Origin: Escherichia coli
GTDB lineage: Bacteria > Pseudomonadota > Gammaproteobacteria > Enterobacterales > Enterobacteriaceae
Reading direction: 5' to 3' (one strand)
Length of the DNA stretch: 64,000 nt
Assembly: GCF_001677475.2 (NCBI RefSeq)
Contig: NZ_CP015229.1
Shown here: positions 1-64,000 of the stretch, piece after piece
Numbering within the stretch: the stretch's first letter is position 1
Layout of the letters: each line of letters starts with the position of its first letter
Made by a program: the position numbers and the translations under genes
The notes under the pieces: generated by a model
The model's database searches: none
What the model was told of the DNA's origin: nothing
Seen by the model: the letters and a program-made list of their open reading frames with translations, nothing else

Positions 1-555
1 TTCTTCCCAGGCGGACGCGCCGGAAACCACCAGATTGGGGCGGAATTGCTCCATTTTTACACTGGCCGGACAACGTTGTTGGAGATCACGTAACGAGGCT
101 TCGTTAGCAAGAAGGTAAGGATAGCCATCAGCAAATGACAGGGGTACAGTGTTGTGGCGTTTCACGCGCCGCGTCATTTGTGGCCCCACCCAGCGCAACT
201 GCACTTCGCGGGAGAAAAATCCACTTAGCCATTTGTTGATCGCGTCTGGCGCAATTCGCGCGGTAAAATGTGTGCCCCAAACTTCGGTTGGTGCGTCTTG
301 TGTGGCGAAATCAGCAAAACGAACATATGCGCTACTGCCATCTGGTGCGGTGAGATGCAAGCCATCATGCACAGGTGAAGGAGTAAACCGTACCATCTGG
401 GGAAACTGGCGAGCGGTAATAAACGTACCGTCAGGTTCCGTGATCATAAAGATGCGATCGAAGGCCAGACCACTGACATCTGCCAGGGCATGTGTAAGAC
501 CAATGCCGCGCATCGATTTAACAGGATGAATAAAAAGCCGGGTTAATGTCGCCAC
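1..555 (-). CDS. ycbX: YcbX (MOSC/2Fe-2S protein), N-terminal part; gene runs off the left edge
   Basis: Reverse strand from GTG (complement of 553-555) reads [25 protein letters not shown]..., recognised as the E. coli YcbX N-terminus. It is divergent from rlmL as in K-12. It is absent from the ORF track because it is truncated. Confidence 0.8.
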
Positions 556-798
556 GGTGCGGTCCTCAAATGAAAATAAGCCCTCAACTTTATGACATGA
601 CGCGCTTATTAGCTATAATGCGCAACAATTTTCTTAGCGCCTGTCCCATTAGGCTATTTTATTTGTCAGTTTGGCCCAGGGAAGTGCTCGAAATCCTCAC
701 GTACTTGTGTACGCTCCGGTTTCTCCGCGCTGTCCATGTCCAGACTGACTGCAACAATTACGCCTACTGCGGTAGGCTCTTAGAGTAAAAGTGACGAT

Positions 799-2907
799 AT
801 GAATTCTCTGTTTGCCAGTACGGCCCGTGGGCTGGAAGAGCTGTTAAAAACTGAACTGGAAAACCTGGGGGCCGTTGAATGCCAGGTGGTTCAGGGTGGG
901 GTCCATTTCAAGGGCGACACACGGCTTGTTTACCAGAGCCTGATGTGGAGCCGCCTGGCCTCGCGTATTATGTTGCCGCTGGGCGAGTGTAAGGTTTACA
1001 GCGATTTAGACCTCTATCTCGGTGTTCAGGCGATCAACTGGACAGAGATGTTTAATCCTGGCGCGACCTTCGCTGTCCACTTCAGTGGTTTGAATGACAC
1101 CATCCGCAACAGTCAGTACGGTGCGATGAAAGTGAAAGACGCGATTGTCGATGCTTTCACGCGGAAAAATCTGCCGCGTCCAAATGTTGATCGCGATGCG
1201 CCGGATATCCGCGTTAACGTCTGGCTGCATAAAGAAACTGCCAGTATCGCCCTTGATCTCAGTGGTGATGGTTTACATCTGCGTGGCTATCGCGATCGTG
1301 CTGGTATTGCGCCGATCAAAGAAACCCTGGCAGCCGCGATTGTTATGCGATCCGGCTGGCAGCCAGGAACACCGCTGCTCGATCCGATGTGTGGTTCCGG
1401 TACGTTGCTGATTGAAGCGGCGATGCTGGCGACCGATCGCGCACCAGGCTTGCACCGTGGGCGTTGGGGCTTTAGCGGCTGGGCGCAGCATGATGAAGCT
1501 ATCTGGCAGGAAGTGAAAGCGGAAGCGCAAACTCGCGCCCGCAAAGGCCTGGCTGAGTATAGCTCTCATTTTTACGGTTCGGACAGCGACGCACGGGTGA
1601 TTCAACGTGCGCGCACTAACGCCCGTCTTGCGGGGATTGGTGAACTGATCACCTTTGAGGTGAAAGATGTCGCGCAACTGACCAATCCGCTGCCGAAAGG
1701 GCCGTACGGTACAGTGTTGAGTAACCCGCCATACGGTGAACGTCTGGACAGCGAACCGGCGCTGATTGCGCTGCATAGTCTGCTGGGCCGAATCATGAAA
1801 AACCAGTTCGGTGGCTGGAATCTCTCTTTGTTTAGTGCCTCGCCGGATCTGCTCAGCTGCCTGCAGCTGCGTGCAGACAAACAGTACAAGGCGAAAAACG
1901 GCCCGCTGGACTGCGTACAGAAAAATTACCACGTTGCCGAAAGCACACCAGACAGCAAACCGGCAATGGTAGCGGAAGACTACGCCAACCGCCTGCGTAA
2001 GAACCTCAAAAAATTCGAGAAGTGGGCTCGCCAGGAAGGGATTGAATGTTACCGCCTGTATGACGCCGATCTGCCGGAATATAATGTTGCCGTTGACCGT
2101 TATGCCGACTGGGTGGTGGTGCAGGAGTATGCGCCGCCAAAAACTATTGATGCGCACAAAGCGCGTCAGCGTCTGTTCGATATTATCGCTGCAACCATTT
2201 CGGTACTGGGGATTGCGCCAAACAAACTGGTACTGAAAACCCGCGAACGCCAGAAGGGCAAAAACCAGTACCAGAAACTGGGCGAGAAGGGCGAGTTTCT
2301 TGAAGTTACCGAATATAACGCTCACTTGTGGGTGAACCTGACGGATTATCTCGATACTGGTCTGTTCCTCGATCACCGTATCGCCCGCCGTATGCTCGGT
2401 CAGATGAGCAAAGGCAAAGATTTCCTCAACCTGTTCTCTTATACCGGCAGTGCCACCGTGCATGCGGGATTAGGCGGTGCACGCAGCACCACCACCGTGG
2501 ATATGTCACGTACTTATCTGGAGTGGGCAGAACGCAACCTGCGTCTGAATGGCCTAACCGGGCGTGCGCATCGCCTGATTCAGGCCGATTGCCTGGCGTG
2601 GCTGCGTGAGGCAAATGAACAGTTCGATCTGATCTTTATCGATCCGCCAACCTTCTCTAACTCAAAACGAATGGAAGATGCGTTTGATGTTCAGCGCGAT
2701 CATCTGGCGCTGATGAAAGATTTGAAACGTCTGCTGCGTGCAGGCGGGACGATCATGTTCTCGAACAACAAACGTGGCTTCCGTATGGATCTCGACGGCC
2801 TGGCAAAACTGGGACTGAAAGCACAAGAAATTACGCAAAAAACGCTCTCCCAGGATTTCGCCCGTAACCGCCAGATCCACAACTGCTGGCTGATTACCGC
2901 AGCCTGA
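799..2907 (+). CDS. rlmL: 23S rRNA m2G2445/m7G2069 methyltransferase RlmL (YcbY)
   Basis: 702-aa ORF starting [25 protein letters not shown], with THUMP and two SAM-MTase regions (NPPYGERL motif). Synteny matches K-12. Confidence 0.95.
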
Positions 2908-2918
2908 AAGGAATAGTA

Positions 2919-4826
2919 ATGTCATTAATCAGTATGCATGGCGCATGGCTGTCGTTCAGCGACGCGCCGCTTCTCGATAACGCAGAACTGCATATCGAAG
3001 ATAACGAACGTGTTTGTCTGGTGGGCCGCAACGGCGCAGGCAAATCGACGTTAATGAAAATCCTCAACCGTGAACAAGGGCTGGATGACGGTCGCATTAT
3101 TTACGAGCAAGATTTGATTGTAGCTCGTCTGCAACAGGATCCGCCGCGTAACGTTGAGGGGAGTGTTTATGATTTCGTTGCCGAAGGCATTGAAGAACAA
3201 GCGGAATACCTGAAACGCTATCACGATATTTCGCGCCTGGTGATGAACGACCCGAGCGAGAAAAATCTCAACGAACTGGCGAAGGTTCAGGAACAGCTGG
3301 ATCACCACAACCTGTGGCAGCTGGAAAACCGCATCAACGAAGTGCTGGCGCAACTGGGGTTAGATCCTAACGTTGCGCTGTCGTCGCTTTCCGGCGGCTG
3401 GTTGCGTAAAGCGGCATTAGGACGCGCGCTGGTGAGCAATCCGCGCGTATTGCTGCTCGACGAACCGACTAACCACCTGGATATCGAAACCATCGACTGG
3501 CTGGAAGGATTCCTTAAAACCTTCAATGGGACGATAATTTTCATCTCCCACGACCGTTCGTTTATCCGCAATATGGCGACGCGCATTGTTGATCTCGATC
3601 GCGGCAAGCTTGTGACCTATCCTGGGAATTACGACCAGTACCTGCTGGAAAAAGAAGAAGCCCTGCGCGTGGAAGAACTACAAAATGCCGAGTTCGATCG
3701 CAAACTGGCGCAGGAAGAGGTGTGGATCCGCCAGGGGATCAAAGCACGCCGTACCCGTAATGAAGGCCGCGTACGCGCCCTGAAAGCAATGCGTCGCGAG
3801 CGTGGCGAACGTCGCGAAGTGATGGGTACCGCAAAGATGCAGGTGGAAGAGGCCAGCCGTTCCGGTAAGATCGTTTTCGAAATGGAAGACGTTTGCTACC
3901 AGGTCGACGGTAAGCAACTGGTGAAAGATTTTTCGGCCCAGGTTCTACGTGGCGACAAAATTGCCCTGATTGGTCCGAATGGATGCGGCAAAACCACGCT
4001 GCTGAAACTGATGCTCGGTCAGCTTCAGGCGGACAGCGGGCGTATTCACGTTGGCACCAAACTGGAAGTGGCTTATTTCGATCAGCACCGTGCGGAACTG
4101 GATCCCGATAAAACGGTGATGGATAACCTTGCTGAAGGTAAGCAAGAGGTGATGGTTAACGGCAAGCCACGCCATGTTTTGGGCTATTTGCAGGACTTCC
4201 TGTTCCATCCGAAACGGGCGATGACGCCGGTACGTGCGCTTTCTGGCGGTGAGCGTAACCGCTTGTTGTTGGCGCGTTTGTTCCTCAAACCAAGCAACTT
4301 ATTGATTCTTGACGAACCGACCAACGATCTTGATGTTGAAACGCTGGAACTGCTGGAAGAACTGATCGACAGCTACCAGGGCACGGTATTGCTGGTGAGC
4401 CACGATCGTCAGTTTGTCGATAACACCGTTACAGAATGCTGGATCTTCGAAGGCGGCGGTAAAATTGGTCGTTATGTCGGCGGTTATCATGATGCCCGTG
4501 GTCAGCAAGAACAGTATGTGGCGCTCAAACAGCCTGCGGTGAAAAAAATCGAAGAAGCCGCCGCGCCAAAAGCAGAAACTGTAAAACGCAGCAGTAGCAA
4601 ACTAAGCTATAAATTGCAGCGCGAACTGGAGCAGCTACCGCAATTGCTCGAAGATCTGGAGGCGAAGCTGGAAGCCCTACAGACGCAGGTGGCGGATGCT
4701 TCCTTCTTCAGTCAGCCGCATGAGCAGACACAAAAAGTGCTCGCTGATATGGCTGCTGCAGAGCAGGAGCTGGAGCAAGCCTTTGAACGCTGGGAGTATC
4801 TTGAAGCGTTAAAAAATGGTGGCTGA
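2919..4826 (+). CDS. uup: ABC-F ATPase Uup
   Basis: 635 aa with two Walker A motifs (GRNGAGKST, GPNGCGKTT), two LSGG signatures and a C-terminal coiled coil. Confidence 0.95.
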   Translation: MSLISMHGAWLSFSDAPLLDNAELHIEDNERVCLVGRNGAGKSTLMKILNREQGLDDGRIIYEQDLIVARLQQDPPRNVEGSVYDFVAEGIEEQAEYLKRYHDISRLVMNDPSEKNLNELAKVQEQLDHHNLWQLENRINEVLAQLGLDPNVALSSLSGGWLRKAALGRALVSNPRVLLLDEPTNHLDIETIDWLEGFLKTFNGTIIFISHDRSFIRNMATRIVDLDRGKLVTYPGNYDQYLLEKEEALRVEELQNAEFDRKLAQEEVWIRQGIKARRTRNEGRVRALKAMRRERGERREVMGTAKMQVEEASRSGKIVFEMEDVCYQVDGKQLVKDFSAQVLRGDKIALIGPNGCGKTTLLKLMLGQLQADSGRIHVGTKLEVAYFDQHRAELDPDKTVMDNLAEGKQEVMVNGKPRHVLGYLQDFLFHPKRAMTPVRALSGGERNRLLLARLFLKPSNLLILDEPTNDLDVETLELLEELIDSYQGTVLLVSHDRQFVDNTVTECWIFEGGGKIGRYVGGYHDARGQQEQYVALKQPAVKKIEEAAAPKAETVKRSSSKLSYKLQRELEQLPQLLEDLEAKLEALQTQVADASFFSQPHEQTQKVLADMAAAEQELEQAFERWEYLEALKNGG

Positions 4827-4955
4827 TCGCAAAATAGTCGATTTAAACAGAGACAGCTGACAACGGTAAAATTGCCTGATGAATTGGGTTTATCAGGCAT
4901 GAAAACCAACACTTTGTTCGTCATCTGTAAAATAGCGCATCATTAAGGAGTACCA

Positions 4956-6209
4956 ATGTGCGAACATCATCATGCCGCGAAGCACATCCTGTGCTCGCAG
5001 TGTGACATGCTGGTGGCGTTACCGCGCCTTGAGCATGGTCAGAAAGCGGCATGTCCCCGGTGTGGCACAACGTTAACCGTGGCGTGGGATGCCCCTCGGC
5101 AGCGTCCCACCGCCTATGCGTTGGCTGCACTGTTCATGCTGTTGCTGTCCAACTTGTTTCCTTTTGTGAATATGAACGTTGCAGGAGTTACCAGTGAAAT
5201 TACATTACTGGAAATTCCCGGCGTGCTTTTTTCTGAGGACTACGCCAGCCTCGGCACCTTTTTCCTGTTGTTTGTGCAACTGGTTCCCGCGTTTTGTCTG
5301 ATAACCATTCTGTTACTGGTGAATCGCGCGGAATTACCGGTCCGTTTAAAAGAGCAACTGGCACGGGTGCTTTTTCAACTCAAAACCTGGGGAATGGCGG
5401 AGATTTTCCTTGCGGGTGTGCTGGTCAGTTTCGTTAAACTGATGGCCTACGGCAGCATTGGTGTCGGCAGCAGCTTTCTCCCCTGGTGTTTATTTTGTGT
5501 CCTGCAACTGCGCGCCTTTCAGTGCGTTGATCGTCGCTGGTTGTGGGACGATATCGCCCCGATGCCAGAACTGCGCCAGCCGCTAAAACCTGGCGTCACG
5601 GGGATACGTCAGGGGCTGCGTTCTTGCTCCTGTTGTACGGCAATCCTTCCTGCTGATGAACCCGTATGCCCGCGCTGTGGTACTAAAGGGTACGTTCGGC
5701 GTAGAAACAGCCTGCAATGGACACTCGCGCTGCTTGTAACGTCCATCATGCTGTATCTTCCGGCTAATATTTTGCCCATCATGGTGACGGATTTATTAGG
5801 CTCGAAGATGCCATCGACGATTCTCGCTGGGGTCATCCTGTTATGGAGCGAAGGATCTTATCCCGTCGCTGCGGTTATCTTTCTGGCCAGTATTATGGTG
5901 CCAACGTTAAAGATGATCGCCATAGCGTGGTTGTGTTGGGATGCCAAAGGGCATGGCAAGCGCGACAGTGAAAGAATGCATTTGATTTATGAAGTTGTTG
6001 AGTTTGTAGGCCGCTGGTCGATGATTGACGTTTTCGTTATCGCGGTGCTCTCGGCGCTGGTGCGTATGGGAGGTTTAATGAGTATTTATCCGGCAATGGG
6101 TGCATTAATGTTTGCTTTAGTCGTCATAATGACAATGTTTTCTGCTATGACGTTTGACCCGCGTTTGTCGTGGGATCGTCAACCTGAATCAGAGCATGAG
6201 GAGTCCTGA
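4956..6209 (+). CDS. pqiA: paraquat-inducible membrane protein PqiA
   Basis: 417 aa with duplicated CxxC zinc-ribbon plus TM modules. Syntenic with pqiB. Confidence 0.93.
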   Translation: MCEHHHAAKHILCSQCDMLVALPRLEHGQKAACPRCGTTLTVAWDAPRQRPTAYALAALFMLLLSNLFPFVNMNVAGVTSEITLLEIPGVLFSEDYASLGTFFLLFVQLVPAFCLITILLLVNRAELPVRLKEQLARVLFQLKTWGMAEIFLAGVLVSFVKLMAYGSIGVGSSFLPWCLFCVLQLRAFQCVDRRWLWDDIAPMPELRQPLKPGVTGIRQGLRSCSCCTAILPADEPVCPRCGTKGYVRRRNSLQWTLALLVTSIMLYLPANILPIMVTDLLGSKMPSTILAGVILLWSEGSYPVAAVIFLASIMVPTLKMIAIAWLCWDAKGHGKRDSERMHLIYEVVEFVGRWSMIDVFVIAVLSALVRMGGLMSIYPAMGALMFALVVIMTMFSAMTFDPRLSWDRQPESEHEES

Positions 6210-6213
6210 CAGT

Positions 6214-7854
6214 ATGGAATCTAATAATGGGGAAGCCAAAATCCAGAAAGTGAAGAACTGGTCTCCCGTGTGGATATTTCCTATCGTCACGGCGCTCATT
6301 GGGGCCTGGGTTCTTTTTTATCATTACAGCCATCAGGGGCCGGAAGTGACCCTGATCACCGCGAATGCGGAAGGAATAGAAGGTGGTAAAACCACCATTA
6401 AAAGCCGTAGCGTTGACGTCGGCGTGGTTGAAAGCGCCACACTGGCTGATGATTTGACGCACGTTGAAATCAAAGCGCGGCTGAATTCCGGTATGGAAAA
6501 ATTGCTGCATAAAGATACCGTCTTTTGGGTGGTGAAACCGCAGATTGGTCGAGAAGGGATTAGCGGCCTGGGAACTCTGCTGTCTGGTGTTTATATCGAA
6601 CTGCAGCCAGGCGCGAAAGGCAGCAAAATGGATAAATACGATTTGCTGGACTCACCACCGTTGGCCCCGCCTGATGCGAAAGGTATCCGTGTGATTCTCG
6701 ATAGCAAAAAAGCCGGGCAGCTCTCGCCAGGAGATCCCGTGCTGTTCCGTGGCTATCGGGTAGGTTCGGTTGAAACCAGCACCTTCGATACGCAAAAACG
6801 CAATATCAGCTATCAACTGTTCATCAATGCACCTTATGACCGACTGGTGACCAGCAATGTTCGCTTCTGGAAAGATAGTGGCATTGCGGTTGATTTGACG
6901 TCAGCGGGAATGCGTGTGGAGATGGGCTCATTGACAACGCTGCTTAGTGGCGGTGTCAGCTTTGATGTGCCGGAAGGTCTGGATTTAGGGCAGCCAGTGG
7001 CACCGAAAACAGCTTTCGTTTTGTATGATGATCAGAAGAGCATTCAGGATTCGTTGTATACCGATCACATTGATTATCTGATGTTCTTTAAAGATTCGGT
7101 ACGCGGTCTGCAACCGGGAGCTCCGGTAGAATTCCGGGGTATTCGCCTGGGTACCGTAAGCAAAGTGCCATTCTTTGCGCCGAATATGCGTCAGACATTT
7201 AACGATGATTACCGTATTCCGGTACTGATTCGTATCGAGCCAGAGCGGCTGAAAATGCAGCTTGGCGAAAATGCGGATGTTGTTGAGCACCTTGGCGAAT
7301 TGTTGAAACGTGGTTTACGCGGATCGCTGAAAACCGGAAACCTGGTCACTGGCGCACTGTATGTTGATCTCGATTTCTATCCAAATACGCCTGCAATAAC
7401 CGGTATTCGTGAATTTAATGGTTATCAGATTATCCCGACCGTTAGCGGCGGTCTGGCGCAAATCCAGCAACGACTGATGGAAGCGTTAGATAAGATCAAC
7501 AAACTGCCATTGAATCCGATGATTGAACAGGCAACCAGTACGCTTTCTGAAAGTCAGCGCACAATGAAAAACCTGCAAACGACGCTGGATAGCATGAACA
7601 AGATCCTCGCCAGCCAGTCGATGCAGCAGTTACCGACGGATATGCAGTCAACGTTGCGTGAATTGAATCGCAGTATGCAGGGCTTCCAGCCTGGCTCCGC
7701 AGCCTACAACAAGATGGTGGCGGATATGCAGCGACTTGATCAGGTGTTGCGAGAACTGCAACCGGTGCTGAAAACGCTCAACGAGAAGAGTAACGCGCTG
7801 GTATTTGAAGCGAAGGACAAAAAAGATCCAGAGCCGAAGAGGGCTAAACAATGA
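6214..7854 (+). CDS. pqiB: MCE-domain lipid transport protein PqiB
   Basis: ORF 6154-7854. The start is set at the MESNNGEAKIQKV ATG (6214), giving 546 aa as in K-12. Confidence 0.92.
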   Translation: MESNNGEAKIQKVKNWSPVWIFPIVTALIGAWVLFYHYSHQGPEVTLITANAEGIEGGKTTIKSRSVDVGVVESATLADDLTHVEIKARLNSGMEKLLHKDTVFWVVKPQIGREGISGLGTLLSGVYIELQPGAKGSKMDKYDLLDSPPLAPPDAKGIRVILDSKKAGQLSPGDPVLFRGYRVGSVETSTFDTQKRNISYQLFINAPYDRLVTSNVRFWKDSGIAVDLTSAGMRVEMGSLTTLLSGGVSFDVPEGLDLGQPVAPKTAFVLYDDQKSIQDSLYTDHIDYLMFFKDSVRGLQPGAPVEFRGIRLGTVSKVPFFAPNMRQTFNDDYRIPVLIRIEPERLKMQLGENADVVEHLGELLKRGLRGSLKTGNLVTGALYVDLDFYPNTPAITGIREFNGYQIIPTVSGGLAQIQQRLMEALDKINKLPLNPMIEQATSTLSESQRTMKNLQTTLDSMNKILASQSMQQLPTDMQSTLRELNRSMQGFQPGSAAYNKMVADMQRLDQVLRELQPVLKTLNEKSNALVFEAKDKKDPEPKRAKQ

Positions 7855-8414
7855 AAAAGTGGCTAGTGACAATTGCAGCACTGTGGCTGGCCGGATGCAG
7901 CTCCGGCGAAATTAATAAAAACTATTACCAGTTACCTGTGGTGCAGAGCGGTACACAAAGTACCGCCAGCCAGGGCAATCGCCTGTTATGGGTAGAGCAG
8001 GTCGCTGTACCTGACTATCTGGCGGGGAATGGTGTGGTTTATCAAACCAGTGATGTGAAGTATGTGATTGCCAACAACAACTTGTGGGCCAGCCCGTTGG
8101 ATCAACAGTTGCGCAACACCCTGGTAGCCAACCTGAGCACGCAACTGCCCGGCTGGGTGGTTGCCTCCCAGCCTCTGGGAAGCGCCCAGGATACGCTCAA
8201 TGTTACCGTAACGGAGTTTAACGGGCGCTATGATGGCAAGGTCATTGTCAGTGGTGAGTGGTTGTTGAACCACCAGGGACAACTGATCAAACGTCCGTTC
8301 CGTCTGGAAGGGGTGCAAACTCAGGATGGTTACGATGAAATGGTTAAAGTGCTGGCCAGTGTCTGGAGTCAGGAAGCCGCTTCTATTGCGCAAGAGATAA
8401 AGCGTCTACCGTAA
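7851..8414 (+). CDS. pqiC: lipoprotein PqiC (YmbA)
   Basis: 187 aa with lipobox LWLAGC. The ATGA overlaps the pqiB stop. Confidence 0.92.
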   Translation: MKKWLVTIAALWLAGCSSGEINKNYYQLPVVQSGTQSTASQGNRLLWVEQVAVPDYLAGNGVVYQTSDVKYVIANNNLWASPLDQQLRNTLVANLSTQLPGWVVASQPLGSAQDTLNVTVTEFNGRYDGKVIVSGEWLLNHQGQLIKRPFRLEGVQTQDGYDEMVKVLASVWSQEAASIAQEIKRLP

Positions 8415-8435
8415 TCATAAAGATTTGTAAATATA

Positions 8436-8470
8436 ACCGTCTCCGGTATGTTGCCTGAGGCGGTTTTTTT
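8436..8470 (+). terminator. rho-independent terminator after pqiC
   Basis: Stem ACCGTCTC/GAGGCGGT followed by T7. Confidence 0.75.
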
Positions 8471-8669
8471 GTTTCTAACTTGCGGAAAAAGTTGTTCCTC
8501 TTCACATTTTTTGTACAACCGACATGCCCGTGTAGCTCACAAATATGACAGTGGCGTGAATTTTGCGCATTGACGGCAGTTATGATTCGCGGTATTGCTT
8601 AACTGTGATTGCACATTTAGTAATCACTGTTTTCTTTTCCACCAGAAACCAGTATGAGGGAAACGAGGC

Positions 8670-8837
8670 ATGAAGAGACAAAAACGAGATCGCCTGGAAC
8701 GGGCACATCAACGTGGTTATCAGGCCGGCATCGCCGGACGCTCAAAAGAAATGTGTCCCTATCAGACGCTGAATCAAAGGTCACAATGGCTGGGAGGCTG
8801 GCGAGAAGCCATGGCGGACAGGGTAGTAATGGCCTGA
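8670..8837 (+). CDS. rmf: ribosome modulation factor
   Basis: A 55-aa ORF below the track cutoff, MKRQKRDRLERAHQRGYQAGIAGRSKEMCPYQTLNQRSQWLGGWREAMADRVVMA, recognised as Rmf. Confidence 0.93.
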   Translation: MKRQKRDRLERAHQRGYQAGIAGRSKEMCPYQTLNQRSQWLGGWREAMADRVVMA

Positions 8838-8849
8838 TTCTGTCTCTTT

Positions 8850-8886
8850 AAAAAGAAACCTCCGCATTGCGGAGGTTTCGCCTTTT
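8850..8886. terminator. bidirectional terminator between rmf and fabA
   Basis: AAACCTCCGC-ATTG-CGGAGGTTT hairpin flanked by an A-run and a T-run. Confidence 0.8.
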
Positions 8887-8906
8887 GATACTCTGTCTGA
8901 TTATAA

Positions 8907-9425
8907 TCAGAAGGCAGACGTATCCTGGAACAGACCGACTTTCAGGTCGCTGGCGGTATAGATCAGACGACCATCAACCAACACTTCGCCATCTGCCAGA
9001 CCCATAATCAGACGACGATTAACAATGCGTTTAAAGTGAATACGGTAGGTCACTTTTTTCGCTGTCGGCAGTACCTGACCAGTGAATTTCACTTCGCCAA
9101 CGCCCAGCGCGCGGCCTTTACCTTCGCCGCCCAGCCAGCCGAGGTAGAACCCTACCAGCTGCCACATTGCATCCAGGCCCAGGCATCCCGGCATAACCGG
9201 ATCGCCAATGAAGTGGCATCCGAAGAACCACAGATCCGGATTGATATCCAGTTCTGCTTCAACATACCCTTTGTCGAAGTTACCACCCGTTTCGGTCATT
9301 TTGACCACACGGTCCATCATCAGCATGTTCGGTGCTGGCAATTGCGGGCCTTTAGCGCCAAACAGTTCACCGCGACCAGAGGCAAGAAGGTCTTCTTTTG
9401 TATAGGATTCGCGTTTATCTACCAT
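8907..9425 (-). CDS. fabA: 3-hydroxydecanoyl-ACP dehydratase/isomerase FabA
   Basis: The ORF track gives 238 aa. The start is set at [14 protein letters not shown] (172 aa), as for FabA. Confidence 0.95.
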
Positions 9426-9493
9426 GTTCTCTGTAAGCCTTATTTTATTGAAGCACGCAGGATAGCTAACACGTGTACGCTGAACAAGTCCGA

Positions 9494-11254
9494 TCAGTTC
9501 GGAATAAACCAGTTCAGCCAACGTAATGGCCATGGAAAACGGTGACGTCCTTCCTGTTGCGATGCTTGCGCGATACGTTCCTGGATGGTTTGCATCAGCG
9601 TCGTTTGGCCTTCGCCATCCCACACCAGATTTAATAATAACGGCAGTGCGTCAGTCACATCGTCTACTGCCCAGATGGTGAATTTGCCTTCTTCTACCGC
9701 TTTCACCAGTTCACTGTGAAGACTTAAATGGCGAACGTTAGCTGTGGGGATAATGACACCTTGTTTCCCGGTTAACTCACGTTGCTGGCAAATAGCAAAG
9801 AAGCCTTCGATTTTCTCATTTAAACCACCGACCGGCTGGGCGCGACCGAACTGATCGACTGAACCTGTGATAGCGATACTCTGATTCACCGGCACATCGG
9901 CGAGGGCGCTTATCAGGGCGCAGAGTTCAGCCATCGAGGCACTATCGCCATCCACTTCACTGTATGACTGCTCAAATGTCAGCGATGCTGAGAAGGGGAT
10001 CTGTTGCTCAAGCTGTAGTTCCGACATCAGGAACGCCTGCATGATCATCATCCCTTTCGCATGGATATTGCCGCCAAGCTCCGCTTTGCGTTCGATGTCG
10101 GTGAATTCACCATCGCCAATATGCACAACGCAGCTAATGCGAGAAGGTTCGCCAAAAGCGCGTGGATGACCCGGAAATTCAATGACCGAAAGGGCGTTAA
10201 TTTGCCCGATGCGTTCGCCTTCGGTTTCAATCAGGATTTGCTCCTGAAGGATCTCATCCTGCATGCGTTCAGCGAGGAAACCTTCACGCCATTCACGCTG
10301 CTGCAGCATTAAGTTTAGCTGCTCGCCGGAGAAGGTGTCGCCATCGCACAGGGAGGCGACCTCTTTACACTGGCGGAGGATCCACTGCGGGCTAAGCGGA
10401 AGTGTTTCTTGTTCACCGGTGTAGCGGGCTGCTTCGCGGATAAGTACCGGCCAGGCATCCGCTCCCGGTGCAGGTAAGTGATTATGTCTTGCGGTCAATG
10501 TTACCCAGCGACACCACTGACTTACTGACTCCGCATCGACAATCTGCAGAGTATCTTCAAATTCGCTATAAATAGCCTGCTCTGAAAGCTCTGGTTCCAT
10601 CTCCTGGAAATCAGCCAATGATTCGCGTTCGCCTACCAGAATGACTTTCAGCTTCAATGGCATCGAAGGCACAGAGACGGGGAGAGGGCGCGACTCATCA
10701 AACGCAACCCAGTCAAAACGCTCGCGGTTAACGATATTTTTCAGCCGCATCCACAGCAGAGGTTGCGCCAGCAGTGTACGCAAAGAGATGATGAGAATAC
10801 CGCCATTTGCCTGATGCACCAGACCTGGCTGCAGGGTAATGTCGCCATTAAACTGGCGCAGGCAGCCAAAGAGTTGTTCCGCTTCTACCCAGTCGGCAGC
10901 GACAACTTGCGTTAAAGTCGCAAAATTATCATCTGCACTCACTGCGTTACGTAAGCGGATGGTGTGCCCGGAAACCTCATAGTGACCGCCCACCAGTTGG
11001 CCTGCATCGCTTTGTAGCGCACGCGCGGCATCGGCAATAAGATTCAGATACTCAGACTCTTCCGGGGCCTTCGCCAGCATAAAAGAGGAGGATGCTCGCG
11101 TATGCAGCAGCTGCTCCAGCGCAAATTGCAGCCGCGGTTGAGTATCACTGAATAAAGGATCGTTTTCGTCAATCAAATGTGGCTGAGCAAATATTTCCTG
11201 ATAGCTATCGGTATCAGGAACCAGGTCACGCCATGCAAGTTTCGTAATGGTCAA
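9494..11254 (-). CDS. ycbZ: Lon-protease-like protein YcbZ (LonH)
   Basis: 586 aa with a C-terminal Lon proteolytic domain ([16 protein letters not shown]). Synteny matches K-12. Confidence 0.9.
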
Positions 11255-11439
11255 AGTTGATGTTTTTTAGTCTGTTGTCAAAGCCGCGATTATACCGTAA
11301 CCGGCACTGCAGCACACGTATAAAGCACCGACAATACTCCTGGCATGGGCGTTAAAGCTCACAGGATGGAGATTCTTTTCTTCACTGGCCTAAAAAGCTG
11401 ATATTCTGTAAAGAGTTACACGGTAACATTGAGATCGCT

Positions 11440-11892
11440 ATGAAATATCAACAACTTGAAAATCTTGAAAGCGGTTGGAAATGGAAGTATCTGGTGAAGA
11501 AGCATCGCGAAGGGGAGTTAATCACCCGTTACATAGAAGCCAGTGCCGCCCAGGAAGCCGTCGATGTGTTGCTCTCGCTGGAAAATGAACCCGTGCTGGT
11601 CAATGGCTGGATTGACAAGCATATGAATCCGGAACTGGTCAATCGCATGAAGCAAACCATTCGGGCCAGACGGAAGCGCCATTTTAATGCGGAACACCAG
11701 CATACGCGCAAAAAATCGATCGATCTGGAATTTATTGTCTGGCAACGTCTGGCTGGTCTTGCGCAGCGTCGCGGTAAAACGCTTTCTGAAACGATTGTTC
11801 AGCTGATTGAAGATGCGGAAAACAAAGAGAAATACGCGAATAAAATGTCTTCTTTGAAGCAGGATCTGCAGGCATTGCTGGGTAAGGAATAA
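11440..11892 (+). CDS. matP: Ter macrodomain organiser MatP
   Basis: 150 aa starting [26 protein letters not shown]. Confidence 0.93.
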
Positions 11893-11924
11893 CTGACGAA
11901 AGTCAGTTCAATTTTCTAAAGACG

Positions 11925-11954
11925 AAAAAAAACCCCGCAGCAGCGGGGTTTTTT
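11925..11954. terminator. bidirectional terminator matP/ompA
   Basis: A8-CCCCGC-AGCA-GCGGGG-T6. Confidence 0.85.
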
Positions 11955-11967
11955 ACCAGACGAGAAC

Positions 11968-13020
11968 TTAAGCCTGCGGCTGAGTTACAACGTCTTTGAT
12001 GCCTTTAACTTCGATCTCTACGCGACGATCCGGAGCCAGGCAGTCGATCAGTGCAGCACGCTGTTTCACGTTGTCACAGGTGTTGCCAGTAACCGGGTTG
12101 GATTCGCCCATACCACGTGCGGAGATCTTGTCTGCCGGGATACCTTTGGAGATCAGGTAATCAACAACAGACTGAGCACGGCGCTCGGACAGACCCTGGT
12201 TGTAAGCGTCAGAACCGATGCGGTCAGTGTAACCCAGAACAACTACGGAACCGTCTTTCGGATCCAGGTTGCTCAGCTGGCTGTACAGCTGATCCAGAGC
12301 AGCCTGACCTTCCGGTTTCAGGGTTGCTTTGTTGAAGGTGAACAGAACGTCAGACTTCAGAGTGAAGTGCTTGGTCTGTACTTCCGGTGCCGGAGCTGGA
12401 GCCGGAGCAACTACTGGAGCTGCTTCGCCCTGACCGAAACGGTAGGAAACACCCAGGCTCAGCATGCCGTTGTCCGGACGAGTACCGATGGTGTGTGCGT
12501 CACCGATGTTGTTGGTCCACTGGTATTCCAGACGGGTAGCGATTTCAGGAGTGATCGCGTACTCAACACCGCCAGCGAAAACCGGAGAAACGCCGGTGTC
12601 GTGGTCTTTAAAAGATGCGCCACCAGGTACGTTAGCCTTGGTGTCTGCACGCCATACCATACCACCCAGACGAGTGTAGATGTCCAGATCGTCAGTGATT
12701 GGGTAACCCAGTTTAGCGGTCAGCTGAACGCCCTGAGCTTTGTATGCGCCGTTGATGTTGTCGCCTTTGTACGGCATACGACCTAACCAGTCGTAACCCA
12801 TTTCAAAGCCAACATACGGGTTAACCTGGTAACCACCAAAAGCACCTGCACCCAGTTGGTTTTCGTGGGTCGGACCATTGTTAGGAATAAAACCAGTGTC
12901 ATGGTACTGGGACCAGCCCAGTTTAGCACCAGTGTACCAGGTGTTATCTTTCGGAGCGGCCTGCGCTACGGTAGCGAAACCAGCCAGTGCCACTGCAATC
13001 GCGATAGCTGTCTTTTTCAT
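11968..13020 (-). CDS. ompA: outer membrane protein A (variant loop allele)
   Basis: Start set at [21 protein letters not shown], giving 350 aa. The barrel and OmpA-C domains are clear. Loops 1-3 differ from my recollection of the K-12 allele. Confidence 0.95.
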
Positions 13021-13376
13021 TTTTTGCGCCTCGTTATCATCCAAAATACGCCATGAATATCTCCAACGAGATAACACGGTTAAATCCTTCACCGGGGGAT
13101 CTGCTCAATATTAACTCTACCGATATCTTCGGCTTATGCCGAGCACCCCTGGCGATGTAAAGTCTACAACGTAGTTGAAAACTTACAAGTGTGAACTCCG
13201 TCAGGCATATGAAAAAAAAGTCTTGTATAAGGTACGTTTAATCTTTTTTGTCAGCGACAATTTACAGAAGAAAATCGCGGAAACCGCTTCAGACAAGCCT
13301 CTGCAAGGAAAATTAGTCACGACTGAAAGCATTGGCTGGGCGACAAAAAAAGTTCCAGGATTAATCCTAAATTTAC

Positions 13377-13886
13377 TTAATGATACAAATTAGAGTGAAT
13401 TTTTAGCCCGGAAAGTTGTCTCGTTGCGTGAGAGGATGCGCTTACCGGACGCATAATAAACCCCATAGCGTTACCTTCATTTGCCGCATCAACAAGTTCA
13501 GCATGCTCTTCTTCAGTCAAATCATCTGCCAACCAACCGATCACCACACTGTAATTGCCCGTGCGTAAAGCGCGAACCATTGACTCCACGGTGTGGCAAG
13601 GGGAGAGCTGGTTAATCTGCATTACTTTCGTTAAGGGTAGCCCAGATGCCTGAACCCATTCCCGACTCAGTTTTTGTTGCGGTGTTAACCAGAGTTGCCA
13701 GCGCGATTGCTGACCGAGTTGCTGTAACAATGGCAACAGTAGAAGTTGCGTCATCATGGGCTGATCTTCGCGATAGACAACTTCACTGATAAGCCCGGCT
13801 GTAGTGTTTTCCGTAGAGACACGCGCAATTTTACTTGCTGCGGATGAGAACGACGAAGAACGATGTGCATAGCCTGAAGTGTACAT
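13377..13886 (-). CDS. sulA: SOS cell-division inhibitor SulA
   Basis: 169 aa from [15 protein letters not shown]. Confidence 0.93.
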
Positions 13887-13908
13887 AATCAATCCAGCCC
13901 CTGTGAGT

Positions 13909-13928
13909 TACTGTATGGATGTACAGTA
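13909..13928. promoter_or_regulatory. LexA box of sulA
   Basis: TACTGTATGGATGTACAGTA fits the CTG-N10-CAG SOS box, 23 nt upstream of the sulA start. Confidence 0.85.
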
Positions 13929-14104
13929 CATCCAGTGACGACAAAGATCAACCCTATTTTCGGAAAGAGCCTCGCAAATTTTGTCGTTGGTGACGGGAAA
14001 ACATAAATTAATCTTGCCCCTTAAGAATAAGTTGCCTATTTTCGTAGTTAACGGATCCGTTAATGTGAATCATTCTTTTACGTTATGATTTTAAAAGGAA
14101 TTTT

Positions 14105-14734
14105 ATGAAAAGCCTCTCCTATAAGCGGATCTATAAATCACAAGAATACCTGGCAACGTTGGGCACAATTGAATACCGATCATTGTTTGGTAGTTACAGC
14201 CTGACCGTTGACGACACGGTGTTTGCGATGGTTTCTGATGGTGAGTTGTATCTTCGGGCTTGTGAGCAAAGTGCACAGTACTGTGTAAAACATCCGCCTG
14301 TCTGGCTGACATATAAAAAGTGTGGCCGATCCGTTACCCTCAATTACTATCGGGTTGATGAAAGTCTATGGCGAAATCAACTGAAGCTGGTGCGTCTGTC
14401 GAAATATTCTCTCGATGCTGCGCTGAAAGAGAAAAGCACGCGCAATACCCGGGAAAGACTGAAAGATTTGCCCAATATGTCTTTTCATCTGGAAGCGATT
14501 CTCGGGGAGGTGGGGATTAAGGATGTACGGGCGTTACGTATACTTGGGGCAAAAATGTGTTGGTTGCGACTGCGGCAGCAAAACAGTCTGGTGACAGAAA
14601 AGATTCTGTTTATGCTTGAAGGGGCCATTATCGGCATTCATGAAGCTGCGCTCCCGGTGGCACGCCGCCAGGAGCTTGCAGAATGGGCTGACTCTCTTAC
14701 GCCGAAACAGGAGTTTCCTGCGGAACTTGAGTAA
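14105..14734 (+). CDS. sxy: competence regulator Sxy/TfoX
   Basis: 209 aa starting MKSLSYKRIYKSQEYLATLG. Confidence 0.92.
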   Translation: MKSLSYKRIYKSQEYLATLGTIEYRSLFGSYSLTVDDTVFAMVSDGELYLRACEQSAQYCVKHPPVWLTYKKCGRSVTLNYYRVDESLWRNQLKLVRLSKYSLDAALKEKSTRNTRERLKDLPNMSFHLEAILGEVGIKDVRALRILGAKMCWLRLRQQNSLVTEKILFMLEGAIIGIHEAALPVARRQELAEWADSLTPKQEFPAELE

Positions 14735-16850
14735 TCTGGCGTTGCAGACGACCAATCTCTGGCAGTAATGCAATCAATAACCCAACTTGTTGTACGACCA
14801 GAGGTTCTTTGCTGTCTGCCCGTGGTTCAAGTTGCTGCATCCGCTGTTTCAGGCCAGCTAATGCCTGATTGACGCGTTCTTCATCAGCAGGTTGATGATG
14901 TAACGCGTCATCAACATAGCAAACTGCGTCATCAAGAAACGCCAGAATTTCAGGATTAGTTAACTGCTCCCGGTGAGCACCGAGGGCTGAGATATAGCTG
15001 GTAAACGTATGGTTAAGGCACAGCAACCGAAACGCGGCCTCACTAATTTGCGGGGTAACGTTCGGCTCGCTGGACATATTTGATACCACCGACGCCAGTT
15101 CAGCATCACGGTTGTGTGCATCGCGGCGGGCAATACGATACGCCAGACGGTTATCACGCCCCTGATGGTATTGCTCCAGTATGGCATCGAGATAGCGACA
15201 GTTGGCCTCGGTGGCGCGTTCGAGCATGCGCGGCAGATTGCGAAACTTCCAGTCAGGCCAGATGTAGCTCACCGCCGCCCACGCAATGGCACAACCAATC
15301 AGCGTATCGATTACGCGAGGTAACGCCACTTCAAAACCTTCACCCAGCAAGTTAAAACAAAGTAGCACCAAAAGTGTGATGAACATCGTTGCATGGGCAT
15401 ATTGCACGTTACGGAAGGCAAAAAAGAGCACGCCGGTAATAACCAGTAGCACCAGCTGCCCTTCCAGTGACGGCACAAACCACAGCACAGGAATGCCAAT
15501 GGCGATACCTACCAGCGTCCCAATAATCCTTAACTTCAGGCGGTGGCGAGTGGCGTTATAGTTTGGCTGGCAGACAAACAAACTTGTCAGCAAGATCCAA
15601 TACCCGTGATGCATTCCGGTTATCTGAATGATGGCGTAGCCGAAGCACAACACCAGCGACATTCTTACCGCATGACGGAAGAGGGCGGATTCCGGCGTGA
15701 AGTGACGGCTAAGACGCAGCCAGATATCACTCAATCCGTGCGGGCTGTCATCAGCGAGCTCATTTTCGTCATTATTATGGGGCAGTGCCTGGGCCTGTTC
15801 TGATTCAATTGTTGCCAGTTGGGCATCAATAGCGCGTAAATTGTTCAGCAAAAATCCCAGTGTTTTGAGTAAATCGGCAGGCGCGCCGTTATCGCGCATC
15901 CGCTCCAGCGCAGCATCAATATGCGTAAAAGCGCGCTCAAAATGCGGATCATGTTGATAAGGCTGGCGCAGCAAAATACAGCGTGACAGTTGCTGGCACG
16001 CCTGGCCCTGCATCGACATCAGCCGCTGAAAACGGAACAGCACGTCGCTGTGGCGAAAATGTTCACGCAATGTTTGATACTGAATATGAGAAGAGCTGGC
16101 ACGCTCGTGAATATCCTGCGCGACGAAGTAATAATGCAGCGTGCGACGCGTTCCCCGTTGACCACGATCGCCACGTAAGCGGGTCAGCAGCGAGAGTTTC
16201 GTCTGATTCAATGTCGCCATCAGCTGACCGTTGGCGAGAGCCAAATCGTACAGCGGTGCCTGGCTTTCATCTTCAATATCAGGATCAAACATGCGCGACT
16301 TGAGCTCAAGATAACGCGCCAGTTGTTCATAGCAACGCGCCAGGTTGTCCTGCAGCGGGCGGACCGGGAACAGCAGATGACCAATAAGTGTCAGGACGTT
16401 GTACCAGACGGCACCGGCCAGCAGATACATCGGCTGCTGATACCAGTGCTCATACAGTGATGTTCCCAACATAGTGTAAATGGCGATCAGCAATGCACCG
16501 AAGGCAATTGTTGCATAGCGTTGACCCAGACCGCCGAGCAAAATGAAGCCGCTGGTAGAGAGCGTTAAGCCAATCGCAAATAGCCAGGGCCAGGGAAACA
16601 GCAATTCTACTGAGGCCGAGGCGATAAAAAAGCAGAACAGCGTAATGATGAGGTTACGCAAACGTCCCGCCAGTCGGTCATCGAGATCGGTCAGCGCCGC
16701 TGCCACCATCCCCAGCGTTAGCGGAATCGTCAGTTTTACATCACCCAGCCACCACGGAAACGCTGTGGTTCCACAAAGCGCAATAAAAATACGCGCGTAA
16801 TACAGCCAGGCGCTGTTCCAGGTATAGCGTTTGAGCAAAGGACTTAGCAT
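14697..16850 (-). CDS. yccS: inner membrane protein YccS
   Basis: The ORF extends to 16859. The start is chosen at MLSPLLKRYTWNS (717 aa). The start is ambiguous by 3 codons. Confidence 0.88.
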   Translation of the reverse strand: MLSPLLKRYTWNSAWLYYARIFIALCGTTAFPWWLGDVKLTIPLTLGMVAAALTDLDDRLAGRLRNLIITLFCFFIASASVELLFPWPWLFAIGLTLSTSGFILLGGLGQRYATIAFGALLIAIYTMLGTSLYEHWYQQPMYLLAGAVWYNVLTLIGHLLFPVRPLQDNLARCYEQLARYLELKSRMFDPDIEDESQAPLYDLALANGQLMATLNQTKLSLLTRLRGDRGQRGTRRTLHYYFVAQDIHERASSSHIQYQTLREHFRHSDVLFRFQRLMSMQGQACQQLSRCILLRQPYQHDPHFERAFTHIDAALERMRDNGAPADLLKTLGFLLNNLRAIDAQLATIESEQAQALPHNNDENELADDSPHGLSDIWLRLSRHFTPESALFRHAVRMSLVLCFGYAIIQITGMHHGYWILLTSLFVCQPNYNATRHRLKLRIIGTLVGIAIGIPVLWFVPSLEGQLVLLVITGVLFFAFRNVQYAHATMFITLLVLLCFNLLGEGFEVALPRVIDTLIGCAIAWAAVSYIWPDWKFRNLPRMLERATEANCRYLDAILEQYHQGRDNRLAYRIARRDAHNRDAELASVVSNMSSEPNVTPQISEAAFRLLCLNHTFTSYISALGAHREQLTNPEILAFLDDAVCYVDDALHHQPADEERVNQALAGLKQRMQQLEPRADSKEPLVVQQVGLLIALLPEIGRLQRQITQVPQETPVSA

Positions 16851-16868
16851 AAAGGCCATATTAGTGGA

Positions 16869-17315
16869 TTATTGGAAACGACGACGTGCATTGGCTTCAC
16901 GCGCAGCTTGCGCTGTTTCTACCGATACCACGCGACGACCAACCGGCCATAGTGCAATAGCGGCAATTTTAAAGTTCGCAATGCCGACAGGAATGCCAAT
17001 GATTGAAATACATTGTGCGATGCCCGTTGCAATGTGCATCAGGCATAACCACCAGCCAAAGAAAATCAGCCAGAAAATATTCAATACCGTACCGCCAGTA
17101 TTTAGCAGCACATTTTTGCCAGCCGGGTTCAGTTCATCGACATGAATAGCTTCATTGCCATAAGGCACCAGAGACAGTTTAGTGATCTCCCAGCAGGATC
17201 GTGTCAGCGGTAAGGTAAAAATCAGCACAATACTGACCAGAGTCGCCAACAGCCAGCCCAGAGTGGTGGCAAATCCGCCAAGCACAAAGTTCAGAATGTT
17301 CAAAACGGTACGCAT
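16869..17315 (-). CDS. yccF: inner membrane protein YccF
   Basis: 148 aa and hydrophobic. Synteny matches K-12. Confidence 0.9.
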   Translation of the reverse strand: MRTVLNILNFVLGGFATTLGWLLATLVSIVLIFTLPLTRSCWEITKLSLVPYGNEAIHVDELNPAGKNVLLNTGGTVLNIFWLIFFGWWLCLMHIATGIAQCISIIGIPVGIANFKIAAIALWPVGRRVVSVETAQAAREANARRRFQ

Positions 17316-17437
17316 AAAACCTCGCTTTACTGTGGTTTTCAGTAATGGGCGGCAATTGTAACGTTTTTTTGGGCTGGAGCACGTTTTCTCTGACGGTTAC
17401 ACTGATAAGAAATCATTTCGTGTGGATCTACAGAGTC

Positions 17438-19492
17438 ATGGAACTGAAAGCGACAACGCTTGGAAAACGTCTGGCACAGCACCCTTACGATCGGGCGGTG
17501 ATCCTCAATGCCGGGATTAAAGTCTCCGGCGATCGCCACGAATACCTTATTCCTTTCAATCAATTACTGGCGATTCACTGTAAGCGCGGTCTGGTATGGG
17601 GCGAGCTGGAATTTGTACTGCCGGGCGAAAAAGTGGTGCGTCTGCACGGTACCGAATGGGGCGAGACGCAGCGTTTTTACCATCATCTTGATGCTCACTG
17701 GCGGCGGTGGAGTAGCGAGATGAGCGAAATTGCATCTGGTGTTTTACAGCAGCAACTGGATTTAATTGCCACGCGCACCGGAGAAAATAAATGGCTGACG
17801 CGTGAGCAAACCTCTGGCGTGCAGCAACAAATCCGCCAGGCTTTGTCGGCGTTGCCGTTGCCGGTTAACCGACTGGAAGAATTCGATAACTGCCGTGAGG
17901 CGTGGCGTAAATGTCAGGCCTGGTTGAAAGATATTGAAAGCGCTCGGTTGCAGCATAATCAGGCGTATACCGAAGCCATGCTTACCGAGTATGCGGATTT
18001 TTTCCGCCAGGTCGAGTCTTCACCGCTGAATCCGGCGCAGGCCCGGGCAGTCGTTAATGGCGAGCATTCTTTGTTAGTGCTGGCTGGTGCAGGAAGCGGA
18101 AAAACGTCGGTGCTGGTGGCCCGTGCAGGCTGGTTGCTGGCGCGTGGTGAAGCGTCCCCTGAGCAAATTTTATTGCTGGCGTTTGGTCGCAAAGCCGCTG
18201 AAGAGATGGACGAGCGTATTCGCGAACGGCTACATACCGAAGACATTACCGCACGCACGTTTCATGCGCTGGCGCTGCATATTATTCAGCAGGGCAGCAA
18301 AAAAGTTCCGATAGTCAGCAAACTGGAAAATGATACCGCTGCCCGTCATGAACTCTTTATTGCTGAGTGGCGCAAGCAATGCAGCGAAAAGAAAGCGCAG
18401 GCGAAGGGCTGGCGGCAATGGCTGACGGAAGAAATGCAGTGGTCAGTGCCAGAAGGTAACTTCTGGGATGATGAAAAATTACAGCGTCGTCTTGCCTCAC
18501 GCCTCGATCGTTGGGTAAGTCTGATGCGGATGCACGGTGGTGCACAGGCAGAAATGATTGCCAGTGCACCCGAAGAGATTCGCGATCTGTTCAGTAAACG
18601 TATCAAGTTGATGGCTCCGTTATTAAAAGCCTGGAAAGGTGCGCTGAAGGCAGAAAACGCTGTCGATTTTTCGGGCCTTATTCACCAGGCGATTGTGATT
18701 CTGGAGAAAGGTCGCTTTATCAGCCCGTGGAAGCATATTCTGGTTGATGAATTTCAGGATATCTCGCCGCAGCGCGCAGCGTTGTTAGCGGCATTACGCA
18801 AGCAAAATAGTCAAACGACGTTGTTCGCTGTTGGTGATGACTGGCAGGCGATTTACCGTTTCAGCGGTGCGCAAATGTCGCTCACCACCGCTTTCCATGA
18901 AAACTTTGGTGAAGGCGATCGCTGTGATTTAGACACGACTTACCGTTTTAACAGTCGTATCGGTGAGGTGGCAAACCGTTTTATTCAGCAGAACCCAGGC
19001 CAGCTGAAAAAGCCGCTAAACAGCTTAACCAATGGAGACAAAAAAGCCGTCACGTTATTGGATGAGAGTCAACTTGACGCTTTGCTGGATAAGCTCTCTG
19101 GTTATGCCAAACCGGAAGAGCGCATTCTGATCCTGGCGCGTTATCATCACATGAGGCCTGCCAGCCTGGAAAAAGCGGCAACACGCTGGCCGAAGTTGCA
19201 AATCGACTTTATGACCATTCATGCCAGCAAAGGGCAACAGGCGGATTACGTCATCATCGTTGGCTTGCAGGAGGGGAGTGATGGTTTTCCGGCTGCGGCG
19301 CGGGAGTCGATTATGGAAGAGGCGCTACTACCCCCGGTTGAGGATTTCCCGGACGCTGAAGAACGGCGGTTAATGTACGTGGCGCTGACCCGGGCACGCC
19401 ATCGGGTATGGGCATTATTTAACAAAGAGAATCCCTCTCCCTTTGTCGAAATACTGAAAAATCTGGATGTGCCGGTGGCGAGAAAACCGTAG
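17438..19492 (+). CDS. helD: DNA helicase IV
   Basis: Start set at MELKATTLGKRLAQ (684 aa). It has the UvrD-type Walker A motif AGAGSGKTS. Confidence 0.93.
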   Translation: MELKATTLGKRLAQHPYDRAVILNAGIKVSGDRHEYLIPFNQLLAIHCKRGLVWGELEFVLPGEKVVRLHGTEWGETQRFYHHLDAHWRRWSSEMSEIASGVLQQQLDLIATRTGENKWLTREQTSGVQQQIRQALSALPLPVNRLEEFDNCREAWRKCQAWLKDIESARLQHNQAYTEAMLTEYADFFRQVESSPLNPAQARAVVNGEHSLLVLAGAGSGKTSVLVARAGWLLARGEASPEQILLLAFGRKAAEEMDERIRERLHTEDITARTFHALALHIIQQGSKKVPIVSKLENDTAARHELFIAEWRKQCSEKKAQAKGWRQWLTEEMQWSVPEGNFWDDEKLQRRLASRLDRWVSLMRMHGGAQAEMIASAPEEIRDLFSKRIKLMAPLLKAWKGALKAENAVDFSGLIHQAIVILEKGRFISPWKHILVDEFQDISPQRAALLAALRKQNSQTTLFAVGDDWQAIYRFSGAQMSLTTAFHENFGEGDRCDLDTTYRFNSRIGEVANRFIQQNPGQLKKPLNSLTNGDKKAVTLLDESQLDALLDKLSGYAKPEERILILARYHHMRPASLEKAATRWPKLQIDFMTIHASKGQQADYVIIVGLQEGSDGFPAAARESIMEEALLPPVEDFPDAEERRLMYVALTRARHRVWALFNKENPSPFVEILKNLDVPVARKP

Positions 19493-19495
19493 GAA

Positions 19496-19517
19496 ACAGG
19501 TGGCGTTTGCCACCTGT
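19496..19517. terminator. hairpin between convergent helD and mgsA
   Basis: ACAGGTGGC-GTTT-GCCACCTGT perfect stem. Confidence 0.6.
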
Positions 19518-19523
19518 GCAATA

Positions 19524-19982
19524 TTACTTCAGACGGTCCGCGAGATAACGTTGATAATCGGGGATCAGAATATCGACCGCGTCGTTGAAATGCGGTGACT
19601 GGATAATGAAGTCTGCCGTTGCCACGTTGGTGGCGACCGGAATGTTCCATACCGTCGCCAGACGCAGCAAGGCTTTCACGTCAGGATCGTGCGGCACGGC
19701 ATTTAGTGGATCCCAGAAGAAAATCAATACATCAATTTTCCCTTCTGAGATCAATGCGCCAACCTGCTGGTCACCCCCCATTGGGCCACTCAACATCGCG
19801 TTGACGTTCATGCCGGTCGCGCGGGAAATTAAGTTACCGGTAGTGCCTGTTGCATACAGTACGTGTTGTTCCAGTAACGGTTGATGCCGTTCCACCCAGC
19901 TCATCAGCATTTGTTTGCAGTGATCGTGTGCCACCAGCGCAATATGTTTCCGCGCAGGTAAAGTGCGTGTCGTCAGTTCCAT
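19524..19982 (-). CDS. mgsA: methylglyoxal synthase
   Basis: 152 aa from [20 protein letters not shown]. Confidence 0.94.
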
Positions 19983-20077
19983 AATGTACATCCGTAGTTA
20001 ACTTTCCTACAGATTACTGTAAGCACTTATCGCTGCAAGATAAAGACCGAAAAAGCCTGCGCACAGGCACAAAAATC

Positions 20078-20740
20078 TCAGGAAGATGGTTGTTTTTCCG
20101 CCCATTGCAGAAAAGTATTTCGCGTTTGTGGGTCAGCCAGTTTAAACCAATACTTCAGCCGTTGTTCTGTGAGCACCTGAGACTGCGGTGGAATAGCATC
20201 CAGCTCGGAAACACCCGAAAGCAGCGTACTGTCATCTGCCATCATCGTGGCAAATTGCGGTAGTGAAGCGCGTTTCGCGGATTTGTTATAGCGTTCAACC
20301 TCGACCTCATAATCAATCGTTTTTGCCGTTGAGGTAATGGCGAGAATATCCAGCTTTACCGGAATCGGCGTCGCATCGCCATCCAACAATTCAAGGCGCG
20401 GCGCGGCATCAAAATGGTTAGCTTCCCGCTCATTCTCCAGGCGAGGCAGGCGAAAATTGACCTGGTTGATGAGCTGGGTATTAAAACTGACCACCAGCGG
20501 TGGGGAGATATACAGCCGTTCTTCACTATTGGAAAGATGAATCGTCTTCTCAACGCGAAACACTAACTGATGCGGTCCGTTATCCAGTTCAATGCTGTCC
20601 GCACCGCGCAGCAGAGAGCTGGAAACCTTCTTGCCGTCGAGTACCAGAAGATCGACATCGGTTGAAAGCCGCAGCGTGGTGGCAAAAACGGATACCGGCA
20701 AACATAATGCAATCAAGGTGGTCACGATGCCGGTTTTCAT
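20078..20740 (-). CDS. yccT: periplasmic protein YccT
   Basis: 220 aa with a signal peptide ([20 protein letters not shown]). Confidence 0.9.
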
Positions 20741-20912
20741 AGATAGCTCCTGTCAAAAGACCGCCCGAATAATAATGTGTCAAATTTTTTCTTTAATCAT
20801 ACTTACTAACATATAGACATATTTCCCGCTTTTGCTCTCATTCATTCGTATTAGCTGCATGGTTGGCATGTCGGCTTTGTCGTACACTTTGTTAAACAGT
20901 CTGGAGGAAATA

Positions 20913-21326
20913 ATGAAAGAAACCGATATTGCAGGCATTTTAACGTCCACTCACACCATTGCGCTGGTGGGGGCAAGCGACAAACCCGATCGTCCCAGCT
21001 ATCGCGTGATGAAATATCTACTCGACCAGGGGTATCACGTCATTCCGGTTTCACCAAAAGTTGCCGGCAAAACGCTGCTGGGCCAGCAGGGGTATGGCAC
21101 GCTGGCAGACGTTCCGGAAAAGGTCGATATGGTCGATGTTTTCCGTAATTCAGAAGCAGCGTGGGGCGTGGCGCAGGAAGCGATCGCCATAGGCGCGAAA
21201 ACCCTCTGGATGCAACTGGGGGTGATTAATGAGCAAGCGGCAGTACTGGCACGGGATGCCGGATTAAATGTGGTGATGGATCGCTGCCCGGCTATTGAGA
21301 TCCCTCGCCTGGGCCTGGCCAAATAA
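20913..21326 (+). CDS. yccU: CoA-binding protein YccU
   Basis: Start set at [12 protein letters not shown] (137 aa). Confidence 0.9.
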
Positions 21327-21329
21327 AAA

Positions 21330-21359
21330 ATCCCCGGAAGGCTAAAACCTTCCGGGGAT
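21330..21359. terminator. bidirectional terminator yccU/hspQ
   Basis: ATCCCCGGAAGG...CCTTCCGGGGAT stem with flanking A and T runs. Confidence 0.8.
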
Positions 21360-21370
21360 TTGTTCAGGGA

Positions 21371-21745
<375 letters not shown>

Positions 21746-22936
21746 TTACATGACGCGACAGGCAAACCCTTTCAGATATAGCCCTTCCGGATAGGTAGCG
21801 ATCACCGGATGATCGGCTGCCTGACGGAACTGCTCTATAAATTGTACATCACGACCGGCATCAATTGCGGCATCCGCGATGATTTTCTGAAATAAATCGC
21901 TGGTCATCAGACCGGAACAGGAGAAAGTCAGGAGAATACCGCCTTCATTCAGCAGCTGAATCGCCAGCATGTTGATATCTTTATAACCACGACACGCGCC
22001 CATCAACTGGCTTTTATTCTCAACAAACTTCGGCGGGTCCATCACGATAACGTCAAATTTTTCACCGCGATCGCGATAGGTACGCAGCAATTTAAAGACA
22101 TCATCACGGACAAACTCAGCCTTGCTCAGATCCAGTTTGTTCAGCTCAACGTTCTGCCGTGCAATATCCAGGGCTTCCTGGGAGGTATCAACGCTGACAA
22201 CCTGGCTGCAACCGCCCATCAGTGCCGATACGGCGAAACCACCGGTATAGGAGAAACAGTTCAGTACGCGTTTATTTTCAACGTAGCGGCGGGTAGCCAG
22301 GCGGCTATCACGCTGATCCAGGTAGTAGCCCGTTTTGTGTCCGTGCTGAATATCCACCAGCAGCTTCATGCCGTGTTCTTCAATCGGCAGCAGGGCAGGC
22401 GGCAACTCGCCGGTGACGGGGCCCTGGGTCAGCTCCATCCCTTCTTTTTTACGTACCGCAACATCGCTGCGATCGTAAATCGCACATTCCGGGTACAGCG
22501 TTTGCAGGGCGCTAATTAATGCCGCGCGCTGATATTCTGCGCCAGCACTCAGTAGTTGCAGTACCAGAAAATTACCGAAACGATCGATAGTAATACCCGG
22601 CAGGCCATCAGATTCTCCGGCGATTAAACGATAGCTGTCGAGGCCATCTTTTTGTGCCAGCCAGTCACGCCATTTTTGCGCTTGTTGCAAACGGCGGGTA
22701 AAAAAAGCAATGTCGATAGACTCAGACGGGTCAAACGTCCAGACGCGCGCCCGGATTTGCGAAGCTGGCGAATAAGCGCCGCGTGCTAACCATTTTCCCT
22801 GATGATCAACAATATCGATGGTTTCACCGAGGCTGGCTTTACCTTCCATGCGGGCAACGGCCCCGGAAAAGACCCACGGATGGCGACGAAGTAATGATTT
22901 TTCGCGCCCTTTGGCTAACACTAAACGTACACTCAT
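21746..22936 (-). CDS. rlmI: 23S rRNA m5C1962 methyltransferase RlmI
   Basis: 396 aa starting [23 protein letters not shown]. Confidence 0.94.
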
Positions 22937-23030
22937 AATTTACTTTTCTGTCGATGCAAAGAAATGGGCGTCATTGTCCGGAGTTTTCCATGGATTTGCA
23001 ACGCGTCCATTAAGGATAAGGAGAGCAGCA

Positions 23031-23309
23031 ATGTCGAAAGTCTGCATAATTGCCTGGGTTTACGGGCGAGTTCAGGGCGTAGGATTTCGCTACACCACGC
23101 AGTACGAAGCGAAAAAACTGGGCTTAACCGGGTATGCCAAAAATCTTGACGATGGCAGCGTGGAAGTGGTTGCCAGCGGTGAAGAAGGGCAGGTGGAAAA
23201 ATTAATGCAGTGGTTAAAAAGTGGCGGCCCGCGTTCTGCGCGTGTAGAACGGGTGCTTAGCGAGCCGCATCATCCCTCGGGGGAATTAACCGATTTTCGT
23301 ATCCGTTAA
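23031..23309 (+). CDS. yccX: acylphosphatase YccX
   Basis: 92 aa from [21 protein letters not shown]. Confidence 0.92.
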
Positions 23310-23635
23310 ATACATTTTACCGGTTTAGGCAGGCCAGCAATTTTGGTGGCTTGCTTTGCCGGACCTTTCGGAAACAGTCGGTATAAATAGCGGCTGTTAC
23401 CTTTTTCTTCGCCAAATTTATTCGCCATCGCTTTTACCAGCATACGAATCGCCGGAGAAGTATTGAATTCCAGATAGAAATCACGCACAAAACGCACCAC
23501 TTCCCAGTGTTCTGGCGACAGCGAAATCCCTTCGTTCTCTGCAATCACCACTGCCAGCGGCTCACTCCACTGGCTGCTTTCTTTGAGATAGCCTTCGGTA
23601 TCCGTTTCTATCTCTTTACCTTCGAAGATCAGCAT
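23306..23635 (-). CDS. tusE: sulfur relay protein TusE (YccK)
   Basis: 109 aa from [17 protein letters not shown]. Confidence 0.92.
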
Positions 23636-23725
23636 AATTATTACTACCTTAATCAGACTGGCGGCAGTGTAACAAAAAACAAAGCCCCGCATAAAGCGAG
23701 GCTCGGTAAGTAACCCTGGGCGAGA

Positions 23726-24385
23726 TTAATCGCGGCTGGCGAAGCCCAGAATGCTCAGCAGGCTGACGAAGATGTTGTACAGCGAAACATACAGGCTAAC
23801 CGTGGCACGAATATAGTTCGTTTCACCGCCATGAATGATGTTGCTGGTTTCAAACAAAATAGCGCCAGAGGAGATCAGAATGAAGACCGCGCTGATCGCC
23901 AGATGCAGAGCAGGCAGTTGCAGGAAGATATTCGCAACCATACCAATCAGCACCACCACAATACCCGCCATCAGCATACCGCCGAGGAACGACATATCTT
24001 TGCGGGTGGTCAGCACATATGCAGAGCAGCAGAAGAACACTAACGCCGTTCCGCCCAGTGCCATCGCGATTACGTCACCCATTCCGGCAGACAGATAGGT
24101 ATTCAGAATTGGTCCGAGGATATAACCCAGAAAACCGGTAAAGGCGAATGCGGAGATAATCCCGGTCGGCTTATTCGCCGTTTTATAGGTCAGGAACATC
24201 AAACCATACATACCCACCAGCGTCAGAATCAGACCCGGAGATGGCAGCATCAGCACCGTACTGGCAGTTGCGGTAATCGCCGAAAAGGCCAGCGTCAGGC
24301 TCAGCAGAAAATAGGTATTACGCAGCACCTTATGGGTGCTAAGCAGTGATGTACGGTCATGTGAAGAACTAACAATACGATCCAT
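23726..24385 (-). CDS. yccA: BAX-inhibitor family membrane protein YccA
   Basis: 219 aa, polytopic. Confidence 0.93.
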
Positions 24386-24550
24386 TGAGTCACTCTCTAT
24401 GACAGATGTAATTAATTAAGCAGCATAATGATAATGCGTAAGGGCACCCAGAAGTTTTACCCATCTTTACGCATTTGATCTGGAACAGGTTTAACAGCGG
24501 ATTATCAGGTCATTAAGCAAATATAACGCCCTGAGAATTTCGACAGGCAA

Positions 24551-24582
24551 AAGAAAAAGGGGTTAGCATTTAGCTAACCCCT
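24551..24582 (-). terminator. terminator downstream of the serT 3' end
   Basis: AGGGGTTAGC/GCTAACCCCT hairpin followed by a T-run on the minus strand. Confidence 0.75.
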
Positions 24583-24591
24583 TATCTTATT

Positions 24592-24651
24592 TGGCGGAAG
24601 CGCAGAGATTCGAACTCTGGAACCCTTTCGGGTCGCCGGTTTTCAAGACCG
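24592..24651 (-). pseudogene. serT: 3' 60 nt of tRNA-Ser(UGA) serT; prophage att junction
   Basis: TGGCGGAAGCGCAGAGATTCGAACTCTGGAACCCTTTCGGGTCGCCGGTTTTCAAGACCG is the reverse complement of the CCA end, T arm, long variable arm and anticodon region of serT. The match stops at 24651, where AT-rich phage DNA begins. Confidence 0.85.
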
Positions 24652-24792
24652 AAGAAAAATAAAGAAAAATCAGTATAATACGCAAAATAGCCGAAAAGTT
24701 AATCAGACTTAACACCAAGAAAAATCAAGATGTTAGGGAGTTATTCAGAGTTAATATACCAGGTCTTTTTGCCAGAAAATTTTCTGGATTGT

Positions 24793-25812
24793 CTACTTAC
24801 TGACCACAAGCGGCAAATCCAGTGTTGGCGTGATTTTGGTTTTACGATCGTAAATCAACACCTGATTTTCTGTTTTGTGTCCACTGAAAATTTGTTTGTC
24901 GCGACTGCTGCCTTCGTAATCTGAAATCCCTTTGGCTTTTATGTCATGGAAGTTGCACCCAAACGGAACGCCGGCTTTTTGCTCGGCTGCACGTTTAGCC
25001 TGATTCCACCAGTTGTTCAGCGTCTTGGCTATTACCTTCCCGCCTTTGGTTGTGTTGATCACATACTCGCATGTGCCGGAAGATACATTTCGGGCTAACT
25101 GGATCGCCGTACGTAATCGCGGAGACCATTCCTTGATTTGTTTAGTGCCAGTCTTGTTTTGCTCAATGTAAATCCCTTTATCCATAATATCCTGCCATTT
25201 CAGCTCGAGTACATCACCGAGCCTTGCCGCACAAAGATAGGATATCTCCATTGCAATACGTAACTGTGGAATTGCTTCCGCATATATTGCTGCATACTGT
25301 TCATCGGTGATGTAAACAGTACGGGCTTTAAGTGTGAATTTTCTGACACCTTTGCATGGATTATTTTTCACATACCCACGCTCATATCCCCATCCGTATA
25401 CACGGCTCAGACTTGCCAGTTCATGGTTTGCCTGGGTCTTGCTCTCAAGTCCTCGCTTATCCATGAAAATTCTTACCTGTTCAATTTTTACATTATCAGC
25501 AAGCACTTTTCCGAATACTGCCAACAATGCCCTTTGATGTTGCCGATAATCTTTTTGGGTTCGGGGGGCCAGTTCTGTAAATGCAGGGGAGTCCATAAAC
25601 ATGTGCCATAATTTAGCTACTGTCATTATGTTGTGGAGTTTTGCTTTTTCCAGCTCATAATTTTGCCAGACTTTAGCTACGCTGGTTTCCCGCACTCTTC
25701 CGAGCCCTATAGTTCTTGTGCTTCCTTCGGGTTTCCATACGTAACTGTAACCGTTCGATCTAACACGCGGTGGTAGTGCATTATCTTTTTTGTTTTTTCT
25801 TGGTCTTCCCAT
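24793..25812 (-). CDS. int: prophage tyrosine integrase
   Basis: 339 aa, adjacent to the att junction. The C-terminal catalytic region shows ARLGDV...HDIKAKG...GHKTENQVLIYDR (R..H..H..Y pattern). Confidence 0.88.
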   Translation of the reverse strand: MGRPRKNKKDNALPPRVRSNGYSYVWKPEGSTRTIGLGRVRETSVAKVWQNYELEKAKLHNIMTVAKLWHMFMDSPAFTELAPRTQKDYRQHQRALLAVFGKVLADNVKIEQVRIFMDKRGLESKTQANHELASLSRVYGWGYERGYVKNNPCKGVRKFTLKARTVYITDEQYAAIYAEAIPQLRIAMEISYLCAARLGDVLELKWQDIMDKGIYIEQNKTGTKQIKEWSPRLRTAIQLARNVSSGTCEYVINTTKGGKVIAKTLNNWWNQAKRAAEQKAGVPFGCNFHDIKAKGISDYEGSSRDKQIFSGHKTENQVLIYDRKTKITPTLDLPLVVSK

Positions 25813-26032
25813 TGTTCAGCGCCTCAAAATCGGGTTCAGCGGAAACCAGCTCAGGTGCTTTTGGCATCGTTGTCAGTCCGTGTGGAATATCCCTGCGAAG
25901 AACTATTGGTTCGTTTTTAGGACCGATTACAAATGGGATGCCGTGCAGCCTTAACTGGTGTTGCTGTTTTGTGTATCGCTCGTATTTCGTGATCTCTTGA
26001 ATCTCTGCTGGCGATAGAGTTAATTCGTACAT
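25781..26032 (-). CDS. xis: excisionase-like protein
   Basis: 83 aa, overlapping the int start by 32 nt. Position and size are typical of Xis. Confidence 0.6.
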   Translation of the reverse strand: MYELTLSPAEIQEITKYERYTKQQHQLRLHGIPFVIGPKNEPIVLRRDIPHGLTTMPKAPELVSAEPDFEALNNGKTKKKQKR

Positions 26033-26098
26033 GTGGTCACGTGCCTTACAGCATGACCGCCGCCAATATAATTCGGAGACGGCGATCAGGGGTGAACA

Positions 26099-28549
26099 TT
26101 AAAAATCAACCGGATTCGGGATCAGTTTTTGCCAGATTGCTGAAACGTATTTTGCCTGGTAACGAGCGTCATCAAGTGCATTATGGCGCTCACCTTCGAA
26201 TGGGATAGCTGTTCTGGCATCGAAGTCTATGGCTTTCCCCAGCTCAACGATTGTGCGTACATCGCGATCGTTGCAGTAGCGCCAAGGGCAGGGGATACCC
26301 TGTCGTTCGTATGAACGGCGTAAAATCACGTTGTCGAAGTTGGCCCCATTACCCCAGACCTGAACAAAAAATTCACCGGAGTTTTCGTCGATAAATTCCC
26401 GCAATTGCAGCAGTGCATCATCTAACGGGATTTCATCGGTCAGAATGGCAGATTGCGCCTCGCGTGATTGCTTAAGCCACCATTTTATGGTGTCACGATT
26501 AATGACTCCGCCAGCAGTTTCCAGATCGATGGTCTTACTAAATTCCGGCCCCATATCTCCGGTTTGCGGATCGAAAAATATTGCACCTATTGAGATAATC
26601 GGGGCATCGGGATTTTTTCCCATGGTTTCAAGGTCGATCATAAGATGGTCACATGACCTGCTTGTGGATGTGATATTGTGATAACCGTTCACCTTAATTA
26701 AGGGATCTGTTGCTTCGCCAGTTTCATTATCGCTGGCGTGATGCTGATTGCCTCCAGTGTTCTCCTTGTGTGGATGTTCAGCGCCTTCCATTTCCTCCGG
26801 ATCATTCTCCTGAGCTTCAACCTGATTCTCTTCATCGAATGTTTCCTGGTATGTTGCGTTTCCCATGACCGCGCCACAGTCAGGACAGTTGCCGCCGCTG
26901 CTCTGACCGCAGACGGTGCAGACTTTTTCCGGTTCCTGTTGCACTACTGGTTCGGATTGTTTCGTTTCTGGTTCGTTTTGTTGCGCATTTGGGCTGTTTT
27001 GTTCCGCTTTCTGGTCGTTCTGTGCCGTTTCTTGCTGGTTCTGGTTCACAGAATCGCGGGTTTCAATCCCCTTCACCCATTTCGGATCATTCGGGTCGCT
27101 AATCCCTGCAACAAATTCACCACGTGATGCAGCGAGCAACTGACTGGCGTCAGGCAGGCTGATATTGGCTGCCTGCATAATTTTGTTTACTTCGTCAGCG
27201 GTAACTTTTACCTGATTAACCGGATCTATCTGTGCCTGAGTATCCAGCGATTGCGTGTCCTGGCGAAGTTCAGTTGTATCCGGCTCCATTGCTTCAGTCG
27301 TTGCCTGTTCATCTGCCATTGCGTCAGACGGTTGTGATTTTTCATCATTATTTTTTTCTTCTTCTGTTTCGCGTTTAGCAGCCAGTTCGCGGTTAACTTC
27401 TTCCTGGATATCTTTTTCCGGTGTATGTCGTGCAGCAGCGAGAGTTTCTTCGGTAGGGTTCTCGTGATCAGTCTCCGTTAAGTGGGCGTTGATATACTCC
27501 TGAAGGCGTCCCGGGTAGAGATAAAGTTCAGGGTGAGCACTTCGGATAAGTGCAAAAATAGCGGCACGGGAATAATCCAGAATACCAGGGGTTGCGCGAA
27601 GTGCTGCGGACCATTCTTTGAACGGACTTTCTTTCTTCCGGACGACTTCTTTTGCGCGACGATAAACGCTGCCCGGAATTTCATAAATATTAAAATCCAT
27701 CGGAAGTGTGGCCGCTGCAATCTCCACATCCAGCGTATCGAAGGTGTGTACTAAATTCGGATTGCGATCGGTTTTGTTCCCGCCGCCAGCATTAGCACCG
27801 GAAGCCGTGCGGATGATGCGTGAAACACGATTCCCCTTCATCCACTCTTTTGTAAGCAGACCGCGATCGGTGTAGTCAGCGCCCAGGTATGCTTCGAAAA
27901 AAGCAGTCATCAGTCCCAGGTCTGAATTGCCAGGATTAGGGAAAACTTTGTCAGTGTCACGAACCAGTTTGTGGAGATCGCGAATTTCCAGCGGTTCGAG
28001 TTGCGCTGCTTTATTTGAGATGGCCAGCGCGGTAACGGCGGGAAGTTTTTCATCCTGTGCGTTATGTAATGCGCGCAGTTCGCCCCGCGAAACGTGAGTG
28101 ATCGGTTTTTCGCTGCCGTGCTGAGCAAGCCAGCGAATGGGAAGTATCTGGCCAGAAACCGGGAGTAGCATATTCTCCTCAATATCAGTCATGTCTTCGC
28201 CGTTGACGTTGGTATTGTCAGTGCTGGCTGGTTTATCCTGAACAGAGGGCGCGATAAATACCATTGTGATACCATCTTCCCCGCCTTTTTCGTATCGGTT
28301 GCAGAATTCGGTATCAAACACACCTTCCGGAGGCAGGTCATTCACAACGGGTAAATGGACGCGGACGGGTTTTTTAAAGTCGTCTTCATCATAATCGTTG
28401 TCATCCATTGCGGTAATACAACGGGAGATGGCAACAGATAATTTTTTTGCTGTGGTCCAGTAAAAACCACCTTTAATTCCCAGGCGTTTTCTGACTTTGT
28501 CATTTTTTGCTTCGCAATATAGCGCAAATTCTTCTTTTTCAGTGCTCAT
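26099..28549 (-). CDS. large early protein with C-terminal DEDDh 3'-5' exonuclease domain
   Basis: 816 aa. The C-terminus has DLETMG, NGANFD and HNALDDA motifs (Exo I/II/III). The central region is an acidic/Q-rich linker plus a CTVCG..CPDCG zinc ribbon. Confidence 0.8.
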   Translation of the reverse strand: MSTEKEEFALYCEAKNDKVRKRLGIKGGFYWTTAKKLSVAISRCITAMDDNDYDEDDFKKPVRVHLPVVNDLPPEGVFDTEFCNRYEKGGEDGITMVFIAPSVQDKPASTDNTNVNGEDMTDIEENMLLPVSGQILPIRWLAQHGSEKPITHVSRGELRALHNAQDEKLPAVTALAISNKAAQLEPLEIRDLHKLVRDTDKVFPNPGNSDLGLMTAFFEAYLGADYTDRGLLTKEWMKGNRVSRIIRTASGANAGGGNKTDRNPNLVHTFDTLDVEIAAATLPMDFNIYEIPGSVYRRAKEVVRKKESPFKEWSAALRATPGILDYSRAAIFALIRSAHPELYLYPGRLQEYINAHLTETDHENPTEETLAAARHTPEKDIQEEVNRELAAKRETEEEKNNDEKSQPSDAMADEQATTEAMEPDTTELRQDTQSLDTQAQIDPVNQVKVTADEVNKIMQAANISLPDASQLLAASRGEFVAGISDPNDPKWVKGIETRDSVNQNQQETAQNDQKAEQNSPNAQQNEPETKQSEPVVQQEPEKVCTVCGQSSGGNCPDCGAVMGNATYQETFDEENQVEAQENDPEEMEGAEHPHKENTGGNQHHASDNETGEATDPLIKVNGYHNITSTSRSCDHLMIDLETMGKNPDAPIISIGAIFFDPQTGDMGPEFSKTIDLETAGGVINRDTIKWWLKQSREAQSAILTDEIPLDDALLQLREFIDENSGEFFVQVWGNGANFDNVILRRSYERQGIPCPWRYCNDRDVRTIVELGKAIDFDARTAIPFEGERHNALDDARYQAKYVSAIWQKLIPNPVDF

Positions 28550-28639
28550 TGATAAACCTCATTACAGATTTAAGGGTGAACAAATCCCTGCCATTGCTGG
28601 CATATAAAAATGAAACCGGATATTTATTACTGTGCTGTT

Positions 28640-28831
28640 TTAAAGTCCTGCCGGGACTTCGTTATTATCCATGCGAATAACTTTATCGACCGGATAACAG
28701 TTACCGGGAATTTTTTGTTCTGCTGCGGCAGCCATGCATTCTTTCATTGAACCGTATAAGCCAGTCACCAGCTCAAGAGATTCGCCGGAAACAAGATAAA
28801 CTGTCAGAACGAGTGCAAATGTTGTATTCAT
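28640..28831 (-). CDS. small secreted/membrane protein (DUF1482-like)
   Basis: 63 aa with a hydrophobic N-terminus, translationally coupled to the upstream gene. Confidence 0.55.
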   Translation of the reverse strand: MNTTFALVLTVYLVSGESLELVTGLYGSMKECMAAAAEQKIPGNCYPVDKVIRMDNNEVPAGL

Positions 28832-29016
28832 TGTTTATATCCTTTTTGCCGCAGGTCCAGACGAGCCAGCATTGAAGGAATGCATACTTCATTTAACAGG
28901 TCCTGCTCGAGTGTTCTCTGCTTAATGGCGTCTTCAATAAATGTTTTGTCTCCGGTGATAACGCCAATTTCGAAACGAAGTTCAGACGTACTGGCATTGC
29001 ATGATAACTTTTCCAT
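28828..29016 (-). CDS. dicB: DicB-like cell-division inhibitor
   Basis: 62 aa. FEIGV..F.EDAI..R...LLN..CI.SMLARL.L..KG matches my recollection of Qin DicB. It lies downstream of a DicF-like RNA, as in Qin. Confidence 0.75.
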   Translation of the reverse strand: MEKLSCNASTSELRFEIGVITGDKTFIEDAIKQRTLEQDLLNEVCIPSMLARLDLRQKGYKQ

Positions 29017-29190
29017 TATCGCGTCCTCAACAATGAATTTTGTGATGCGGTGCCTGGTGCCTCCAGGTGACGTTAACCAGTTAACAATTAACGCCGGAGT
29101 ATTTCACGTTACGCCAGTAAAGGACCGCTTTACTGTTTTAACTGTTCCGCGTGCGCTTAGCCGCATTCACCGCATCACAAAATTCACTTT

Positions 29191-29249
29191 AAAAAGGGCG
29201 GACATCAGCCAGCAATGAAAACTGATGCCGCCAAAGGTACCAATCAACA
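29191..29249 (-). ncRNA. dicF: DicF-like sRNA
   Basis: The minus strand reads ...CCTTTGGCGGCATCAGTTTTCATTGCTGGCTGATGTCCGCCCTTTTT. The core TTTGGCGG(C/T)ATCAGTTTT and the GGCGG...CCGCC-T5 terminator match E. coli DicF. The 5' end is approximate. Confidence 0.75.
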
Positions 29250-29573
29250 TGGAGTGTTGCGGCGGGGTTGTCACTCAGGCGTATGGTCAACCTGACAACC
29301 CGGTGTCACCAGTGGGGGTAAGGAAAACCCCGCCATACTTACCGCCGCGCCATTTCGCGGAGTGCCACAACCGGAAGCGCACGGTCGACGAAAATTTAAC
29401 GACAGGCTATCTATGAACCATAAACCTCGCCGTGCGCTTTCGCGTTATGCCCTGACTTTTCAGGGAAATATCCTTTCAGTAAACTGTCAGTGCCGGATGT
29501 TCACCCGTGTCCGGCGCACGCACTCCACCTCACCCGTGGAGAACCCCTTAATTACCAACCCTCAGGAGAGTGA

Positions 29574-29807
29574 ATGTTAAAATCAACTCTTATTGCTAAA
29601 TGCCTTTATCAAAATCGCATGGTAAGCAGCATTTCAATAGGCGAGTCTGCAGTTAAAAGTATTTTCGAAGAGTTCTTTCCCGGGCATGATTTTAATAAAT
29701 GGAATACCAAATTACCGCCAGCAGTTTCAACGCGTATTCTGAAAGCAACTGAAAGAGCAAGTACAATTCGCGTTAACTATTTCATTAAAGATTTGTGGGA
29801 TCTTTGA
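29574..29807 (+). CDS. hypothetical AT-rich protein (opposite to early-left operon)
   Basis: 77 aa with a strong RBS, AGGAGAGTGAATG. It converges on and overlaps the next gene by 23 nt. Confidence 0.45.
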   Translation: MLKSTLIAKCLYQNRMVSSISIGESAVKSIFEEFFPGHDFNKWNTKLPPAVSTRILKATERASTIRVNYFIKDLWDL

Positions 29808-30204
29808 TATCCACAGAGCCTAAAGTATGTGCATATGGATGTGCTATTGTGCGCCCTCGCAGATTTGCATCATTTTCTAAATTCACTGAACGAAACAGGG
29901 CATCAACAAGGCTCTGTACAATGCAAAGGCAATCGAAGACTGTCGCTGTTTCTGTTTTGATTGATGAAAGAACATGGCCATTCACGCAAACAGAAATTAC
30001 CCGTTCATTAACATCGCTTTCCTGCTTTTGATTATCAGAACTATATAGCCCAGAAAAAGCATTGCGCACATTATGAACCATATTATCGATGGTTTCTTTT
30101 TCTACGGTACTCAGGTCAAGAGTCGCCAGTTGAGAACGAACTATATTCGCTGCCATTTCCTGGAATGGTACTGGTAAATCTTTAAATTCCATCGTCAACC
30201 TCAT
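29785..30204 (-). CDS. hypothetical early-left protein
   Basis: 139-aa ORF. A likely alternative start is MEFKDL at 30192. Confidence 0.55.
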   Translation of the reverse strand: MRLTMEFKDLPVPFQEMAANIVRSQLATLDLSTVEKETIDNMVHNVRNAFSGLYSSDNQKQESDVNERVISVCVNGHVLSSIKTETATVFDCLCIVQSLVDALFRSVNLENDANLRGRTIAHPYAHTLGSVDIKDPTNL

Positions 30205-30207
30205 CAG

Positions 30208-30462
30208 TCAGTGGTTTTCAATCTCTCGTGAAACGTTTAATGCCGCGCTTTTTGCCAGAGTGGTAATATCCAGCTCCGCTGACGCCAGTTCTTTAGAGAG
30301 GTGCTCTTTGTTGTTAGCAGCCTGTTTCAGGTCATTAATGGCGCGTATCTTCCCGAACATCCATTCGTAAATTTCATCATCGGTATAGCCTGGTGCGATG
30401 ATGGTGGGTTCTGGTTTCTGCATGTCAGCTCCTTGTGGTTCGCATTGCCTGCTTTTAACCAC
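30208..30462 (-). CDS. hypothetical early-left protein
   Basis: 84-aa ORF with an alternative start MQKPEP at 30423. Confidence 0.5.
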   Translation of the reverse strand: MVKSRQCEPQGADMQKPEPTIIAPGYTDDEIYEWMFGKIRAINDLKQAANNKEHLSKELASAELDITTLAKSAALNVSREIENH

Positions 30463-30515
30463 GTCAGGCGAGGTGGTATCCTCTGAGGGGTCTGTTACTC
30501 GAGAGGAAATTGGTT

Positions 30516-30716
30516 ATGAATACAATCAAGTTTTCTTGCCCAGAATGTGGTGGCGAAGTCTTTGACACATCCTTTAAGCCGCAGGGCTCTGACAGTTTCG
30601 CGGGAGCCATCTGCAAAAATTGTGGTCACCTTGTAACTGAAGATGAGTCCTCGCAGTTCGATGACGAAATCGTTGATAATATCTTCGGCGCACTCACCAG
30701 AGATTTCCTGAAGTAA
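30516..30716 (+). CDS. zinc-ribbon protein (CPECGG...CKNCGH) with acidic tail
   Basis: 66 aa with RBS GAGAGGA 8 nt upstream. It has two CxxC pairs and E. coli-like codon choice. It overlaps an antisense 118-aa ORF, so the strand assignment is uncertain. Confidence 0.45.
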   Translation: MNTIKFSCPECGGEVFDTSFKPQGSDSFAGAICKNCGHLVTEDESSQFDDEIVDNIFGALTRDFLK

Positions 30717-31033
30717 AAGCGCATGCCGTTTAGTTACCGCTCTGATCATTCTTACTTGTCCGGTAATGGCGCTGACATCAGTATAAAGCGCCATTGCTGC
30801 TTCTTTGCCGATCCCAGGATGCCTTCCATTCTGATGTTTGACTTCGCCCACTGAGAAATCCTCTGTTTCCCCTTAACGCCGGGGTAGCGGAACAAAAACC
30901 TGCTGCATAGTTAAAGTTGAACCCTGCCGTCATGTTCTTACGCCTCGGGCTGGCTACTTAACCCCTGACCACTGCCTGGTAACTCGAAGTATTGCCCTGC
31001 GTTTTGTGGGGCGGGGTGGGTTAGTAAAAATAG

Positions 31034-31061
31034 TTTATACAAAAATAAACTAAACAGTCAA
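31034..31061 (-). promoter_or_regulatory. PL-like early-left promoter with palindromic operator
   Basis: The minus strand reads TTGACT-16 nt-TATAAA. The palindrome AGTTTAT-N6-ATAAACT overlaps it. It is nearly identical in layout to the PR-like promoter at 32469. Confidence 0.6.
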
Positions 31062-31116
31062 TATGCAACTTAACTCTTTGGCGAGGATAACCCCTGTTGA
31101 GAGGGGCTTCGGGGGA

Positions 31117-31404
31117 TTAAGGTGTTACAGGGAACTGTCGGCGGGCGTGAACTACGCTAACAATTTCAATGCCTGAAATTGTCACGCGGTATAGAATTAT
31201 GTAATTGGGGTGAGCAACAATTTCACGCAAACCCGGAACTCTGTCGCTTGGCGGGTATAAATACGGATGCTCAGATAATGGCAGGACGCAAGTCCTTAAG
31301 CGTTTCCACAAACGTTCTGCCGCATCTATATCAAAACGAGCAATATAGCTAGTTATATCATCCAAGTCGGCATCTGCGCTTTCGAGCCATAAAACCGGTA
31401 ACAT
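31117..31404 (-). CDS. parE: ParE-family toxin (ParE2-like)
   Basis: 95 aa, MLPVLWLESADADLDDITSYIARFDIDAAERLW..., recognised as the ParE toxin of the O157 PaaR-PaaA-ParE system. Confidence 0.85.
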   Translation of the reverse strand: MLPVLWLESADADLDDITSYIARFDIDAAERLWKRLRTCVLPLSEHPYLYPPSDRVPGLREIVAHPNYIILYRVTISGIEIVSVVHARRQFPVTP

Positions 31405-31596
31405 TTACTGCTTGCTCCGTTCCTTGCGCATGTTAGCAAAGCGTTCAGCCATTCTGCGTTCAACTTCGTCATGTGGGATGGCTGGACGTGGATCAGCAAG
31501 GCTTGCGGCCACTTTTGCACGCAGCCATTCGTTATAACTATTTTCTTGCTCGATGGTTTCAAATTCAGAAACCATTGGTGAAAGGGCTGTGTTCAT
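31405..31596 (-). CDS. paaA: PaaA-like antitoxin
   Basis: 63 aa from MNTALSPMVSEFETIEQENSYNEWLRAKV. It abuts the parE start. Confidence 0.8.
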   Translation of the reverse strand: MNTALSPMVSEFETIEQENSYNEWLRAKVAASLADPRPAIPHDEVERRMAERFANMRKERSKQ

Positions 31597-31631
31597 GGCG
31601 AACCTCGTTTTGTAAGTGCTGGTAATTCTGC

Positions 31632-32027
31632 CTAGGTAACTTTTTGTTGTGCTGCTAGCCACCTTGCAACTATACGATCCATTGTCTCTTTTTTTTCCTT
31701 CATATCTTTAAGTATTTGCTGTTGATCTTCCTCTGGAAATGCCTCAAATGTTTGAAGTAGCTCCTTTTGCTTAGGAGATATTTTTAATATATCCTGTGTT
31801 TTGTCTTCTTTTTCTTCATTTAATGGTAAGAAAAACCAATGTTGGGGAAAACCCGTTACTTCAGATAGTTTATCTAGATTAGCTGCTGTAGGGCTTGATA
31901 TACCACAAACCCACCTTTGGACGGATTGTTGAGCAATACCAATTCTGCGCGCAAGCTCTGCTTGACTCCAGCCTTTTTCTAATAGAAGCATCTTAATTCT
32001 AAGAGCACTAATTTCGAGTACGCCCAT
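31632..32027 (-). CDS. paaR: PaaR-like XRE-HTH regulator
   Basis: 131 aa with the HTH LLEKGWSQAELARRIGIAQQSVQRW. It is the first gene of the three-gene module. Confidence 0.75.
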   Translation of the reverse strand: MGVLEISALRIKMLLLEKGWSQAELARRIGIAQQSVQRWVCGISSPTAANLDKLSEVTGFPQHWFFLPLNEEKEDKTQDILKISPKQKELLQTFEAFPEEDQQQILKDMKEKKETMDRIVARWLAAQQKVT

Positions 32028-32057
32028 CTGATATCTCTTGTTCCAGTATGTATCCCG

Positions 32058-32429
32058 TCAGGCTCGGCGACCTTGTCGCGCCAACCAACGTGCAACAAGA
32101 TCTTCCATTGCCTCTTTTTTATTTCTTAGTTCTTTTATGATCTCCTGCTGTTCATTATCAGGAAAAGCACTAAATATTTGTAGTAATTCCAATTGGTTAG
32201 GGGTTAATGCCATAGATCTTGATGACGAAGATTCTGTTGTGTCTTCAGGTTCCATATCAAGATAACCCCCAGGCATCCCATATGTTTGCTCAATACGTCT
32301 AGCTGCCTTTTCGCCAAACGTAGATTTACCGCTCATTAACTGAGATAAGTAACTTTTCTCTTTAGGCGGCAAAGTCCTGTCTTTGAACCACTCTTTGAGG
32401 CGTAAACGCCGAATCTCTTTTGTTTCCAT
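32058..32429 (-). CDS. cI-like prophage repressor (no S24 peptidase domain), paralogue of PaaR C-terminus
   Basis: 123 aa, divergent from the cro-like gene across a promoter/operator region. The C-terminal segment LTPNQLELLQIFSAFPDNEQQEIIKELRNKKEAMEDLVARWLA aligns with PaaR ISPKQKELLQTFEAFPEEDQQQILKDMKEKKETMDRIVARWLA. Confidence 0.7.
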   Translation of the reverse strand: METKEIRRLRLKEWFKDRTLPPKEKSYLSQLMSGKSTFGEKAARRIEQTYGMPGGYLDMEPEDTTESSSSRSMALTPNQLELLQIFSAFPDNEQQEIIKELRNKKEAMEDLVARWLARQGRRA

Positions 32430-32468
32430 ACATTCATTATCTTTAGTAATTGCAAAACAAGCAAATAC

Positions 32469-32496
32469 TTGACTGGTTTATTTAGTTGCGTATAAA
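32469..32496 (+). promoter_or_regulatory. PR-like promoter/operator
   Basis: TTGACT-16 nt-TATAAA with the GTTTAT...ATAAAC inverted repeat, 36 nt upstream of the cro-like ATG. Confidence 0.6.
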
Positions 32497-32531
32497 CTTT
32501 CGCTTGTTCTAAATGTGCTGAGATAAAAATT

Positions 32532-32819
32532 ATGACGCTAAAGGAATTCATCAAATCATTAAAAATTGGAGAAGCAAAAAAATTTGCGACCAACCTTGGT
32601 GTGTCTCCATCCTTCTTGTCCCAAATGGCATCTGGAACTTCACCTGTGTCTCCTGTTCGTGCGTTGATGATAGAAGCAGAAACTGGAGGACACGTTACAA
32701 GACGCGAATTGAGACCTAATGACTGGGAGCTTATATGGCCCGAATACACTGGAATCACGTCCCCTTCACGTCACAAATATGAACTTAACACCAAAAAGGC
32801 TGATGGGGTTGACTCATGA
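32532..32819 (+). CDS. Cro/YdaS-like HTH regulator
   Basis: 95 aa. LGVSPSFLSQMASG...GGHVTRRELRP is the YdaS-type pattern. It is the first gene of the rightward operon. Confidence 0.7.
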   Translation: MTLKEFIKSLKIGEAKKFATNLGVSPSFLSQMASGTSPVSPVRALMIEAETGGHVTRRELRPNDWELIWPEYTGITSPSRHKYELNTKKADGVDS

Positions 32820-33241
32820 TAATCAAGCATGAACACATCCGCATGGCGATGAATGCATGGGCGCATCCGGACGGTGAAAAAGTTCCGGCAGCTGAAATAA
32901 CCCGGGCTTATTTTGAGCTGGGTATGACGTTCCCGGAGCTATATGACGACAGGCATCCGGAAGCGCTGGCTCGTAATACCCAGAAAATTTTCCGCTGGCT
33001 GGATAAAGACACCCCTGATGCGGTTAAAAAAATTCAGGCGTTGTTACCAGCTATCGAAAAAGCAATGCCGCCTCTGCTGGTGGCCCGAATGCGCAGCCAC
33101 AGTTCAGCCTATTTTCGGGAACTGGTGGAGACGCGGGAACGACTGGTGAGAGACGCTGATGATTTTGTCGCAGTGGCGATCGCTGGTTTCAATCAGATGA
33201 ATCGTGGTGGTCCGGCGGGAAATGCCGTGGTGATGCACTAA
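32816..33241 (+). CDS. YdaT-like (CII-position) protein
   Basis: 141 aa, overlapping the stop of the cro-like gene. Size and position match Rac YdaT. Confidence 0.6.
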   Translation: MIIKHEHIRMAMNAWAHPDGEKVPAAEITRAYFELGMTFPELYDDRHPEALARNTQKIFRWLDKDTPDAVKKIQALLPAIEKAMPPLLVARMRSHSSAYFRELVETRERLVRDADDFVAVAIAGFNQMNRGGPAGNAVVMH

Positions 33242-33263
33242 AAGCACGGTGTTCGGGGGTTTT

Positions 33264-34232
33264 ATGAGCAGCAAGCTTCATGGTCTTGTCTGGGAAGGGT
33301 GCGCCTTCACTGGCATGATCTTATCCAGGGTGGCGGTTATGGCCCGTCTTGCAGACTACAGCAATGACGAGGGCGTGTCATGGCCTGCCATTGAAACTAT
33401 CCGGCGTCAGATCGGTGCAAGAAGTGAATCCACCGTGAAATCTGCTATTGCAGAACTGGCGAAAGAGGGCTGGCTGACGAAGGAAGAGCGTAAGGTCGGT
33501 GGGCGTAACGTAAGCAATATCTATCGGCTTAATGTGGAAAAACTCGAAGCAGCTGCAGCGGCGGCGCGTGAGGCATATAAACCGAAAAGAAAAATTAGCC
33601 CGGCAAAAAATGACCAGTTAACAGTTGACCAGTCAAATATTGCCCCATCAATGGTTGGCCCGTCAAATTTTGATGGATCAACTGTTGATAAAAAACTGCC
33701 GATTAGGGGGACGATGATTGACCCCGATCAGTCATTATTAAAACCTGATCCGTCAGATGAAAGATCTTCTTGTCCTGACGTTTCACTGCCGGACAAAAAA
33801 CAATCATCACCAGTTGAGCGATTTCTGGAGAAACACCCGGATGCGCATACCTGGAATGTGCAGAAGCGACAGTGGGGTACCCGTGAGGATGTCGCCTGTG
33901 CGCAGTGGATTTGGGGACGGGTTGTTGCGTTGTATGAACAGGCCGCCAGTGATGATGGTGAGGTATCACGCCCCAGAGAACCTAACTGGACGACCTGGGC
34001 GAATGATGTGCGCATGATGCGTATGCTGGATGGACGTAGTCACCGGCAGATTTGTGAAATGTTTGGGCGTGTCCAGCGGGATTCGTTCTGGGTAAAAAAC
34101 ATCATGAGTCCGGCAAAACTCCGGGAAAAATGGGATGAGCTGGTTATTCGTCTGGGGCGTTCGCCTGTACAGCGTTGCGTGAATCACATTTCTGAACCGG
34201 ATACCGAAATTCCGCCGGGGTTCAGGGGGTAA
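33264..34232 (+). CDS. replication initiator-like winged-helix protein (YdaU/O-like)
   Basis: 322 aa from MSSKLHG. The N-terminal wHTH (VSWPAIETIRRQIGARSESTVKSAIAELAKEGWL) is typical of phage replication O-like proteins. Confidence 0.65.
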   Translation: MSSKLHGLVWEGCAFTGMILSRVAVMARLADYSNDEGVSWPAIETIRRQIGARSESTVKSAIAELAKEGWLTKEERKVGGRNVSNIYRLNVEKLEAAAAAAREAYKPKRKISPAKNDQLTVDQSNIAPSMVGPSNFDGSTVDKKLPIRGTMIDPDQSLLKPDPSDERSSCPDVSLPDKKQSSPVERFLEKHPDAHTWNVQKRQWGTREDVACAQWIWGRVVALYEQAASDDGEVSRPREPNWTTWANDVRMMRMLDGRSHRQICEMFGRVQRDSFWVKNIMSPAKLREKWDELVIRLGRSPVQRCVNHISEPDTEIPPGFRG

Positions 34233-34274
34233 GTGCTGATTTGAGGTCATGAAGTTATTTTCTCAGGAGAGTTT

Positions 34275-34676
34275 ATGGGGGCTATTTATACCGAAGAACA
34301 GCGGGAAAGGTTACAGCGTCACATCGTTGACCTTGTACGTAAAAACGGGCGTATGACAATGCCACAACTGGCATCGGCAACATATGCTTCACATGATTCC
34401 ATTCGCCGGTACCTGAAGATGCTGGTGAGCCAGGGCGAAGTGTATGTTGTCAGCGGAAAAGGGGTATTCCTTTCAGAGAGAGTTTACCGTGAATGGCTGG
34501 CAAGTTCGGCAAAAAAATCAAGGGTTATCCGCAAACCAGCACAAAAACAGGGTAAGGCCGGAGTACAACCCTACGACCGGCACCAGAACGTAATTTGCCG
34601 GGAATGTCGTAACAGCGAATCAATGCAGCGGGTACTGGCTTTTTACAGGGGTGGATTTCAGGAGCTCGTATCGTGA
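34275..34676 (+). CDS. winged-helix protein (DUF977-like)
   Basis: 133 aa with MTMPQLASATYASHDSIRRYLKMLVSQGEV. Confidence 0.55.
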   Translation: MGAIYTEEQRERLQRHIVDLVRKNGRMTMPQLASATYASHDSIRRYLKMLVSQGEVYVVSGKGVFLSERVYREWLASSAKKSRVIRKPAQKQGKAGVQPYDRHQNVICRECRNSESMQRVLAFYRGGFQELVS

Positions 34677-34981
34677 AAAAGTGGGTGCGTGCCGAGATAC
34701 TGATTCTACGGCAGTGTGCGGGAACAATGACGGTGGAATGCATCGGGATGCTTATTGGTCGTAGTGAGGCTGCGGTCAGAACGAAAGCGCGGGAACTGGG
34801 TATTAGTATGATGTTACGGGGTGATTATCACCAGTCAGCAAAATATCCGCAGAGTGATATTGAGCTGGCGCGACAGCTGCATCAGCGTGGCGTGTCCAGG
34901 AGAGAAATCGCCAGAAAATTTGGAATGCCGCTGCGCACAGTGAATAACTACGTTTATTTCGACAGGAGGGTGTCTGCGTGA
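34673..34981 (+). CDS. HTH protein
   Basis: 102 aa with two HTH-like segments (SEAAVRTKARELGI; SRREIARKFGMPLRTVNNY). Confidence 0.55.
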   Translation: MKKWVRAEILILRQCAGTMTVECIGMLIGRSEAAVRTKARELGISMMLRGDYHQSAKYPQSDIELARQLHQRGVSRREIARKFGMPLRTVNNYVYFDRRVSA

Positions 34982-35223
34982 AAATCCTGTATCAGGATTA
35001 CGGCCCGGTGGGACAGGTGGTTATCAGCAGTACTGTAATGGAGTTCCGGAAGCATAACCGTGTGGTGGATGCAGTGCTGTTAGCCTGTCCGGGGATATCG
35101 GCGAGCCGTGCAGGTGTGTTTTTTATGAAGACGAAGTTATATGGCAGTACAGCGTGGATAAAGAAGGCGTACCGGGTAGCGTTGCAGGAGGTAAACAGTG
35201 AGCGAATCGGCAACCATTCTTGA
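34978..35223 (+). CDS. hypothetical protein
   Basis: 81-aa ORF in the operon with overlapping stop and start. Confidence 0.45.
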   Translation: MKILYQDYGPVGQVVISSTVMEFRKHNRVVDAVLLACPGISASRAGVFFMKTKLYGSTAWIKKAYRVALQEVNSERIGNHS

Positions 35224-35686
35224 TATGTCCTGTGGCAGTCGTATGTTCTGGTTCGATAAGAATGACGACCGGGCGATATTTAGCGATATCAGAAAAGAAG
35301 AGCACACATTATGTGATGGACGACGCCTGATAATTAGCCCTGACCTGATAGCAGATTTTCGTGCATTACCATTTGCAGACGCATCGTTTCCGGTTGTTGT
35401 ATTCGACCCTCCGCATCTTGAGCGTGTTGGTGATAACGCCTGGATGGGAAAGAAATATGGACGGCTGAATAAAGATACCTGGCGTGATGATTTGCGGCAG
35501 GGATTTAAAGAAGCCTTTCGTGTGTTGTGGCCACACGGTGTTCTGATTTTTAAATGGAATGAAACGCAAATACCTGTCCGCCAGATATTGGCACTAACCG
35601 ACGCGAAACCAATCATCAGCCAGCGCACCGGTAAGAACGATAAAACACATTGGATTATTTTTGTGAAGGAAGCGACCAGTGGGTAA
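35198..35686 (+). CDS. orphan SAM-dependent DNA methyltransferase
   Basis: 162 aa with ILDMSCGSRMFW (motif I-like) and FDPPH (DPPY-type motif IV). There is no adjacent endonuclease. Confidence 0.7.
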   Translation: MSESATILDMSCGSRMFWFDKNDDRAIFSDIRKEEHTLCDGRRLIISPDLIADFRALPFADASFPVVVFDPPHLERVGDNAWMGKKYGRLNKDTWRDDLRQGFKEAFRVLWPHGVLIFKWNETQIPVRQILALTDAKPIISQRTGKNDKTHWIIFVKEATSG

Positions 35687-35933
35687 ATCAAAATGCCAGG
35701 TTTATGGCAACAAGATAGAACCGAGTACGGCACTGGCAAACTCCCTTGAGCATGATGCTGAATACACGACGCGAAAAGGTCTGCTGATATACAAAATCTG
35801 GAATGAGAGTTTAACTCGCGACCCTGATTTGGTGATGTTGCGTTCCGGTGAATTTTCTAAATCACCAGTGCGGGTTTCATTTTGTCCGTTCTGTGGTGAA
35901 AGTCTGAAAACGTGGGAGAACAGAAATGAATGA
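35679..35933 (+). CDS. hypothetical Cys-containing protein
   Basis: 84 aa with a CPFCGE motif. Confidence 0.45.
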   Translation: MGKSKCQVYGNKIEPSTALANSLEHDAEYTTRKGLLIYKIWNESLTRDPDLVMLRSGEFSKSPVRVSFCPFCGESLKTWENRNE

Positions 35934-36237
35934 AATTAAAGAAATACCAGTAGTACGTGATGAATATGGCTGCTGGACGCATCCTGAATATGAAAAATTC
36001 TGTGATGGTAGAGAACATATTTCAACGGAAGAGTTTAACGCCTGGATGGAGGAAAATAATCTTCAATGGACCATCAGAACTATGGATGAAGATGATTTTA
36101 ATCTGGACGCAGATGGTCCCGATATTGCCTCCTGGAAACCGGAGCGCCCGGAAGGTGAAGGCTGGTTCATTGGTTCAATTCATGACACTGAAGATGGTCC
36201 GGTTTGTGTATGGCTGAGAAATAAGGTTGAAGCATAA
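35926..36237 (+). CDS. hypothetical acidic protein
   Basis: 103-aa ORF in the operon. Confidence 0.5.
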   Translation: MNEIKEIPVVRDEYGCWTHPEYEKFCDGREHISTEEFNAWMEENNLQWTIRTMDEDDFNLDADGPDIASWKPERPEGEGWFIGSIHDTEDGPVCVWLRNKVEA

Positions 36238-36368
36238 AGGCGATAAACCACCTGACAACAAAACACTGAAAAATTTAAATCAGAAGTGAATTTTATTAAA
36301 TCCTTAACCGGAGGGATTCCTGCACTCTCAGAACATCAGGAGACCGCCCGAAAGGGCGGTAATGAAAA

Positions 36369-36836
36369 ATGGCTGAATTAACCAAATGGCTACAAAACAC
36401 GATTACCGGAATTGAAACGGTAGTAGACGATAAATCGTTTGTATGTGATGAAATAGTATTCAAAATCGATGTGGTTAAAAACGTACTTACCGCATTTAAA
36501 GTCGCGCTGGCATCGCTGGAAGCCGAACCGGTGACATGGCGATATCGCTACGTGAGAAAAGGCGTTACGAACTTTCAGGAGAAGCCGTGGGTTGGTGACT
36601 GGAAATATGTACCGACAAAAGAGGATTGCAACGACAGACCGAACTATGAAATTCAGGCGTTATTCACGGCCCAGCCTGTGCCACTGACACCCGAAGGATT
36701 GATTAAAGCGGTGCGCTTCTATGAACAGGTTAAGAGTGAAAATCCGCCAGTCGAAACCGGAGCATGGAAAGACGCTGTTGACTGGGTGCTCAAAGAGGCT
36801 TGTCAGGCTGTAAACATTGGCATCAAAGGAGAGTGA
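36369..36836 (+). CDS. hypothetical protein
   Basis: 155 aa. Its N-terminus is paralogous to that of the 37032 ORF. Confidence 0.5.
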   Translation: MAELTKWLQNTITGIETVVDDKSFVCDEIVFKIDVVKNVLTAFKVALASLEAEPVTWRYRYVRKGVTNFQEKPWVGDWKYVPTKEDCNDRPNYEIQALFTAQPVPLTPEGLIKAVRFYEQVKSENPPVETGAWKDAVDWVLKEACQAVNIGIKGE

Positions 36837-36837
36837 G

Positions 36838-37029
36838 ATGAACGGACAAATATCAATTGTTCGACCGGGAGCATGTGACGATCGCGAGATACGAATGATT
36901 ATTCGTCTGGCGATGGGGAAAACAATAACTGCTCTCATTACTCCTGAAAATCTCGCATTAGCATTAACAGGAAAGTCAGACCTGCCAATAGAGCTAAAGC
37001 TGCGAAATGTTGAGATTAAGGTGAAATAG
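36838..37029 (+). CDS. hypothetical protein
   Basis: 63 aa from MNGQISIV with RBS GGAGAG. Confidence 0.45.
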   Translation: MNGQISIVRPGACDDREIRMIIRLAMGKTITALITPENLALALTGKSDLPIELKLRNVEIKVK

Positions 37030-37031
37030 TT

Positions 37032-37244
37032 ATGAATACTCTTACCAAAGAATGGTTACAGAACACGATTACCAGCATTGAGTCAGCACGGGATGAAATA
37101 CCATTCGGACTCGATGAAGATCAAAGCAACATGCTTACCGCATTTACATTCCGGCGAGGAGAAGCAACGATTAAGCCGGGTAATGGTATTGAGCAGGCAA
37201 CTCACAGGATGAAATTACCGGAACCGCCGCAGGAGGTGAACTGA
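37032..37244 (+). CDS. hypothetical protein
   Basis: 70 aa. LTKEWLQNTITSIE repeats the N-terminus of the 36369 ORF. Confidence 0.45.
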   Translation: MNTLTKEWLQNTITSIESARDEIPFGLDEDQSNMLTAFTFRRGEATIKPGNGIEQATHRMKLPEPPQEVN

Positions 37245-37639
37245 TGAAAGATGAAGTCGACAATGTTATCACCCTGGTACAGCCAAAATCAGAGGAGGAA
37301 GGACTCCTCAACGTTGTGATAACCGACAGAAAAAGCGGCGAGCAAAAATGCTGTCAGCATATCCGTACAACAATTTCAGAAGTGAATCGTACGATTACCT
37401 GCAACCGGTGTGGATTAGCTTTAGAGCCATTCGAGTTTATTCTCGATCGTGCGAGAAACGGTGAAAACATCGTGTCTGAGATTAAATCACTCTATGCAAA
37501 GCGGGATGCTCTTCGTGAAGCTGTGGCAAAACTTGAACGTGAAGAGAAAAACGCCAAAGCCCGGTTACGAGCAGCCAGGACAGCAATACTGTATGCGGAA
37601 AATGACCTTAAAAATATTGAGCAGGAGGTGAATCGATGA
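37244..37639 (+). CDS. hypothetical zinc-ribbon/coiled-coil protein
   Basis: 131 aa with CCQH...CNRCG followed by a coiled coil. Confidence 0.5.
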   Translation: MKDEVDNVITLVQPKSEEEGLLNVVITDRKSGEQKCCQHIRTTISEVNRTITCNRCGLALEPFEFILDRARNGENIVSEIKSLYAKRDALREAVAKLEREEKNAKARLRAARTAILYAENDLKNIEQEVNR

Positions 37640-37719
37640 CCTGGCCTGAGGCATTCACCACGGTAGGAATTGCGATGGCGGTGGCGCTGGTGGTGTATTC
37701 GATTTGCCGCTGGGGATAA
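37636..37719 (+). CDS. 27-aa hydrophobic micro-ORF
   Basis: MTWPEAFTTVGIAMAVALVVYSICRWG, coupled by ATGA to the previous gene and followed by a hairpin (37733-37760). Confidence 0.3.
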   Translation: MTWPEAFTTVGIAMAVALVVYSICRWG

Positions 37720-37843
37720 ATCGCCGAAAAAAGATCCCGACACAAACATGAGCCGGGATCTTTGATTTATATAGCCTACGAATCCGCCAGTAAGAGAGGG
37801 GGCGGATGGTTTATTCTACCACCGGAATGATGTGGGTAAAAAT

Positions 37844-38143
37844 TTATAAGAAATCGGTTTCATAACTTTGCCCACCATGATAGATACCGACAATAAAGAC
37901 TTTTCTGCCATCAACGGCAAAAGCAATAATCGTTCTGTGGCGGAAATGAGTTACCCGCATCCCCTGGCGAATATCATCGCGTTTATTGCCCCGATGCGGG
38001 AATGTAGAAAACCCATCAAGATAATCAAGAAGCGCATTGGCATAATTGTCAGCAATGACGTTCCCTGCTTTCTCCGTTATATATCTGTGCAGGTTGATTA
38101 TTTGTTGTTCGGCCTCAGGAGTAATGATGACTTCATATGTCAT
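37844..38143 (-). CDS. ParE/RelE-family toxin (second copy, unrelated sequence)
   Basis: 99 aa. The pattern MTYEVIITPEAEQQIINLHRYI...VFIVGIYHGGQ is typical of ParE. Confidence 0.75.
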   Translation of the reverse strand: MTYEVIITPEAEQQIINLHRYITEKAGNVIADNYANALLDYLDGFSTFPHRGNKRDDIRQGMRVTHFRHRTIIAFAVDGRKVFIVGIYHGGQSYETDFL

Positions 38144-38148
38144 GCAGA

Positions 38149-38406
38149 TTACTTCCCGGATCGAATCGCGGCGCGAACCTGTGAAATGGAGCGTCCGTTG
38201 TTTGGATTTTCGCGGATAGAATCAAGAGAGGGGGCGGCTGAATGCGTTAACCACGCTTCGATTGCTTTATCGCGCTCATTCAGTGCGCGAAGCCCTTCAC
38301 GAATGACCTCGCTTTCTGAAGCATAGGCACCGGAAGCCACACGGGCGCGCACCATGTCAGCCATCTCGTTAGTTAATGTAATGCTGAATTGTTGGGTTGT
38401 ACGCAT
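38149..38406 (-). CDS. ParD-like RHH antitoxin
   Basis: 85 aa from MRTTQQFSITLTNEMADMVRARVASGAYASESEVIREGLRAL, 5 nt upstream of the toxin. Confidence 0.75.
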   Translation of the reverse strand: MRTTQQFSITLTNEMADMVRARVASGAYASESEVIREGLRALNERDKAIEAWLTHSAAPSLDSIRENPNNGRSISQVRAAIRSGK

Positions 38407-38541
38407 GGTAAACCTCACGGAGTAGGATAGAACACCATTCGATGATAGCACGTTGCCTGTTGACGACAACAGAAATCAGAGACAATATTGCCGCACGCCA
38501 GCCTGAACAACTGGCACCTGCTGCGCCAGCAGAGACAACCG

Positions 38542-38820
38542 ATGGCGCACGATACCAAATTACACAATTCTGATGATTCTGCCGTCTTTGCCAGCAGGCA
38601 CGGGCGGCGTTCCTGCACTTTCAAATCTGACTGGTTCCAGCATGACCCATGCACTGAAGAACAGGCCGAGTGGCTGATTCAGTGCTACCGCAGACACGGA
38701 TACGAGATTAAGAAAGCCCTCAGCCTCGATTATCGTCACTGGATAATCTCCGTCAGGCTTCCTTACTCTGAACGCCCACCACGTCCATCCCGCACATTCC
38801 AGCAACGCATCTGGAGGTAA
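38542..38820 (+). CDS. hypothetical protein
   Basis: The ORF runs 38488-38820. The start is uncertain (MAHDTK at 38542). Confidence 0.45.
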   Translation: MAHDTKLHNSDDSAVFASRHGRRSCTFKSDWFQHDPCTEEQAEWLIQCYRRHGYEIKKALSLDYRHWIISVRLPYSERPPRPSRTFQQRIWR

Positions 38821-38821
38821 C

Positions 38822-39880
38822 ATGCGGGTATTGCTTCGACCTGTTCTGGTACCGGAACTCGGACTGGTTATCGTTAAGCCAGGCCGTGAATCCATGCAGG
38901 TATTCCATAACGGCAGAGTACTGGTGGAACCGGAACCGAAAAGTATGCGCGGTCTGCCGTCCGGAGTCGTTCCTGCCGTTCGCCAGCCGCTGGAGGAGGA
39001 TAAATCATTACTGCCGTTTTTCAGTAACGCACGGGTGATTCGTGCTGCTGGTGGTGCTGGTGCATTGTCTGACTGGCTGTTGCGCCATATTAAATCCTGC
39101 CAGTGGCCACACGGCGATTATCACCACAGTGAAACCGTCATTCACCGTTATGGCGCTGGCGCGATGGTGTTGTGCTGGCACTGCGACAACCAGTTGCGTG
39201 ACCAGACAGCCGAATCACTCGAGCAACTTGCTCATCAAAACCTGTCAGCATGGATGATTGACGTCATCCGTCACGCAATGAATGGCACACAGGAGCGGGA
39301 ATTATCGCTGGCTGAATTATCCTGGTGGGCAGTCTGCAATCAGGTGGCGGACGCGCTACCGGAGACAGTATTACGTCGTTCTCTGAGGTTACGTGCGGAA
39401 AAAATCCGCTCGGTGTATCGCGAAAGCGACATCGTACCGGGAGAGCAGACCGCCACCAGCATACTAAAGCAGCGCACAAAAAATCTTGCGCCGTTGCCTC
39501 ACTCTCATCAGCAACAGAACCCGCCACAGGAAAAGACGGTGGTCAGCATTGCCGTTGATCCGGAGTCACCGGCTCAGTATCTCCAGCGCCAGAAACCACA
39601 ACGGGAAGAGATGCCCGTATACACGCGCTGGGTAAAAACGCAGAAATGCATGACGTGCGGTAATCAGGCAGATGATCCGCATCACATCATTGGTCATGGA
39701 CTGGGAGGGATGGGAACAAAGGCTGATGATTTGTTTGTTATTCCGCTGTGCCGTAAATGTCATAACGAACTGCACGCCGGGGTAAAAGATTTTGAAGAAA
39801 AACACGGCAGCCAGCTGTTGTTGCTGATTCGTTTTTTAATGCACGCGAGAAATTCGGGTGTCCTGAAGTGGAAAGCATGA
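38822..39880 (+). CDS. DUF968/YdfU-like protein with HNH-like C-terminus
   Basis: 352 aa with C-terminal CGNQADDPHHIIGHG...CRKCHNELH. Confidence 0.7.
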   Translation: MRVLLRPVLVPELGLVIVKPGRESMQVFHNGRVLVEPEPKSMRGLPSGVVPAVRQPLEEDKSLLPFFSNARVIRAAGGAGALSDWLLRHIKSCQWPHGDYHHSETVIHRYGAGAMVLCWHCDNQLRDQTAESLEQLAHQNLSAWMIDVIRHAMNGTQERELSLAELSWWAVCNQVADALPETVLRRSLRLRAEKIRSVYRESDIVPGEQTATSILKQRTKNLAPLPHSHQQQNPPQEKTVVSIAVDPESPAQYLQRQKPQREEMPVYTRWVKTQKCMTCGNQADDPHHIIGHGLGGMGTKADDLFVIPLCRKCHNELHAGVKDFEEKHGSQLLLLIRFLMHARNSGVLKWKA

Positions 39881-40261
39881 ATGACTGAACGCATAGAATT
39901 TGTTTTGCCTTACCCGCCGACGGTAAACACCTACTGGAGACGTCATGGCAATACGTATTTCATCTCGGAAGTCGGAAAGCGTTATCGCCGTGATGTGGCT
40001 CTAATTGTTCGCCAGCAGCGACTGAAATTAAACCTGTCCGGAAGGCTGGCGATAAAGATTATTGCAGAGCCACCGGATAAGCGCCGTCGTGACCTGGACA
40101 ATATCCTGAAAGCACCGCTGGATGCGTTGACGCATGCGGGACTGCTTATCGACGACGAGCAGTTTGATGAAATCAATATTGTGCGCGGTCAGCTTGTTCC
40201 TGGTGGTCGGCTGGGCGTGAAGATTGACGAAATAATGCATGACGGGCAGGTCCAAAAATGA
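39881..40261 (+). CDS. rusA: Holliday junction resolvase RusA
   Basis: 126 aa with PPTVNTYW and DKRRRDLDNILKAPLDALTHAGLLIDD motifs. Confidence 0.85.
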   Translation: MTERIEFVLPYPPTVNTYWRRHGNTYFISEVGKRYRRDVALIVRQQRLKLNLSGRLAIKIIAEPPDKRRRDLDNILKAPLDALTHAGLLIDDEQFDEINIVRGQLVPGGRLGVKIDEIMHDGQVQK

Positions 40262-41079
40262 AACTGGAAGATTTACCGAAATACTATTCCCCAAAATCGC
40301 CAGGCCTGACTGATGCATCCGCCTCGACGTCAAAAGATGCGCTGAGTATCACTGATGTGATGGCTGCGCAGGGTATGACACAGAACCGGGCTGAGATGGG
40401 ATTTTCTGCGTTCCTGGGGAAAATGGGCATTAGTATGAATGACAGGGCGCGGGCAACAGAATTACTGGCAGATTATGCATTAAGTCAGTGCGGTCGTGTG
40501 GCTGCGTTAAGAAAACTTCCGGCAGAGATAAAACCGGCAGTGATGCGCATTATGGCTTCGTACGCTTTTGAGGATTATGCCCGCAGCGCAGCGAGTAAAA
40601 AGCAATGCCCTTGTTGCCGAGGGGAAAAATTTATTGAAAGCGAGGTTTTTACAAACAAGGTTCAGTATCCGGATGGTAAGCCGCCAGTATGGGCAAAGTG
40701 TACAAAAGGCGTGTATCCGTCTTACTGGGAAGAATGGAAAAAAATCCGGGAGGTGGTGAAGGTTTCCTGTCCTGAATGTAAAGGGAAGGGAGAGATTTCG
40801 ACCGCCTGTAAAGACTGCCGTGGGCGTGGTGTAGCCATTCATCGTGAAGAGTCAGAAAAACGGGGTATGCCTGTTATCAGGGACTGCCAGCGTTGTGGCG
40901 GTCGTGGCTATGAAAGACAGCCGTCGACGGAGGCATTTAATGCCATATGTGAGGTGACAAATCAAATAACACGCGCGTCATGGGAAAAAACGGTTAAGCA
41001 ATTCTATGACACTCTGGTGGTTCGGTTTGACATTGAAGAGGCATGGGCGGAGCGGCAGTTAAAAAAGGTAACCAGATAA
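40258..41079 (+). CDS. late antiterminator Q (DnaJ-type zinc-finger class)
   Basis: 273 aa with CPECKGKGE..CKDCRGRG..CQRCGGRG. It lies upstream of a PR'/tR'-like region. Confidence 0.75.
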   Translation: MKLEDLPKYYSPKSPGLTDASASTSKDALSITDVMAAQGMTQNRAEMGFSAFLGKMGISMNDRARATELLADYALSQCGRVAALRKLPAEIKPAVMRIMASYAFEDYARSAASKKQCPCCRGEKFIESEVFTNKVQYPDGKPPVWAKCTKGVYPSYWEEWKKIREVVKVSCPECKGKGEISTACKDCRGRGVAIHREESEKRGMPVIRDCQRCGGRGYERQPSTEAFNAICEVTNQITRASWEKTVKQFYDTLVVRFDIEEAWAERQLKKVTR

Positions 41080-41084
41080 CAAGG

Positions 41085-41184
41085 TTGATTTTTCCGGAAT
41101 CTGTGGTAAATTTTCCCTAACGATGGGCGTTTTATGCCTGACGTTAGGATGATTTTTACAACCCGCCGTTGAGCGGGTTTTTTA
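41085..41184 (+). promoter_or_regulatory. PR'-like late promoter, qut-type hairpin and tR' terminator
   Basis: TTGATT-16 nt-TAAATT (41085-41112), the inverted repeat CCTAACG...CGTTAGG, then ACCCGC-CGTTGA-GCGGGT-T6 (41159-41184). Confidence 0.6.
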
Positions 41185-41305
41185 TTGCCCGAAAAACGGT
41201 ACAGGACGTTAAACGCCCTGGTGGTTATGAATACAGTCTTTCAGCTTGCTGGCTTTTTCGACAAGAGTTATTGGTGTGTCACGTTAACCAGAAAAGGGAA
41301 AAGGC

Positions 41306-41503
41306 ATGCTAAAACAGCAGGATATGACCGAAACCGCCAGAGCCGTGTTTAATGAATTAAGCGTCACCGAACCGGCGACAGTCGGGGAGATTGCTCAGAA
41401 TACTTACCTTTCACGCGAACGCTGTCAGTTAATACTGACCCAGCTTGTTATGGCGGGTCTGGCAGATTATCAGTTCGGTTGTTACAGACGCCTTCCGCAG
41501 TGA
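41306..41503 (+). CDS. small winged-helix-like protein
   Basis: 65 aa with ATVGEIAQNTYLSRERCQLILTQLVMAGL. Confidence 0.5.
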   Translation: MLKQQDMTETARAVFNELSVTEPATVGEIAQNTYLSRERCQLILTQLVMAGLADYQFGCYRRLPQ

Positions 41504-41639
41504 AGGCTTTTTTATTTGTGGTAATGGGCGGCTGGTGGGTGTTAGCGGCACCTGTCAGTCATGCTCTTATGTGTTGATGAGAATTTACCTTTTGGGGCTA
41601 TAATTGAGCCAACCAATTGCTAATTAAAGTAAAATTATA

Positions 41640-42353
41640 ATGGCTGTTGTCTGTTCAGTTATCATGGTTTGCTCCCCAATTAATATTTTTCTTGAAAAGG
41701 ATAAGTTGTCACTTAAGCCCGGCTCAGTCGTTCTGGCCACCAAATGCATCAGGGAGCTGTTCCTTATGCATTATGGCAAAGTTAAAATTGTCGATATAAA
41801 CCATTCCATAGTAAGTCAATATCTGGAAAGTCAGCATAAGCTGACGAGGACTCGTCTGACTGACATTCCGCTTTACCTGTTCCTGGAACCCAACAATCCT
41901 GCGTTGGCTGCGGCTTTAATTACCAGCCAGAGATTTTACGGAGATACCACGGATATGTTTCTTATGATGGCCTGCCTGTCGCTGTTTGAATCAGATGAAC
42001 GGATGTCATTATTTTTAAGTGGATGTTTATCCAGTATAAGTGCCAAAGTCAGAGCGATAATTCAAACAGATATATCTGCAAACTGGATGCTCGGTGCGAT
42101 TGCGTTACGCCTGCATATGAGTGAGAGTTTGTTAAAGATAAAACTGAAAAATGAAGGGCATATGTTCAGTCGCTTGTTGCTGGAAGAGCGGATGCGGGTT
42201 GCTGTAAATATGTTATGTTCCCGGGATGGGTATGGACAGACAGTGGCAGAAAAATGCGGTTATTCAAGTAGGTCCTATTTTATCTCTGTATTTCACCGCT
42301 ATTATGGCTTCCCGCCAGACAGATATGTATCTATGCAAGGGCTTGATTTTTGA
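41640..42353 (+). CDS. AraC-family transcriptional regulator (prophage moron; Psr/PatE-like)
   Basis: 237 aa in a low-GC segment. The C-terminal AraC HTH pair reads MSESLLKIKLKNEGHMFSRLLLEERM...AEKCGYSSRSYFISVFHRYYGFPP. Confidence 0.8.
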   Translation: MAVVCSVIMVCSPINIFLEKDKLSLKPGSVVLATKCIRELFLMHYGKVKIVDINHSIVSQYLESQHKLTRTRLTDIPLYLFLEPNNPALAAALITSQRFYGDTTDMFLMMACLSLFESDERMSLFLSGCLSSISAKVRAIIQTDISANWMLGAIALRLHMSESLLKIKLKNEGHMFSRLLLEERMRVAVNMLCSRDGYGQTVAEKCGYSSRSYFISVFHRYYGFPPDRYVSMQGLDF

Positions 42354-42379
42354 TTTCATCTGATTATTATTTTCGGCCC

Positions 42380-42455
42380 GGCCCTTTAGCTCAGTGGTGA
42401 GAGCGAGCGACTCATAATCGCCAGGTCGCTGGTTCAAATCCAGCAAGGGCCACCA
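42380..42455 (+). tRNA. ileZ: tRNA with CAU anticodon (ileZ-type Ile2/Met-like)
   Basis: 76 nt. The acceptor is GGCCCTT/AAGGGCC, the anticodon loop is CTCATAA, the T loop is GGTTCAAATCC, and CCA is encoded. Confidence 0.85.
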
Positions 42456-42460
42456 CCTTA

Positions 42461-42541
42461 CCGCCATTAGCTCATCGGGAAGAGCAAATGACATGATAAC
42501 AGGGTTGTTGGTGCGGGGTTCGAGTCCTCGATGGCGGTCCA
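42461..42541 (+). tRNA. tRNA-like gene with aberrant anticodon arm (possible pseudo-tRNA)
   Basis: 81 nt. The acceptor (CCGCCAT/ATGGCGG), D arm (GCTC..GAGC), T arm (CGGGG-TTCGAGT-CCTCG) and CCA are all good. The anticodon region folds only as a wobble-rich stem with an 11-nt loop. Confidence 0.5.
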
Positions 42542-42554
42542 TTATCTGCATCAT

Positions 42555-42631
42555 GCGTTGTTAGCTCAGTCGGACAGAGCAATTGCCTTCTAAGCAATCG
42601 GTCACTGGTTCGAATCCAGTACAACGCGCCA
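42555..42631 (+). tRNA. argO: tRNA-Arg(UCU)
   Basis: 77 nt. The acceptor is GCGTTGT/ACAACGC, the anticodon loop is CTTCTAA, and CCA is encoded. Confidence 0.88.
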
Positions 42632-42804
42632 TACTTATTTTCCTGGCTCGCTTTTGCGGGCCTTTTTTGTATCCGCGCCACGCCCGGCGCATATCAAAAA
42701 CCACAGAGCCTTTCAGGGGTGAGCTTACGGGATGGTCAGTGTGACTTTCTCTGTGGGCTGGTCACCCCCGGGCGCAGGCTCACCCACTAAAAGGAAAAGT
42801 CACG

Positions 42805-43230
42805 ATGTTTGGTATTTTTAAAAAGAAAACCCGCAAGGCCATTACCGAAGTGAAGAAGATGGAGAACCGCGACGCAGTGGAGGCGACCGTCTGGGGTGCG
42901 TATTCCATTGCATACGCTGACGGCACCTGTGACGCGAAAGAAATCGCAGTGCTGGAGAAAACCATTGCAGCACTTCCTGCCTTTGCGCCGTTCTCCGGTG
43001 AGATTGCACAAATGAGTGCAAATATCCGCGCCCGTTATGAAGCGTCACCGCGTTCTGCCAATGCCGAAGCCCTTCGTCAGCTGGCTGATGTTGCCGGTAC
43101 TGATGATGCAGTTAATGTGCTGTGCCTGTGTCTGGATATCGCTGACCAGGACGGCATTGGCCCGGATGAAGAAGCGCAGCTCAAGAAAATTGCTCAGGCG
43201 CTGCAGTTGCCGCTGGAGCAGTACCTGTGA
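42805..43230 (+). CDS. TerB-like (tellurite-resistance TerB fold) moron protein
   Basis: 141 aa. ADGTCDAKEIAVLEKTI...DQDGIGPDEEAQLKKIAQAL is a duplicated TerB-type helical motif. Confidence 0.6.
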   Translation: MFGIFKKKTRKAITEVKKMENRDAVEATVWGAYSIAYADGTCDAKEIAVLEKTIAALPAFAPFSGEIAQMSANIRARYEASPRSANAEALRQLADVAGTDDAVNVLCLCLDIADQDGIGPDEEAQLKKIAQALQLPLEQYL

Positions 43231-43379
43231 AAAGTGCGCGCCTTGTGCTGGCTGCCATCCTGCTGTTTCTGGTAGTGGTGGTGGATTTTACCGGACGGCT
43301 GATGTCGGTACTGGCAGATGGTGTGCTGGTGGTGATGGTGCTGGTCGTGCTCCGGCCTTTACTGCGCAAATCTGAATAA
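43227..43379 (+). CDS. 50-aa two-TM membrane peptide
   Basis: The GTG overlaps the TerB-like stop. The product is [50 protein letters not shown]. It is below the track cutoff. Confidence 0.4.
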
Positions 43380-43491
43380 CACCACGCAAAAGGCATCTGC
43401 GGGTGCCTTTGATTGGGTGTTGTTTTTACGGGCCGCTGGTGGCCTTTTTTTGTTTCCATTACACAACGCCCGCATCTGCGAGGTGGGGGTT

Positions 43492-43707
43492 ATGAAATCC
43501 ATGGACAAAATTTCAACGGGCATTGCCTATGGCACCTCCGCAGGCAGTGCTGGCTACTGGTTTTTACAGTGGCTTGATCAGGTCAGTCCGTCACAGTGGG
43601 CTGCGATTGGTGTATTGGGGAGTCTGGTTCTGGGCTTCCTGACTTATCTGACAAATCTGTACTTCAAAATCAGAGAAGACAGAAGAAAGGCTGCGAGAGG
43701 TGAATAA
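43492..43707 (+). CDS. S: phage-21-type pinholin S
   Basis: 71 aa, [36 protein letters not shown]..., recognised as S21 with the dual-start motif MKSM. Confidence 0.9.
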
Positions 43708-44204
43708 TGCCTCCATCATTACGAAAAGCCGTTGCTGCTGCTATTGGTGGCGGGGCTATTGCTATAGCATCTGTGTTAATCACTGGCCCAGGTGGTAACG
43801 ATGGTCTGGAAGGTGTCAGTTACATACCATACAAAGATATTGTTGGTGTATGGACTGTATGCCACGGACACACCGGAAAAGACATCATGCTCGGTAAAAC
43901 GTATACCGAAGCAGAATGCAAAGCCCTCCTGAATAAAGACCTTTCCACGGTCGCCAGACAAATTAACCCGTACATCAAAGTCGATATACCGGAAACAATG
44001 CGCGGCGCTCTTTACTCGTTCGTTTACAACGTGGGTGCTGGCAATTTCAGAACATCGACTCTTCTTCGCAAAATAAACCAGGGTGATATCAAAGGCGCAT
44101 GTGATCAGCTACGGCGCTGGACATACGCTGGCGGTAAGCAATGGAAAGGGCTGATGACCCGTCGTGATATTGAGCGTGAAGTCTGTTTGTGGGGGCAGCA
44201 ATGA
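43707..44204 (+). CDS. R: SAR endolysin (R21-type lysozyme)
   Basis: 165 aa with the N-terminal SAR domain [16 protein letters not shown] and a T4-lysozyme-like catalytic region. Confidence 0.9.
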
Positions 44205-44665
44205 GCAGGGTAACCGCGATTATCTCCGCTCTGGTTATCTGCATCATTGTCTGCCTGTCGTGGGCGGTCAATCATTACCGTGATAACGCCATCGCCTACA
44301 AAGAACAGCGTGATAAAAAAGTCAGTGAGCTGAAGCAGGCAATCGCCACCATCGCTGACATGCAGCAGCGTCAGCGTGATGTTGCTGCGCTCGATGCAAA
44401 GTACTCGAGAGAATTAGCCAATGCGAAAGCTGAAAATGAAACTCTGCGCGCTGATGTTGCCGCTGGTCGTCGTCGGTTGCACATCAAAGCAGTCTGTCAG
44501 TCAGTGCGTGAAGCCACCACCGCCTCCGGCGTGGATAATGCAACCAGCCCCCGACTGGCAGACACCGCTGAACGGGATTATTTCACCCTCAGAGAGCGGC
44601 TGATGACGATGCAGATGCAACTGGAAGGGGCACAGGAGTATATCCGCACTCAGTGCATTAAGTAG
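44201..44665 (+). CDS. Rz: i-spanin Rz
   Basis: 154 aa from [17 protein letters not shown], with an N-terminal TM and a coiled coil. Confidence 0.85.
44421..44603 (+). CDS. Rz1: o-spanin Rz1 (embedded in Rz, +1 frame)
   Basis: 60 aa with lipobox LVVVGC and a proline-rich mature part. Confidence 0.8.
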
Positions 44666-44707
44666 CCTTTTTATCGTGGTAAACATTTCGCAGGGTATGA
44701 GGTATTT

Positions 44708-45058
44708 ATGCCATCACGAATCCCACGCGCCTGCCGTAAGCGTGGATGTGCAGGTACAACCACAGACAGTTCTGGTTACTGCGATAAACATCGTGGCGAA
44801 GGATGGGTACAGCATCAACGCGGACTGAGCCGCCACCAGCGTGGCTATGGCTCGAAATGGGATGCCATACGTGCGCGCATACTGAAGCGTGATAATCATC
44901 TGTGTCAGAACTGCCTGCGCAATGGGAGAGCCGTTGAAGCCAGAACTGTGGACCACATCATTCCGAAAGCTCATGGTGGCACGGATGCAGACAGTAACCT
45001 GCAGAGTCTGTGCTGGCCCTGTCATAAAGCAAAAACAGCGCGCGAACGCATCAATTGA
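44708..45058 (+). CDS. HNH endonuclease (packaging-associated)
   Basis: 116 aa with DHIIPKAHGG...N...CWPCHKAKT. It lies directly upstream of terS. Confidence 0.85.
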   Translation: MPSRIPRACRKRGCAGTTTDSSGYCDKHRGEGWVQHQRGLSRHQRGYGSKWDAIRARILKRDNHLCQNCLRNGRAVEARTVDHIIPKAHGGTDADSNLQSLCWPCHKAKTARERIN

Positions 45059-45206
45059 TAACAGTTCCCATCTGTAGGGGAGGGGCGGGTCAAATCTCTG
45101 CAACCCTGGCTGCTCAGTACCGCCGCCTGACCCTTCTTCACATCGCCGCAGGTTCGAAAACTTTTTTTTGGAAATGTGAACAAACGATTGATAGGTAAGG
45201 CCGATT

Positions 45207-45689
45207 ATGTCAGGACCTCCGAAAACCCCGCCACGCCTGCATTTGATACGAGGCAACCCCTCAAAGCGCCCCGTTAAAGACCACAAAAAAACCGCTAAAA
45301 AGGATGAAAAAGGTCTTCCTAAAATTCCGCAGCATTTAGGGGCTCAGGGGAAGTACTGGTTCAGGCGAATGGCGGAAGAGCTGAATGCGGAAGGGATCAT
45401 TTCTCAGCTTGATGCGCGTGCACTCGAGTTGCTGGTGGAAGCCTACACCGAATATCGGCATCACTGCGAAACACTCGATGTTGAGGGGTATACCTACCGC
45501 ACGGAAACGCAGAGCGGTGATGTACTGATTAAGGCGCACCCCGCGGCGGCAATGAAAGCGGATGCCTGGAAGCGGATCCGGGCAATGCTTGCAGAGTTTG
45601 GTATGTCACCGGCAAGCCGGGCTAAAGTAAATATCGCCGGACCGGATGATGTTGATCCGCTGGCGGAGCTTTTAAAAGCGAGAGACTGA
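45207..45689 (+). CDS. terS: terminase small subunit (P27-type)
   Basis: 160 aa, upstream of and overlapping the terL start. It is homologous in its C-terminal half to the satellite TerS. Confidence 0.8.
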   Translation: MSGPPKTPPRLHLIRGNPSKRPVKDHKKTAKKDEKGLPKIPQHLGAQGKYWFRRMAEELNAEGIISQLDARALELLVEAYTEYRHHCETLDVEGYTYRTETQSGDVLIKAHPAAAMKADAWKRIRAMLAEFGMSPASRAKVNIAGPDDVDPLAELLKARD

Positions 45690-46716
45690 TGGCAAAAGTG
45701 GCTGACGGGATCCGCTACGCCGAACGTGTTGTTGCAGGAGAAATTGTTGCTGGCGAATTTGTCCGCCTGGCCTGCCAGCGTTTTCTTGATGATCTGAAGT
45801 ACGGCGAAGAGCGGGGGATTTATTTCAGTGAACCCCGTGCGCAGCACATCCTGAATTTCTACAAATTTGTGCCTCATGTAAAAGGGGCGCTGGCAGGCCA
45901 GCCCATTGAGTTGATGGACTGGCATGTATTTATTCTCATTAATATTTTTGGTTTTGTCATTCCGCTGGTCAATGAAGAGACCGGGGAAGTTGTCATGCGC
46001 AGCGATGGCAGTGGACGTCCGGTGATGGTGCGCCGGTTCCGGACGGCGTACAACGAAGTCGCTCGTAAAAACGCAAAATCAACTCTGTCATCGGGTATCG
46101 GCCTGTATATGACGGGGGCAGATGGTGAAGGCGGAGCTGAGGTGTATTCAGCCGCAACCACGCGTGACCAGGCCAGAATCGTGTTTGAAGACGCCAAAAA
46201 TATGGTCAGAAAAGCCCGGTCGACACTCGGGCGGTTGTTTGATTTCAACAAGCTGGCGATTTACCAGGAGCAGAGCGCATCAAAATTTGAACCGCTTTCT
46301 TCGGATGCAAACAACCTAGACGGTCTGAACATCCACTGCGCCATTATTGATGAGCTGCATGCACATAAAACCCGCGACGTGTGGGACGTTCTGGAAACGG
46401 CAACCGGTGCCCGTCTGCAGTCCCTGTTATTTGGTATCACCACGGCGGGCTTTAACAAGGAAGGGATTTGTTACGAGCAACGCGATTACGCCATCAAGGT
46501 ATTGCGAGGCTATAACAGCGACGTGGAGGGCGCGGTAAAAGACGACTCCTACTTTGCGATTATTTACACGCTCGATGAGGGAGATGATCCGTTTGATGAA
46601 ACGGTCTGGCAGAAAGCGAATCCGGGCCTGGGCATCTGTAAACGCTGGGATGATCTGCGTCGTCTGGCGAAAAAAGCGAAGGAGCAGGTCTCGGCGCGGG
46701 TGAATTTTTTCACGAA
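45689..46716 (+). pseudogene. terL: prophage terminase large subunit, 5' (ATPase) fragment, interrupted by satellite
   Basis: The fragment aligns with the satellite TerL up to ...RVNFFTK. The frame then reads 55 unrelated codons of island DNA. Confidence 0.88.
46710..46716. repeat. satellite attL core TCACGAA
   Basis: The same 7-mer occurs at 62119-62125, with 12/14 identity when extended (AATTTTTTCACGAA vs AATATTCTCACGAA). Confidence 0.75.
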
Positions 46717-46845
46717 GAAAGTAACATCACGCCGTAACAACAGTGCAGTCTGTCCTGATTTTTTTAGTAACCAAATGAAAGAAAAAGATTTTTTCTTGTT
46801 CGTCGTTTTTGTTTTTTCTGGATGGTTCTGGCTGTTTTCATCATT

Positions 46846-46868
46846 TGTGTATTGCACTGTGTATTGCA
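46846..46868 (+). repeat. tandem TGTGTATTGCA x2 (putative integrase arm-type sites, left end)
   Basis: Copies lie at 46846-46856 and 46858-46868. A similar pair, GTGTATTGC x2, lies at 62023-62043 with the same 12-nt register. Confidence 0.6.
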
Positions 46869-46887
46869 AAAACGGGTTATAAATCAC

Positions 46888-48111
46888 ATGGCGCTAAACA
46901 AACTGAGCGATAAAAAACTTCGTTCCCTGCTTGGACGCAGGAGTGAGAGACAGGAAACCATCGCTGATGGTAACGGGCTTTCGGTACGGGTCAGTAAATA
47001 CGGATGTGTTAGTTTTGTTTTCTTTTACAGACTGGCGGGAAGGGGAACCGCGCCCATCTGGCTGACACTTGGAAAATATCCTGATCTGAGTCTCAAATCA
47101 GCGAGAGAGATGCGCGATCAGTGTCGAACCTGGCTTGCGGAGGGCAGAGATCCACGGATTCAGATAAAAATTGAACGGGAAGCCACCTTGCAACCTGTTA
47201 CCGTTCGTGAGGCACTTGAATACTGGCTTGATAATTATGCAATGGATAAGCGTAGGGGAGCAGAACATATCAGGCAGTGCTTTGGTAAACATATTTATCC
47301 GGTGATTGGTCATGTACCACTTAGTGATTGCTCTATATCTATGTGGATTAAGTGTTTTGACAAAATAAAAAAAGTAGCACCTGTACAGGCCGGAGCTTTG
47401 TTGCGTATATCAAAACAGGCGCTTAAATTTTGTAGGGTAAGAAAATACGCGATTAGTCATGAAATTGATGATCTTGAGGTCTGTGATGTGGGAAAAAAGT
47501 CTGCGCGAAGAAGCAGGGTTTTAACAGATGATGAAATCAGAGATTTATGGCGAAGTATTAATACTGATTATGACAATCACGAATTATCATATGAAAACCG
47601 AATTATTTTACGTTTCCTGGTAGTTTTTGGTTGCCGACTGTCAGAAGTATTACTGTCGTCCTGGGGAGAGTGGGATTTTGATAAGAAATTATGGCGCGTT
47701 CCCGCTGAACATAGCAAAAATGGCAGGGAAATAATCAGACCGATTCCTGATGGCATGTTTAACTGGTTAGTTACGTTAAAAAAAATAACAGGTAACAAAG
47801 AAAATGTGATTGGGTTTGATATGCGTCAGTGTACGGCAAGCGTAACTATCGGTAAGACATGGAAAAGGATGAAACACTCGGAGAAATGGACGGCGCATGA
47901 TATGCGAAGAGTGTTTGCCACAAAACTAAGTGATCATGGTTTTGAACATAATGTGGTTGAACAGTTGCTTGGGCACACATTAGGCGGTGTTGCCGGGGTT
48001 TATAACAGAAGCCAGTATATGGACAGAAAAAAAGAAGCTATGAACTGGTGGTACGACTATCTGAATAAGCAAATTAGTGGTGACGGTAATGATTCAAATA
48101 GTTACGCGTGA
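46888..48111 (+). CDS. int: P4-type tyrosine integrase of the satellite
   Basis: 407 aa from MALNKLSDKKLRSLLG. The C-terminal catalytic region reads GCRLSEVL...HDMRRVFATKL...LGHTLGGVAGVYNR. Confidence 0.88.
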   Translation: MALNKLSDKKLRSLLGRRSERQETIADGNGLSVRVSKYGCVSFVFFYRLAGRGTAPIWLTLGKYPDLSLKSAREMRDQCRTWLAEGRDPRIQIKIEREATLQPVTVREALEYWLDNYAMDKRRGAEHIRQCFGKHIYPVIGHVPLSDCSISMWIKCFDKIKKVAPVQAGALLRISKQALKFCRVRKYAISHEIDDLEVCDVGKKSARRSRVLTDDEIRDLWRSINTDYDNHELSYENRIILRFLVVFGCRLSEVLLSSWGEWDFDKKLWRVPAEHSKNGREIIRPIPDGMFNWLVTLKKITGNKENVIGFDMRQCTASVTIGKTWKRMKHSEKWTAHDMRRVFATKLSDHGFEHNVVEQLLGHTLGGVAGVYNRSQYMDRKKEAMNWWYDYLNKQISGDGNDSNSYA

Positions 48112-48310
48112 AGAACTTGAAAATGATAAAACAATCGACAGGATGATTAAGGAAGATGAATGTGCATGGTTAACCGCTCTTGGCAGGAGACACAGATCGT
48201 TACTTGAAAAGGAAGGAAAATTTCCACGAAAAATATGTATTGGTCCACAAACAAAAGTCTGGCGCTTATCTGAGGTGCTGGAATGGGTAAAAGGTGAATG
48301 GAAACCCTGA
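48089..48310 (+). CDS. alpA: AlpA-family HTH regulator/excisionase 1
   Basis: RMIKEDECAWLTALGRRHRSLLEKEGKFPRKICIGPQTKVWRLSEVLEWV fits the AlpA pattern. The start is uncertain (48077, 48089 or 48143). Confidence 0.7.
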   Translation: MIQIVTREELENDKTIDRMIKEDECAWLTALGRRHRSLLEKEGKFPRKICIGPQTKVWRLSEVLEWVKGEWKP

Positions 48311-48373
48311 GCTAAATTAAATGAGATATAATCAACCCGTCTTTTGGCGGGTTTTTTTATAGGTGATATTTTT

Positions 48374-48652
48374 ATGCAAAAATTTATTTATCCTACACCC
48401 GAAGAACGCATTCAGATTCTGAAAGATCATGGCGAACCGTATGATCGCCGTATACGCGAACATGAGTGTGCCAATCGTACCGGGCTTTCAAGAAGCAGAC
48501 GTTGGGTACTTGAACAGGAGGGAGCATTTCCTGCTCGTGCTCATTTAGGGAAAGTGTCTGTTTCCTGGTTGCTCTCTGATGTGCTCTGGTGGGTTATGCA
48601 TCCGCCAGGAGTAAAGGAAGTAAACAGCCCATACAAAAACGCCAATAAGTAA
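48374..48652 (+). CDS. AlpA-family HTH regulator 2
   Basis: 92 aa with IREHECANRTGLSRSRRWVLEQEGAFPARAHLGKVSVSWLLSDVLWWV. Confidence 0.7.
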   Translation: MQKFIYPTPEERIQILKDHGEPYDRRIREHECANRTGLSRSRRWVLEQEGAFPARAHLGKVSVSWLLSDVLWWVMHPPGVKEVNSPYKNANK

Positions 48653-48662
48653 TTACCGACAA

Positions 48663-48690
48663 CCCCGCACCACGCAATGCGGGGTTTTTT
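48663..48690 (+). terminator. rho-independent terminator
   Basis: CCCCGCA-CCACGCAA-TGCGGGG-T6. Confidence 0.8.
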
Positions 48691-48709
48691 GTATGTGAGG
48701 TAGAAAGTG

Positions 48710-49303
48710 ATGAATAAAAATATTGCCGTGACGGGCAAGGGTGACGCACGTCATGTGAAAAAATTCTGTGATATTCGTGATCTGGTCGTTCTGCGCTTTG
48801 ATAGTGTGAACGTTCGCGTGGTGTATCTGAACGGCGATCCGTGGTTTGTTGGCGCTGATGTGTGTGCGGCGCTGGAAATTAGCAACGTTACCGATGCTGT
48901 TTCAGTTCTGGATAACGATGAGGTAATGACCCTAGCTTTAACCGAGGGTCATTCAGGTAAGCGTGGTGGTGCCAGAAGTTGGAATGTTGTATCAGAATCA
49001 GGTTTTTACAAGTTGATCGCCAGAAGTCGCAAAGCTGTTAATCCTGGCACGTTCGCCCATCGTTTCAGTAATTGGGTATTCAGAAATGTGATACCGGGTA
49101 TCAGAAAAACGGGGGCTTATGGTATCCCGTGGGGCGCATTACAGGATTTTTCCCGCCGCAAAGAGCAATATCAGGTAAGTGCCAGCGAGAAGGGGAGGGA
49201 GCTACAGGCATGTAAGCGCAAAAAGCGTGAGCTAGAGGAAGAAGAAAAAAGGCTGATACGTGAATATCAGCCTGAGTTTTACTTTGGTGAGCGTATTCAG
49301 TAA
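48710..49303 (+). CDS. BRO-N domain (antirepressor-like) protein
   Basis: 197 aa with VRVVYLNGDPWFVGADVCAALEISN...SESGFYKLIARSRKA...FSNWVFRNVIPGIRKTGAY. Confidence 0.75.
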   Translation: MNKNIAVTGKGDARHVKKFCDIRDLVVLRFDSVNVRVVYLNGDPWFVGADVCAALEISNVTDAVSVLDNDEVMTLALTEGHSGKRGGARSWNVVSESGFYKLIARSRKAVNPGTFAHRFSNWVFRNVIPGIRKTGAYGIPWGALQDFSRRKEQYQVSASEKGRELQACKRKKRELEEEEKRLIREYQPEFYFGERIQ

Positions 49304-49461
49304 CCACACGCGGTGCTGATTATACGGTACATCGTGTTAACCGAGAAGCTACCCACCAGCAAGGCAAAATCTTCTGCTAAAAAATGACATATGGCCAGTC
49401 GTCTGGAAAGCATGAAATTTTACAAAAATGGAAAATGAAGATTTTTATTGTGCTGGTGGGT

Positions 49462-49492
49462 AAAAACAAAAAGCGCCCCGTTGCCGGAGCGC
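49462..49492 (-). terminator. minus-strand rho-independent terminator
   Basis: The minus strand reads GCGCTCCG-GCAA-CGGGGCGC followed by TTTTTGTTTTT. Confidence 0.75.
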
Positions 49493-49588
49493 CCTTGCGA
49501 ACAATTAACCTACTGCGCAAAAAAATGAATCTGTGCAGGGGGATTATATCAACCGTGTGACGAAGCGCCACAATTGCCGGATAACAGG

Positions 49589-49617
49589 CAAAGAAAAGGC
49601 CACCCGCTACGGTGGCC
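49589..49617 (-). terminator. minus-strand terminator/attenuator
   Basis: The minus strand reads GGCCACC-GTAGCG-GGTGGCC followed by TTTTCTTTG. Confidence 0.6.
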
Positions 49618-55608: not shown

Positions 55609-56754
55609 ATGAAGAAATTAATCGAACTCCGCCAGCAAAAAACCGCCCTGAAAAACCAGATGCGATCCCTGCTGGAAAAAGCCGACAGTGAAAACCGCAG
55701 CCTGAACGATGACGAAGGCAAACAGTTTGATGAACTGCGTGCAAAAGCCGATTCCCTCGACACAGAAATCTCCCGTCTTGAAGCTGTTGCGGATGAAGAA
55801 CGTAACCAGCCAGGTGTTTGCGTCGAAGAGAAAATTACCAAAGACGAACTGCGCTCTTACATTCTGACCGGGGAAACCCGCAACCTGTCCGGCAGTGTTC
55901 CGGCTGATGGTGGTTATACGGTTATCCCGGAACTGAACAGAGAAATTATGCGTCAGCTTTCTGATGAATCGGTGATGCGTAAAATCTGTACTGTTAAAAC
56001 CATTCACAGCAATGAATTTAAGCAACTGGTTTCTGCCGGGGGCGCGGTCGTTGAACACGGTGAAGAAGGCACTACACGTAACCAGACGGCAACCCCAAAA
56101 CTGAATGAAGTCAGTATCCGCCTGTATCCGATCTACGCTTACCCGAAAACCACTCAGGAAATTATCGATTTTTCCGAAGTCGATATTATGGGCTGGTTAT
56201 CTTCTGAAATTGGCGACACTTTCGTTGATACCGAAGAAACGGATCTGGTTTCTGGTGATGGCGAGAAAAAAGCTAAAGGTTTCCTGGCTTTTCCGCGCAC
56301 TGAGGATAACGACAAAACCCGTCCTTTCGGTACGCTCCAGACGAAAAAAGTTACTGGCAGTCTTAGCGCCGACATGCTGATTGACCTGAAATTTACGCTG
56401 CGCAATAAGTACCGCAAAAAAGCTGTATGGGTGATGAACTCAAATACAGCCGCCTCCGCACAAAAACTGAAAAATGCCACTGGTGATTACATCTGGCGCG
56501 ATCGTTTACAGGCTGGTGATCCTGATTCTCTGCTGGGGCTTCCGGTTGAATATCTGGAATTTATGCCGGACGGTGTGATTGCAGTAGGTGACTTTAAGCG
56601 CGGTTATTTCATCGTTGACCATGAAACCGGTACGCGTACCCGTCCGGATTTCAGCGAACCTGGATTCATTAACATCTATACCCAGAAATATCTGGGCGGT
56701 GGTGTGGTGGATTCGAACGCCATCAAGATTCTGGAAATTCAGGCTGGCAAGTAA
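55609..56754 (+). CDS. HK97-family major capsid protein (with N-terminal delta/scaffold domain)
   Basis: 381 aa with an N-terminal coiled coil and then a capsid fold. The gene order capsid-protease-portal supports the call. Confidence 0.85.
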   Translation: MKKLIELRQQKTALKNQMRSLLEKADSENRSLNDDEGKQFDELRAKADSLDTEISRLEAVADEERNQPGVCVEEKITKDELRSYILTGETRNLSGSVPADGGYTVIPELNREIMRQLSDESVMRKICTVKTIHSNEFKQLVSAGGAVVEHGEEGTTRNQTATPKLNEVSIRLYPIYAYPKTTQEIIDFSEVDIMGWLSSEIGDTFVDTEETDLVSGDGEKKAKGFLAFPRTEDNDKTRPFGTLQTKKVTGSLSADMLIDLKFTLRNKYRKKAVWVMNSNTAASAQKLKNATGDYIWRDRLQAGDPDSLLGLPVEYLEFMPDGVIAVGDFKRGYFIVDHETGTRTRPDFSEPGFINIYTQKYLGGGVVDSNAIKILEIQAGK

Positions 56755-56760
56755 TGAGCA

Positions 56761-56785
56761 AAGGGGGCTTCGGCCTCCTTTTTCA
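56761..56785 (+). terminator. hairpin plus T-run after capsid gene (attenuator)
   Basis: AAGGGGGC-TTCG-GCCTCCTT followed by TTT. Confidence 0.55.
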
Positions 56786-56803
56786 GCTTTATGGAGTACA
56801 CCG

Positions 56804-57364
56804 ATGAAAAACACCGATTTTGAAATCCGTACATCTGAACTGACCGCCAGCGATAAAAAACTGGTGGGTTATGCCGTTCGCTGGAACAGCCTTTCAGAAA
56901 TTATTTGGGACGAATTCCGCGAACAGTTCACGCCGGGGGCTTTTGCTGACTATCTGGCGGCGGGTAATGATGTGCGCTGCCTGTATGAGCATGACTATAC
57001 CCGACTGCTGGGGCGCACCAAATCCGGAACACTGGTACTGACTGAGGACAACACCGGGCTACGTTTTGAACTGACACCGCCTGATACCCAGCTTGGAAAA
57101 GATGTGCTTACGCTGGTGGAGCGTGGCGACATTACAGGAATGAGCTTTGGCTTTCGCGCATTATGCGAAGAGTGGAATATCGCGCAAAAACCGTATCTGC
57201 GCACTGTTACCGCCGCAGAACTCCGTGAAATCACGATAACGTCGATGCCTGCTTATCCCGAATCTGGCGTGGAGATTGCCCACCGTTCGTTGTTTGCACA
57301 GCACCCTGAATTACGCCCGGCAGGAAATAATCGTCATCGCTGGGCTGAACTGGCGGGGTTGTGA
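56804..57364 (+). CDS. HK97-family prohead protease
   Basis: 186 aa from MKNTDFEIRTSELTASDKKLVGYAVRWNS...YEHD...GMSFGF. Confidence 0.85.
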   Translation: MKNTDFEIRTSELTASDKKLVGYAVRWNSLSEIIWDEFREQFTPGAFADYLAAGNDVRCLYEHDYTRLLGRTKSGTLVLTEDNTGLRFELTPPDTQLGKDVLTLVERGDITGMSFGFRALCEEWNIAQKPYLRTVTAAELREITITSMPAYPESGVEIAHRSLFAQHPELRPAGNNRHRWAELAGL

Positions 57365-57365
57365 T

Positions 57366-58580
57366 ATGTGGTGGCCTTTTAGTCGTAAAAAAAGCGATCT
57401 GCGTAACCTGTCCATTGATGATTTTCTGGCGCTGTCCGGCGTACCGAATACCGGATCCGGAGAATATGTTTCTGCCGGGACGGCTGAATCATTGCCTGCT
57501 GTGATGAACGCGGTTTCTGTCATCGCTGAGGCGGTGGCCACGATGCCGTGTTATCTGTATCTGGTACGCAATGATAAGGGCAGGGAGGCGCGGGAGTGGC
57601 TGGACAGTCATCCGGTCGATATTCTGCTGAATGAGCAGCCTAATTCGTGCCAGACACCTTACCAGTTTAAACGCACAATGATGCGTCACTGCCTGCTGAA
57701 CGGTAACGCCTATGCGGTTATTGAGTGGGGGCGGGACGGTCAGCCAAAATCACTTCATCCTTATGCGCCGGGGTGTGTTGTACCGGAACGCACTGGCGCG
57801 CACAAATACCGCTATACCATCACCGAACCCTATACAGGAACGGTGCGCACGTATTTACAGGAAGAAGTCCTGCATCTCCGCTATGCCTCGGATGATGGCT
57901 TTCTGGGACGTTCCCCCGTCACGATTTGCCGTGAGGCGCTGGGGCTTGGCCTTGCTCAACAGCGTCACGGAGCCAGCATTATGAAAGATGGCATGATGGC
58001 GGCAGGGATTATCACGTCAGGCGAATGGCTGGACGGTGTGAAAGGTAAACAGGCATTAGACGCCCTGGAACGCTACAAGGGGGCGAAAAATGCCGGAAAA
58101 ACGCCAATCCTTGAAGGGGGCATGGATTACAAGCAACTGGGGATGAGTAACCAGGATGCGGAATGGCTGGCCTCCCGTCGCTTCTCCATTGAAGACATCG
58201 CCCGGATGTTCAACGTGTCGCCGATTTTTCTTCAGGAATACAGCAACAGCACCTACAGCAATTTCAGTGAGGCAAGCCGCGCGTTTCTGACCATGACAAT
58301 GCGCCCATGGCTGGCGAACTTCGAACAGCAAATTAAGGCCGCTTTGCTGGTGGCTTCTCCCGTACCTGGTACCCGTTATCTGGTTGAGTTTGATTCAGCC
58401 GATTTACTGCGCGCTACTCCAACCGAGCGTTACGCCACGTATGAGAAAGGGATTAAGAACGGGATCATGAATCCGAACGAAGCCCGCGAACGTGAGGGGA
58501 TGCCGCCGCGTGAAGGTGGCGACGAATTCAGCCAGGCATGGAAGCAGACGGTGGAAATTAAAGGTGAAAAAGATGAGTGA
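57366..58580 (+). CDS. HK97-family portal protein
   Basis: 404 aa from MWWPFSRKKS. It is homologous to the prophage portal at 63049. Confidence 0.85.
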   Translation: MWWPFSRKKSDLRNLSIDDFLALSGVPNTGSGEYVSAGTAESLPAVMNAVSVIAEAVATMPCYLYLVRNDKGREAREWLDSHPVDILLNEQPNSCQTPYQFKRTMMRHCLLNGNAYAVIEWGRDGQPKSLHPYAPGCVVPERTGAHKYRYTITEPYTGTVRTYLQEEVLHLRYASDDGFLGRSPVTICREALGLGLAQQRHGASIMKDGMMAAGIITSGEWLDGVKGKQALDALERYKGAKNAGKTPILEGGMDYKQLGMSNQDAEWLASRRFSIEDIARMFNVSPIFLQEYSNSTYSNFSEASRAFLTMTMRPWLANFEQQIKAALLVASPVPGTRYLVEFDSADLLRATPTERYATYEKGIKNGIMNPNEAREREGMPPREGGDEFSQAWKQTVEIKGEKDE

Positions 58581-58872
58581 AGAAAAAATTACACCTGATG
58601 AAGTCAGGGCACATCTTCGCCTTGATGACTTTTCCGGAGAGGGCGAACTTCTGAAAATGTATACCGATGCGGCGCTGGAAGCCTGCCAGAAGCATATCGG
58701 GAAACGTTTTGAAGACGGCCTGGAATTTACCCCGGCAATACGTGTTGGTTGCCTGATGTACATTGCTTTCCTGTACGAGAACAGGGAAGCGGTTTCACCT
58801 GTGGAGCAGTCTGAACTGCCTATGGCTATTTCTGCGCTCTGGTCGGTTTATCGTGATGTGGGGGTGTACTGA
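58573..58872 (+). CDS. gp6-like head-tail connector
   Basis: 99 aa from MSEEKITPDEVRAHLRLDD. Confidence 0.7.
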   Translation: MSEEKITPDEVRAHLRLDDFSGEGELLKMYTDAALEACQKHIGKRFEDGLEFTPAIRVGCLMYIAFLYENREAVSPVEQSELPMAISALWSVYRDVGVY

Positions 58873-59312
58873 TGCCGTGGCAACCATTAAGGCGATGCAC
58901 TGAGCCGGGCTGTAATAAGCGCGTGAAGTCCGGCAAGTGTGAAGAGCACAGGCGGGCTGCATGGCGTGCAGAGGATGCCAGACGGGGACACCGCCGCGCG
59001 CGCGGGTATTCCCGACAGTGGGACAAATACCGCGCCCTGTACCTGAGCAAAAACCCGTTATGCGTGCGTTGTCTGGCTAAGGGGATTTATACGCCAGCTC
59101 TTGTGGTGGATCACATCATTCCCATCAATGGCGGCGGTGATGTTCTCTTCTGGCCTGAGTGGAACCACCAGGCATTGTGCCAGACGTGCCACAACCGTAA
59201 GACGACACGGGAAGACCCAGCCACGAAAGCGAACCGTAAGGCGGGCATGTATCGCGAGCAGGAAGAACGGGCGGCACACCGTAACGACTGGATGTATGGC
59301 GATGATGACTGA
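58872..59312 (+). CDS. HNH endonuclease (packaging-associated)
   Basis: 146 aa with CVRC...DHIIPINGGG...CQTCHNRKT. Confidence 0.85.
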   Translation: MPWQPLRRCTEPGCNKRVKSGKCEEHRRAAWRAEDARRGHRRARGYSRQWDKYRALYLSKNPLCVRCLAKGIYTPALVVDHIIPINGGGDVLFWPEWNHQALCQTCHNRKTTREDPATKANRKAGMYREQEERAAHRNDWMYGDDD

Positions 59313-59600
59313 ACATGAGCAAAACAGGCTGATACGTGGACTGATAAGGCAACGTGACTTATGGAAGACACAGGAGACAGGGCACAAAGCCAACAGGACA
59401 GGGCGCACAGAACGCACCACAGCGAAGCGATTAACCGACCGTGACCGCGAGGTCATGGAATGTTTTCGCAATCGCTGGTGAGGCTGTCAGAGGGGGTGGG
59501 GGAGGTTTTCAGGACGAAACCGTCCCTGCCGGACACCGACCGCCTCCTCAAATTTTTGTGCACGGTAATTTTTTTGAAAATAATTGGGCGAAAAAAGAAC

Positions 59601-59957
59601 ATGGCAAGACCACCAAAAGCCCCCGCTTACCTGGATGAAATCGCGGTCAGGCAGTGGAAGGAAAAATCGCGCCAGCTTTCCGTGCGGGAAGACCTTACCC
59701 CCGCCGACTGGAGCAATCTGGAACTGTATTGTGTTAACTACTCCATATACCGCAAAGCCGTCGAAGACCTTGCGACGCGCGGGTTCAGCATTGTTAACAG
59801 TCAGGGCAGCGAGAGCAGAAACCCCGCCCTGAGCGCAAAGGCTGACGCGGAAAGAATAATGATCAAAATGGCTTCTTTGCTGGGTTTTGACCCGGTAAGC
59901 CGCCGCAGAAATCCACCGGAAACAGAGGAAGAGGACGAGCTTGACCGCCTGGCATGA
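59601..59957 (+). CDS. terS: terminase small subunit (P27-type)
   Basis: 118 aa from MARPPKAPAYLDEIAVRQW. Confidence 0.8.
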   Translation: MARPPKAPAYLDEIAVRQWKEKSRQLSVREDLTPADWSNLELYCVNYSIYRKAVEDLATRGFSIVNSQGSESRNPALSAKADAERIMIKMASLLGFDPVSRRRNPPETEEEDELDRLA

Positions 59958-61602
59958 GTACGCAGAAGGCGTAAAAAACGGCAAAATTACGGCCTGTAAA
60001 CGACTGAAACAGGCCGTTAAACGGTATTTTTCTGACCTTGAAAACCCCCTTTACACGTTCGAGCCGGAGGTCGTGGAGCGGTTTATTGCCTTTTCCAGGG
60101 TGTGTCCGCACGTAAAAGGCGCAATGCGCGGTAGCCCCATTGAGCTGGAGCCGTGGCAGCAGTTCGCCTTTGCGTGCATCCTGGGCTTTAAGGTTAAGGC
60201 CACCGGACGGCGCAAATACACCAGCGCATTCATTGAAGTACCGCGTAAAAATGCCAAATCCACGGTCGCCGCTATCCTGGCTAACTGGTTTCTGGTTATG
60301 GAAAACGGGCAGCAGGATATTTACACCGCCGCCGTGAGTCGTGATCAGGCGCGGATCGTGTTTGATGATGCGCGTCAGATGTGCCTTTTATCCCGACCGT
60401 TACGAAAGCGGGTAAATATTCAGGCACACAAGGTGATACACCCGAAAACCAACAGCCTGTTAAAGCCACTGGCAGCAAAAGCGGCAACCATTGAAGGTAC
60501 AAACCCGAGTCTTGCTATTGTGGATGAATATCACCTGCACCCTGACAACGGGGTTTATTCCGCGCTTGAACTGGGAATGGGGGCGCGTCCGGAGGGGTTA
60601 TTATTTGCCATCACCACATCGGGGAGCAACGTTGTTTCAGCCTGTAAACAACACTACGACTATTGCTGCCAGATACTGGATGGTGAAGAGGTGAACGAAT
60701 CCATGTTCGTGCTGATTTACGAGCTGGATGATGAAAGCGAGGTTGACGATCCGGCGATGTGGATAAAGGCGAATCCCAATATCGATGTTTCCGTCGATCG
60801 TGAAAAACTGGCCTCAACCATCCAGAAAGCGCGGGGTATTCCGTCGCAGTGGGTGGAGATGCTCACCAAGCGATTCAATATCTGGTGTCAGGGGGCTACG
60901 CCGTGGATGGGTAACGGTGCATGGGCGGAGTGCGCCGGAACGTTCGCGGAGGCGGATTTATACGGGCAGGAGTGCTACGCGGGGCTGGACTTATCATCAA
61001 CCAGCGATATTTCCAGCGTGTGCTATGCCTTTCCGGTCGGTAAAAAGATTATGCTGGTTTCCCGTCACTATCTGCCGGAATTTCAGCTACAGAACCCCGC
61101 CAATAAAAACCGCGCCATCTATCGCCAGTGGGTAAAGGCGGGCTGGATACGCACAACACCGGGTGACTGCATTGATTATGACCGTATCCGTGATGACATC
61201 ATGGCGGATGCAGAGAATTTCAATATCAGGCTGGTGGGCTTCGATACATGGAACGCCACGCACCTGAGGACGCAGCTACAGGGCGCAGGATTTGAGGTGG
61301 AGCCGTTCCCGCAAACATACCTTCGTTTCAGTCCGGCGGCGAAATCGTTCGAAGTTTTTGTTAACCGGAAGGTGATTGTGCATCGTGGTGATCCGGTGCT
61401 GGCCTGGTCAATGAGTAATGTTGTGATGCAGAGTGACGCGAACGCCAATATCAAGCCGAACAAGAAAAAATCATCCAACAAGATAGACCCGAGCGTTGCG
61501 GCGCTGATGGCGTTTGGCACATTCCAGGCAGAGCATGAGGAATTTGCATTCGATATGAGCGACAGCCACAAAGAGCGGCTTGCGGCGTTTGATGGTGTGT
61601 AA
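59941..61602 (+). CDS. terL: terminase large subunit (intact, satellite copy)
   Basis: 553 aa, colinear with both fragments of the prophage terL. Confidence 0.88.
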   Translation: MTAWHEYAEGVKNGKITACKRLKQAVKRYFSDLENPLYTFEPEVVERFIAFSRVCPHVKGAMRGSPIELEPWQQFAFACILGFKVKATGRRKYTSAFIEVPRKNAKSTVAAILANWFLVMENGQQDIYTAAVSRDQARIVFDDARQMCLLSRPLRKRVNIQAHKVIHPKTNSLLKPLAAKAATIEGTNPSLAIVDEYHLHPDNGVYSALELGMGARPEGLLFAITTSGSNVVSACKQHYDYCCQILDGEEVNESMFVLIYELDDESEVDDPAMWIKANPNIDVSVDREKLASTIQKARGIPSQWVEMLTKRFNIWCQGATPWMGNGAWAECAGTFAEADLYGQECYAGLDLSSTSDISSVCYAFPVGKKIMLVSRHYLPEFQLQNPANKNRAIYRQWVKAGWIRTTPGDCIDYDRIRDDIMADAENFNIRLVGFDTWNATHLRTQLQGAGFEVEPFPQTYLRFSPAAKSFEVFVNRKVIVHRGDPVLAWSMSNVVMQSDANANIKPNKKKSSNKIDPSVAALMAFGTFQAEHEEFAFDMSDSHKERLAAFDGV

Positions 61603-61682
61603 CGGAATGGATGAGAGAGGACAATGCTCATTTAATGGAATAAATTTTCAGTATTACCGGCACCCACTTTCAGGGATGTTTT

Positions 61683-61838
61683 TGCGGGTTATTTGAGGGG
61701 TGTTTGCGGGTTATTTTGAATGTCTTGCGGGTTACATTCTGGCTGATATTTAAATACGTTGTTTTTTTAACGTATTGATATTAAAGAGTAAAAGATAATT
61801 AGCACGCGAAGATAACCCGCTAACCCGCATAACCCGCA
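61683..61838. repeat. TGCGGGTTA array: 3 direct (21-22 nt phasing) plus 3 inverted tandem copies around an AT-rich palindrome
   Basis: Direct copies lie at 61683, 61705 and 61726. Inverted TAACCCGC copies lie at 61813, 61821 and 61830. The palindrome AATACGTT-N8-AACGTATT lies at 61752-61776. Confidence 0.85.
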
Positions 61839-62022
61839 CTGTTTTGTATATATATACGAAAAATTGCATTCAGGGGGGATCGAAATTTCTACTGCCTCTT
61901 ATCTCTTTGAGTGCTCACCTCGTCAGATTGTTACACACAAGAAATAAAAAATGCTTCGCGATGGTAGGTCGAATCACTGTATCAAAAAACGGTGTGTATC
62001 AGCATTAAAACAATACAGATAC

Positions 62023-62043
62023 GTGTATTGCGCTGTGTATTGC
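62023..62043 (+). repeat. tandem GTGTATTGC x2 (putative integrase arm sites, right end)
   Basis: This pair matches the left-end pair at 46846-46868. Confidence 0.6.
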
Positions 62044-62118
62044 TCGATGATTTATAAAGACTGTTTTTTCATGTTAAACGATTGATATACAGACGATTTT
62101 AAAAAGCTTGAAATATTC

Positions 62119-62125
62119 TCACGAA
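62119..62125. repeat. satellite attR core TCACGAA
   Basis: See the attL core. Confidence 0.75.
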
Positions 62126-62855
62126 ACACATGAATGTGTGGGTCACTGCCGAATCGGCCTGGATGGACATGATTAAGTGGGAGAAGTGCGAATACATCGC
62201 TCCACAGCATGAGCTGAAAACGTATCCCATGTGGGTCGGCGTCGACCTTGCACATAAGATTGATATCTGTGCGGCGGCAAAACTCTGGCGAACGGATAAC
62301 GGGCATGTTCATGCCGATTTTAAATTCTGGCTTCCGGAAGGGCGACTGGAACGGTGTTCACGGCAGCAGGCAGAACTTTACCGGAAGTGGGCGGAGATGG
62401 ATAAGCTCATCCTGACGGATGGTGATGTTATCGATCATGCTCAGATAAAAAGTGACTTACTGGAATGGATTGGTGGTGAAAACCTCAGGGAACTGGGATT
62501 TGACCCGTGGAGCGCGATGCAGTTCAGCCTGGCACTGGCTGAAGAAGGGATACCGCTGGTGGAGGTTCCGCAGACGGTCCGCAATCTGTCAGAGGCCATG
62601 AAGGAAACGGAATCACTGGTCTATGCCGGACGTTTCCACCACAGCAATCACCCGGTCATGAACTGGATGATGTCTAACGTTACGGTGAAACCGGACAAAA
62701 ACGACAATATCTTCCCGAATAAATCCACGCCGGAAGCCAAAATCGACGGCCCTGTTGCGATGTTTACAGCAATGAGCCGGATGCTGGTCAATGGCGGTGA
62801 ACCGGAGCCGGATCTGTCTGAACACCTGATCAGTGTTGGTATCCGCTCGCTTTAA
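62126..62855 (+). pseudogene. terL: prophage terminase large subunit, 3' (nuclease) fragment
   Basis: HMNVWVTAESAWMDMIKWEKC... aligns with satellite TerL FNIWCQGATPWMGNGAWAEC. The fragment is in frame with the 5' fragment when joined at the core. Confidence 0.88.
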
Positions 62856-62866
62856 CTGAGGGCATT

Positions 62867-63049
62867 ATGTTTCTGATAATTCTCACGCCACTGGTGGGCG
62901 TGCTGGGGGCGCTTTTGCTGTCGTATGGCACATGGCTGATTTATCCCCCGGCAGGTTTTGTTGTTGCCGGGGGGCTGTGCCTGTGCTGGTCGTGGCTGGT
63001 TGCGCGATATCTCGACCGTACACAGCCGTCTGTCGGCGGAGGTAAATAG
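62867..63049 (+). CDS. small two-TM membrane protein
   Basis: 60 aa, hydrophobic, between terL and portal. Confidence 0.5.
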
Positions 63050-64000
63050 TGTTCTTTTCGGGATTATTTCAACGAAAAAGTGACGCGCCGGTGACCACGC
63101 CAGCAGAGCTGGCGGATGCCATCGGGTTGTCCTACGACACCTATACCGGAAAGCAGATCAGCAGTCAGCGGGCCATGCGACTGACGGCGGTGTATTCCTG
63201 TGTCAGGGTGCTGGCTGAGTCTGTTGGTATGCTGCCCTGCAGTCTCTACAAAATCAGCGGCACCCTTAAAACACGGGCGGTGGATGAACGACTGCATAAG
63301 CTGGTTTCGGCAAAACCTAATGGCTACATGACGCCGCAGGAATTCTGGGAACTGGTCATTGTCTGCCTGTGTCTGCGGGGGAATTTTTACGCCTACAAGG
63401 TAAAGGCACTGGGGGAAGTGGTGGAGCTTCTCCCGATAGATCCGGGCTGTGTGGAACCGAAGCTGAACAGCCAGTGGCAGCCGGTTTATCAGGTGACGTT
63501 TCCGGATGGTTCCGTGGATGTGTTGACCCAGGATGAAATCTGGCATGTGCGCACCCTGACGCTGGATGGACTTGTCGGTCTGAATCCCATTGCGTATGCG
63601 CGTGAGGCCATTTCACTGGCAGCGGCAACCGAGGAGCACGGCGCCAGGCTGTTTGGTAACGGCGCTGTGACATCCGGTGTGTTGCGTACAGAACAAAAGC
63701 TCACGCCGGATGCTTATGAGCGCATGAAGAGGGATTTTGAGGAGCGTCATCTTGGGCTGGGTAATGCGCACCGTCCGATGATTCTGGAAATGGGGCTGGA
63801 CTGGAAGCCGGTGGCACTGAATGCCGAGGACAGCCAGTTCCTGGAAACCCGCAAGTTTCAGCTGGAAGAAATCTGTCGCCTGTTCCGCGTTCCGCTGCAT
63901 ATGGTGCAGAACACTGATCGCGCCACCTTCAACAATATTGAAGAGCTGGGGCTTGGCTTCATTAACTATTCCCTTGTGCCGTATCTGACCCGTATTGAAC
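63049..64000 (+). CDS. prophage HK97-family portal protein (runs off right edge)
   Basis: The GTG overlaps the previous stop. The product [15 protein letters not shown]...AMRLTAVYSCVRVLAESVGMLPCSLY is colinear with the satellite portal. It is not in the track because it is open-ended. Confidence 0.8.
   Translation, partial: MFFSGLFQRKSDAPVTTPAELADAIGLSYDTYTGKQISSQRAMRLTAVYSCVRVLAESVGMLPCSLYKISGTLKTRAVDERLHKLVSAKPNGYMTPQEFWELVIVCLCLRGNFYAYKVKALGEVVELLPIDPGCVEPKLNSQWQPVYQVTFPDGSVDVLTQDEIWHVRTLTLDGLVGLNPIAYAREAISLAAATEEHGARLFGNGAVTSGVLRTEQKLTPDAYERMKRDFEERHLGLGNAHRPMILEMGLDWKPVALNAEDSQFLETRKFQLEEICRLFRVPLHMVQNTDRATFNNIEELGLGFINYSLVPYLTRIE

Follow-up and report, generated by a model that had tools for sequence, protein, structure and literature searches.

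The locus described here lies on the minus strand of a 64-kb stretch of Escherichia coli DNA (64,000 nt, hereafter the window) and is, as judged from its sequence, the dicF-dicB portion of a lambdoid prophage's leftward early operon (dicBF type), encoding a DicF small RNA (sRNA) and a DicB division inhibitor. The explanation that accounts best for the data, and which we consider probable, is a dicBF-type segment in which a 21-bp RNase III helix closes an element within the spacer and DicF is represented by an allele with changed pairing. DicF and DicB are textbook prophage-encoded division inhibitors, and processing of the dicBF transcript by RNase III has been established knowledge since 1990. 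At its core, the finding adds little beyond this established biology and processing; what is new here is limited to the divergent DicF allele and to the membership of the spacer in a wider family of structured RNAs.

The features follow one another on the minus strand in the order conserved leader, DicF, 157-nt structured spacer, dicB, ydfD and exonuclease gene (Table 1), and the window copy appears to sit in an intact prophage with a full-length exonuclease. Relatives of an 851-nt stretch of this locus were found in 4723 of 5426 complete E. coli genomes, with identity of at least 99% in one only, and dicF-dicB-ydfD is also found in sequenced phages, including Tritos and mEp460. In the alignment with the K-12 Qin prophage, for which mean column identity is 90% overall, the leader is mostly invariant, and there is almost no variation in either stem arm, in the inner hairpins or in the dicB ribosome-binding site. 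Differences between the window and K-12 cluster in three places: the 5′ part and loop of DicF, the middle of the spacer, and the DicB coding sequence.

Table 1. Positions of the features of the dicF-dicB segment in the window and the basis for each.
Feature	Position	Strand	Basis or remark
Exonuclease gene, 816 aa	26099-28549		Downstream of the ydfD-like gene
ydfD-like gene (DUF1482)	28640-28831	-	Pfam PF07358, 73.6 bits; K-12 synteny; overlaps the dicB stop codon as in K-12
dicB, 62 aa, cell-division inhibitor homologue	28828-29016	-	Pfam PF05358, 126 bits
dicB ribosome-binding region	29014-29028	-	GAGGA 29024-29028, ATG 29014-29016; read from the sequence
Basal helix, 3′ arm, CACCGCAUCACAAAAUUCAUU	29032-29052	-	Inverted-repeat search, RNAalifold, pair counts; ends 3 nt before the dicB Shine-Dalgarno
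Spacer element interior, 115 nt	29053-29167	-	Sub-threshold STnc100 match, RNAalifold, pair counts
P5	29063-29067 with 29053-29057	-	
P4	29086-29095 with 29069-29078	-	
Variable P3 arm	~29099-29137	-	
Predicted pseudoknot	CAGUUAA 29138-29144 with UUAACUG 29078-29084	-	Complementarity across the family
P2	29149-29164	-	
Basal helix, 5′ arm, AGUGAAUUUUGUGAUGCGGUG	29168-29188	-	Inverted-repeat search, MFE fold, RNAalifold, pair counts
DicF terminator hairpin and U5	29191-29232	-	13 bp, one bulged U, 9-nt loop (MFE fold)
DicF-like small RNA, divergent allele	29196-29245	-	Rfam RF00039, 44.1 bits
Conserved untranslated leader 5′ of DicF	29246-29460	-	Homologous to the K-12 190-nt DicF precursor (alignment)

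DicB and the divergent DicF allele

The DicB product matches its Pfam profile end to end, residues 1-62 aligning with profile positions 1-62 at a score well clear of the cut-off (126 bits against 27), and is 53% identical to K-12 DicB. A first-pass annotation, made from the letters and their open reading frames, had placed a 62-aa DicB homologue about 175 nt downstream of DicF; the full-length Pfam match bears this out, with the dicB ATG 179 nt past the last DicF model position. Searches for DicB relatives by peptide patterns in a species-representative genome collection confirmed none, the patterns being too specific.

The covariance search proposed in that annotation matched the Rfam DicF model (RF00039) over its full length (model positions 1-52 of 52), with an E-value of 4.2e-8 in a local search and 2.4e-6 for the whole window. 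The score falls short of the gathering score of 48 bits, however, placing the window DicF under the curated threshold, whereas K-12 DicF scores 76.7 bits. A default Rfam search of the window returns two tRNAs and a C4 antisense RNA only, and DicF appears when E-value thresholds are applied, so that automated annotation may miss this allele. A simple terminator scan also misses the DicF hairpin because its 9-nt loop exceeds the 8-nt limit of the scan.

Assignment to the DicF family is supported by the presence of the scaffold UUUGGCGGnAUCAGUUUU, a terminator hairpin closed by GGCGG/CCGCC, and the U-run. The DicF core TTTGGCGGCATCAGTTTT is found at 29218-29235, and the bulged hairpin, running from GGCGGCATCAG to CTGATG-T-CCGCC, occupies 29197-29232 and is followed by T5 at 29191-29195. 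The position between the conserved untranslated leader and dicB is confirmed by alignments to K-12 and O157, in which the flanks are largely invariant, and by annotated homologous loci. The initial description of a minus-strand DicF homologue with a conserved core and bulged terminator is thus upheld by the full model length, the scaffold and exact synteny with K-12 Qin. Alignment to K-12 dicF, also proposed at that stage, showed a shared order of features and a conserved scaffold (UUUGGCGGCAUCAGUUUU ... CCGCCC) within which the 5′ single-stranded part and the loop have been replaced. The window hairpin is calculated to be more stable than that of K-12 DicF (-20.1 versus -15.9 kcal/mol), and most of the former loop is drawn into it.

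The closest copy, from O157:H7, pairs a window-type spacer and DicB with a K-12-type DicF, so that the DicF segment behaves like a cassette exchanged within conserved flanks; the window allele has the appearance of such a cassette swap at the level of sequence. Matches to the allele at 95% identity or more were found in approximately 16 genomes and matches of any kind in 100 of the 5426 complete E. coli genomes, the carriers being mostly bovine or STEC-type strains.

In K-12, DicF acts through its 3′ region on ftsZ and through its 5′ end on xylR (PMC5069750), and our own scan identified an 8-nt match of its loop to the pykA Shine-Dalgarno. These K-12 pairings were recovered by calculation as CUCCG paired to the ftsZ Shine-Dalgarno, UACUCCGU to that of pykA, and a 12-nt UGGUGACGUUUG match to positions +8 to +19 of xylR. 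In an in silico scan of the same three targets, the CUCCG anti-Shine-Dalgarno, the pykA loop match and the UGGUGACGUUUG seed were all absent from the window DicF. Cofold ddG values, which are crude energies calculated without Hfq or accessibility modelling, were -16.3 for ftsZ, -15.4 for xylR and -9.5 for pykA with K-12 DicF, compared with -8.7, -6.7 and -3.1, respectively, with the window DicF. Values as good as those of the window allele are obtained with shuffled sRNAs, and the K-12 value for ftsZ is itself just 1 sd better than shuffles.

The target prediction that the first-pass annotation had called for thus leaves the window allele at the level of shuffled sequences by cofold ddG, and its suggestion that a variable region unlike that of K-12 could shift target specificity fits the loss of complementarity to ftsZ, xylR and pykA in silico. 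From these models we predict that the window DicF has lost or changed the classical pairing with all three mRNAs, and strains scored as "DicF-positive" may accordingly differ in DicF action.

The inverted repeat as a basal helix and RNase III substrate

Between DicF and dicB, an 18-bp inverted repeat had been noted at 29035-29052 and 29168-29185. The pairing is perfect at these positions, but the repeat is longer than described, extending to 19 perfectly paired nt (29034-29052 with 29168-29186; arms 115 nt apart) and to 21 bp when one G·U pair is included (29032-29052 with 29168-29188). Among perfect inverted repeats in the window with loops of up to 300 nt it ranks first in length, and no arm longer than 15 nt arose in any of 100 first-order Markov simulations of the window. 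When 29000-29250 is folded on the minus strand, the MFE structure consists of the DicF hairpin and a long helix enclosing several hairpins (z = -4.98); the dicB ribosome-binding region falls outside this basal helix, leaving the Shine-Dalgarno unpaired. The repeat is retained in K-12 Qin and dozens of other prophages and, being conserved in K-12 itself, is not a new feature. A functionless chance complementarity, to which we assign next to no probability, is refuted by the rank of the repeat in 64 kb, by the simulations, and by its conservation in thousands of E. coli genomes.

Variation in the stem was followed in 61 distinct sequences, reaching from dicF to the downstream region, that were gathered from IMG/VR contigs using DNA patterns. 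Changes in the arms of these copies are transitions that keep Watson-Crick or G·U pairing. In K-12 the helix is kept although two neighbouring pairs are G·U; the opposite strand would have A·C mismatches there, indicating that it is the RNA of the dicF-sense strand on which selection acts. In copies with a downstream gene other than dicB, pairing is maintained by an alternative 3′ arm, CACCGCATCAACAAAGTTCA, with one bulge. A second lineage (L142, L145 and L182) encloses the common core in a perfect stem of 20-22 bp that differs in sequence, CAACAGACCTTGCAATGCAGTG pairing with CACTGCATTGCAAGGTCTGTTG.

RNAalifold independently predicted the 21-bp helix and four inner helices from 13 diverse copies. 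Pair counts on these copies gave 98.1% of cells paired and changes on both sides at 16 of 44 pairs, values reached by none of 500 shuffles, while slid controls were 33-42% paired. Compensatory changes affect 9 of the 21 pairs of the closing helix, with the covariation of the outer helix coming mostly from two lineages and a slight bias from anchoring the copies on at least 4 bp of this helix. The homology of the segment, the helix and its covariation are demonstrated by these comparisons.

The same results bear on the suggestion that the repeat acts as DNA, whether by forming a cruciform, as a palindrome bound by a protein, or as a linker for recombination between phage modules. Mosaic junctions do occur at the element, the sequence after the 3′ arm switching between dicB and unrelated genes and the DicF cassette being swapped between conserved flanks, as a linker would have it. 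However, the arms are separated by 115 nt, an RNase III-dependent RNA end has been published, pairing is kept through G·U pairs that are meaningful only in one-strand RNA, and the inner hairpins and pseudoknot covary too, making a role at the DNA level very improbable.

The 1990 work of Faubladier, as cited in later papers (PMC5069750, PMC9438474), attributes a 72-nt form of DicF to RNase III acting on the full-length transcript and a 53-nt form to termination. Counting 72 nt from the K-12 DicF 5′ end, a second-hand, gel-based figure that is uncertain by a few nt, leads to nt 12 of the 21-nt 5′ arm, equivalent to approximately 29177 in the window. In a comparison of rnc and wild-type cells by RNA-seq, Gordon et al. 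(2017, Table S1) list an "intergenic dicF-dicB" site at MG1655 position 1649470, flagged as known, with 0 and 0 reads in the wild type and 26 in rnc-. By our own coordinate mapping, the offset of which was verified with pykA, this position lies 8 nt inside the spacer element, at a resolution of tens of nt given the 26 reads. The dicA-dicF-dicB intergenic regions are also named among RNase III substrates in a review. The window stem can be aligned position by position with that of K-12, placing a homologous duplex of at least approximately 20 bp at the K-12 RNase III end.

RNase III also cuts upstream of DicF, creating the 5′ end of a 190-nt precursor (Ragunathan et al. 2023, PMC10448788), and it counts against a cut in the stem that this paper describes only the upstream site. 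We infer by arithmetic that the upstream site maps to the 3′ arm of a leader repeat (29372-29384 / 29430-29442); the leader upstream of DicF is nearly invariant among 78 copies, so covariation is uninformative in this region. The earlier proposal that the long duplex is the likely RNase III site agrees with the K-12 data, as these are cited in later papers, when mapped onto the homologous stem, and the helix as such is also backed by covariation. According to these citations a site in the stem is already known in K-12, and by homology cleavage would be expected at approximately 29177 in the window.

In the dicBF-type explanation favoured here, the DicF hairpin and U-run would form a leaky intrinsic terminator, with read-through into the spacer, dicB, ydfD and the exonuclease gene. 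The inverted repeat would then fold into a 21-bp RNA helix of about two turns, which would be a substrate for host RNase III. By homology, a cut in the middle of this helix would have three outcomes: a read-through DicF with a 3′ end approximately 19 nt past the terminator, equivalent to the "72-nt DicF" of K-12; a dicB-ydfD mRNA freed from the upstream RNA, with a leader of approximately 25 nt and a free Shine-Dalgarno; and excision of the folded interior of approximately 130 nt. Cleavage itself, where exactly the cuts fall, and what they do to dicB expression are all transferred from K-12 mapping, part of it second-hand, and should be read as probable by analogy. The window DicF keeps the Hfq-type scaffold but has another 5′ end and loop, for which no K-12-like pairing with ftsZ, xylR or pykA is predicted.

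A structured RNA family in the spacer

On the evidence of covariance and folding models, the basal stem is the extended closing helix of a conserved multi-helix element with a predicted pseudoknot that is related to STnc100. The Rfam STnc100 model (RF02076) matches 29039-29184 over model positions 21-154 of 206 with an E-value of 1.8e-6 in a local search and 38.0 bits, below the gathering score of 47, and the closing helix of the family coincides with the inner portion of the dicF-dicB repeat. Other sub-threshold matches were obtained for the K-12 spacer (34.4 bits), L142 (35.2 bits), P7 (43.0 bits) and P1 (33.4 bits). The core architecture of STnc100 is present in the spacer, comprising the closing helix ...GGUG/CACC..., P2, P4 and a P5 hairpin with an AGGCA loop, with P2 differing in sequence and register. 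The 3′ Rho-independent terminator of STnc100 (model positions ~155-206) and the late-region location are both absent; the element lies in an early-left operon and is followed by the dicB ribosome-binding site.

The motif TCACCNGGAGGCACCNGGCAC occurs once in the window and is matched by at least 120 viral-contig stretches. About half of the extracted copies bearing the motif have no DicF and are canonical late-region elements of STnc100/PasD type, in which the closing helix is 6-10 bp long and a terminator usually comes next. Across the family, the inner approximately 8 bp of the closing helix covary strongly and the P4 stem takes many sequences. Of 49 diverse copies, 43, representing at least 12 sequence classes, show complementarity between the segment following P2 and the P4 loop, with a mean run of 6.63 nt compared with 5.02 ± 0.15 when loops are dealt to other sequences. 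This test is alignment-free, the sequence classes sitting one column apart in the MAFFT alignment, and the complementarity across the family points to a pseudoknot. In the dicF-linked branch, the scaffold is invariant and the central P3 arm is unalignable.

In L142, the element is located directly downstream of a cI-like repressor gene, a placement that led to consideration of the put-type antiterminators of HK022. These are approximately 70 nt long, with two stem-loops, and are found just downstream of PL or approximately 270 nt downstream of PR (PMC9378689). The spacer element is 115-157 nt long, with five helices and a pseudoknot, and follows DicF far from the promoter; the candidate was rejected on description, as size and architecture both differ.

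STnc100 and PasD, two structurally related prophage sRNAs of unknown function, associate with Hfq, and their targets have been mapped (bioRxiv 10.64898/2026.05.13.724894). It is conceivable, though on balance doubtful, that the helix serves chiefly to close an autonomous sRNA of this type, which would be freed by RNase III, would draw its specificity from the hypervariable P3 arm and would be a second regulatory RNA made by the dicBF operon, a reading that overlaps with the dicBF-type explanation. The core motifs GGUGAAU ... UCACCNGGAGGCACCNGGCACC shared with canonical STnc100, the covariation of helices P1, P4 and P5 across the family, the retained pseudoknot complementarity, and the combination of an invariant scaffold with an unalignable P3 in relatives of Hfq-associated RNAs (same preprint) would all suit an sRNA. 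Against this, the STnc100 match stays below threshold at 38 versus 47 bits and the 3′ terminator part of the model is missing. The reads at the K-12 site (none in the wild type, 26 in rnc-) suggest that the excised piece fails to build up, at least under repression of the operon, and the literature searched reports no sRNA between dicF and dicB. Nor did the literature search find a paper tying STnc100 or PasD to the dicF-dicB spacer.

Placement of the element in early operons raises an alternative of comparable, limited likelihood, namely a cis-acting 5′ UTR device for the stability or translation of dicB mRNA, through protection of the 5′ end, ribosome standby or insulation, with RNase III cleavage being secondary. 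In early operons, the element always ends approximately 5-40 nt from a Shine-Dalgarno and start codon, whichever gene comes next: dicB in the window, other small ORFs reached via the alternative 3′ arm, an ORF in L142, and tciA/terB in P1 and P7. The Shine-Dalgarno is moreover left unpaired. Late-region members, on the other hand, are followed by a terminator and no gene, which makes a pure 5′ UTR role impossible for the family as a whole.

The dicBF-type explanation with its RNase III helix leaves room for a broader proposal, which is more speculative than any of its parts and which we consider somewhat unlikely as it stands. The spacer may represent a hitherto overlooked branch of the STnc100/PasD superfamily, a pseudoknotted RNA fold widespread in phages that also occurs in the ban operons of P1 and P7 and in late operons, sometimes in tandem, and that has gained an added RNase III stem of 21-22 bp in dicBF-type operons. 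Read-through would release a second RNA of approximately 130 nt with the hypervariable P3 arm as a possible seed and, together with the swapped DicF loop, the segment would form a two-cassette system in which conserved scaffolds present diversifying targeting sequences. If so, the window DicF allele would have targets other than ftsZ. The spacer, usually taken as a processing site, is in either event a candidate for a second RNA product or a cis-regulator of dicB.

Comparison with known systems

The K-12 Qin locus is alike in the order of leader, DicF, spacer, dicB, ydfD and exonuclease, in the dicB ribosome-binding site, in the inner hairpins, and in the 21-bp stem, which contains two G·U pairs in K-12; processing by RNase III as well as RNase E is documented for the K-12 locus. 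The window differs from it in the diverged DicB, in the replaced 5′ seed and loop of DicF (44.1 versus 76.7 bits), and in a central P3 spacer arm that is unrelated. Upstream, ydfABC is absent and a ParE/PaaA2 toxin-antitoxin pair is present instead.

Intercistronic RNase III signals are familiar from polycistronic phage transcripts, such as the T7 R1.1-type sites and the lambda N-leader site, where a duplex of about two turns lies between cistrons and, once cut, releases functional RNAs from one another and fixes the 5′ end of the mRNA downstream. The dicF-dicB duplex differs from the T7 and lambda signals in closing a 115-nt multi-helix, pseudoknotted insert rather than forming a simple hairpin with an internal loop, and the sequences are unrelated.

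The spacer element shares with STnc100/PasD (RF02076) the core motifs, a closing helix at equal model positions, P4, the predicted pseudoknot topology, and the P5 hairpin CCNGG-AGGCA-CCNGG. It differs from canonical members in a closing helix of 21 bp rather than 6-10 bp, in the sequence and register of P2, and in its setting, since it precedes a gene in an early-left operon whereas canonical members belong to the late region and have a terminator after them. In P1, P7 and D6, the ban operon contains the same spacer core just upstream of tciA/terB, with 82-87% identity over 129 nt in P7 and D6, and the P1 record annotates a "dicF-like region" earlier in the operon. In these operons, however, the extended 21-bp outer stem falls outside the match, tRNA genes lie between the DicF-like part and the element, and there is no dicB.

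DicF, its leader and the spacer

The untranslated leader upstream of DicF is largely invariant in alignment with K-12 despite different neighbouring genes, and contains two inverted repeats (see table); by arithmetic, the published upstream RNase III cut falls on the first of these. The closest O157 locus, that of O157:H7 ATCC 43894, has the spacer and DicB type found in the window together with a K-12-type DicF, and the differences between the two DicF sequences are confined to the 5′ part and the loop, with the flanks otherwise conserved. The restriction of change to these parts between conserved flanks suggests that the targeting portions of DicF have been exchanged in a cassette-like manner, or have diversified.

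The interior of the spacer element, the folded RNA between DicF and dicB, contains a predicted pseudoknot that pairs the segment following helix P2 with the loop of helix P4. This pairing shows covariation in at least 12 sequence classes and appears to be conserved across the STnc100-like family, the relatives of the spacer element; the linear Rfam consensus in the cmscan output carries no pseudoknot annotation. On some viral contigs, two to four family copies lie within 1–4 kb. A terminator scan of the opposite strand identified the hairpin of P3, the variable central arm, followed by TTTTAAC as a terminator-like site, probably a by-product of the minus-strand RNA structure.

Features of the dicF-dicB region, the surrounding prophage and the P1 family
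Feature	Location	Strand	Remarks
Leader of DicF	window 29246-29460	-	~215 nt
Leader inverted repeat 1	29372-29384/29430-29442
Leader inverted repeat 2	29261-29272/29323-29334
DicF	window 29196-29245	-
Spacer interior	window 29053-29167	-	family copies L130, L141, L184, L188, L203 and others
Terminator-like site	window 29115-29135	+
ParE toxin and PaaA2-type antitoxin	window 31117-31662	-	PF05016, 61 bits; PF21217, 73 bits
Exonuclease gene	window 26099-28549	-	816 aa
tRNA genes	window 42380-42452 and 42555-42628	+
C4 antisense RNA	window 50535-50739	+	72.3 bits, above threshold
Annotated 'dicF-like region'	phage P1 (L222, NC_005856) 68791-68892		ban operon
Spacer core	phage P1 (L222, NC_005856) about 70080-70200
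Spacer core	P7 (L223) 72453-72568

Neighbouring genes and other prophage RNAs

The toxin-antitoxin pair appears to be part of the leftward early operon, at the place of K-12 ydfABC, since it lies upstream of DicF on the same strand. The exonuclease gene, whose product has an Exonuc_VIII-like region at its N terminus and an Rv2179c-like 3′-5′ exoribonuclease/DEDD domain at its C terminus, appears to be the intact version of the K-12 Qin exonuclease gene, which is annotated as incomplete beside an IS2 transposase. The two tRNA genes are encoded on the rightward strand and spaced 100 nt apart; Stx-type lambdoid phages typically have such an arrangement downstream of Q.

Relationship to P1-family phages

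Directly upstream of the C4 antisense RNA are sub-threshold matches to the a1/b1 target (42.1 bits) and to an isrK-like RNA. The C4 region is a P1/P7-type immI antirepressor-control module within the window prophage. In the P1-family ban operon, the spacer core of the dicF-dicB element recurs downstream of the 'dicF-like region' and immediately ahead of tciA/terB; a DicF-like RNA and the spacer core therefore co-occur outside lambdoid phages.

What the first reader, a model, noticed from the sequence alone, without database searches (positions are those of the whole stretch)
29255..29560. About 300-nt ORF-free, hairpin-dense segment upstream of DicF
**Seen in sequence.**
- No credible ORF exists on either strand. 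The best minus-strand ORF is 20 codons.
- Structure is dense. GGCGGGGTT (29261) pairs with AACCCCGCC (29326), enclosing GGTTGTCA..AGG / CCTGACAACC.
- Further hairpins are CCGCG-CCATTT-CGCGG (29349-29364), CCCTGA-CTTT-TCAGGG (29451-29466) and GCCGGA-N12-TCCGGC (29492-29515).
- A fifth is CTCCAC-N7-GTGGAG (29523-29541).
- In Qin this position is occupied by the small ydfA/B/C genes.

**Inference.** This may be a structured non-coding RNA. It could be a processing platform for DicF, an antitermination (put-like) element of the leftward operon, or the leader of the plus-strand 77-aa gene at 29574.
Basis: seen in the sequence. Interest (0 to 1): 0.5.

Follow-up and report, generated by a model that had tools for sequence, protein, structure and literature searches.

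The report
Known leader RNA that DicF is cut from
This stretch is another copy of the untranslated spacer in the prophage dicBF operon, already studied in E. coli K-12, from which RNase III and RNase E cut the small RNA DicF; it is real and structured but essentially ordinary.

Summary
The segment (29255-29560, functional strand minus) is 87-94% identical to the ydfC-dicF untranslated spacer of E. coli K-12 prophage Qin. It occurs in about 80% of complete E. coli genomes.

In K-12, RNase III cuts this spacer to give a 190-nt pre-DicF, and RNase E then makes the 53-nt DicF. That cut maps to about window 29377/29378.

Between this stem and DicF lies a folded leader (hairpins a-d, 29266-29360). 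Nine of its 25 pairs show compensatory changes, and it pairs better on the minus strand (97.0% vs 89.7%).

No ORF is conserved on either strand. There is no Rfam family and no put or nut likeness.

The leader module also occurs at the start of the phage P1/P7 ban operon and in Citrobacter, Erwinia and Salmonella-phage sequences. In the five representatives scanned, no DicF was detected.

The upstream third (29450-29573) is not clearly structured on the minus strand. It abuts a hot spot where opposite-strand genes are inserted.

Verdict: already known; low interest.

The parts
29366..29449 (-). Long interrupted stem of 21 pairs. Helices: 29444-29449 with 29366-29371; 29441-29442 with 29372-29373; 29430-29439 with 29375-29384; 29427-29429 with 29386-29388. 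The top (29391-29424) varies between homologues. Inferred RNase III substrate.
   Evidence: MFE fold, z = -3.14. Forms in all 37 distinct variants while the top is replaced. Five double-sided pair changes against the Citrobacter homologues. Homologous to the K-12 sequence that holds the mapped RNase III site.
29377..29378 (-). Inferred RNase III cut that makes the 5' end of the 190-nt pre-DicF (uncertainty about 8 nt; stays within the 3' arm).
   Evidence: In K-12, 137 nt upstream of the DicF 5' end lies CGUCGACCGUGCG|CUUCCGG. That sequence is identical in the window. RNase III dependence of the 190-nt species: PMC10448788.
29345..29360 (-). Hairpin a of the pre-DicF leader (CCGCG AAAUGG CGCGG).
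   Evidence: 96% of cells paired in 68 distinct sequences. Only wobble changes, no compensatory change.
29301..29344 (-). Stem b (29341-29344 with 29301-29304) enclosing hairpin c (29328-29332 with 29313-29317).
   Evidence: Stem b: 1 pair with a compensatory change (U-A to C-G in P7). Hairpin c: 3 pairs with compensatory changes; one pair is seen as G-C, U-A, C-G and A-U.
29266..29300 (-). Hairpin d (GGGUUGUCAGGU ... GCCUGAGUGACAACCC).
   Evidence: 5 of its 7 outer pairs show compensatory changes, for example GGGUAACCA/UGGUUACCC in Izhakiella.
29246..29265 (-). Linker between hairpin d and DicF. Its 3' half (roughly 29246-29255) is the inferred RNase E cleavage region. Its 5' half (GCCGCAAC, 29256-29263) can pair with GUUGUGGC (29364-29371) once the long stem has been cut.
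   Evidence: By homology with K-12, where RNase E makes the DicF 5' end. Closing helix: 95% paired, 3 of 8 pairs with double changes, only moderate support.
29196..29245 (-). DicF-like small RNA, with its terminator U-run at 29191-29195.
   Evidence: Rfam RF00039, 44.1 bits, E = 4e-8, below the gathering score of 48. Alignment with K-12 DicF.
29450..29465 (.). Hairpin H3 (CCCUGA AAAG UCAGGG). The boundary of the homology block shared by nearly all homologues falls in its loop.
   Evidence: One pair changes C-G to U-A in 4 sequences; degenerate in K-12-type copies. Homology breakpoint at query position 114.
29492..29515 (.). Hairpin H4 (GCCGGA-N12-UCCGGC). Strand of action unresolved.
   Evidence: Stem nearly invariant, loop varies. 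On the plus strand it extends to 10 pairs through G-U pairs.
29523..29541 (.). Hairpin H5 (CUCCAC-N7-GUGGAG). Strand of action unresolved.
   Evidence: A second family of homologues carries a different hairpin (ACACG...CGUGU) at the same place.
29561..29573 (+). Ribosome-binding region of the 77-aa plus-strand gene, at the edge of the conserved spacer.
   Evidence: Homology with K-12 ends at 29560. Other prophages have different plus-strand genes starting at the same point behind TCAGGAGGGTGAAATG.
29017..29190 (-). Context: dicF-dicB spacer closed by a duplex of about 28 pairs. Probably a second RNase III substrate.
   Evidence: Fold z = -6.02, 0 of 200 shuffles as good. STnc100-like match, 38 bits, below the gathering score of 47.
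28828..29016 (-). Context: dicB.
   Evidence: Pfam PF05358, E = 4e-37.

Best explanation
The segment is the non-coding spacer of a prophage dicBF-type early leftward operon. It works as RNA on the minus strand.

**Proposed sequence of events**
1. Transcription from the repressor-controlled leftward promoter reads through the upstream genes into the spacer. The promoter is probably at 31061-31032.
2. A 21-pair stem (29366-29449) forms and RNase III cuts it near 29377/29378. This separates the upstream mRNA from a pre-DicF of about 190 nt.
3. The pre-DicF carries a compact folded leader (hairpins a-d, 29266-29360) and then DicF. After the cut, the freed GUUGUGGC may pair with GCCGCAAC and close the leader.
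4. RNase E cuts in the linker next to hairpin d (roughly 29246-29255) and releases mature DicF (29196-29245). DicF ends at its own terminator.

**Shown:** homology to the K-12 spacer; conservation of the stem; compensatory changes in the stem and leader; the strand; the absence of a conserved ORF.

**Taken from K-12 experiments:** the RNase III and RNase E dependence.

**Inferred:** that the same cuts occur in this prophage; that the RNase III cut (5' monophosphate plus a short single-stranded tail) helps RNase E; and that the upstream hairpins (29450-29541) protect the 3' end of the upstream mRNA after the cut.
For: **Homology**
- The window matches K-12 W3110 Qin over 29004-29560 at 87.5% identity. 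The spacer alone is about 92% identical.
- 4319 of 5426 complete E. coli genomes carry the segment. The eight records listed have no annotated feature under it.

**Published experiments in K-12 (PMC10448788)**
- The 190-nt species needs RNase III and the 53-nt species needs RNase E.
- No internal promoter was found in the operon.

**Long stem**
- The position 137 nt upstream of DicF lies in the 3' arm of the long stem.
- Stem z = -3.14.
- The stem forms in 37 of 37 variants while the apical loop is replaced.
- There are 5 double-sided pair changes against Citrobacter.

**Leader a-d**
- 97.0% of cells are paired.
- 9 of 25 pairs have compensatory changes, against 2.1 +/- 1.1 in shuffles (0 of 500 reach 9).
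- Slid controls give 0-4 such pairs.

**Strand:** 97.0% paired on the minus strand against 89.7% on the plus strand.

**No conserved ORF**.
Against: - No transcript data exist for this prophage.
- The DicF copy is a variant that scores below Rfam's threshold (44.1 vs 48).
- Among E. coli-type copies the long stem shows no double-sided change. That support rests on two Citrobacter sequences aligned by hand, and the stem model did not find them.
- The exact K-12 cut site could not be read from the held text (the figure's colour is lost). I placed it from the 190-nt length.
- The leader alignment was fitted to the tested structure, which favours it.
- The leader is not unusually stable (z = -1.00) and the upstream third not at all (z = +0.49) on the minus strand.
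- What the a-d leader itself contributes is unknown. It also occurs without a detectable DicF.
Confidence: 0.8

Rival explanations
1. The upstream third (about 29450-29573) also, or instead, acts on the plus strand. It would be the promoter and 5' leader of the oppositely oriented 77-aa gene at 29574.
For: - In many homologues a plus-strand gene with a different body starts exactly at the spacer edge, behind the same ribosome-binding sequence TCAGGAGGGTGAAATG.
- This part folds better than chance on the plus strand only: z = -2.76 against +0.49 on the minus strand.
- My own reading gives a weak candidate promoter: TTTTCA (29457-29462), 17 nt, TAAACT (29480-29485), 8 of 12 matches.
Against: - The promoter scan finds nothing in the segment on either strand.
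- K-12 and most homologues keep this sequence without any plus-strand gene.
- Pair variation in H3-H5 does not decide the strand.
Confidence: 0.2
2. The a-d leader is an autonomous RNA module whose role goes beyond DicF processing. Examples would be a 5'-end stabiliser, a separately released small RNA or sponge, or an element that tunes read-through of the DicF terminator into dicB.
For: - The module occurs right after the C1-controlled ban promoter of P1 and P7.
- It also occurs in Citrobacter, Trabulsiella, Erwinia, Izhakiella and Salmonella phage F1055. In the five of these scanned (not P7), Rfam finds no DicF at E <= 0.01.
- Many phages share only this block: query positions 203-319.
- CCCCGCC of hairpin d could in principle pair with GGCGG of the DicF terminator.
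Against: - No experiment bears on it.
- The predicted lowest-energy folds keep the DicF terminator intact.
- No covariation links hairpin d to the terminator.
- The block's own folding energy is unremarkable.
Confidence: 0.15
3. The segment is a cis-acting antitermination site of the leftward operon, like HK022 put or lambda nutL.
For: - It lies in an early leftward operon just upstream of an intrinsic terminator.
- H3 (CCCUGAAAAG...) superficially recalls lambda boxB (my recollection of the boxB sequence).
Against: - The leader model finds nothing in the 9-kb HK022 stretch expected to hold the put region, and BLAST gives only chance words.
- No boxA-like motif occurs in the segment.
- I saw no arginine-rich N-like ORF among the leftward ORFs listed (no search was run).
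- The segment lies about 1.45 kb from the likely promoter.
- H3 is degenerate in K-12-type copies.
Confidence: 0.04
4. The segment encodes a small protein, for example the GTG-started VRFRLW... ORF on the minus strand or the 63-aa ORF on the plus strand.
For: - phrog_8854 matches the 31-aa minus-strand ORF, E = 5e-15.
- Some phage records annotate hypothetical proteins here.
Against: - ORF length, start and C-terminus change between homologues through 1-nt indels.
- There is no third-codon-position excess of variation: entropies 0.30, 0.27 and 0.21.
- There is no Pfam match.
- No feature is annotated under the segment in the eight RefSeq genomes listed.
- Compensatory base-pair changes fit RNA better.
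Confidence: 0.03

Closest known systems
ydfC-dicF untranslated spacer and 190-nt pre-DicF of the E. coli K-12 Qin dicBF operon (Faubladier et al. 1990, as cited in the held papers; Ragunathan et al. 2023, PMC10448788)
   Same: - Homologous sequence, about 92% identical over the spacer.
- Same position and strand directly upstream of DicF and dicB.
- Same long stem at the place of the mapped RNase III cut.
   Different: - Here a two-gene insertion (77-aa plus-strand gene, 139-aa minus-strand gene) separates the spacer from the ydfC-like gene.
- The DicF loop and the linker just 5' of DicF differ.
- Processing has not been tested in this prophage.
Leader of the phage P1/P7 ban operon (annotated 'dicF-like region', NC_005856 68791-68892)
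   Same: Hairpins a-d are shared at 75-79% identity, with compensatory pair changes. An STnc100-like element follows further downstream in both P1 and the window.
   Different: - In P1 the module starts about 36 nt after a C1-controlled promoter, by my estimate from the annotated -10 box.
- P1 has no counterpart of the 5' end of the leader model or of the long stem's 3' arm, and no Rfam DicF match.
- tRNA genes follow it.
RNase III sites in phage lambda early and int transcripts (N leader, sib)
   Same: Long local double-stranded stems in phage leftward transcripts that RNase III cuts to change the fate of flanking RNA. This rests on my own knowledge, not on a test here.
   Different: No sequence relation was looked for. 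Those sites control N translation or int mRNA decay, not the release of a small RNA.
HK022 put antiterminator RNAs (PMC9378689)
   Same: A structured RNA in an early phage operon, upstream of terminators.
   Different: Put is about 70-74 nt with two stems and lies close to PL or PR. No sequence or model match was found.
Small RNAs cut from the 3' parts of mRNAs by RNase E (review PMC9438474, which lists DicF as the first such case)
   Same: A small RNA ending at an intrinsic terminator is released from a longer mRNA by RNase E cutting beside a stem-loop.
   Different: Here an RNase III step and a conserved leader of about 130 nt come before the RNase E step.

Membership tests
dicBF-operon pre-DicF spacer (K-12 Qin type) | Sequence homology to the K-12 ydfC-dicF spacer | tested here: met
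   87.5% identity over window 29004-29560 and about 92% over the spacer.
dicBF-operon pre-DicF spacer (K-12 Qin type) | Lies directly upstream of DicF and dicB on the same strand | tested here: met
   DicF-like RNA at 29196-29245 (-). DicB at 28828-29016 (-), Pfam E = 4e-37.
dicBF-operon pre-DicF spacer (K-12 Qin type) | Downstream small RNA qualifies as DicF by Rfam's own threshold | tested here: not met
   44.1 bits against a gathering score of 48, E = 4e-8, full-length match with a different loop. It is a close variant by alignment.
dicBF-operon pre-DicF spacer (K-12 Qin type) | Double-stranded stem of about two helical turns at the position of the RNase III cut | tested here: met
   21 pairs over 29366-29449. 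The cut inferred at 29377/29378 lies in its 10-pair helix.
dicBF-operon pre-DicF spacer (K-12 Qin type) | [quoted passage not shown] | not testable with these tools
   Shown only for K-12 (PMC10448788).
HK022 put RNA | Sequence or structure similarity to putL or putR | tested here: not met
   No hit of model R1 in HK022 24000-33000 at E <= 0.001. BLAST gives only words of 10-14 nt. The put sites are not annotated in that record.
HK022 put RNA | About 70 nt, two stem-loops, close to the early promoter | tested here: not met
   Here there is a long stem plus four helices over about 200 nt, about 1.45 kb from the likely promoter at 31061-31032. Put features taken from PMC9378689.
Lambda-type nut site | boxA motif followed by a boxB hairpin | tested here: not met
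   No YGCTCTTWA match (up to 1 mismatch) inside 29255-29573.
Any Rfam 15 family | Covariance-model match within 29255-29560 on either strand | tested here: not met
   Only chance-level matches (E = 4.7) in the segment. DicF and STnc100 lie outside it.
Small protein gene | Open frame kept across homologues, with a coding substitution pattern | tested here: not met
   Frames broken or shifted by indels. No third-position excess. No Pfam match. The phrog_8854 match is to a non-conserved ORF.

The most novel reading that the evidence does not exclude
The roughly 100-nt a-d leader (29266-29360) would be a mobile, self-contained structured RNA domain of enterobacterial phages.
- It sits at or near the 5' end of early transcripts: created by an RNase III cut in Qin-type prophages and, apparently, by the promoter itself in P1/P7.
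- Its job would be independent of DicF, for example stabilising or marking the downstream RNA for ordered processing, or acting as a released RNA.
- It has no Rfam family.
Probability: 0.2. Interest if true: 0.55.

Novelty: already known. Interest (0 to 1): 0.25.

Why it matters
- DicF and DicB are toxic cell-division inhibitors, and how much of each is made depends on how the dicBF transcript is cut.
- This work places the published K-12 RNase III cut inside a conserved stem. It also gives a covariation-backed fold for the leader that precedes DicF. Neither is discussed in the 2023 K-12 paper I could read, and neither is in Rfam.
- The same leader occurs in P1/P7 and in other Enterobacterales without a detectable DicF. 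That hints it has a role of its own.
- For annotation, the practical point is that this common stretch (about 80% of complete E. coli genomes) should be marked as non-coding dicF precursor RNA. It should not be left blank or called as hypothetical proteins.

Tried and rejected
- **Rfam, both strands.** Nothing in the segment at gathering threshold or at E <= 10.
- **Put-like reading.** The HK022 record has no put annotation. There was no model hit and no BLAST similarity.
- **Nut-like reading.** No boxA motif in the segment.
- **Coding readings.** Rejected on ORF inconsistency, codon-position test and Pfam. I read the phrog_8854 match as automatic calls on conserved DNA.
89.9% paired, no better than shuffles (157 of 500 reach it). 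Its variable column covaries with the local hairpin c partner instead.
- **RNAalifold on 67 E. coli-type copies.** No double-sided change. More distant homologues were needed.
- **Covariance model of the long stem (R2).** It did not find the Citrobacter, Erwinia or F1055 versions, and its alignment mixed both strands, so I did not use it for pair counts. I compared the Citrobacter arms by hand from folds instead.
- **Species-wide pattern scan.** About 95 of the 111 loci were matches in unrelated genomes, most of them G+C-rich, that showed no homology to the segment. Only about 16 loci were real homologues.
- **Promoter scans.** Nothing in the segment and nothing at the expected K-12 dicBp. I therefore could not check the paper's '813/814' numbering and placed the cut from the 190-nt length.
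- **P1 genome paper.** Not held in the library.
- **Genome-wide RNase III mapping papers.** They cite DicF but give no site here.
- **tRNA-like T-arm upstream of the module in F1055, Erwinia and Izhakiella.** ARAGORN finds no tRNA.

Full report
**What is at the site**

The window carries a lambdoid prophage whose early leftward operon runs on the minus strand.
- dicB is at 28828-29016 (Pfam DicB, E = 4e-37).
- A ydfD-like DUF1482 gene is at 28640-28831.
- A DicF-like RNA is at 29196-29245. It scores 44.1 bits with Rfam RF00039, E = 4e-8, just under the gathering score of 48.
- The finding (29255-29560) is the stretch immediately upstream of DicF on that strand.

**Check of the observation**

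Three of the listed hairpins are at the stated coordinates. Two are off by 1 to 4 nt: CCGCG/CGCGG is at 29345-29360 and CCCTGA/TCAGGG is at 29450-29465.

The ORF statement is incomplete.
- The plus strand has a 63-aa ATG ORF and a 72-aa GTG ORF.
- The minus strand has a 31-aa GTG ORF.

None of these is conserved.
- In 62 homologues the frames, starts and ends differ because of 1-nt indels.
- Variation shows no third-position excess.
- There is no Pfam match.
- phrog_8854 matches the 31-aa ORF. Because the frame is not kept, I read that family as automatic calls on conserved DNA.

Folding energy gives a mixed picture.
- The whole segment has z = -1.70 on the minus strand and -3.33 on the plus strand.
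- On the minus strand, only the long stem stands out (z = -3.14). The leader has z = -1.00 and the upstream third +0.49.

**Identity**

The segment is homologous to the E. coli K-12 Qin prophage.
- W3110 matches window 29004-29560 at 87.5% identity.
- The K-12 annotation shows that the matched stretch is the gap between ydfC and dicB.
- The Tritos phage record annotates DicF at the same place.
- The four-way alignment shows the spacer is at least as conserved as DicF itself.

Qin has the same spacer, with ydfC upstream.

In the window, homology to K-12 ends at 29560. A 77-aa plus-strand gene (29574-29807, phrog_10348) and a 139-aa minus-strand gene (phrog_1363) then separate the spacer from a ydfC-like gene (30208-30462, phrog_1744).

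The segment alone is found in 4319 of 5426 complete E. coli genomes. The eight records listed have no annotated feature under it.

**What is already known**

Several papers describe the K-12 operon.
- RNase III makes the 5' end of a 190-nt DicF species and RNase E makes the 53-nt DicF.
- The 190-nt species builds up when RNase E is inactivated and disappears without RNase III.
- No internal promoter was found (PMC10448788).

The held text loses the colour mark for the cut site, so I placed it from the length. The position 137 nt upstream of the K-12 DicF 5' end lies in CGUCGACCGUGCG|CUUCCGG. That sequence is identical in the window, at 29378|29377. Allowing for the terminator U-tail moves it by at most about 8 nt, which still keeps it in the same arm.

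**The long stem**

That position lies in the 3' arm of a 21-pair interrupted stem.
- The pairings are 29444-29449 with 29366-29371, 29441-29442 with 29372-29373, 29430-29439 with 29375-29384, and 29427-29429 with 29386-29388.
- Among 67 distinct copies from viral contigs the two arms are nearly invariant. The top (29391-29424) is replaced by several unrelated sequences.
- The stem is predicted in all 37 distinct variants.

Covariation evidence for the stem is limited.
- RNAalifold found no double-sided change among these E. coli-type copies.
- Two Citrobacter homologues keep a stem at the same place. When the 3' arms are aligned without gaps from the shared GUUGUGG, five pairs have changed on both sides.
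- This comparison was done by hand, because my covariance model of the stem did not detect those copies.

**The leader between the stem and DicF**

I built a covariance model of 29250-29372 and aligned 78 matches (68 distinct). They come from:
- Qin-type prophages;
- P1 and P7;
- Salmonella phage F1055;
- Citrobacter, Trabulsiella, Erwinia and Izhakiella.

The structure has four helices:
- hairpin a (29345-29360);
- stem b (29341-29344 with 29301-29304);
- hairpin c (29313-29332);
- hairpin d (29266-29300).

The pair counts support it.
- 97.0% of cells form standard pairs.
- 9 of 25 pairs have compensatory changes, against 2.1 +/- 1.1 in shuffles (0 of 500 reach 9).
- Slid controls give 0 to 4 such pairs.
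- The support lies in c (3 pairs), d (5 pairs) and b (1 pair). Hairpin a is conserved but shows no compensatory change.

The alignment was fitted to this structure, which favours it.

Three further tests bear on the fold.
- The same pairs read on the plus strand are 89.7% paired, so the constrained RNA is the dicBF sense strand.
It is 89.9% paired, no better than shuffles, and its variable column is compensated inside hairpin c instead.
- A helix between GUUGUGGC (freed by the cut) and GCCGCAAC just 3' of hairpin d appears in the fold of the 190-nt species. It has moderate support: 95% paired, 3 of 8 pairs with double changes, and 29 of 500 shuffles reach that.

**Mechanism**

The best-supported reading is an ordered processing cassette.
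1. RNase III cuts the long stem.
2. The roughly 190-nt pre-DicF carries the folded leader.
3. RNase E cuts the linker next to hairpin d and frees DicF.

The nuclease steps are taken from K-12. Their occurrence here is inferred.

Two further ideas are also inferences:
- The 5'-monophosphate and short tail left by RNase III may favour RNase E.
- The upstream hairpins may protect the 3' end of the upstream mRNA. This would fit the loss of ydfA transcripts in the K-12 rnc mutant.

**Wider distribution**

- Many phages share only the leader block (query positions 203-319).
- In P1 and P7 the block follows the C1-controlled ban promoter. In P1 it overlaps the annotated 'dicF-like region', and tRNA genes lie downstream.
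- In P1 and four other representatives scanned (Citrobacter braakii, Trabulsiella, Erwinia, Izhakiella, F1055), Rfam finds no DicF at E <= 0.01.
- This is why I keep an 'autonomous module' reading as the novel case.
- The window has only one copy.

**The upstream third (29450-29573)**

- It is not better folded than chance on the minus strand, but it is on the plus strand (z = -2.76).
- In many homologues a plus-strand gene with a different body begins exactly at its edge, behind the same ribosome-binding sequence.
- No promoter passes the scan. Pair variation does not decide the strand.
- A plus-strand leader role for this part therefore stays open, but it cannot explain the segment as a whole.

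**Other rivals**

- Put-like: no match in the HK022 region and a different architecture.
- Nut-like: no boxA motif.
- Any Rfam family: none.

**Verdict**

The feature is real and non-coding, and it acts as RNA on the minus strand. It is another copy of a known element whose processing role has been described in K-12. The fold models and the link to P1 add detail rather than a new kind of system.

Noticed in passing
window 29017-29190 (-): The dicF-dicB spacer folds into a duplex of about 28 pairs that closes a branched structure (z = -6.02). It overlaps an STnc100-like match (38 bits, below the threshold of 47). It is probably the second RNase III stem, the one that gives the 72-nt DicF in K-12. 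P1 has an STnc100-like element downstream of its tRNAs too (L124 2842-2961).
   Followed up: partly
window 29196-29245 (-): The DicF copy has a different loop (UUUUCAUUGCUGG) and a shorter 5' end than K-12 DicF, and it scores below Rfam's threshold. It might have a different target range.
   Followed up: no
window 29561-30204, and loci L024, L034, L039, L059: The upstream edge of the spacer is an insertion hot spot. Unrelated plus-strand genes start at the same nucleotide behind the same TCAGGAGGGTGAAATG. Here the gene is 77 aa (phrog_10348), and it overlaps the end of a convergent 139-aa gene (phrog_1363).
   Followed up: partly
window 31032-31061 (-) and 32469-32498 (+): The same promoter-like hexamer pair, TTGACT-18-TAAACT, occurs on both strands flanking the repressor region. 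These are probably the leftward and rightward early promoters.
   Followed up: no
window 31632-32027 (-) and 32058-32429 (-): Two tandem repressor-like ORFs (131 and 123 aa) have very similar C-terminal halves.
   Followed up: no
window 31117-31662 (-): By its homologue in strain TUM1881, a RelE/ParE-type toxin gene and a RelB-type antitoxin gene sit between the repressor genes and the likely leftward promoter.
   Followed up: no
window 50652-50739 (+); 42380-42452 and 42555-42628 (+): A C4 antisense RNA (72.3 bits) and two tRNA genes lie elsewhere in the window.
   Followed up: no
L197 (Shigella flexneri) 963-1574 (-): Here the a-d leader lies upstream of isrK and a C4 antisense RNA rather than DicF.
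   Followed up: no
L126, L225, L235: about 60-100 nt upstream of the a-d module: A tRNA T-arm-like sequence (GGUUCAAUUCC or GGUUCGAUUCC) precedes the module in Salmonella phage F1055, Erwinia and Izhakiella. ARAGORN calls no tRNA there.
   Followed up: partly
window about 29150-29165 (-): CUAAGCGCACGCGG downstream of DicF nearly repeats the 5' arm of the long stem (GAAAGCGCACGG). It could be an alternative partner for CCGUGCGCUU.
   Followed up: no
window 29115-29135 (+): A terminator-like hairpin with a T-run on the plus strand lies inside a stretch of the dicF-dicB spacer that K-12 lacks.
   Followed up: no

What the first reader, a model, noticed from the sequence alone, without database searches (positions are those of the whole stretch)
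31117..32429. Three-gene PaaR-PaaA-ParE toxin-antitoxin module wedged into the prophage immunity region next to a paralogous repressor
**Seen in sequence.**
- The ParE toxin (31117-31404), the 63-aa PaaA-like antitoxin (31405-31596) and an XRE-HTH regulator (31632-32027) form one leftward operon.
- The next gene (32058-32429) is the phage cI-position repressor.
- Its C-terminal 45 residues are clearly homologous to the PaaR C-terminus (LTPNQLELLQIFSAFPDNEQQEII... versus ISPKQKELLQTFEAFPEEDQQQIL...).
- The whole TA operon sits between the repressor gene and the PL-like promoter at 31034-31061.

**Established knowledge.** PaaR-PaaA-ParE is a described three-component TA family of E. coli O157:H7 prophages.

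**Inference.**
- The shared oligomerisation-type C-terminal domain could allow hetero-oligomers between the TA regulator and the phage repressor. That would couple TA expression to the lysis-lysogeny state.
- The location means the toxin module is expressed in the lysogen. It could serve as an addiction or anti-phage module.
Basis: partly seen in the sequence, partly recalled or inferred. Interest (0 to 1): 0.6.

Follow-up and report, generated by a model that had tools for sequence, protein, structure and literature searches.

The report
Prophage switch with two tandem repressors
This is the already described E. coli prophage control region that carries a toxin-antitoxin pair, but here it holds a second, foreign-type repressor gene between the resident repressor and the antitoxin, a rare arrangement that selection has kept and whose purpose is untested.

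Summary
All four genes and the C-terminal homology are real (BLASTP E=1e-18). The labels are swapped. The cI-position gene (32058-32429) is the PaaR2 orthologue: 73-74% identical to O157:H7 PaaR2, N-domain 88% to PDB 8C3K/7NKV. PaaA and ParE are 95% and 90% PaaA2/ParE2. With divergent ydaS/ydaT, PR/OR, PL/OL and a YdaT site, this is the published CP-933P immunity region. The toxin-antitoxin pair is native there, not wedged in.

What is wedged in is the XRE gene (31632-32027). A 460-bp cassette replaces the canonical 19-bp paaR2-paaA junction. This XRE protein belongs to the class that acts as sole cI-position repressor upstream of paaA-parE in sibling prophages, probably including O157:H7 PaaR1.

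The tandem form occurs in 16 of 5,426 complete E. coli genomes and nine IMG/VR contigs. The extra gene is under purifying selection (dN/dS 0.13-0.23; DNA-binding domain 0.05-0.14). I found no operators of its class anywhere in the window.

Best reading: a captured second-specificity repressor, co-expressed in the lysogen and acting in trans, for example as immunity to a second phage type. Hetero-oligomers through the shared two-helix C-domain remain possible, but that domain is common to the whole repressor family. New variant of a known kind; moderate interest.

The parts
31117..31404 (-). parE toxin gene (95 aa), ParE2 type
   Evidence: PF05016, E=1.2e-16. PDB 5CW7 ParE2, E=2.7e-55. 90% identical to ParE of an O157:H7 locus. 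dN/dS 0.05-0.06.
31405..31596 (-). paaA antitoxin gene (63 aa), PaaA2 type; its stop abuts the parE start
   Evidence: PF21217, E=1.1e-20. NF050103, E=1.7e-24. PDB 3ZBE PaaA2, E=8.9e-35. 95% identical to O157:H7 PaaA2.
31598..32057 (.). 460-bp inserted cassette: the XRE gene plus its two short junctions. It replaces the canonical 19-bp paaR2-paaA junction.
   Evidence: Homology to the X-less sibling L002 stops at 31597 and resumes at 32058. The L002 junction GTTTCCTCCGGTTTTATGAC is almost identical to that of CP-933P (L006, GTTTCCTCCGGTTTTATAAC).
31632..32027 (-). Extra XRE-family repressor gene 'X' (131 aa): five-helix HTH domain, linker, and a two-helix C-domain
   Evidence: HTH_3, E=6.7e-13. 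DicA-like NF007257, E=3e-15. phrog_5736. 61% identical to the sole cI-position repressor of L003, 57% to that of L007 and 56% to that of L028 (O157:H7). AF2 mean pLDDT 78, helices 3-18, 22-29, 33-40, 48-58, 62-66, 85-95 and 99-129. dN/dS 0.13-0.23 overall, N-domain 0.05-0.14.
32028..32057 (-). 30-nt junction between the paaR2 stop and the X start, with an AAGAG Shine-Dalgarno-like motif. No room for a promoter or operator.
   Evidence: The junction varies in length among sibling loci, 19 to 34 nt.
32058..32429 (-). PaaR2 orthologue 'R' (123 aa), the cI-position repressor of this prophage
   Evidence: Residues 1-67 match PDB 7NKV/8C3K/8C3L at E=3e-31. Foldseek names these entries 'PaaR2 N-terminal domain', 88% identity, TM 0.90-0.94. 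The PaaR2 N-terminus MQKKE was determined experimentally (PMC8630535). 73-74% identical to O157:H7 PaaR2 over the full length. dN/dS 0.06-0.11.
32430..32531 (.). OR region. PR is TTGACT-18-TAAACT at 32469-32498(+). A PRM-like TTGCTT-17-GATAAT lies on the minus strand (32464-32436), 6 nt before the R start codon, which fits a leaderless mRNA. Repeats of the CP-933P type (TTTAGTAA, AACAAGCRAA) are present.
   Evidence: for PR. 96% identical to the OR of the X-less sibling L002, and it shares the left half with the CP-933P OR. PRM was read by eye, by analogy with the mapped leaderless PRM933P (PMC8630535); this is inference.
31020..31075 (-). OL/PL. PL is TTGACT-18-TAAACT (31061-31032, minus strand) with the GTTTAT-N6-ATAAAC palindrome.
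   Evidence: inverted repeat I1 with PR. Same core as L002 and L005. CP-933P has the same arrangement, where PaaR2 and YdaS repress PL933P (PMC8630535).
32532..32819 (+). ydaS-type Cro analogue (95 aa)
   Evidence: PF15943, E=1e-9. phrog_35. 98% identical to L002 and 65% to CP-933P YdaS.
32809..32826 (+). YdaT operator-like inverted repeat TTGACTCATGATAATCAA at the ydaS/ydaT junction
   Evidence: The only match in the window to TTGATTN6AATCAA with at most 1 mismatch. This is the YdaT OM site defined in PMC9986795.
32816..33241 (+). ydaT-type CII analogue (141 aa)
   Evidence: PF06254, E=1.1e-10. phrog_163 'CII-like transcriptional activator', E=2.3e-45.

Best explanation
**Anatomy (shown).**
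- The region is the lysis-lysogeny switch of a CP-933P/Sp12-type lambdoid prophage.
- A PaaR2-type repressor (R, 32058-32429) sits at the cI position. It is probably translated from a leaderless PRM transcript.
- It faces a divergent ydaS (Cro analogue) and ydaT (CII analogue) across OR.
- A second operator set with an identical promoter (PL/OL) lies about 1.4 kb to the left.
- paaA-parE occupy the place that rexA-rexB occupy in lambda. They are co-transcribed with the repressor, so the toxin-antitoxin pair is made in the lysogen and acts as an addiction module. This function is inferred from the O157:H7 orthologue.

**The one departure from the published system.**
- A 460-bp cassette lies between the R stop and the paaA start.
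- It encodes a second complete repressor (X) of the XRE class.
- In sibling prophages that class is the only repressor, with its own Cro and its own operators.
- The cassette, with its paaA-proximal junction, came from such a sibling by recombination in the conserved paaA-parE segment plus one illegitimate join.

**Function (inferred).**
- X is expressed from PRM together with R.
- It has no operators of its own class in this prophage, yet its DNA-binding domain is under purifying selection.
- It therefore most likely works in trans, as a second immunity specificity. It would repress incoming or co-resident phages that carry X-type operators. The lysogen would then be immune to two immunity groups.
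For: **Identity of the parts**
- Searches identify the genes.
- The PaaR2 N-terminus MQKKE and the CP-933P regulatory scheme come from PMC8630535. The YdaT operator comes from PMC9986795.
- OR and OL are of the R type. OR is 96% identical to the OR of the X-less sibling L002. PR and PL share hexamers. The YdaT site is present.

**Insertion**
- Homology to L002 breaks exactly at 31597 and 32058.
- The L002 junction equals the CP-933P junction, so the X-less state is ancestral.

**X belongs to a class of sole cI-position repressors**
- L003, L004, L007, L008 and L028 have XRE-paaA-parE with a divergent Cro, and each has its own palindromic operators in OR and OL.
- Klebsiella and Pectobacterium relatives also sit next to a divergent Cro.
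- Residues 22-61 of X are 35/40 identical to the L003 repressor, by my own count on the alignment. The recognition helix reads QQSVQ(R/K)W in both.

**Selection**
- dN/dS is 0.13-0.23 for X and 0.05-0.14 for its N-domain, with dS up to 0.44 between tandem loci.
- In the loci fetched, the X reading frame runs through the conserved core to a variable C-terminal tail (131-153 aa) in L001, L005 and L009-L012. It gives full-length tblastn matches in eight of nine IMG/VR contigs and is frameshifted in L026.
- The tandem form is present in 16 complete E. coli genomes.

**No cis targets**
- L003-type operator patterns are at or below chance in the whole 64 kb, with none in OR, OL or the cassette.
- OR and OL carry no X-specific additions compared with L002.
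- The arms flanking the cassette differ among tandem loci. A fixed cis target outside the immunity block is therefore unlikely.
Against: - No binding data exist for X. Its operator is predicted only from a 61%-identical relative.
- No prophage with an X-lineage protein (>70% identity) as sole repressor was found among 5.8 billion proteins. The phage that X would exclude is therefore hypothetical, or only L003-like.
- Co-transcription from PRM is inferred from 30- and 35-nt gaps and the lack of a predicted terminator. It was not measured.
- One promoter-like match lies inside R (32260-32231, minus strand, 9/12). The total number of such matches is at chance level.
- X could instead act through protein-protein contacts with R.
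- In one genome (L011) R is frameshifted while X is intact. That fits any model in which X has a function of its own.
Confidence: 0.5

Rival explanations
1. Hetero-oligomer model. R and X assemble through their homologous two-helix C-domains into mixed oligomers; PaaR2 is an octamer in solution. X would then tune OR-OL looping, bistability and expression of the toxin-antitoxin pair. It might also tie the switch to a second DNA specificity, as SinR is tuned by SlrR and SinI.
For: - The C-domains are 56% identical over 45 residues.
- Both are predicted as a short helix followed by a long helix: X 85-95 and 99-129, R 77-87 and 91-121.
- The best Foldseek hit of X is SinR in the SinR/SinI complex (1B0N, E=1.8e-4). 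From general knowledge, SinR hetero-oligomerises through just such a C-terminal helical hook.
- PaaR2 octamerises (PMC8630535).
- The two proteins would be made from one transcript, at the same place and time.
- The C-domain of X in tandem loci is slightly closer to that of R (56-60% in four of five tandem loci) than in sole-repressor relatives (49-51%). The recombinant L005 is the exception at 47%.
Against: - The shared C-domain is common to all repressors of this prophage group and to DicA. O157:H7 carries both classes in separate prophages. The homology is therefore not specific to this locus.
- The 56-60% versus 49-51% difference amounts to 2-4 residues.
- This model does not explain why the DNA-binding domain of X is its most constrained part (dN/dS 0.05-0.14) while its C-domain is the least constrained (0.16-0.37).
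Confidence: 0.2
2. Cassette-regulator model. X-paaA-parE arrived as a ready-made three-gene PaaR1-type toxin-antitoxin unit. X is its dedicated regulator, acting at an internal promoter, and has no role in phage immunity.
For: - XRE-paaA-parE exists as a unit in siblings.
- The X-paaA junction of the window aligns with that of L003, within a continuous 77.6%-identical blastn alignment from 30866 to 31964. In L005 it matches the L003 junction over the 29 nt upstream of the paaA start.
- There is a promoter-like site inside R, 32260-32231 on the minus strand.
- PaaR is needed for a correct antitoxin:toxin ratio in O157:H7. I recall this from Hallez 2010, which I could not read here. The review PMC4803016 states only that full repression of the operon needs PaaR.
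Against: - In those siblings the XRE protein works at the OR/OL of the phage switch, not at a promoter private to the toxin-antitoxin pair. That OR was not brought along.
- The 30-nt junction upstream of X has no operator. It varies from 19 to 34 nt.
- No palindrome of the X class lies in or near the cassette.
- The window's paaA-parE are closer to the X-less sibling (88% nucleotide identity) than to L003 (83-87%).
- The promoter-like hit count is at chance level.
Confidence: 0.15
3. Recombination scar. X is a passenger left by an immunity-region exchange and has no function.
For: - Immunity regions of these prophages are mosaic. The X of L005 switches from window-like to L003-like at about residue 103.
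- The C-terminal tail of X is unstable: 131, 132 or 153 aa.
- The arrangement is rare, 16 of 5,426 genomes.
Against: - dN/dS is 0.13-0.23, and 0.05-0.14 in the HTH domain, over dS of 0.2-0.44.
- The reading frame is open through the conserved core in the seven tandem E. coli loci examined (window, L001, L005, L009-L012) and gives full-length matches in eight of nine IMG/VR contigs. Only L026 is frameshifted.
Confidence: 0.05

Closest known systems
paaR2-paaA2-parE2 / ydaS-ydaT immunity region of cryptic prophage CP-933P (Sp12) of E. coli O157:H7 (Hallez 2010; Jurenas 2021, PMC8630535; PMC9986795)
   Same: - Gene order and orientation match.
- R is 73-74% identical to PaaR2, with the N-domain 88% identical to the solved structure.
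- PaaA is 95% and ParE 90% identical.
- YdaS- and YdaT-type Cro and CII analogues are present.
- PR and PL have identical hexamers.
- A YdaT operator lies at the ydaS/ydaT junction.
- The -10 geometry fits a leaderless repressor mRNA.
- The repressor lacks an S24 peptidase domain.
   Different: - A whole extra repressor gene lies between paaR2 and paaA, giving four genes instead of three.
- OR-OL spacing is about 440 bp longer.
- The operator sequences and Cro belong to a sub-type: the R gene is 72% identical at nucleotide level and YdaS 65% at protein level.
XRE-type repressor-paaA-parE loci of sibling lambdoid prophages (L003, L004, L007, L008; L028 in O157:H7, most likely the paaR1-paaA1-parE1 system of Hallez 2010)
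   Same: - X is 56-61% identical to these repressors, with the same HTH_3 domain and the same C-domain.
- X sits directly upstream of paaA-parE.
- Its junction to paaA is of this type.
   Different: - In the siblings the XRE protein is the only repressor. It sits at the cI position, faces its own Cro, and has its own palindromic operators in OR and OL.
- In the window it is internal to the operon and has none of these.
- Equating this class with PaaR1 is my inference. O157:H7 is reported to have two paralogous systems (PMC4803016), and I found exactly these two classes in one O157:H7 genome. I did not read it in Hallez 2010.
Lambda cI-rexA-rexB operon between PRM/OR and PL/OL
   Same: - Accessory genes expressed in the lysogen ride on the repressor transcript.
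- They sit between two operator sets that the repressor can bridge.
   Different: - The proteins are unrelated.
- The payload here is a toxin-antitoxin pair plus a second repressor.
- The repressor has no RecA-cleavable domain.
SinR / SlrR / SinI of Bacillus subtilis
   Same: - X is predicted as an XRE HTH domain plus a C-terminal helical hook. SinR (1B0N) is its best structural match.
- Paralogues that share the hook form hetero-complexes and a bistable switch (general knowledge).
   Different: - There is no sequence relationship beyond the HTH domain.
- Hetero-complexes are not shown for R and X.
- The context is a phage switch.
DicA (Qin prophage) and the Gifsy-1/Gifsy-2 repressors
   Same: - These are short cI-position repressors without a peptidase domain.
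- X matches the DicA model NF007257 over residues 17-129, and R matches it in the C-domain.
- X is 34% identical to the Gifsy repressors.
- From general knowledge (Lemire et al. 2011), Gifsy repressors are inactivated by trans-acting antirepressors that cross-talk between prophages.
   Different: - Each of those prophages has one repressor.
- No antirepressor link has been shown here.

Membership tests
PaaR2-PaaA2-ParE2 three-component TA / CP-933P-type immunity region | ParE-family toxin of the ParE2 type | tested here: met
   PF05016, E=1.2e-16. 5CW7 ParE2, E=2.7e-55. 90% identical to the O157:H7 protein.
PaaR2-PaaA2-ParE2 three-component TA / CP-933P-type immunity region | Small PaaA antitoxin without a DNA-binding domain, immediately upstream of parE | tested here: met
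   PF21217, E=1.1e-20. 3ZBE, E=8.9e-35. 63 aa, with its stop codon abutting the parE ATG.
PaaR2-PaaA2-ParE2 three-component TA / CP-933P-type immunity region | PaaR2 regulator encoded in the same operon | tested here: met
   The 123-aa gene at 32058-32429 matches PDB 7NKV/8C3K/8C3L 'PaaR2 N-terminal domain' at E=3e-31, 88% identity, TM 0.90-0.94. It is 73-74% identical to the O157:H7 protein over the full length.
PaaR2-PaaA2-ParE2 three-component TA / CP-933P-type immunity region | Three genes only, with paaR2 directly followed by paaA (junction of about 20 nt) | tested here: not met
   A 460-bp cassette with a 131-aa XRE gene separates them. The canonical 19-20-nt junction is seen in L002 and L006.
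PaaR2-PaaA2-ParE2 three-component TA / CP-933P-type immunity region | Divergent ydaS/ydaT (Cro and CII analogues), OR and OL with the same promoter hexamers, and a YdaT operator | tested here: met
   PF15943 and PF06254. PR and PL are both TTGACT-18-TAAACT. TTGACTCATGATAATCAA lies at 32809-32826.
PaaR2-PaaA2-ParE2 three-component TA / CP-933P-type immunity region | Toxicity of ParE, neutralisation by PaaA, post-segregational killing, repression of PR and PL by PaaR2, bistability | not testable with these tools
   Known only for the O157:H7 orthologue (PMC8630535; PMC4803016).
XRE-type (DicA-like, probable PaaR1-class) cI-position repressors of lambdoid prophages | HTH_3 N-domain plus the conserved ~45-aa C-domain (..PxQxELLQxFxAFPEE..KKxxM..RWLAA) | tested here: met
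   HTH_3, E=6.7e-13. NF007257, E=3e-15. Alignment A1 shows invariant L90, F94, A96, F97, P98, R122 and W123. 56-61% identical to sole repressors.
XRE-type (DicA-like, probable PaaR1-class) cI-position repressors of lambdoid prophages | Sits at the cI position, divergent from a cognate Cro, with cognate palindromic operators in OR and OL | tested here: not met
   X is internal to the operon, 30 nt after the R stop. The OR, OL and Cro of the window are of the PaaR2 type. No L003-type operators occur above chance.
SinR/SlrR/SinI-type hetero-oligomerising regulators | XRE domain plus a C-terminal helical hook | tested here: inconclusive
   The AF2 model has pLDDT 78 and two C-terminal helices. The best Foldseek hit is 1B0N_A, E=1.8e-4, TM 0.44/0.55. 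This is a prediction only.
SinR/SlrR/SinI-type hetero-oligomerising regulators | Physical hetero-complex between paralogues | not testable with these tools
   No multimer prediction or interaction assay was available.

The most novel reading that the evidence does not exclude
A temperate phage stacks two heterotypic cI-class repressors in one PRM operon. The resident PaaR2-type repressor runs its own switch. A captured XRE-type repressor has no operators at home. It gives the lysogen immunity to a second immunity group, or forms mixed oligomers with the resident repressor through the shared C-domain so that one switch senses another. The toxin-antitoxin pair downstream would then also stabilise this double-immunity block against loss by recombination.
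Probability: 0.35. Interest if true: 0.6.

Novelty: new variant of a known kind. Interest (0 to 1): 0.38.

Why it matters
- The toxin-antitoxin part adds nothing new. It is a close relative of a system that has been dissected genetically, biochemically and structurally.
- The extra repressor is the point of interest.
- If it confers immunity to a second phage type, it would be a simple route to broader superinfection immunity that I found no report of in the literature searched. A prophage would capture a rival's repressor and express it from its own maintenance promoter.
- If it forms mixed oligomers, it would give a natural test case for cross-talk among the many DicA/PaaR-type repressors that coexist in E. 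coli genomes. O157:H7 carries both classes.
- It also corrects an annotation trap. RefSeq calls the PaaR2 orthologue 'hypothetical protein' and the extra gene 'helix-turn-helix domain-containing protein'.

Tried and rejected
1. **Operators for X.** I derived the operator of the closest sole-repressor relative (L003: CACTTWWAAAGTTA and ACAC-N7-GTGT) and searched the whole window. Matches were at or below chance, with none in OR, OL or the cassette. This relies on a relative that is only 61% identical.
2. **Internal promoter or terminator.** There is one 9/12 promoter-like site inside R and one weak terminator-like hairpin inside X. Both counts are at chance level.
3. **Repeats within 30900-32900.** Apart from the PR/PL inverted repeat, only short two-copy matches came up. 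A TAGTTTAT copy inside X falls in the conserved DKL codons, so I judged it a coding constraint.
4. **GTTTAGTAA (CP-933P repeat consensus) with at most 1 mismatch.** There were 14 hits against 10 expected. The hit in the X-paaA junction is not conserved in siblings.
5. **Convergence of the X C-domain on the R C-domain.** The difference is only 2-4 residues, which is not convincing.
6. **Stop-codon read-through fusion of R and X.** They are in frame in the window, but the junction length differs in L005 and L012. I rejected this as chance.
7. **PADLOC.** Only generic HTH hits for X, and nothing for the other genes.
8. **Deposited phage genomes.** None carries the tandem form. Phage Evi has an R-type repressor at 73% identity. 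The closest X-type hits are 34-53% identical.
9. **Pseudo-multimer fold of the natural R-stop-X reading frame.** I considered this and dropped it. The tool returns no contact or PAE data, and no homodimer control could be submitted.
10. **Literature search for tandem or second repressors in lambdoid phages.** Nothing relevant was found. No paper on the PaaR2 structure was found in the library.
Full report
**1. What is in the sequence**

Four leftward ORFs lie at the stated coordinates.
- parE, 31117-31404, 95 aa.
- paaA, 31405-31596, 63 aa. Its TAA stop abuts the parE ATG.
- An XRE-HTH gene, here called X, 31632-32027, 131 aa.
- A 123-aa gene, here called R, 32058-32429.

To the right, on the other strand, lie a YdaS-type gene (32532-32819) and a YdaT-type gene (32816-33241). 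An O-like replication gene follows.

Family scans support these assignments.
- ParE_toxin, E=1.2e-16, and PaaA2, E=1.1e-20.
- HTH_3, E=6.7e-13, for X.
- No Pfam hit for R.
- X matches the DicA model NF007257 over almost its whole length. R matches it only in the C-terminal part.

- BLASTP gives 36% identity over 77 residues, E=1e-18.
- Identity is 56% over 45 C-terminal residues.
- Family profiles align over the full length, probability 98.7%. R has an 8-residue deletion where X has helix 2.

**2. Which gene is PaaR2**

- R residues 1-67 match PDB 7NKV, 8C3K and 8C3L at E=3e-31.
- Foldseek lists those entries as 'PaaR2 N-terminal domain': 88% identity, TM 0.90-0.94 against my model of R.
- The chains begin MQKKE. 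That is the experimentally determined N-terminus of PaaR2 (PMC8630535).
- Over the full length R is 73-74% identical to the protein at the paaR2 position of an O157:H7 genome, locus L006.
- PaaA is 95% and ParE 90% identical to the O157:H7 proteins.

The cI-position 'phage repressor' of the finding is therefore PaaR2.

**3. The region is the published CP-933P immunity switch**

Jurenas et al. showed the following (PMC8630535).
- PaaR2 is the cI analogue.
- YdaS and YdaT are the Cro and CII analogues.
- paaA2-parE2 ride on the repressor operon.
- A PL promoter with the same -35 and -10 elements as PR lies on the far side of the operon.
- The pair is addictive.

The YdaT paper states that paaA2-parE2 take the place of rexA-rexB (PMC9986795).

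The window reproduces each element.
- PR is TTGACT-18-TAAACT at 32469-32498(+).
- PL has identical hexamers at 31061-31032(-).
- The two form a 30-nt inverted repeat.
- The only window match to the YdaT operator TTGATTN6AATCAA sits at the ydaS/ydaT junction, 32809-32826.
- On the minus strand, TTGCTT-17-GATAAT ends 6 nt before the R start codon. That is the geometry expected for a leaderless mRNA as mapped for paaR2. I read this by eye, so it is inference.

The toxin-antitoxin pair is therefore not wedged into the immunity region. It is native to this type of region.

**4. What is actually wedged in**

A sibling prophage with the same sub-type of R, OR and Cro but without X exists (L002, strain STEC17-183).
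- The window is homologous to it up to 31597 and again from 32058.
- So 460 bp, 31598-32057, replace 19 bp.
- The L002 junction (GTTTCCTCCGGTTTTATGAC) is almost the same as that of CP-933P (GTTTCCTCCGGTTTTATAAC).
- The X-less state is therefore ancestral, and the tandem state is derived by insertion.

**5. Where X comes from**

Other E. coli prophages have XRE-paaA-parE. In them an X-type protein of about 132 aa sits at the cI position, faces its own Cro, and has its own palindromic operators in both OR and OL.
- These are L003, L004, L007 and L008.
- The L003 operators are CACTTWWAAAGTTA and ACAC-N7-GTGT.
- The L007 operator is ACAATWAAAAACTGT.
- The L008 operator is ACAC-A5-7-GTGT.

More distant relatives in Klebsiella and Pectobacterium also sit beside a divergent Cro.

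X is 56-61% identical to these proteins.
- In residues 22-61 it is 35/40 identical to L003, by my count on the alignment.
- The recognition helix is the same: QQSVQR/KW.

O157:H7 genomes carry both classes in different prophages. Strain Z1626 has the PaaR2 type and the XRE type at separate sites. [quoted passage not shown] The XRE class is therefore most likely the PaaR1 class. This is my inference; I could not read Hallez 2010.

The X-paaA junction of the window is of the XRE-locus type. The simplest origin is one crossover in the conserved paaA-parE segment plus one illegitimate join just after the R stop codon.

Recombination continues. The X of L005 is window-like in its N-terminal part and L003-like from about residue 103.

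**6. Frequency and selection**

- The four-gene form is present in 16 of 5,426 complete E. coli genomes.
- It is present in nine IMG/VR contigs, one of them 100% identical to the window.
- It is absent from deposited phage genomes.
- PaaR2-type genes occur in 611 genomes. Of these, 18 are of the window's sub-type: 16 with X and 2 without.
- Every X-lineage protein above 87% identity is in the tandem context. The next relatives are at 69% or less.

Pairwise Nei-Gojobori estimates among tandem loci:

| Gene or domain | dN/dS |
|---|---|
| R | 0.06-0.11 |
| X, whole | 0.13-0.23 |
| X, HTH domain | 0.05-0.14 |
| X, C-domain | 0.16-0.37 |
| PaaA | 0.02-0.06 |
| ParE | 0.05-0.06 |

dS reaches 0.44 for X. 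X is thus a maintained, functional gene, and its DNA-binding domain is its most constrained part.

Its extreme C-terminus is unstable. It is 131 aa in the window, 132 aa in L005, and 153 aa overlapping paaA in L009-L012.

**7. Where could X act**

- The OR of the window is 96% identical to that of the X-less sibling.
- The OL core is the same as well, and neither region has extra sites.
- The 30-nt R-X junction varies from 19 to 34 nt among siblings.
- L003-type operator patterns are at or below chance in all 64 kb.
- The arms flanking the immunity block differ among tandem loci: Rha and kil in some, dicB and ydfC in others. A fixed cis target elsewhere in the prophage is therefore unlikely.

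Two possibilities remain.
- X acts in trans on other phages, as a second immunity specificity.
- X acts through the resident repressor.

I favour the first. The constraint is strongest on the DNA-binding domain, and the recognition helix matches a known immunity class. It remains an inference.

**8. The hetero-oligomer idea**

AF2 models were built with family alignments (X pLDDT 78; R pLDDT 81).
- Both proteins have a disordered or weak linker, then a short helix and a long helix: X 85-95 and 99-129, R 77-87 and 91-121.
- The best PDB match of X is SinR in the SinR/SinI complex. SinR hetero-oligomerises through a C-terminal helical hook (general knowledge).
- PaaR2 is an octamer (PMC8630535).

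The idea is therefore structurally reasonable. However, the C-domain is shared at 47-62% identity by all PaaR2-type and XRE-type repressors examined, and by DicA. It does not single out this locus, and I could not run a multimer prediction.

**9. Prophage context**

- Integrase, 24793-25812.
- RecE-like exonuclease, 26099-28549.
- O-like gene.
- Ren-like gene.
- Q gene, 40258-41079.
- tRNA-Met and tRNA-Arg at 42.4-42.6 kb.
- terS.

The prophage terL gene is split into 45689-46882 and 62130-62855 by a roughly 15-kb element. That element has its own integrase, antirepressor, primase-helicase, head, protease, portal, terS and terL. The prophage is probably defective for packaging unless the element excises.

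**10. Verdict**

The toxin-antitoxin and immunity architecture is already known. The tandem PaaR2-type plus XRE-type repressor arrangement is a new variant of a known kind. It is rare but selected, and its function is plausible but untested.

Noticed in passing
window 45689-46882 and 62130-62855, with the insert at about 46.8-62.1 kb: The prophage's large terminase gene is split. The N-terminal part matches phrog_9 positions 169-448 and the C-terminal part matches positions 449-673. The insert is about 15 kb and carries its own integrase (46822-48111), antirepressor (48707-49303), repressor-like genes (49533-50964), primase-helicase (51927-53336), major head (55609-56754), protease, portal, terS (59460-59957) and terL (59941-61602). 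It looks like a capsid-forming satellite or small phage integrated inside a prophage packaging gene.
   Followed up: partly
L011 (NZ_CP148435) 3635-3832; L026 (IMG/VR 2529292908_000010): In one tandem locus (L011) the PaaR2-type gene is frameshifted (74 aa by my ORF reading; annotated as 198 bp) while X stays intact. In L026 both genes appear frameshifted.
   Followed up: no
window 31632-31650, and the same region of L005 and L009-L012: The C-terminal tail of X is polymorphic. It is 131 aa in the window and 132 aa with an L003-like tail in L005. In L009-L012 a 1-nt indel gives a 153-aa form that overlaps the paaA start by 32 nt.
   Followed up: partly
window 31632-32429 (-): R and X are in the same reading frame, separated by one TGA and 10 codons. 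The junction is 34 nt in L005 and 19 nt in L012, so this is probably chance.
   Followed up: yes
proteins P0110-P0141: The unusual PaaR2 N-domain is an XRE-like fold that lacks helix 2. In Yersinia and other genera it also occurs fused to an S24 LexA-type peptidase domain (proteins of 208-213 aa). It is thus a swappable cI DNA-binding module.
   Followed up: no
window 30510-30716 (+): An ECs_2282-family CxxC zinc-binding protein (NF047912, E=1.1e-15) sits just left of PL. CP-933P has one in the same place (L006 2378-2578).
   Followed up: no
L006 and L028 (O157:H7 genomes): O157:H7 carries a PaaR2-type and an XRE-type regulator-paaA-parE locus in two different lambdoid prophages. Their toxin-antitoxin proteins are only 62-67% identical. 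RefSeq annotates PaaR2 orthologues as 'hypothetical protein'.
   Followed up: partly

Follow-up and report, generated by a model that had tools for sequence, protein, structure and literature searches.

A tRNA-like gene with an aberrant anticodon arm in a lambdoid-prophage tRNA operon of Escherichia coli

Genes and signals of the tRNA operon

The window, by which we mean the whole 64,000-nucleotide stretch of E. coli DNA analyzed here, contains a tRNA operon with all of its parts on the plus strand. A sigma-70-like promoter, TTGATT-16-TATTAT (42343..42370), is predicted from consensus only, with 9 of 12 matches. A gap of 9 nt separates it from the first tRNA downstream, and the putative tRNA promoter annotated in phage 933W, pT, has the corresponding position. 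The first gene is a canonical, ileZ-like tRNA with a CAU anticodon (42380..42455), called by ARAGORN and scored at 72.5 bits by Rfam. It is identical to the tRNA-Ile of L001, and identical copies are named tRNA-Ile in NCBI annotation. The last gene is a canonical, argO-like tRNA-Arg(UCU) (42555..42631), also called by ARAGORN and scored at 71.7 bits by Rfam. By sequence inspection, the operon ends in an intrinsic-terminator-like hairpin, GGCTCGCTTTTGCGGGCC, followed by a T run (42645..42672), and a homologous terminator is annotated in 933W. Between the two tRNAs lies an 81-nt gene (42461..42541). The lambdoid-prophage tRNA operon is thus self-contained, made up of promoter, tRNA(CAU), this middle gene in the second slot, tRNA-Arg(UCU), and terminator.

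The best E. coli prophage matches have 93-95% identity over about 60% of a 14-kb segment. Gaps between the genes of such tRNA clusters measure 1-13 nt. The ileZ-argN-argO trio of 933W (AF125520) resembles the window cluster in its niche, downstream of Q and upstream of stx or lysis genes, and in its first and third genes. Its middle gene, argN, matches the window gene in acceptor stem, D stem, T arm, U73, and CCA. The preliminary description had called this trio common in lambdoid and Stx phages, and we found it in 933W and many Stx phages.

From direct reading, Rfam alignment, and folding, the middle gene is tRNA-like but has an aberrant anticodon arm; it carries U73 and encodes its CCA. Its sequence can be written as CCGCCAT-TA-GCTC-ATCGGGAA-GAGC-A-AATGACATGATAACAGGGTTGTTGGTG-CGGGG-TTCGAGT-CCTCG-ATGGCGG-T-CCA. 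Rfam alignment and variant comparison delimit a 5' scaffold (42461..42486), with the acceptor 5' strand CCGCCAT, U8 and A9, the D stem GCTC/GAGC, the 8-nt D loop ATCGGGAA, which includes GG, and A26. The same methods delimit a 3' scaffold (42514..42541), with the T stem CGGGG/CCTCG, the T loop TTCGAGT, the acceptor 3' strand ATGGCGG, the discriminator T, and CCA. All 7 bp of the acceptor, CCGCCAT/ATGGCGG, are paired and are followed by T73 and the encoded CCA. The D and T arms both align to the Rfam tRNA model RF00005 and are canonical. The anticodon arm is not: the D and T stems are separated by 28 nt instead of the 23 of a tRNA, and there is no 5-bp stem closing a 7-nt loop with U33 and a purine at 37.

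Standard tools passed over this gene while calling its neighbors. ARAGORN called both flanking tRNAs and made no call for the middle gene, and RF00005 with default filters found only the two flanks. With permissive filters, RF00005 matched the middle gene at 32.4 bits (gathering score, 29; E = 1.3e-5) across the acceptor, D, and T arms, with 19 unaligned nt in place of the 13 anticodon-arm positions of the model. The extent of this match indicates a true tRNA-like gene and not a chance resemblance. Besides this weak tRNA match, Rfam found no known RNA family in the window copy. The preliminary description of the locus therefore holds for both flanking tRNAs, for the 81-nt body with its perfect acceptor stem, D arm, TTCGAGT T arm, discriminator, and CCA, and for the missing canonical stem and loop; neither ARAGORN nor Rfam, which skips the arm, folds the gene as a normal tRNA. 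As read from its sequence, the middle gene is tRNA derived and would be unable to serve as an ordinary decoder.

Folding and variation of the anticodon arm

The arm can fold with 5-6 bp and an 11-nt loop or with 6-7 bp and a 3-nt loop. The first fold, ATGAC/GTTGT around the loop ATGATAACAGG, gains only -0.5 kcal/mol over an open arm, and its 6-bp version gains -1.8 kcal/mol. The second, GAUAAC/GUUGUU with an AGG triloop, gains -2.6 kcal/mol and is the one present in the RNAfold minimum-energy cloverleaf. Given these small gains, the 11-nt loop is one of two weak, mutually exclusive folds. ATGAC/GTTGT had been put forward as the best fold; it exists, but the AGG triloop is favored (-2.6 versus -0.5 kcal/mol).

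Homology discriminates between these folds better than energy does. On the same scaffold, the Yersinia phage YeP1 has the arm C-GAUAAC-CAUUGCC-GUUGU-AGGUG, and a chromosomal copy that we call X has GACG-ACAAC-CAGGAUU-GUUGU. Compared with these, the window arm consists of an X-like 5' segment (GACGACAC, here AAUGACAU) and the homologous stem AUAAC/GUUGU around AGG. Thus, as aligned to its relatives, the arm is an 8-nt 5' insert followed by the hairpin AUAAC-AGG-GUUGU. The insert, AATGACAT (42487..42494), was placed 5' of the homologous anticodon stem by haplotype and arm alignment, and it is the source of the 5' strand of the ATGAC stem. The conserved hairpin, G-AUAAC-AGG-GUUGU-U followed by GGUG (42495..42513), was delimited by folding, homology, and haplotypes; it corresponds by homology to the relatives' 5-bp anticodon stem and encloses only 3 nt.

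We also looked for a target or model of the loop sequences. The complement of ATGATAACAGG has one 1-mismatch site in the window, no more than expected by chance. The segment GAUAACAGG is identical to a conserved segment of 23S rRNA. We dropped 23S rRNA mimicry because the relatives X, Y, L312, and L358 lack this motif. A common AGG or Shine-Dalgarno-like loop motif is ruled out by the relatives' loops CUCAAU, CUCGCU, CACAGU, and CGUAAGC.

Near-identical copies (95-96%) of the element occur in phiP27-like and other E. coli prophages, between the same neighbors, tRNA-Ile and tRNA-Arg. NCBI labels them tRNA-OTHER, which says only that a tRNA-like gene lacks an assignable anticodon. The Stx2e phage phiP27 carries the element, and its record annotates only ileZ and argO. 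The element is likewise unannotated in the GenBank record of mEp460_ev081 and in most E. coli genomes. A 45-nt arm probe matched the window's arm type (E/W) in 1,818 of 5,426 complete E. coli genomes. Most of the 1,818 carry an unannotated 80-nt form with the T loop GCGGGT, CCGGGT, or GGCGGGT instead of TTCGAGT. None of the 5,426 genomes has the exact window variant (best match, 95.8%), which recurs only in one IMG/VR contig (L227).

The window copy differs from its nearest relative (E81) at 4 of 81 positions, three in the arm and one in the D loop; the flanking ileZ and argO differ from those of the same relative at 0 of 153. The three arm substitutions all fall inside the 8-nt insert and leave both folds weaker than in the E. 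coli form. Changes in the ATGAC 5' strand are all transitions facing a strand of G and U only, so pairing is kept almost automatically. A common G to C polymorphism disrupts the second pair of the extended triloop stem. Among 39 haplotypes from 128 loci of this arm type, there are five polymorphic arm positions, all within the 10 nt formed by A26 and the 5' arm segment GACGACACG. The 18-nt hairpin stretch ATAACAGGGTTGTTGGTG is invariant across these haplotypes, as are the acceptor strands, discriminator, and CCA, and the adjoining 13-nt spacer varies at about half of its positions. The phiP27 copy has a T-stem mismatch and the L054 copy an acceptor mismatch; together with the loss of the T loop in the 80-nt form, these look like decay.

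Scaffold and arms of the second slot

We compared the slot after tRNA(CAU) across phage, prophage, and metagenome contigs with lambdoid clusters and found a single conserved scaffold combined with 12 or more different arms. The shared scaffold comprises the acceptor CCGCCAY/RTGGCGG, the D stem GCTC/GAGC, the T arm CGGGG-TTCGAGK-CCTCG, the discriminator, and CCA. Its arms include Arg(UCG), a C33-bearing Lys(UUU), and no fewer than 10 that are aberrant, with 3-, 6-, or 7-nt loops. The canonical representative is 933W argN, Arg(UCG), with CCAGC-CUUCGAA-GCUGG. Other arms with 7-nt loops are those of Lys(UUU) (UCAAC-CCUUUAA-GUUGA), YeP1 (AUAAC-CAUUGCC-GUUGU, with A33), X (ACAAC-CAGGAUU-GUUGU, with A33), and L384 (CCAAC-CGUAAGC-GUUGU, with G33). 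Loops of 6 nt are found in L312 and L389 (GCAAC-CUCAAU-GUUGU), in L358, L386, and L396 (GCAAC-CUCGCU-GUUGU), in L399 (ACAAC-CACAGU-GUUGU), and in Dryocola copy Y, which has a duplicated 3' strand (ACAAC-AAGGAC-GUUGA). The E/W arm of the window, AUAAC-AGG-GUUGU, has the 3-nt loop and the 5' insert. Genes with 6-nt loops are reported by ARAGORN as "tRNA-???" and always come second, followed by Arg(UCU), Thr(UGU), or Gly(UCC); Rfam gave no match for the YeP1 or Dryocola copies.

Scaffold and arm diverge at very different rates, with mean pairwise divergence of 8.7% for the scaffold and 40.8% for the arm. L358 and L384 differ at 0 of 53 scaffold positions and 8 of 27 arm positions, and X and L384 differ at 1 of 53 and 9 of 28, respectively. 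The scaffold stems are 98.2% paired across 21 variants. The Dryocola copy shows compensatory changes, with U7-A66 changed to C-G and a T-stem G-C changed to A-U. Only 2 scaffold pairs are changed on both sides, and covariation is sparse because the scaffold hardly varies. On this sequence comparison, the second slot holds one conserved tRNA body with a hypervariable anticodon-arm cassette, across phages.

The aberrant copies carry marks that are absent from the Arg and Lys alleles, namely, an 8-nt D loop and A26. Most of them also end the T loop in G, likewise missing from Arg and Lys, which is not the case in the window/E type, the E80 forms, or YeP1. These shared derived marks point to a persistent aberrant lineage, here defined as X, Y, L312, L358, L384, L389, L399, and E, in which arms were swapped repeatedly on a kept body, and not to repeated fresh breakage or a single decay event in argN. 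The window copy has the lineage's 8-nt D loop, ATCRGGAA, followed by GAGC-A with A26, and its arm AUAAC-AGG-GUUGU has the (N)CAAC/GUUG(N) stem core with a noncanonical loop. It lacks the lineage's T loop TTCGAGG and variable region ending in GUA; the window/E type instead shares TTCGAGT and GGUG with the Arg and YeP1 scaffolds, which suggests a recombinant 3' half.

The chromosomal homologue X, 81 nt long and 85% identical to the phiP27 copy, lies in the spacer between yahL and yahM in K-12, at 344634-344714 of NZ_LN832404.1, and the start codon annotated for yahM falls inside its 3' acceptor strand. Of the 5,426 complete E. coli genomes, 5,168 contain X, none of them with an RNA annotation for it. 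ARAGORN reports it as "tRNA-Ser(GGA)" with a displaced anticodon, and Rfam gives no match at all. Between K-12 and each of E. albertii, E. whittamii, E. ruysiae, and Escherichia sp. E1V33, X has 0 of 81 differences; the adjoining 135 nt of promoter and leader is 14-18% different in the same comparisons (Fisher p = 6e-6 to 8e-5). Two of these species have a yahM deletion, the upstream neighbor differs as well, and X is unchanged.

A conserved promoter, TTGACA-16-CATAAT, matching 11 of 12 consensus positions, is predicted about 90 nt upstream of X, and X lies within the 5' leader of yahM with no terminator in between. An active, IHF-repressed yahM promoter has been described in a Reg-Seq preprint (bioRxiv 10.1101/2025.05.13.653802), with coordinates that are not tied to the TTGACA-16-CATAAT site. 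Our search of the literature on yahM and tRNA found no paper linking yahM to a tRNA-like RNA. Judging from its conservation, X is under strong purifying selection, with its own predicted promoter. Selection on X is no proof of function for the phage E/W copies.

Possible roles of a tRNA body with a nondecoding arm

Several tRNA-like RNAs have an arm that does not decode, including the bacterial Y-RNA-like YrlA, the tRNA-like domain of tmRNA, and mascRNA; these retain a tRNA body and a CCA or acceptor end. The window gene resembles them in having a tRNA body with an anticodon arm not used for decoding. It differs from them in that a short hairpin, and not a long protein-binding stem or mRNA-like domain, stands where the anticodon arm would be, and no associated protein gene equivalent to Rsr or SmpB was identified. 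Rfam returned no YrlA, tmRNA, or mascRNA family match; mascRNA alone was listed, and its match covered just the T hairpin and reached 13.8 bits (gathering score, 42.5).

The other relevant systems are rescue tRNAs that evade tRNA-targeting nucleases, such as T5 tRNA-Lys against PARIS AriB, lambdoid phage 21 tRNA-Thr(UGU) against P2-Old, and phage tRNA-Tyr against retron-Eco7 (PMC11464382, PMC12445682, PMC10264068, PMC11555353). In clusters of this kind, phage tRNAs counter tRNA nucleases, with susceptibility and resistance residing in the anticodon arm (PMC12445682, PMC10264068, PMC11464382). Rescue tRNAs resemble the window gene in being located in phage tRNA clusters, and relatives of the window cluster have Lys(UUU) in the second slot and Thr(UGU) in the third. 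Their resistance determinants lie in the anticodon arm, the part that is hypervariable in the window family. They differ in keeping a working anticodon and replacing the cleaved host tRNA. The window gene has no usable anticodon loop and so could be at most a competitor or inhibitor.

We propose, at a probability of roughly 0.45, that the window gene encodes a functional nondecoding tRNA mimic. The middle gene would be cotranscribed with the neighboring tRNAs. Since the gene has kept an intact acceptor stem, D arm, T arm, discriminator, and CCA, a stable, tRNA-shaped RNA of 81 nt would likely be cut out by RNase P and the enzymes of 3' processing. With no 7-nt loop containing U33, this RNA would not pair with codons and probably would not be a substrate of anticodon-reading synthetases. 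The tRNA body would be its active part, and the most plausible target for such a competitor or decoy is a factor docking on tRNA bodies to attack their anticodon arms. Candidate targets are the tRNA-directed defense nucleases that neighboring phage tRNAs (Lys-UUU, Thr-UGU) counter. A decoy role would explain why the arm is the fast-evolving part. We favor this role since tRNAs of such clusters counter tRNA nucleases through the anticodon arm and the same operon holds an RNA that conserves its body and diversifies its arm. By analogy with these systems, the RNA is possibly a decoy for tRNA-targeting nucleases. The loops share no common motif across the family, which makes mimicry of one particular anticodon loop unlikely. 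A nondecoding role had been among the first readings suggested for the gene, and it gains support at the family level from the conserved scaffold, the hypervariable arm, and the apparent selection on X and its predicted promoter.

The preliminary description had also raised a decayed argN-type pseudogene. Of the readings we weighed, an argN (tRNA-Arg UCG) pseudogene arising through a small indel in the anticodon arm is the one to which we give the least credence. The gene does sit in the same slot as 933W argN, on a scaffold with only 2 of 54 differences. The arms, however, are unrelated: 17 of 29 aligned positions differ from CCAGC-CUUCGAA-GCUGG, and the alignment to 933W-type argN that had been suggested for finding the indel yields no single indel that converts one arm into the other. 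The window arm belongs instead with the (N)CAAC/GUUG(N) group, which includes the Lys(UUU) allele, YeP1, X, and several phage contigs; it shares GAUAAC...GUUGU-NGGUG with YeP1 and GACGAC with X. In addition, argN has a 9-nt D loop and G26, unlike the 8-nt D loop and A26 of the window gene. Decay as such is still plausible for the E/W subtype. A functionless, recently disabled relic is almost as probable for the window copy as the nondecoding mimic: the E/W type would be a dead slot allele, derived from an X-like or Lys-like allele by 5'-strand duplication and loop deletion. It would persist only through linkage and the youth of its prophage lineage, still transcribed because it lies between two useful tRNAs and perhaps still processed. 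In its favor are the destroyed T loop of the majority subtype, the phiP27 and L054 mismatches, the concentration of changes in the middle gene (4 of 81, against 0 of 153 in ileZ and argO), arm hairpins worth only -0.5 to -2.6 kcal/mol, and the fact that standard tools and many annotators skip the gene. The majority T-loop loss, the faster evolution of the middle gene than of its neighbors, and the barely stable hairpin are the evidence against function of the window copy, and the E/W subtype could be a family member that was weakened recently. Relic status fits less well with acceptor strands, discriminator, CCA, and 18-nt hairpin that stay invariant in 39 haplotypes beside a 13-nt spacer that is about half variable, with an aberrant lineage that has kept its scaffold marks through many arms and hosts, and with the strong purifying selection indicated for X. 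Frequent recombination among mosaic prophages could itself produce a uniform scaffold without selection on the window allele.

Two further readings keep the gene active in other ways. As an RNA-processing or punctuation element, the body would be an RNase P and 3'-end signal that releases or stabilizes neighboring tRNAs or the downstream late or yahM transcript, leaving the arm to drift. The tight gene spacing of 1-13 nt, the conserved scaffold with its free arm, and the position of X in the yahM leader without an intervening terminator are all in keeping with it. We nevertheless think it improbable, as the flanking genuine tRNAs already supply such signals, conservation of the D-loop GG and T loop exceeds the needs of RNase P, X is kept where yahM is deleted, and the retention of the anticodon-stem core CAAC/GUUG in all variants argues that the arm is not in free drift. 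More doubtful still is an unconventional decoder, whose altered loop would read nontriplet codons, promote frameshifting, or become normal after editing or splicing. tRNAs of altered loop size can shift the reading frame, and several relatives have a clean 5-bp stem with a 6-nt loop, called as "tRNA-???" with 2-nt anticodons. Yet neither loop length (3, 6, 7, or 10-11 nt) nor loop sequence is conserved, U33 is missing even from the 7-nt loops (which have A33 or G33), and no loop in the window copy has a geometry that could plausibly decode. The earlier suggestion of a substrate that needs editing also found no support, with no conserved insert, intron-like or splice-like sequence, or editing motif across these loop sizes.

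A bolder extension of the nondecoding mimic, which we regard as unlikely, is that lambdoid phages have a dedicated, fast-evolving tRNA mimic with a constant body and a swappable anticodon-arm "bait" that blocks or titrates the tRNA-directed immune nucleases of rival prophages and hosts. X would then be a copy domesticated by the genus Escherichia, with an IHF-repressed promoter of its own, serving as a tRNA-like chromosomal regulator or antidote.

The existence of the gene is not new, as it is already tRNA-OTHER in RefSeq. The literature that we searched on ileZ, argN, argO, and Stx-phage tRNA pseudogenes did not describe the element. The apparent novelty lies in the family as a whole: a cassette-like slot, a persistent aberrant lineage, and a K-12 homologue that is conserved and has a predicted promoter. 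Phage tRNA clusters are now being reread as counterdefense loci against tRNA-cleaving immunity, and keeping the tRNA body while giving up decoding would be a different strategy, one of competition and not replacement. The family includes an apparently unannotated K-12 gene that is perfectly conserved across the genus, an unusual find in a genome this thoroughly studied. If the window copy is a relic, the "argN slot" is still documented as a cassette-like hotspot in which anticodon arms are swapped on a fixed scaffold.

A homologue in the yahL-yahM spacer

We found a homologue of the window's tRNA-like element on the E. coli chromosome, in the spacer between yahL and yahM. In K-12, this unannotated 81-nt tRNA-like gene lies at positions 344634 to 344714 of NZ_LN832404.1 (L258:2551-2631 in our extracted locus) and has a near-consensus sigma-70 promoter, identified by sequence match, at L258:2434-2461. 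The homologue is carried by 5168 of the 5426 complete E. coli genomes, and the gene is 100% identical across Escherichia species, with flanks that are divergent or deleted. The yahM start codon, as annotated, falls within the 3' acceptor strand of the K-12 gene; yahM itself is missing from E. whittamii and E. ruysiae.

Relatives outside Escherichia and a cluster with an apparently degraded tRNA

Relatives of the window element were also found beyond Escherichia, in Yersinia phage YeP1 and in Dryocola clanedunensis. The YeP1 member directly follows Q (L259:2502-2576) and is annotated as "tRNA-OTHER / tRNA-Pseudo-TTG." The Dryocola copy is solitary (L137:7805-7884) and carries two compensatory changes in its stems and a duplicated 3' arm strand. 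On metagenome contig AGFS01101911.1, a cluster in minus-strand orientation (L312:~2420-2700) has an aberrant 78-nt middle gene whose scaffold is still perfect, while the upstream CAU tRNA appears degraded and is no longer called by ARAGORN.

Prophage surroundings of the tRNA operon

The window operon is flanked by ORFs of 237 aa (41640-42353) and 141 aa (42805-43230). The first ORF's counterpart in E. coli prophages, matched by position only, is annotated as a helix-turn-helix protein (O157 FRIK944); that of the second, likewise matched by position, is listed as a TerB-family protein (GB089 and FRIK944). Whereas phiP27 and 933W have stx immediately downstream of the tRNA cluster, no stx gene immediately follows the window operon. 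About 8 kb downstream of the cluster, within the lambdoid-looking prophage, is a full-length Rfam match (72.3 bits) to C4 antisense RNA, the immunity RNA of P1/P7 type (50652-50739, plus strand).

A tRNA-Lys(UUU) allele in other phages

In other phages, the slot occupied by the window element (42461-42541) holds a tRNA-Lys(UUU) allele (L004:1594-1669, L403:1582-1658, and L404:1579-1655), unannotated in one phage record. This allele has C33, where U33 is near-universal, and its T stem contains an A-C mismatch. Because tRNA-Lys is targeted by PARIS and PrrC, the allele may be a nuclease-resistant "rescue" tRNA-Lys.
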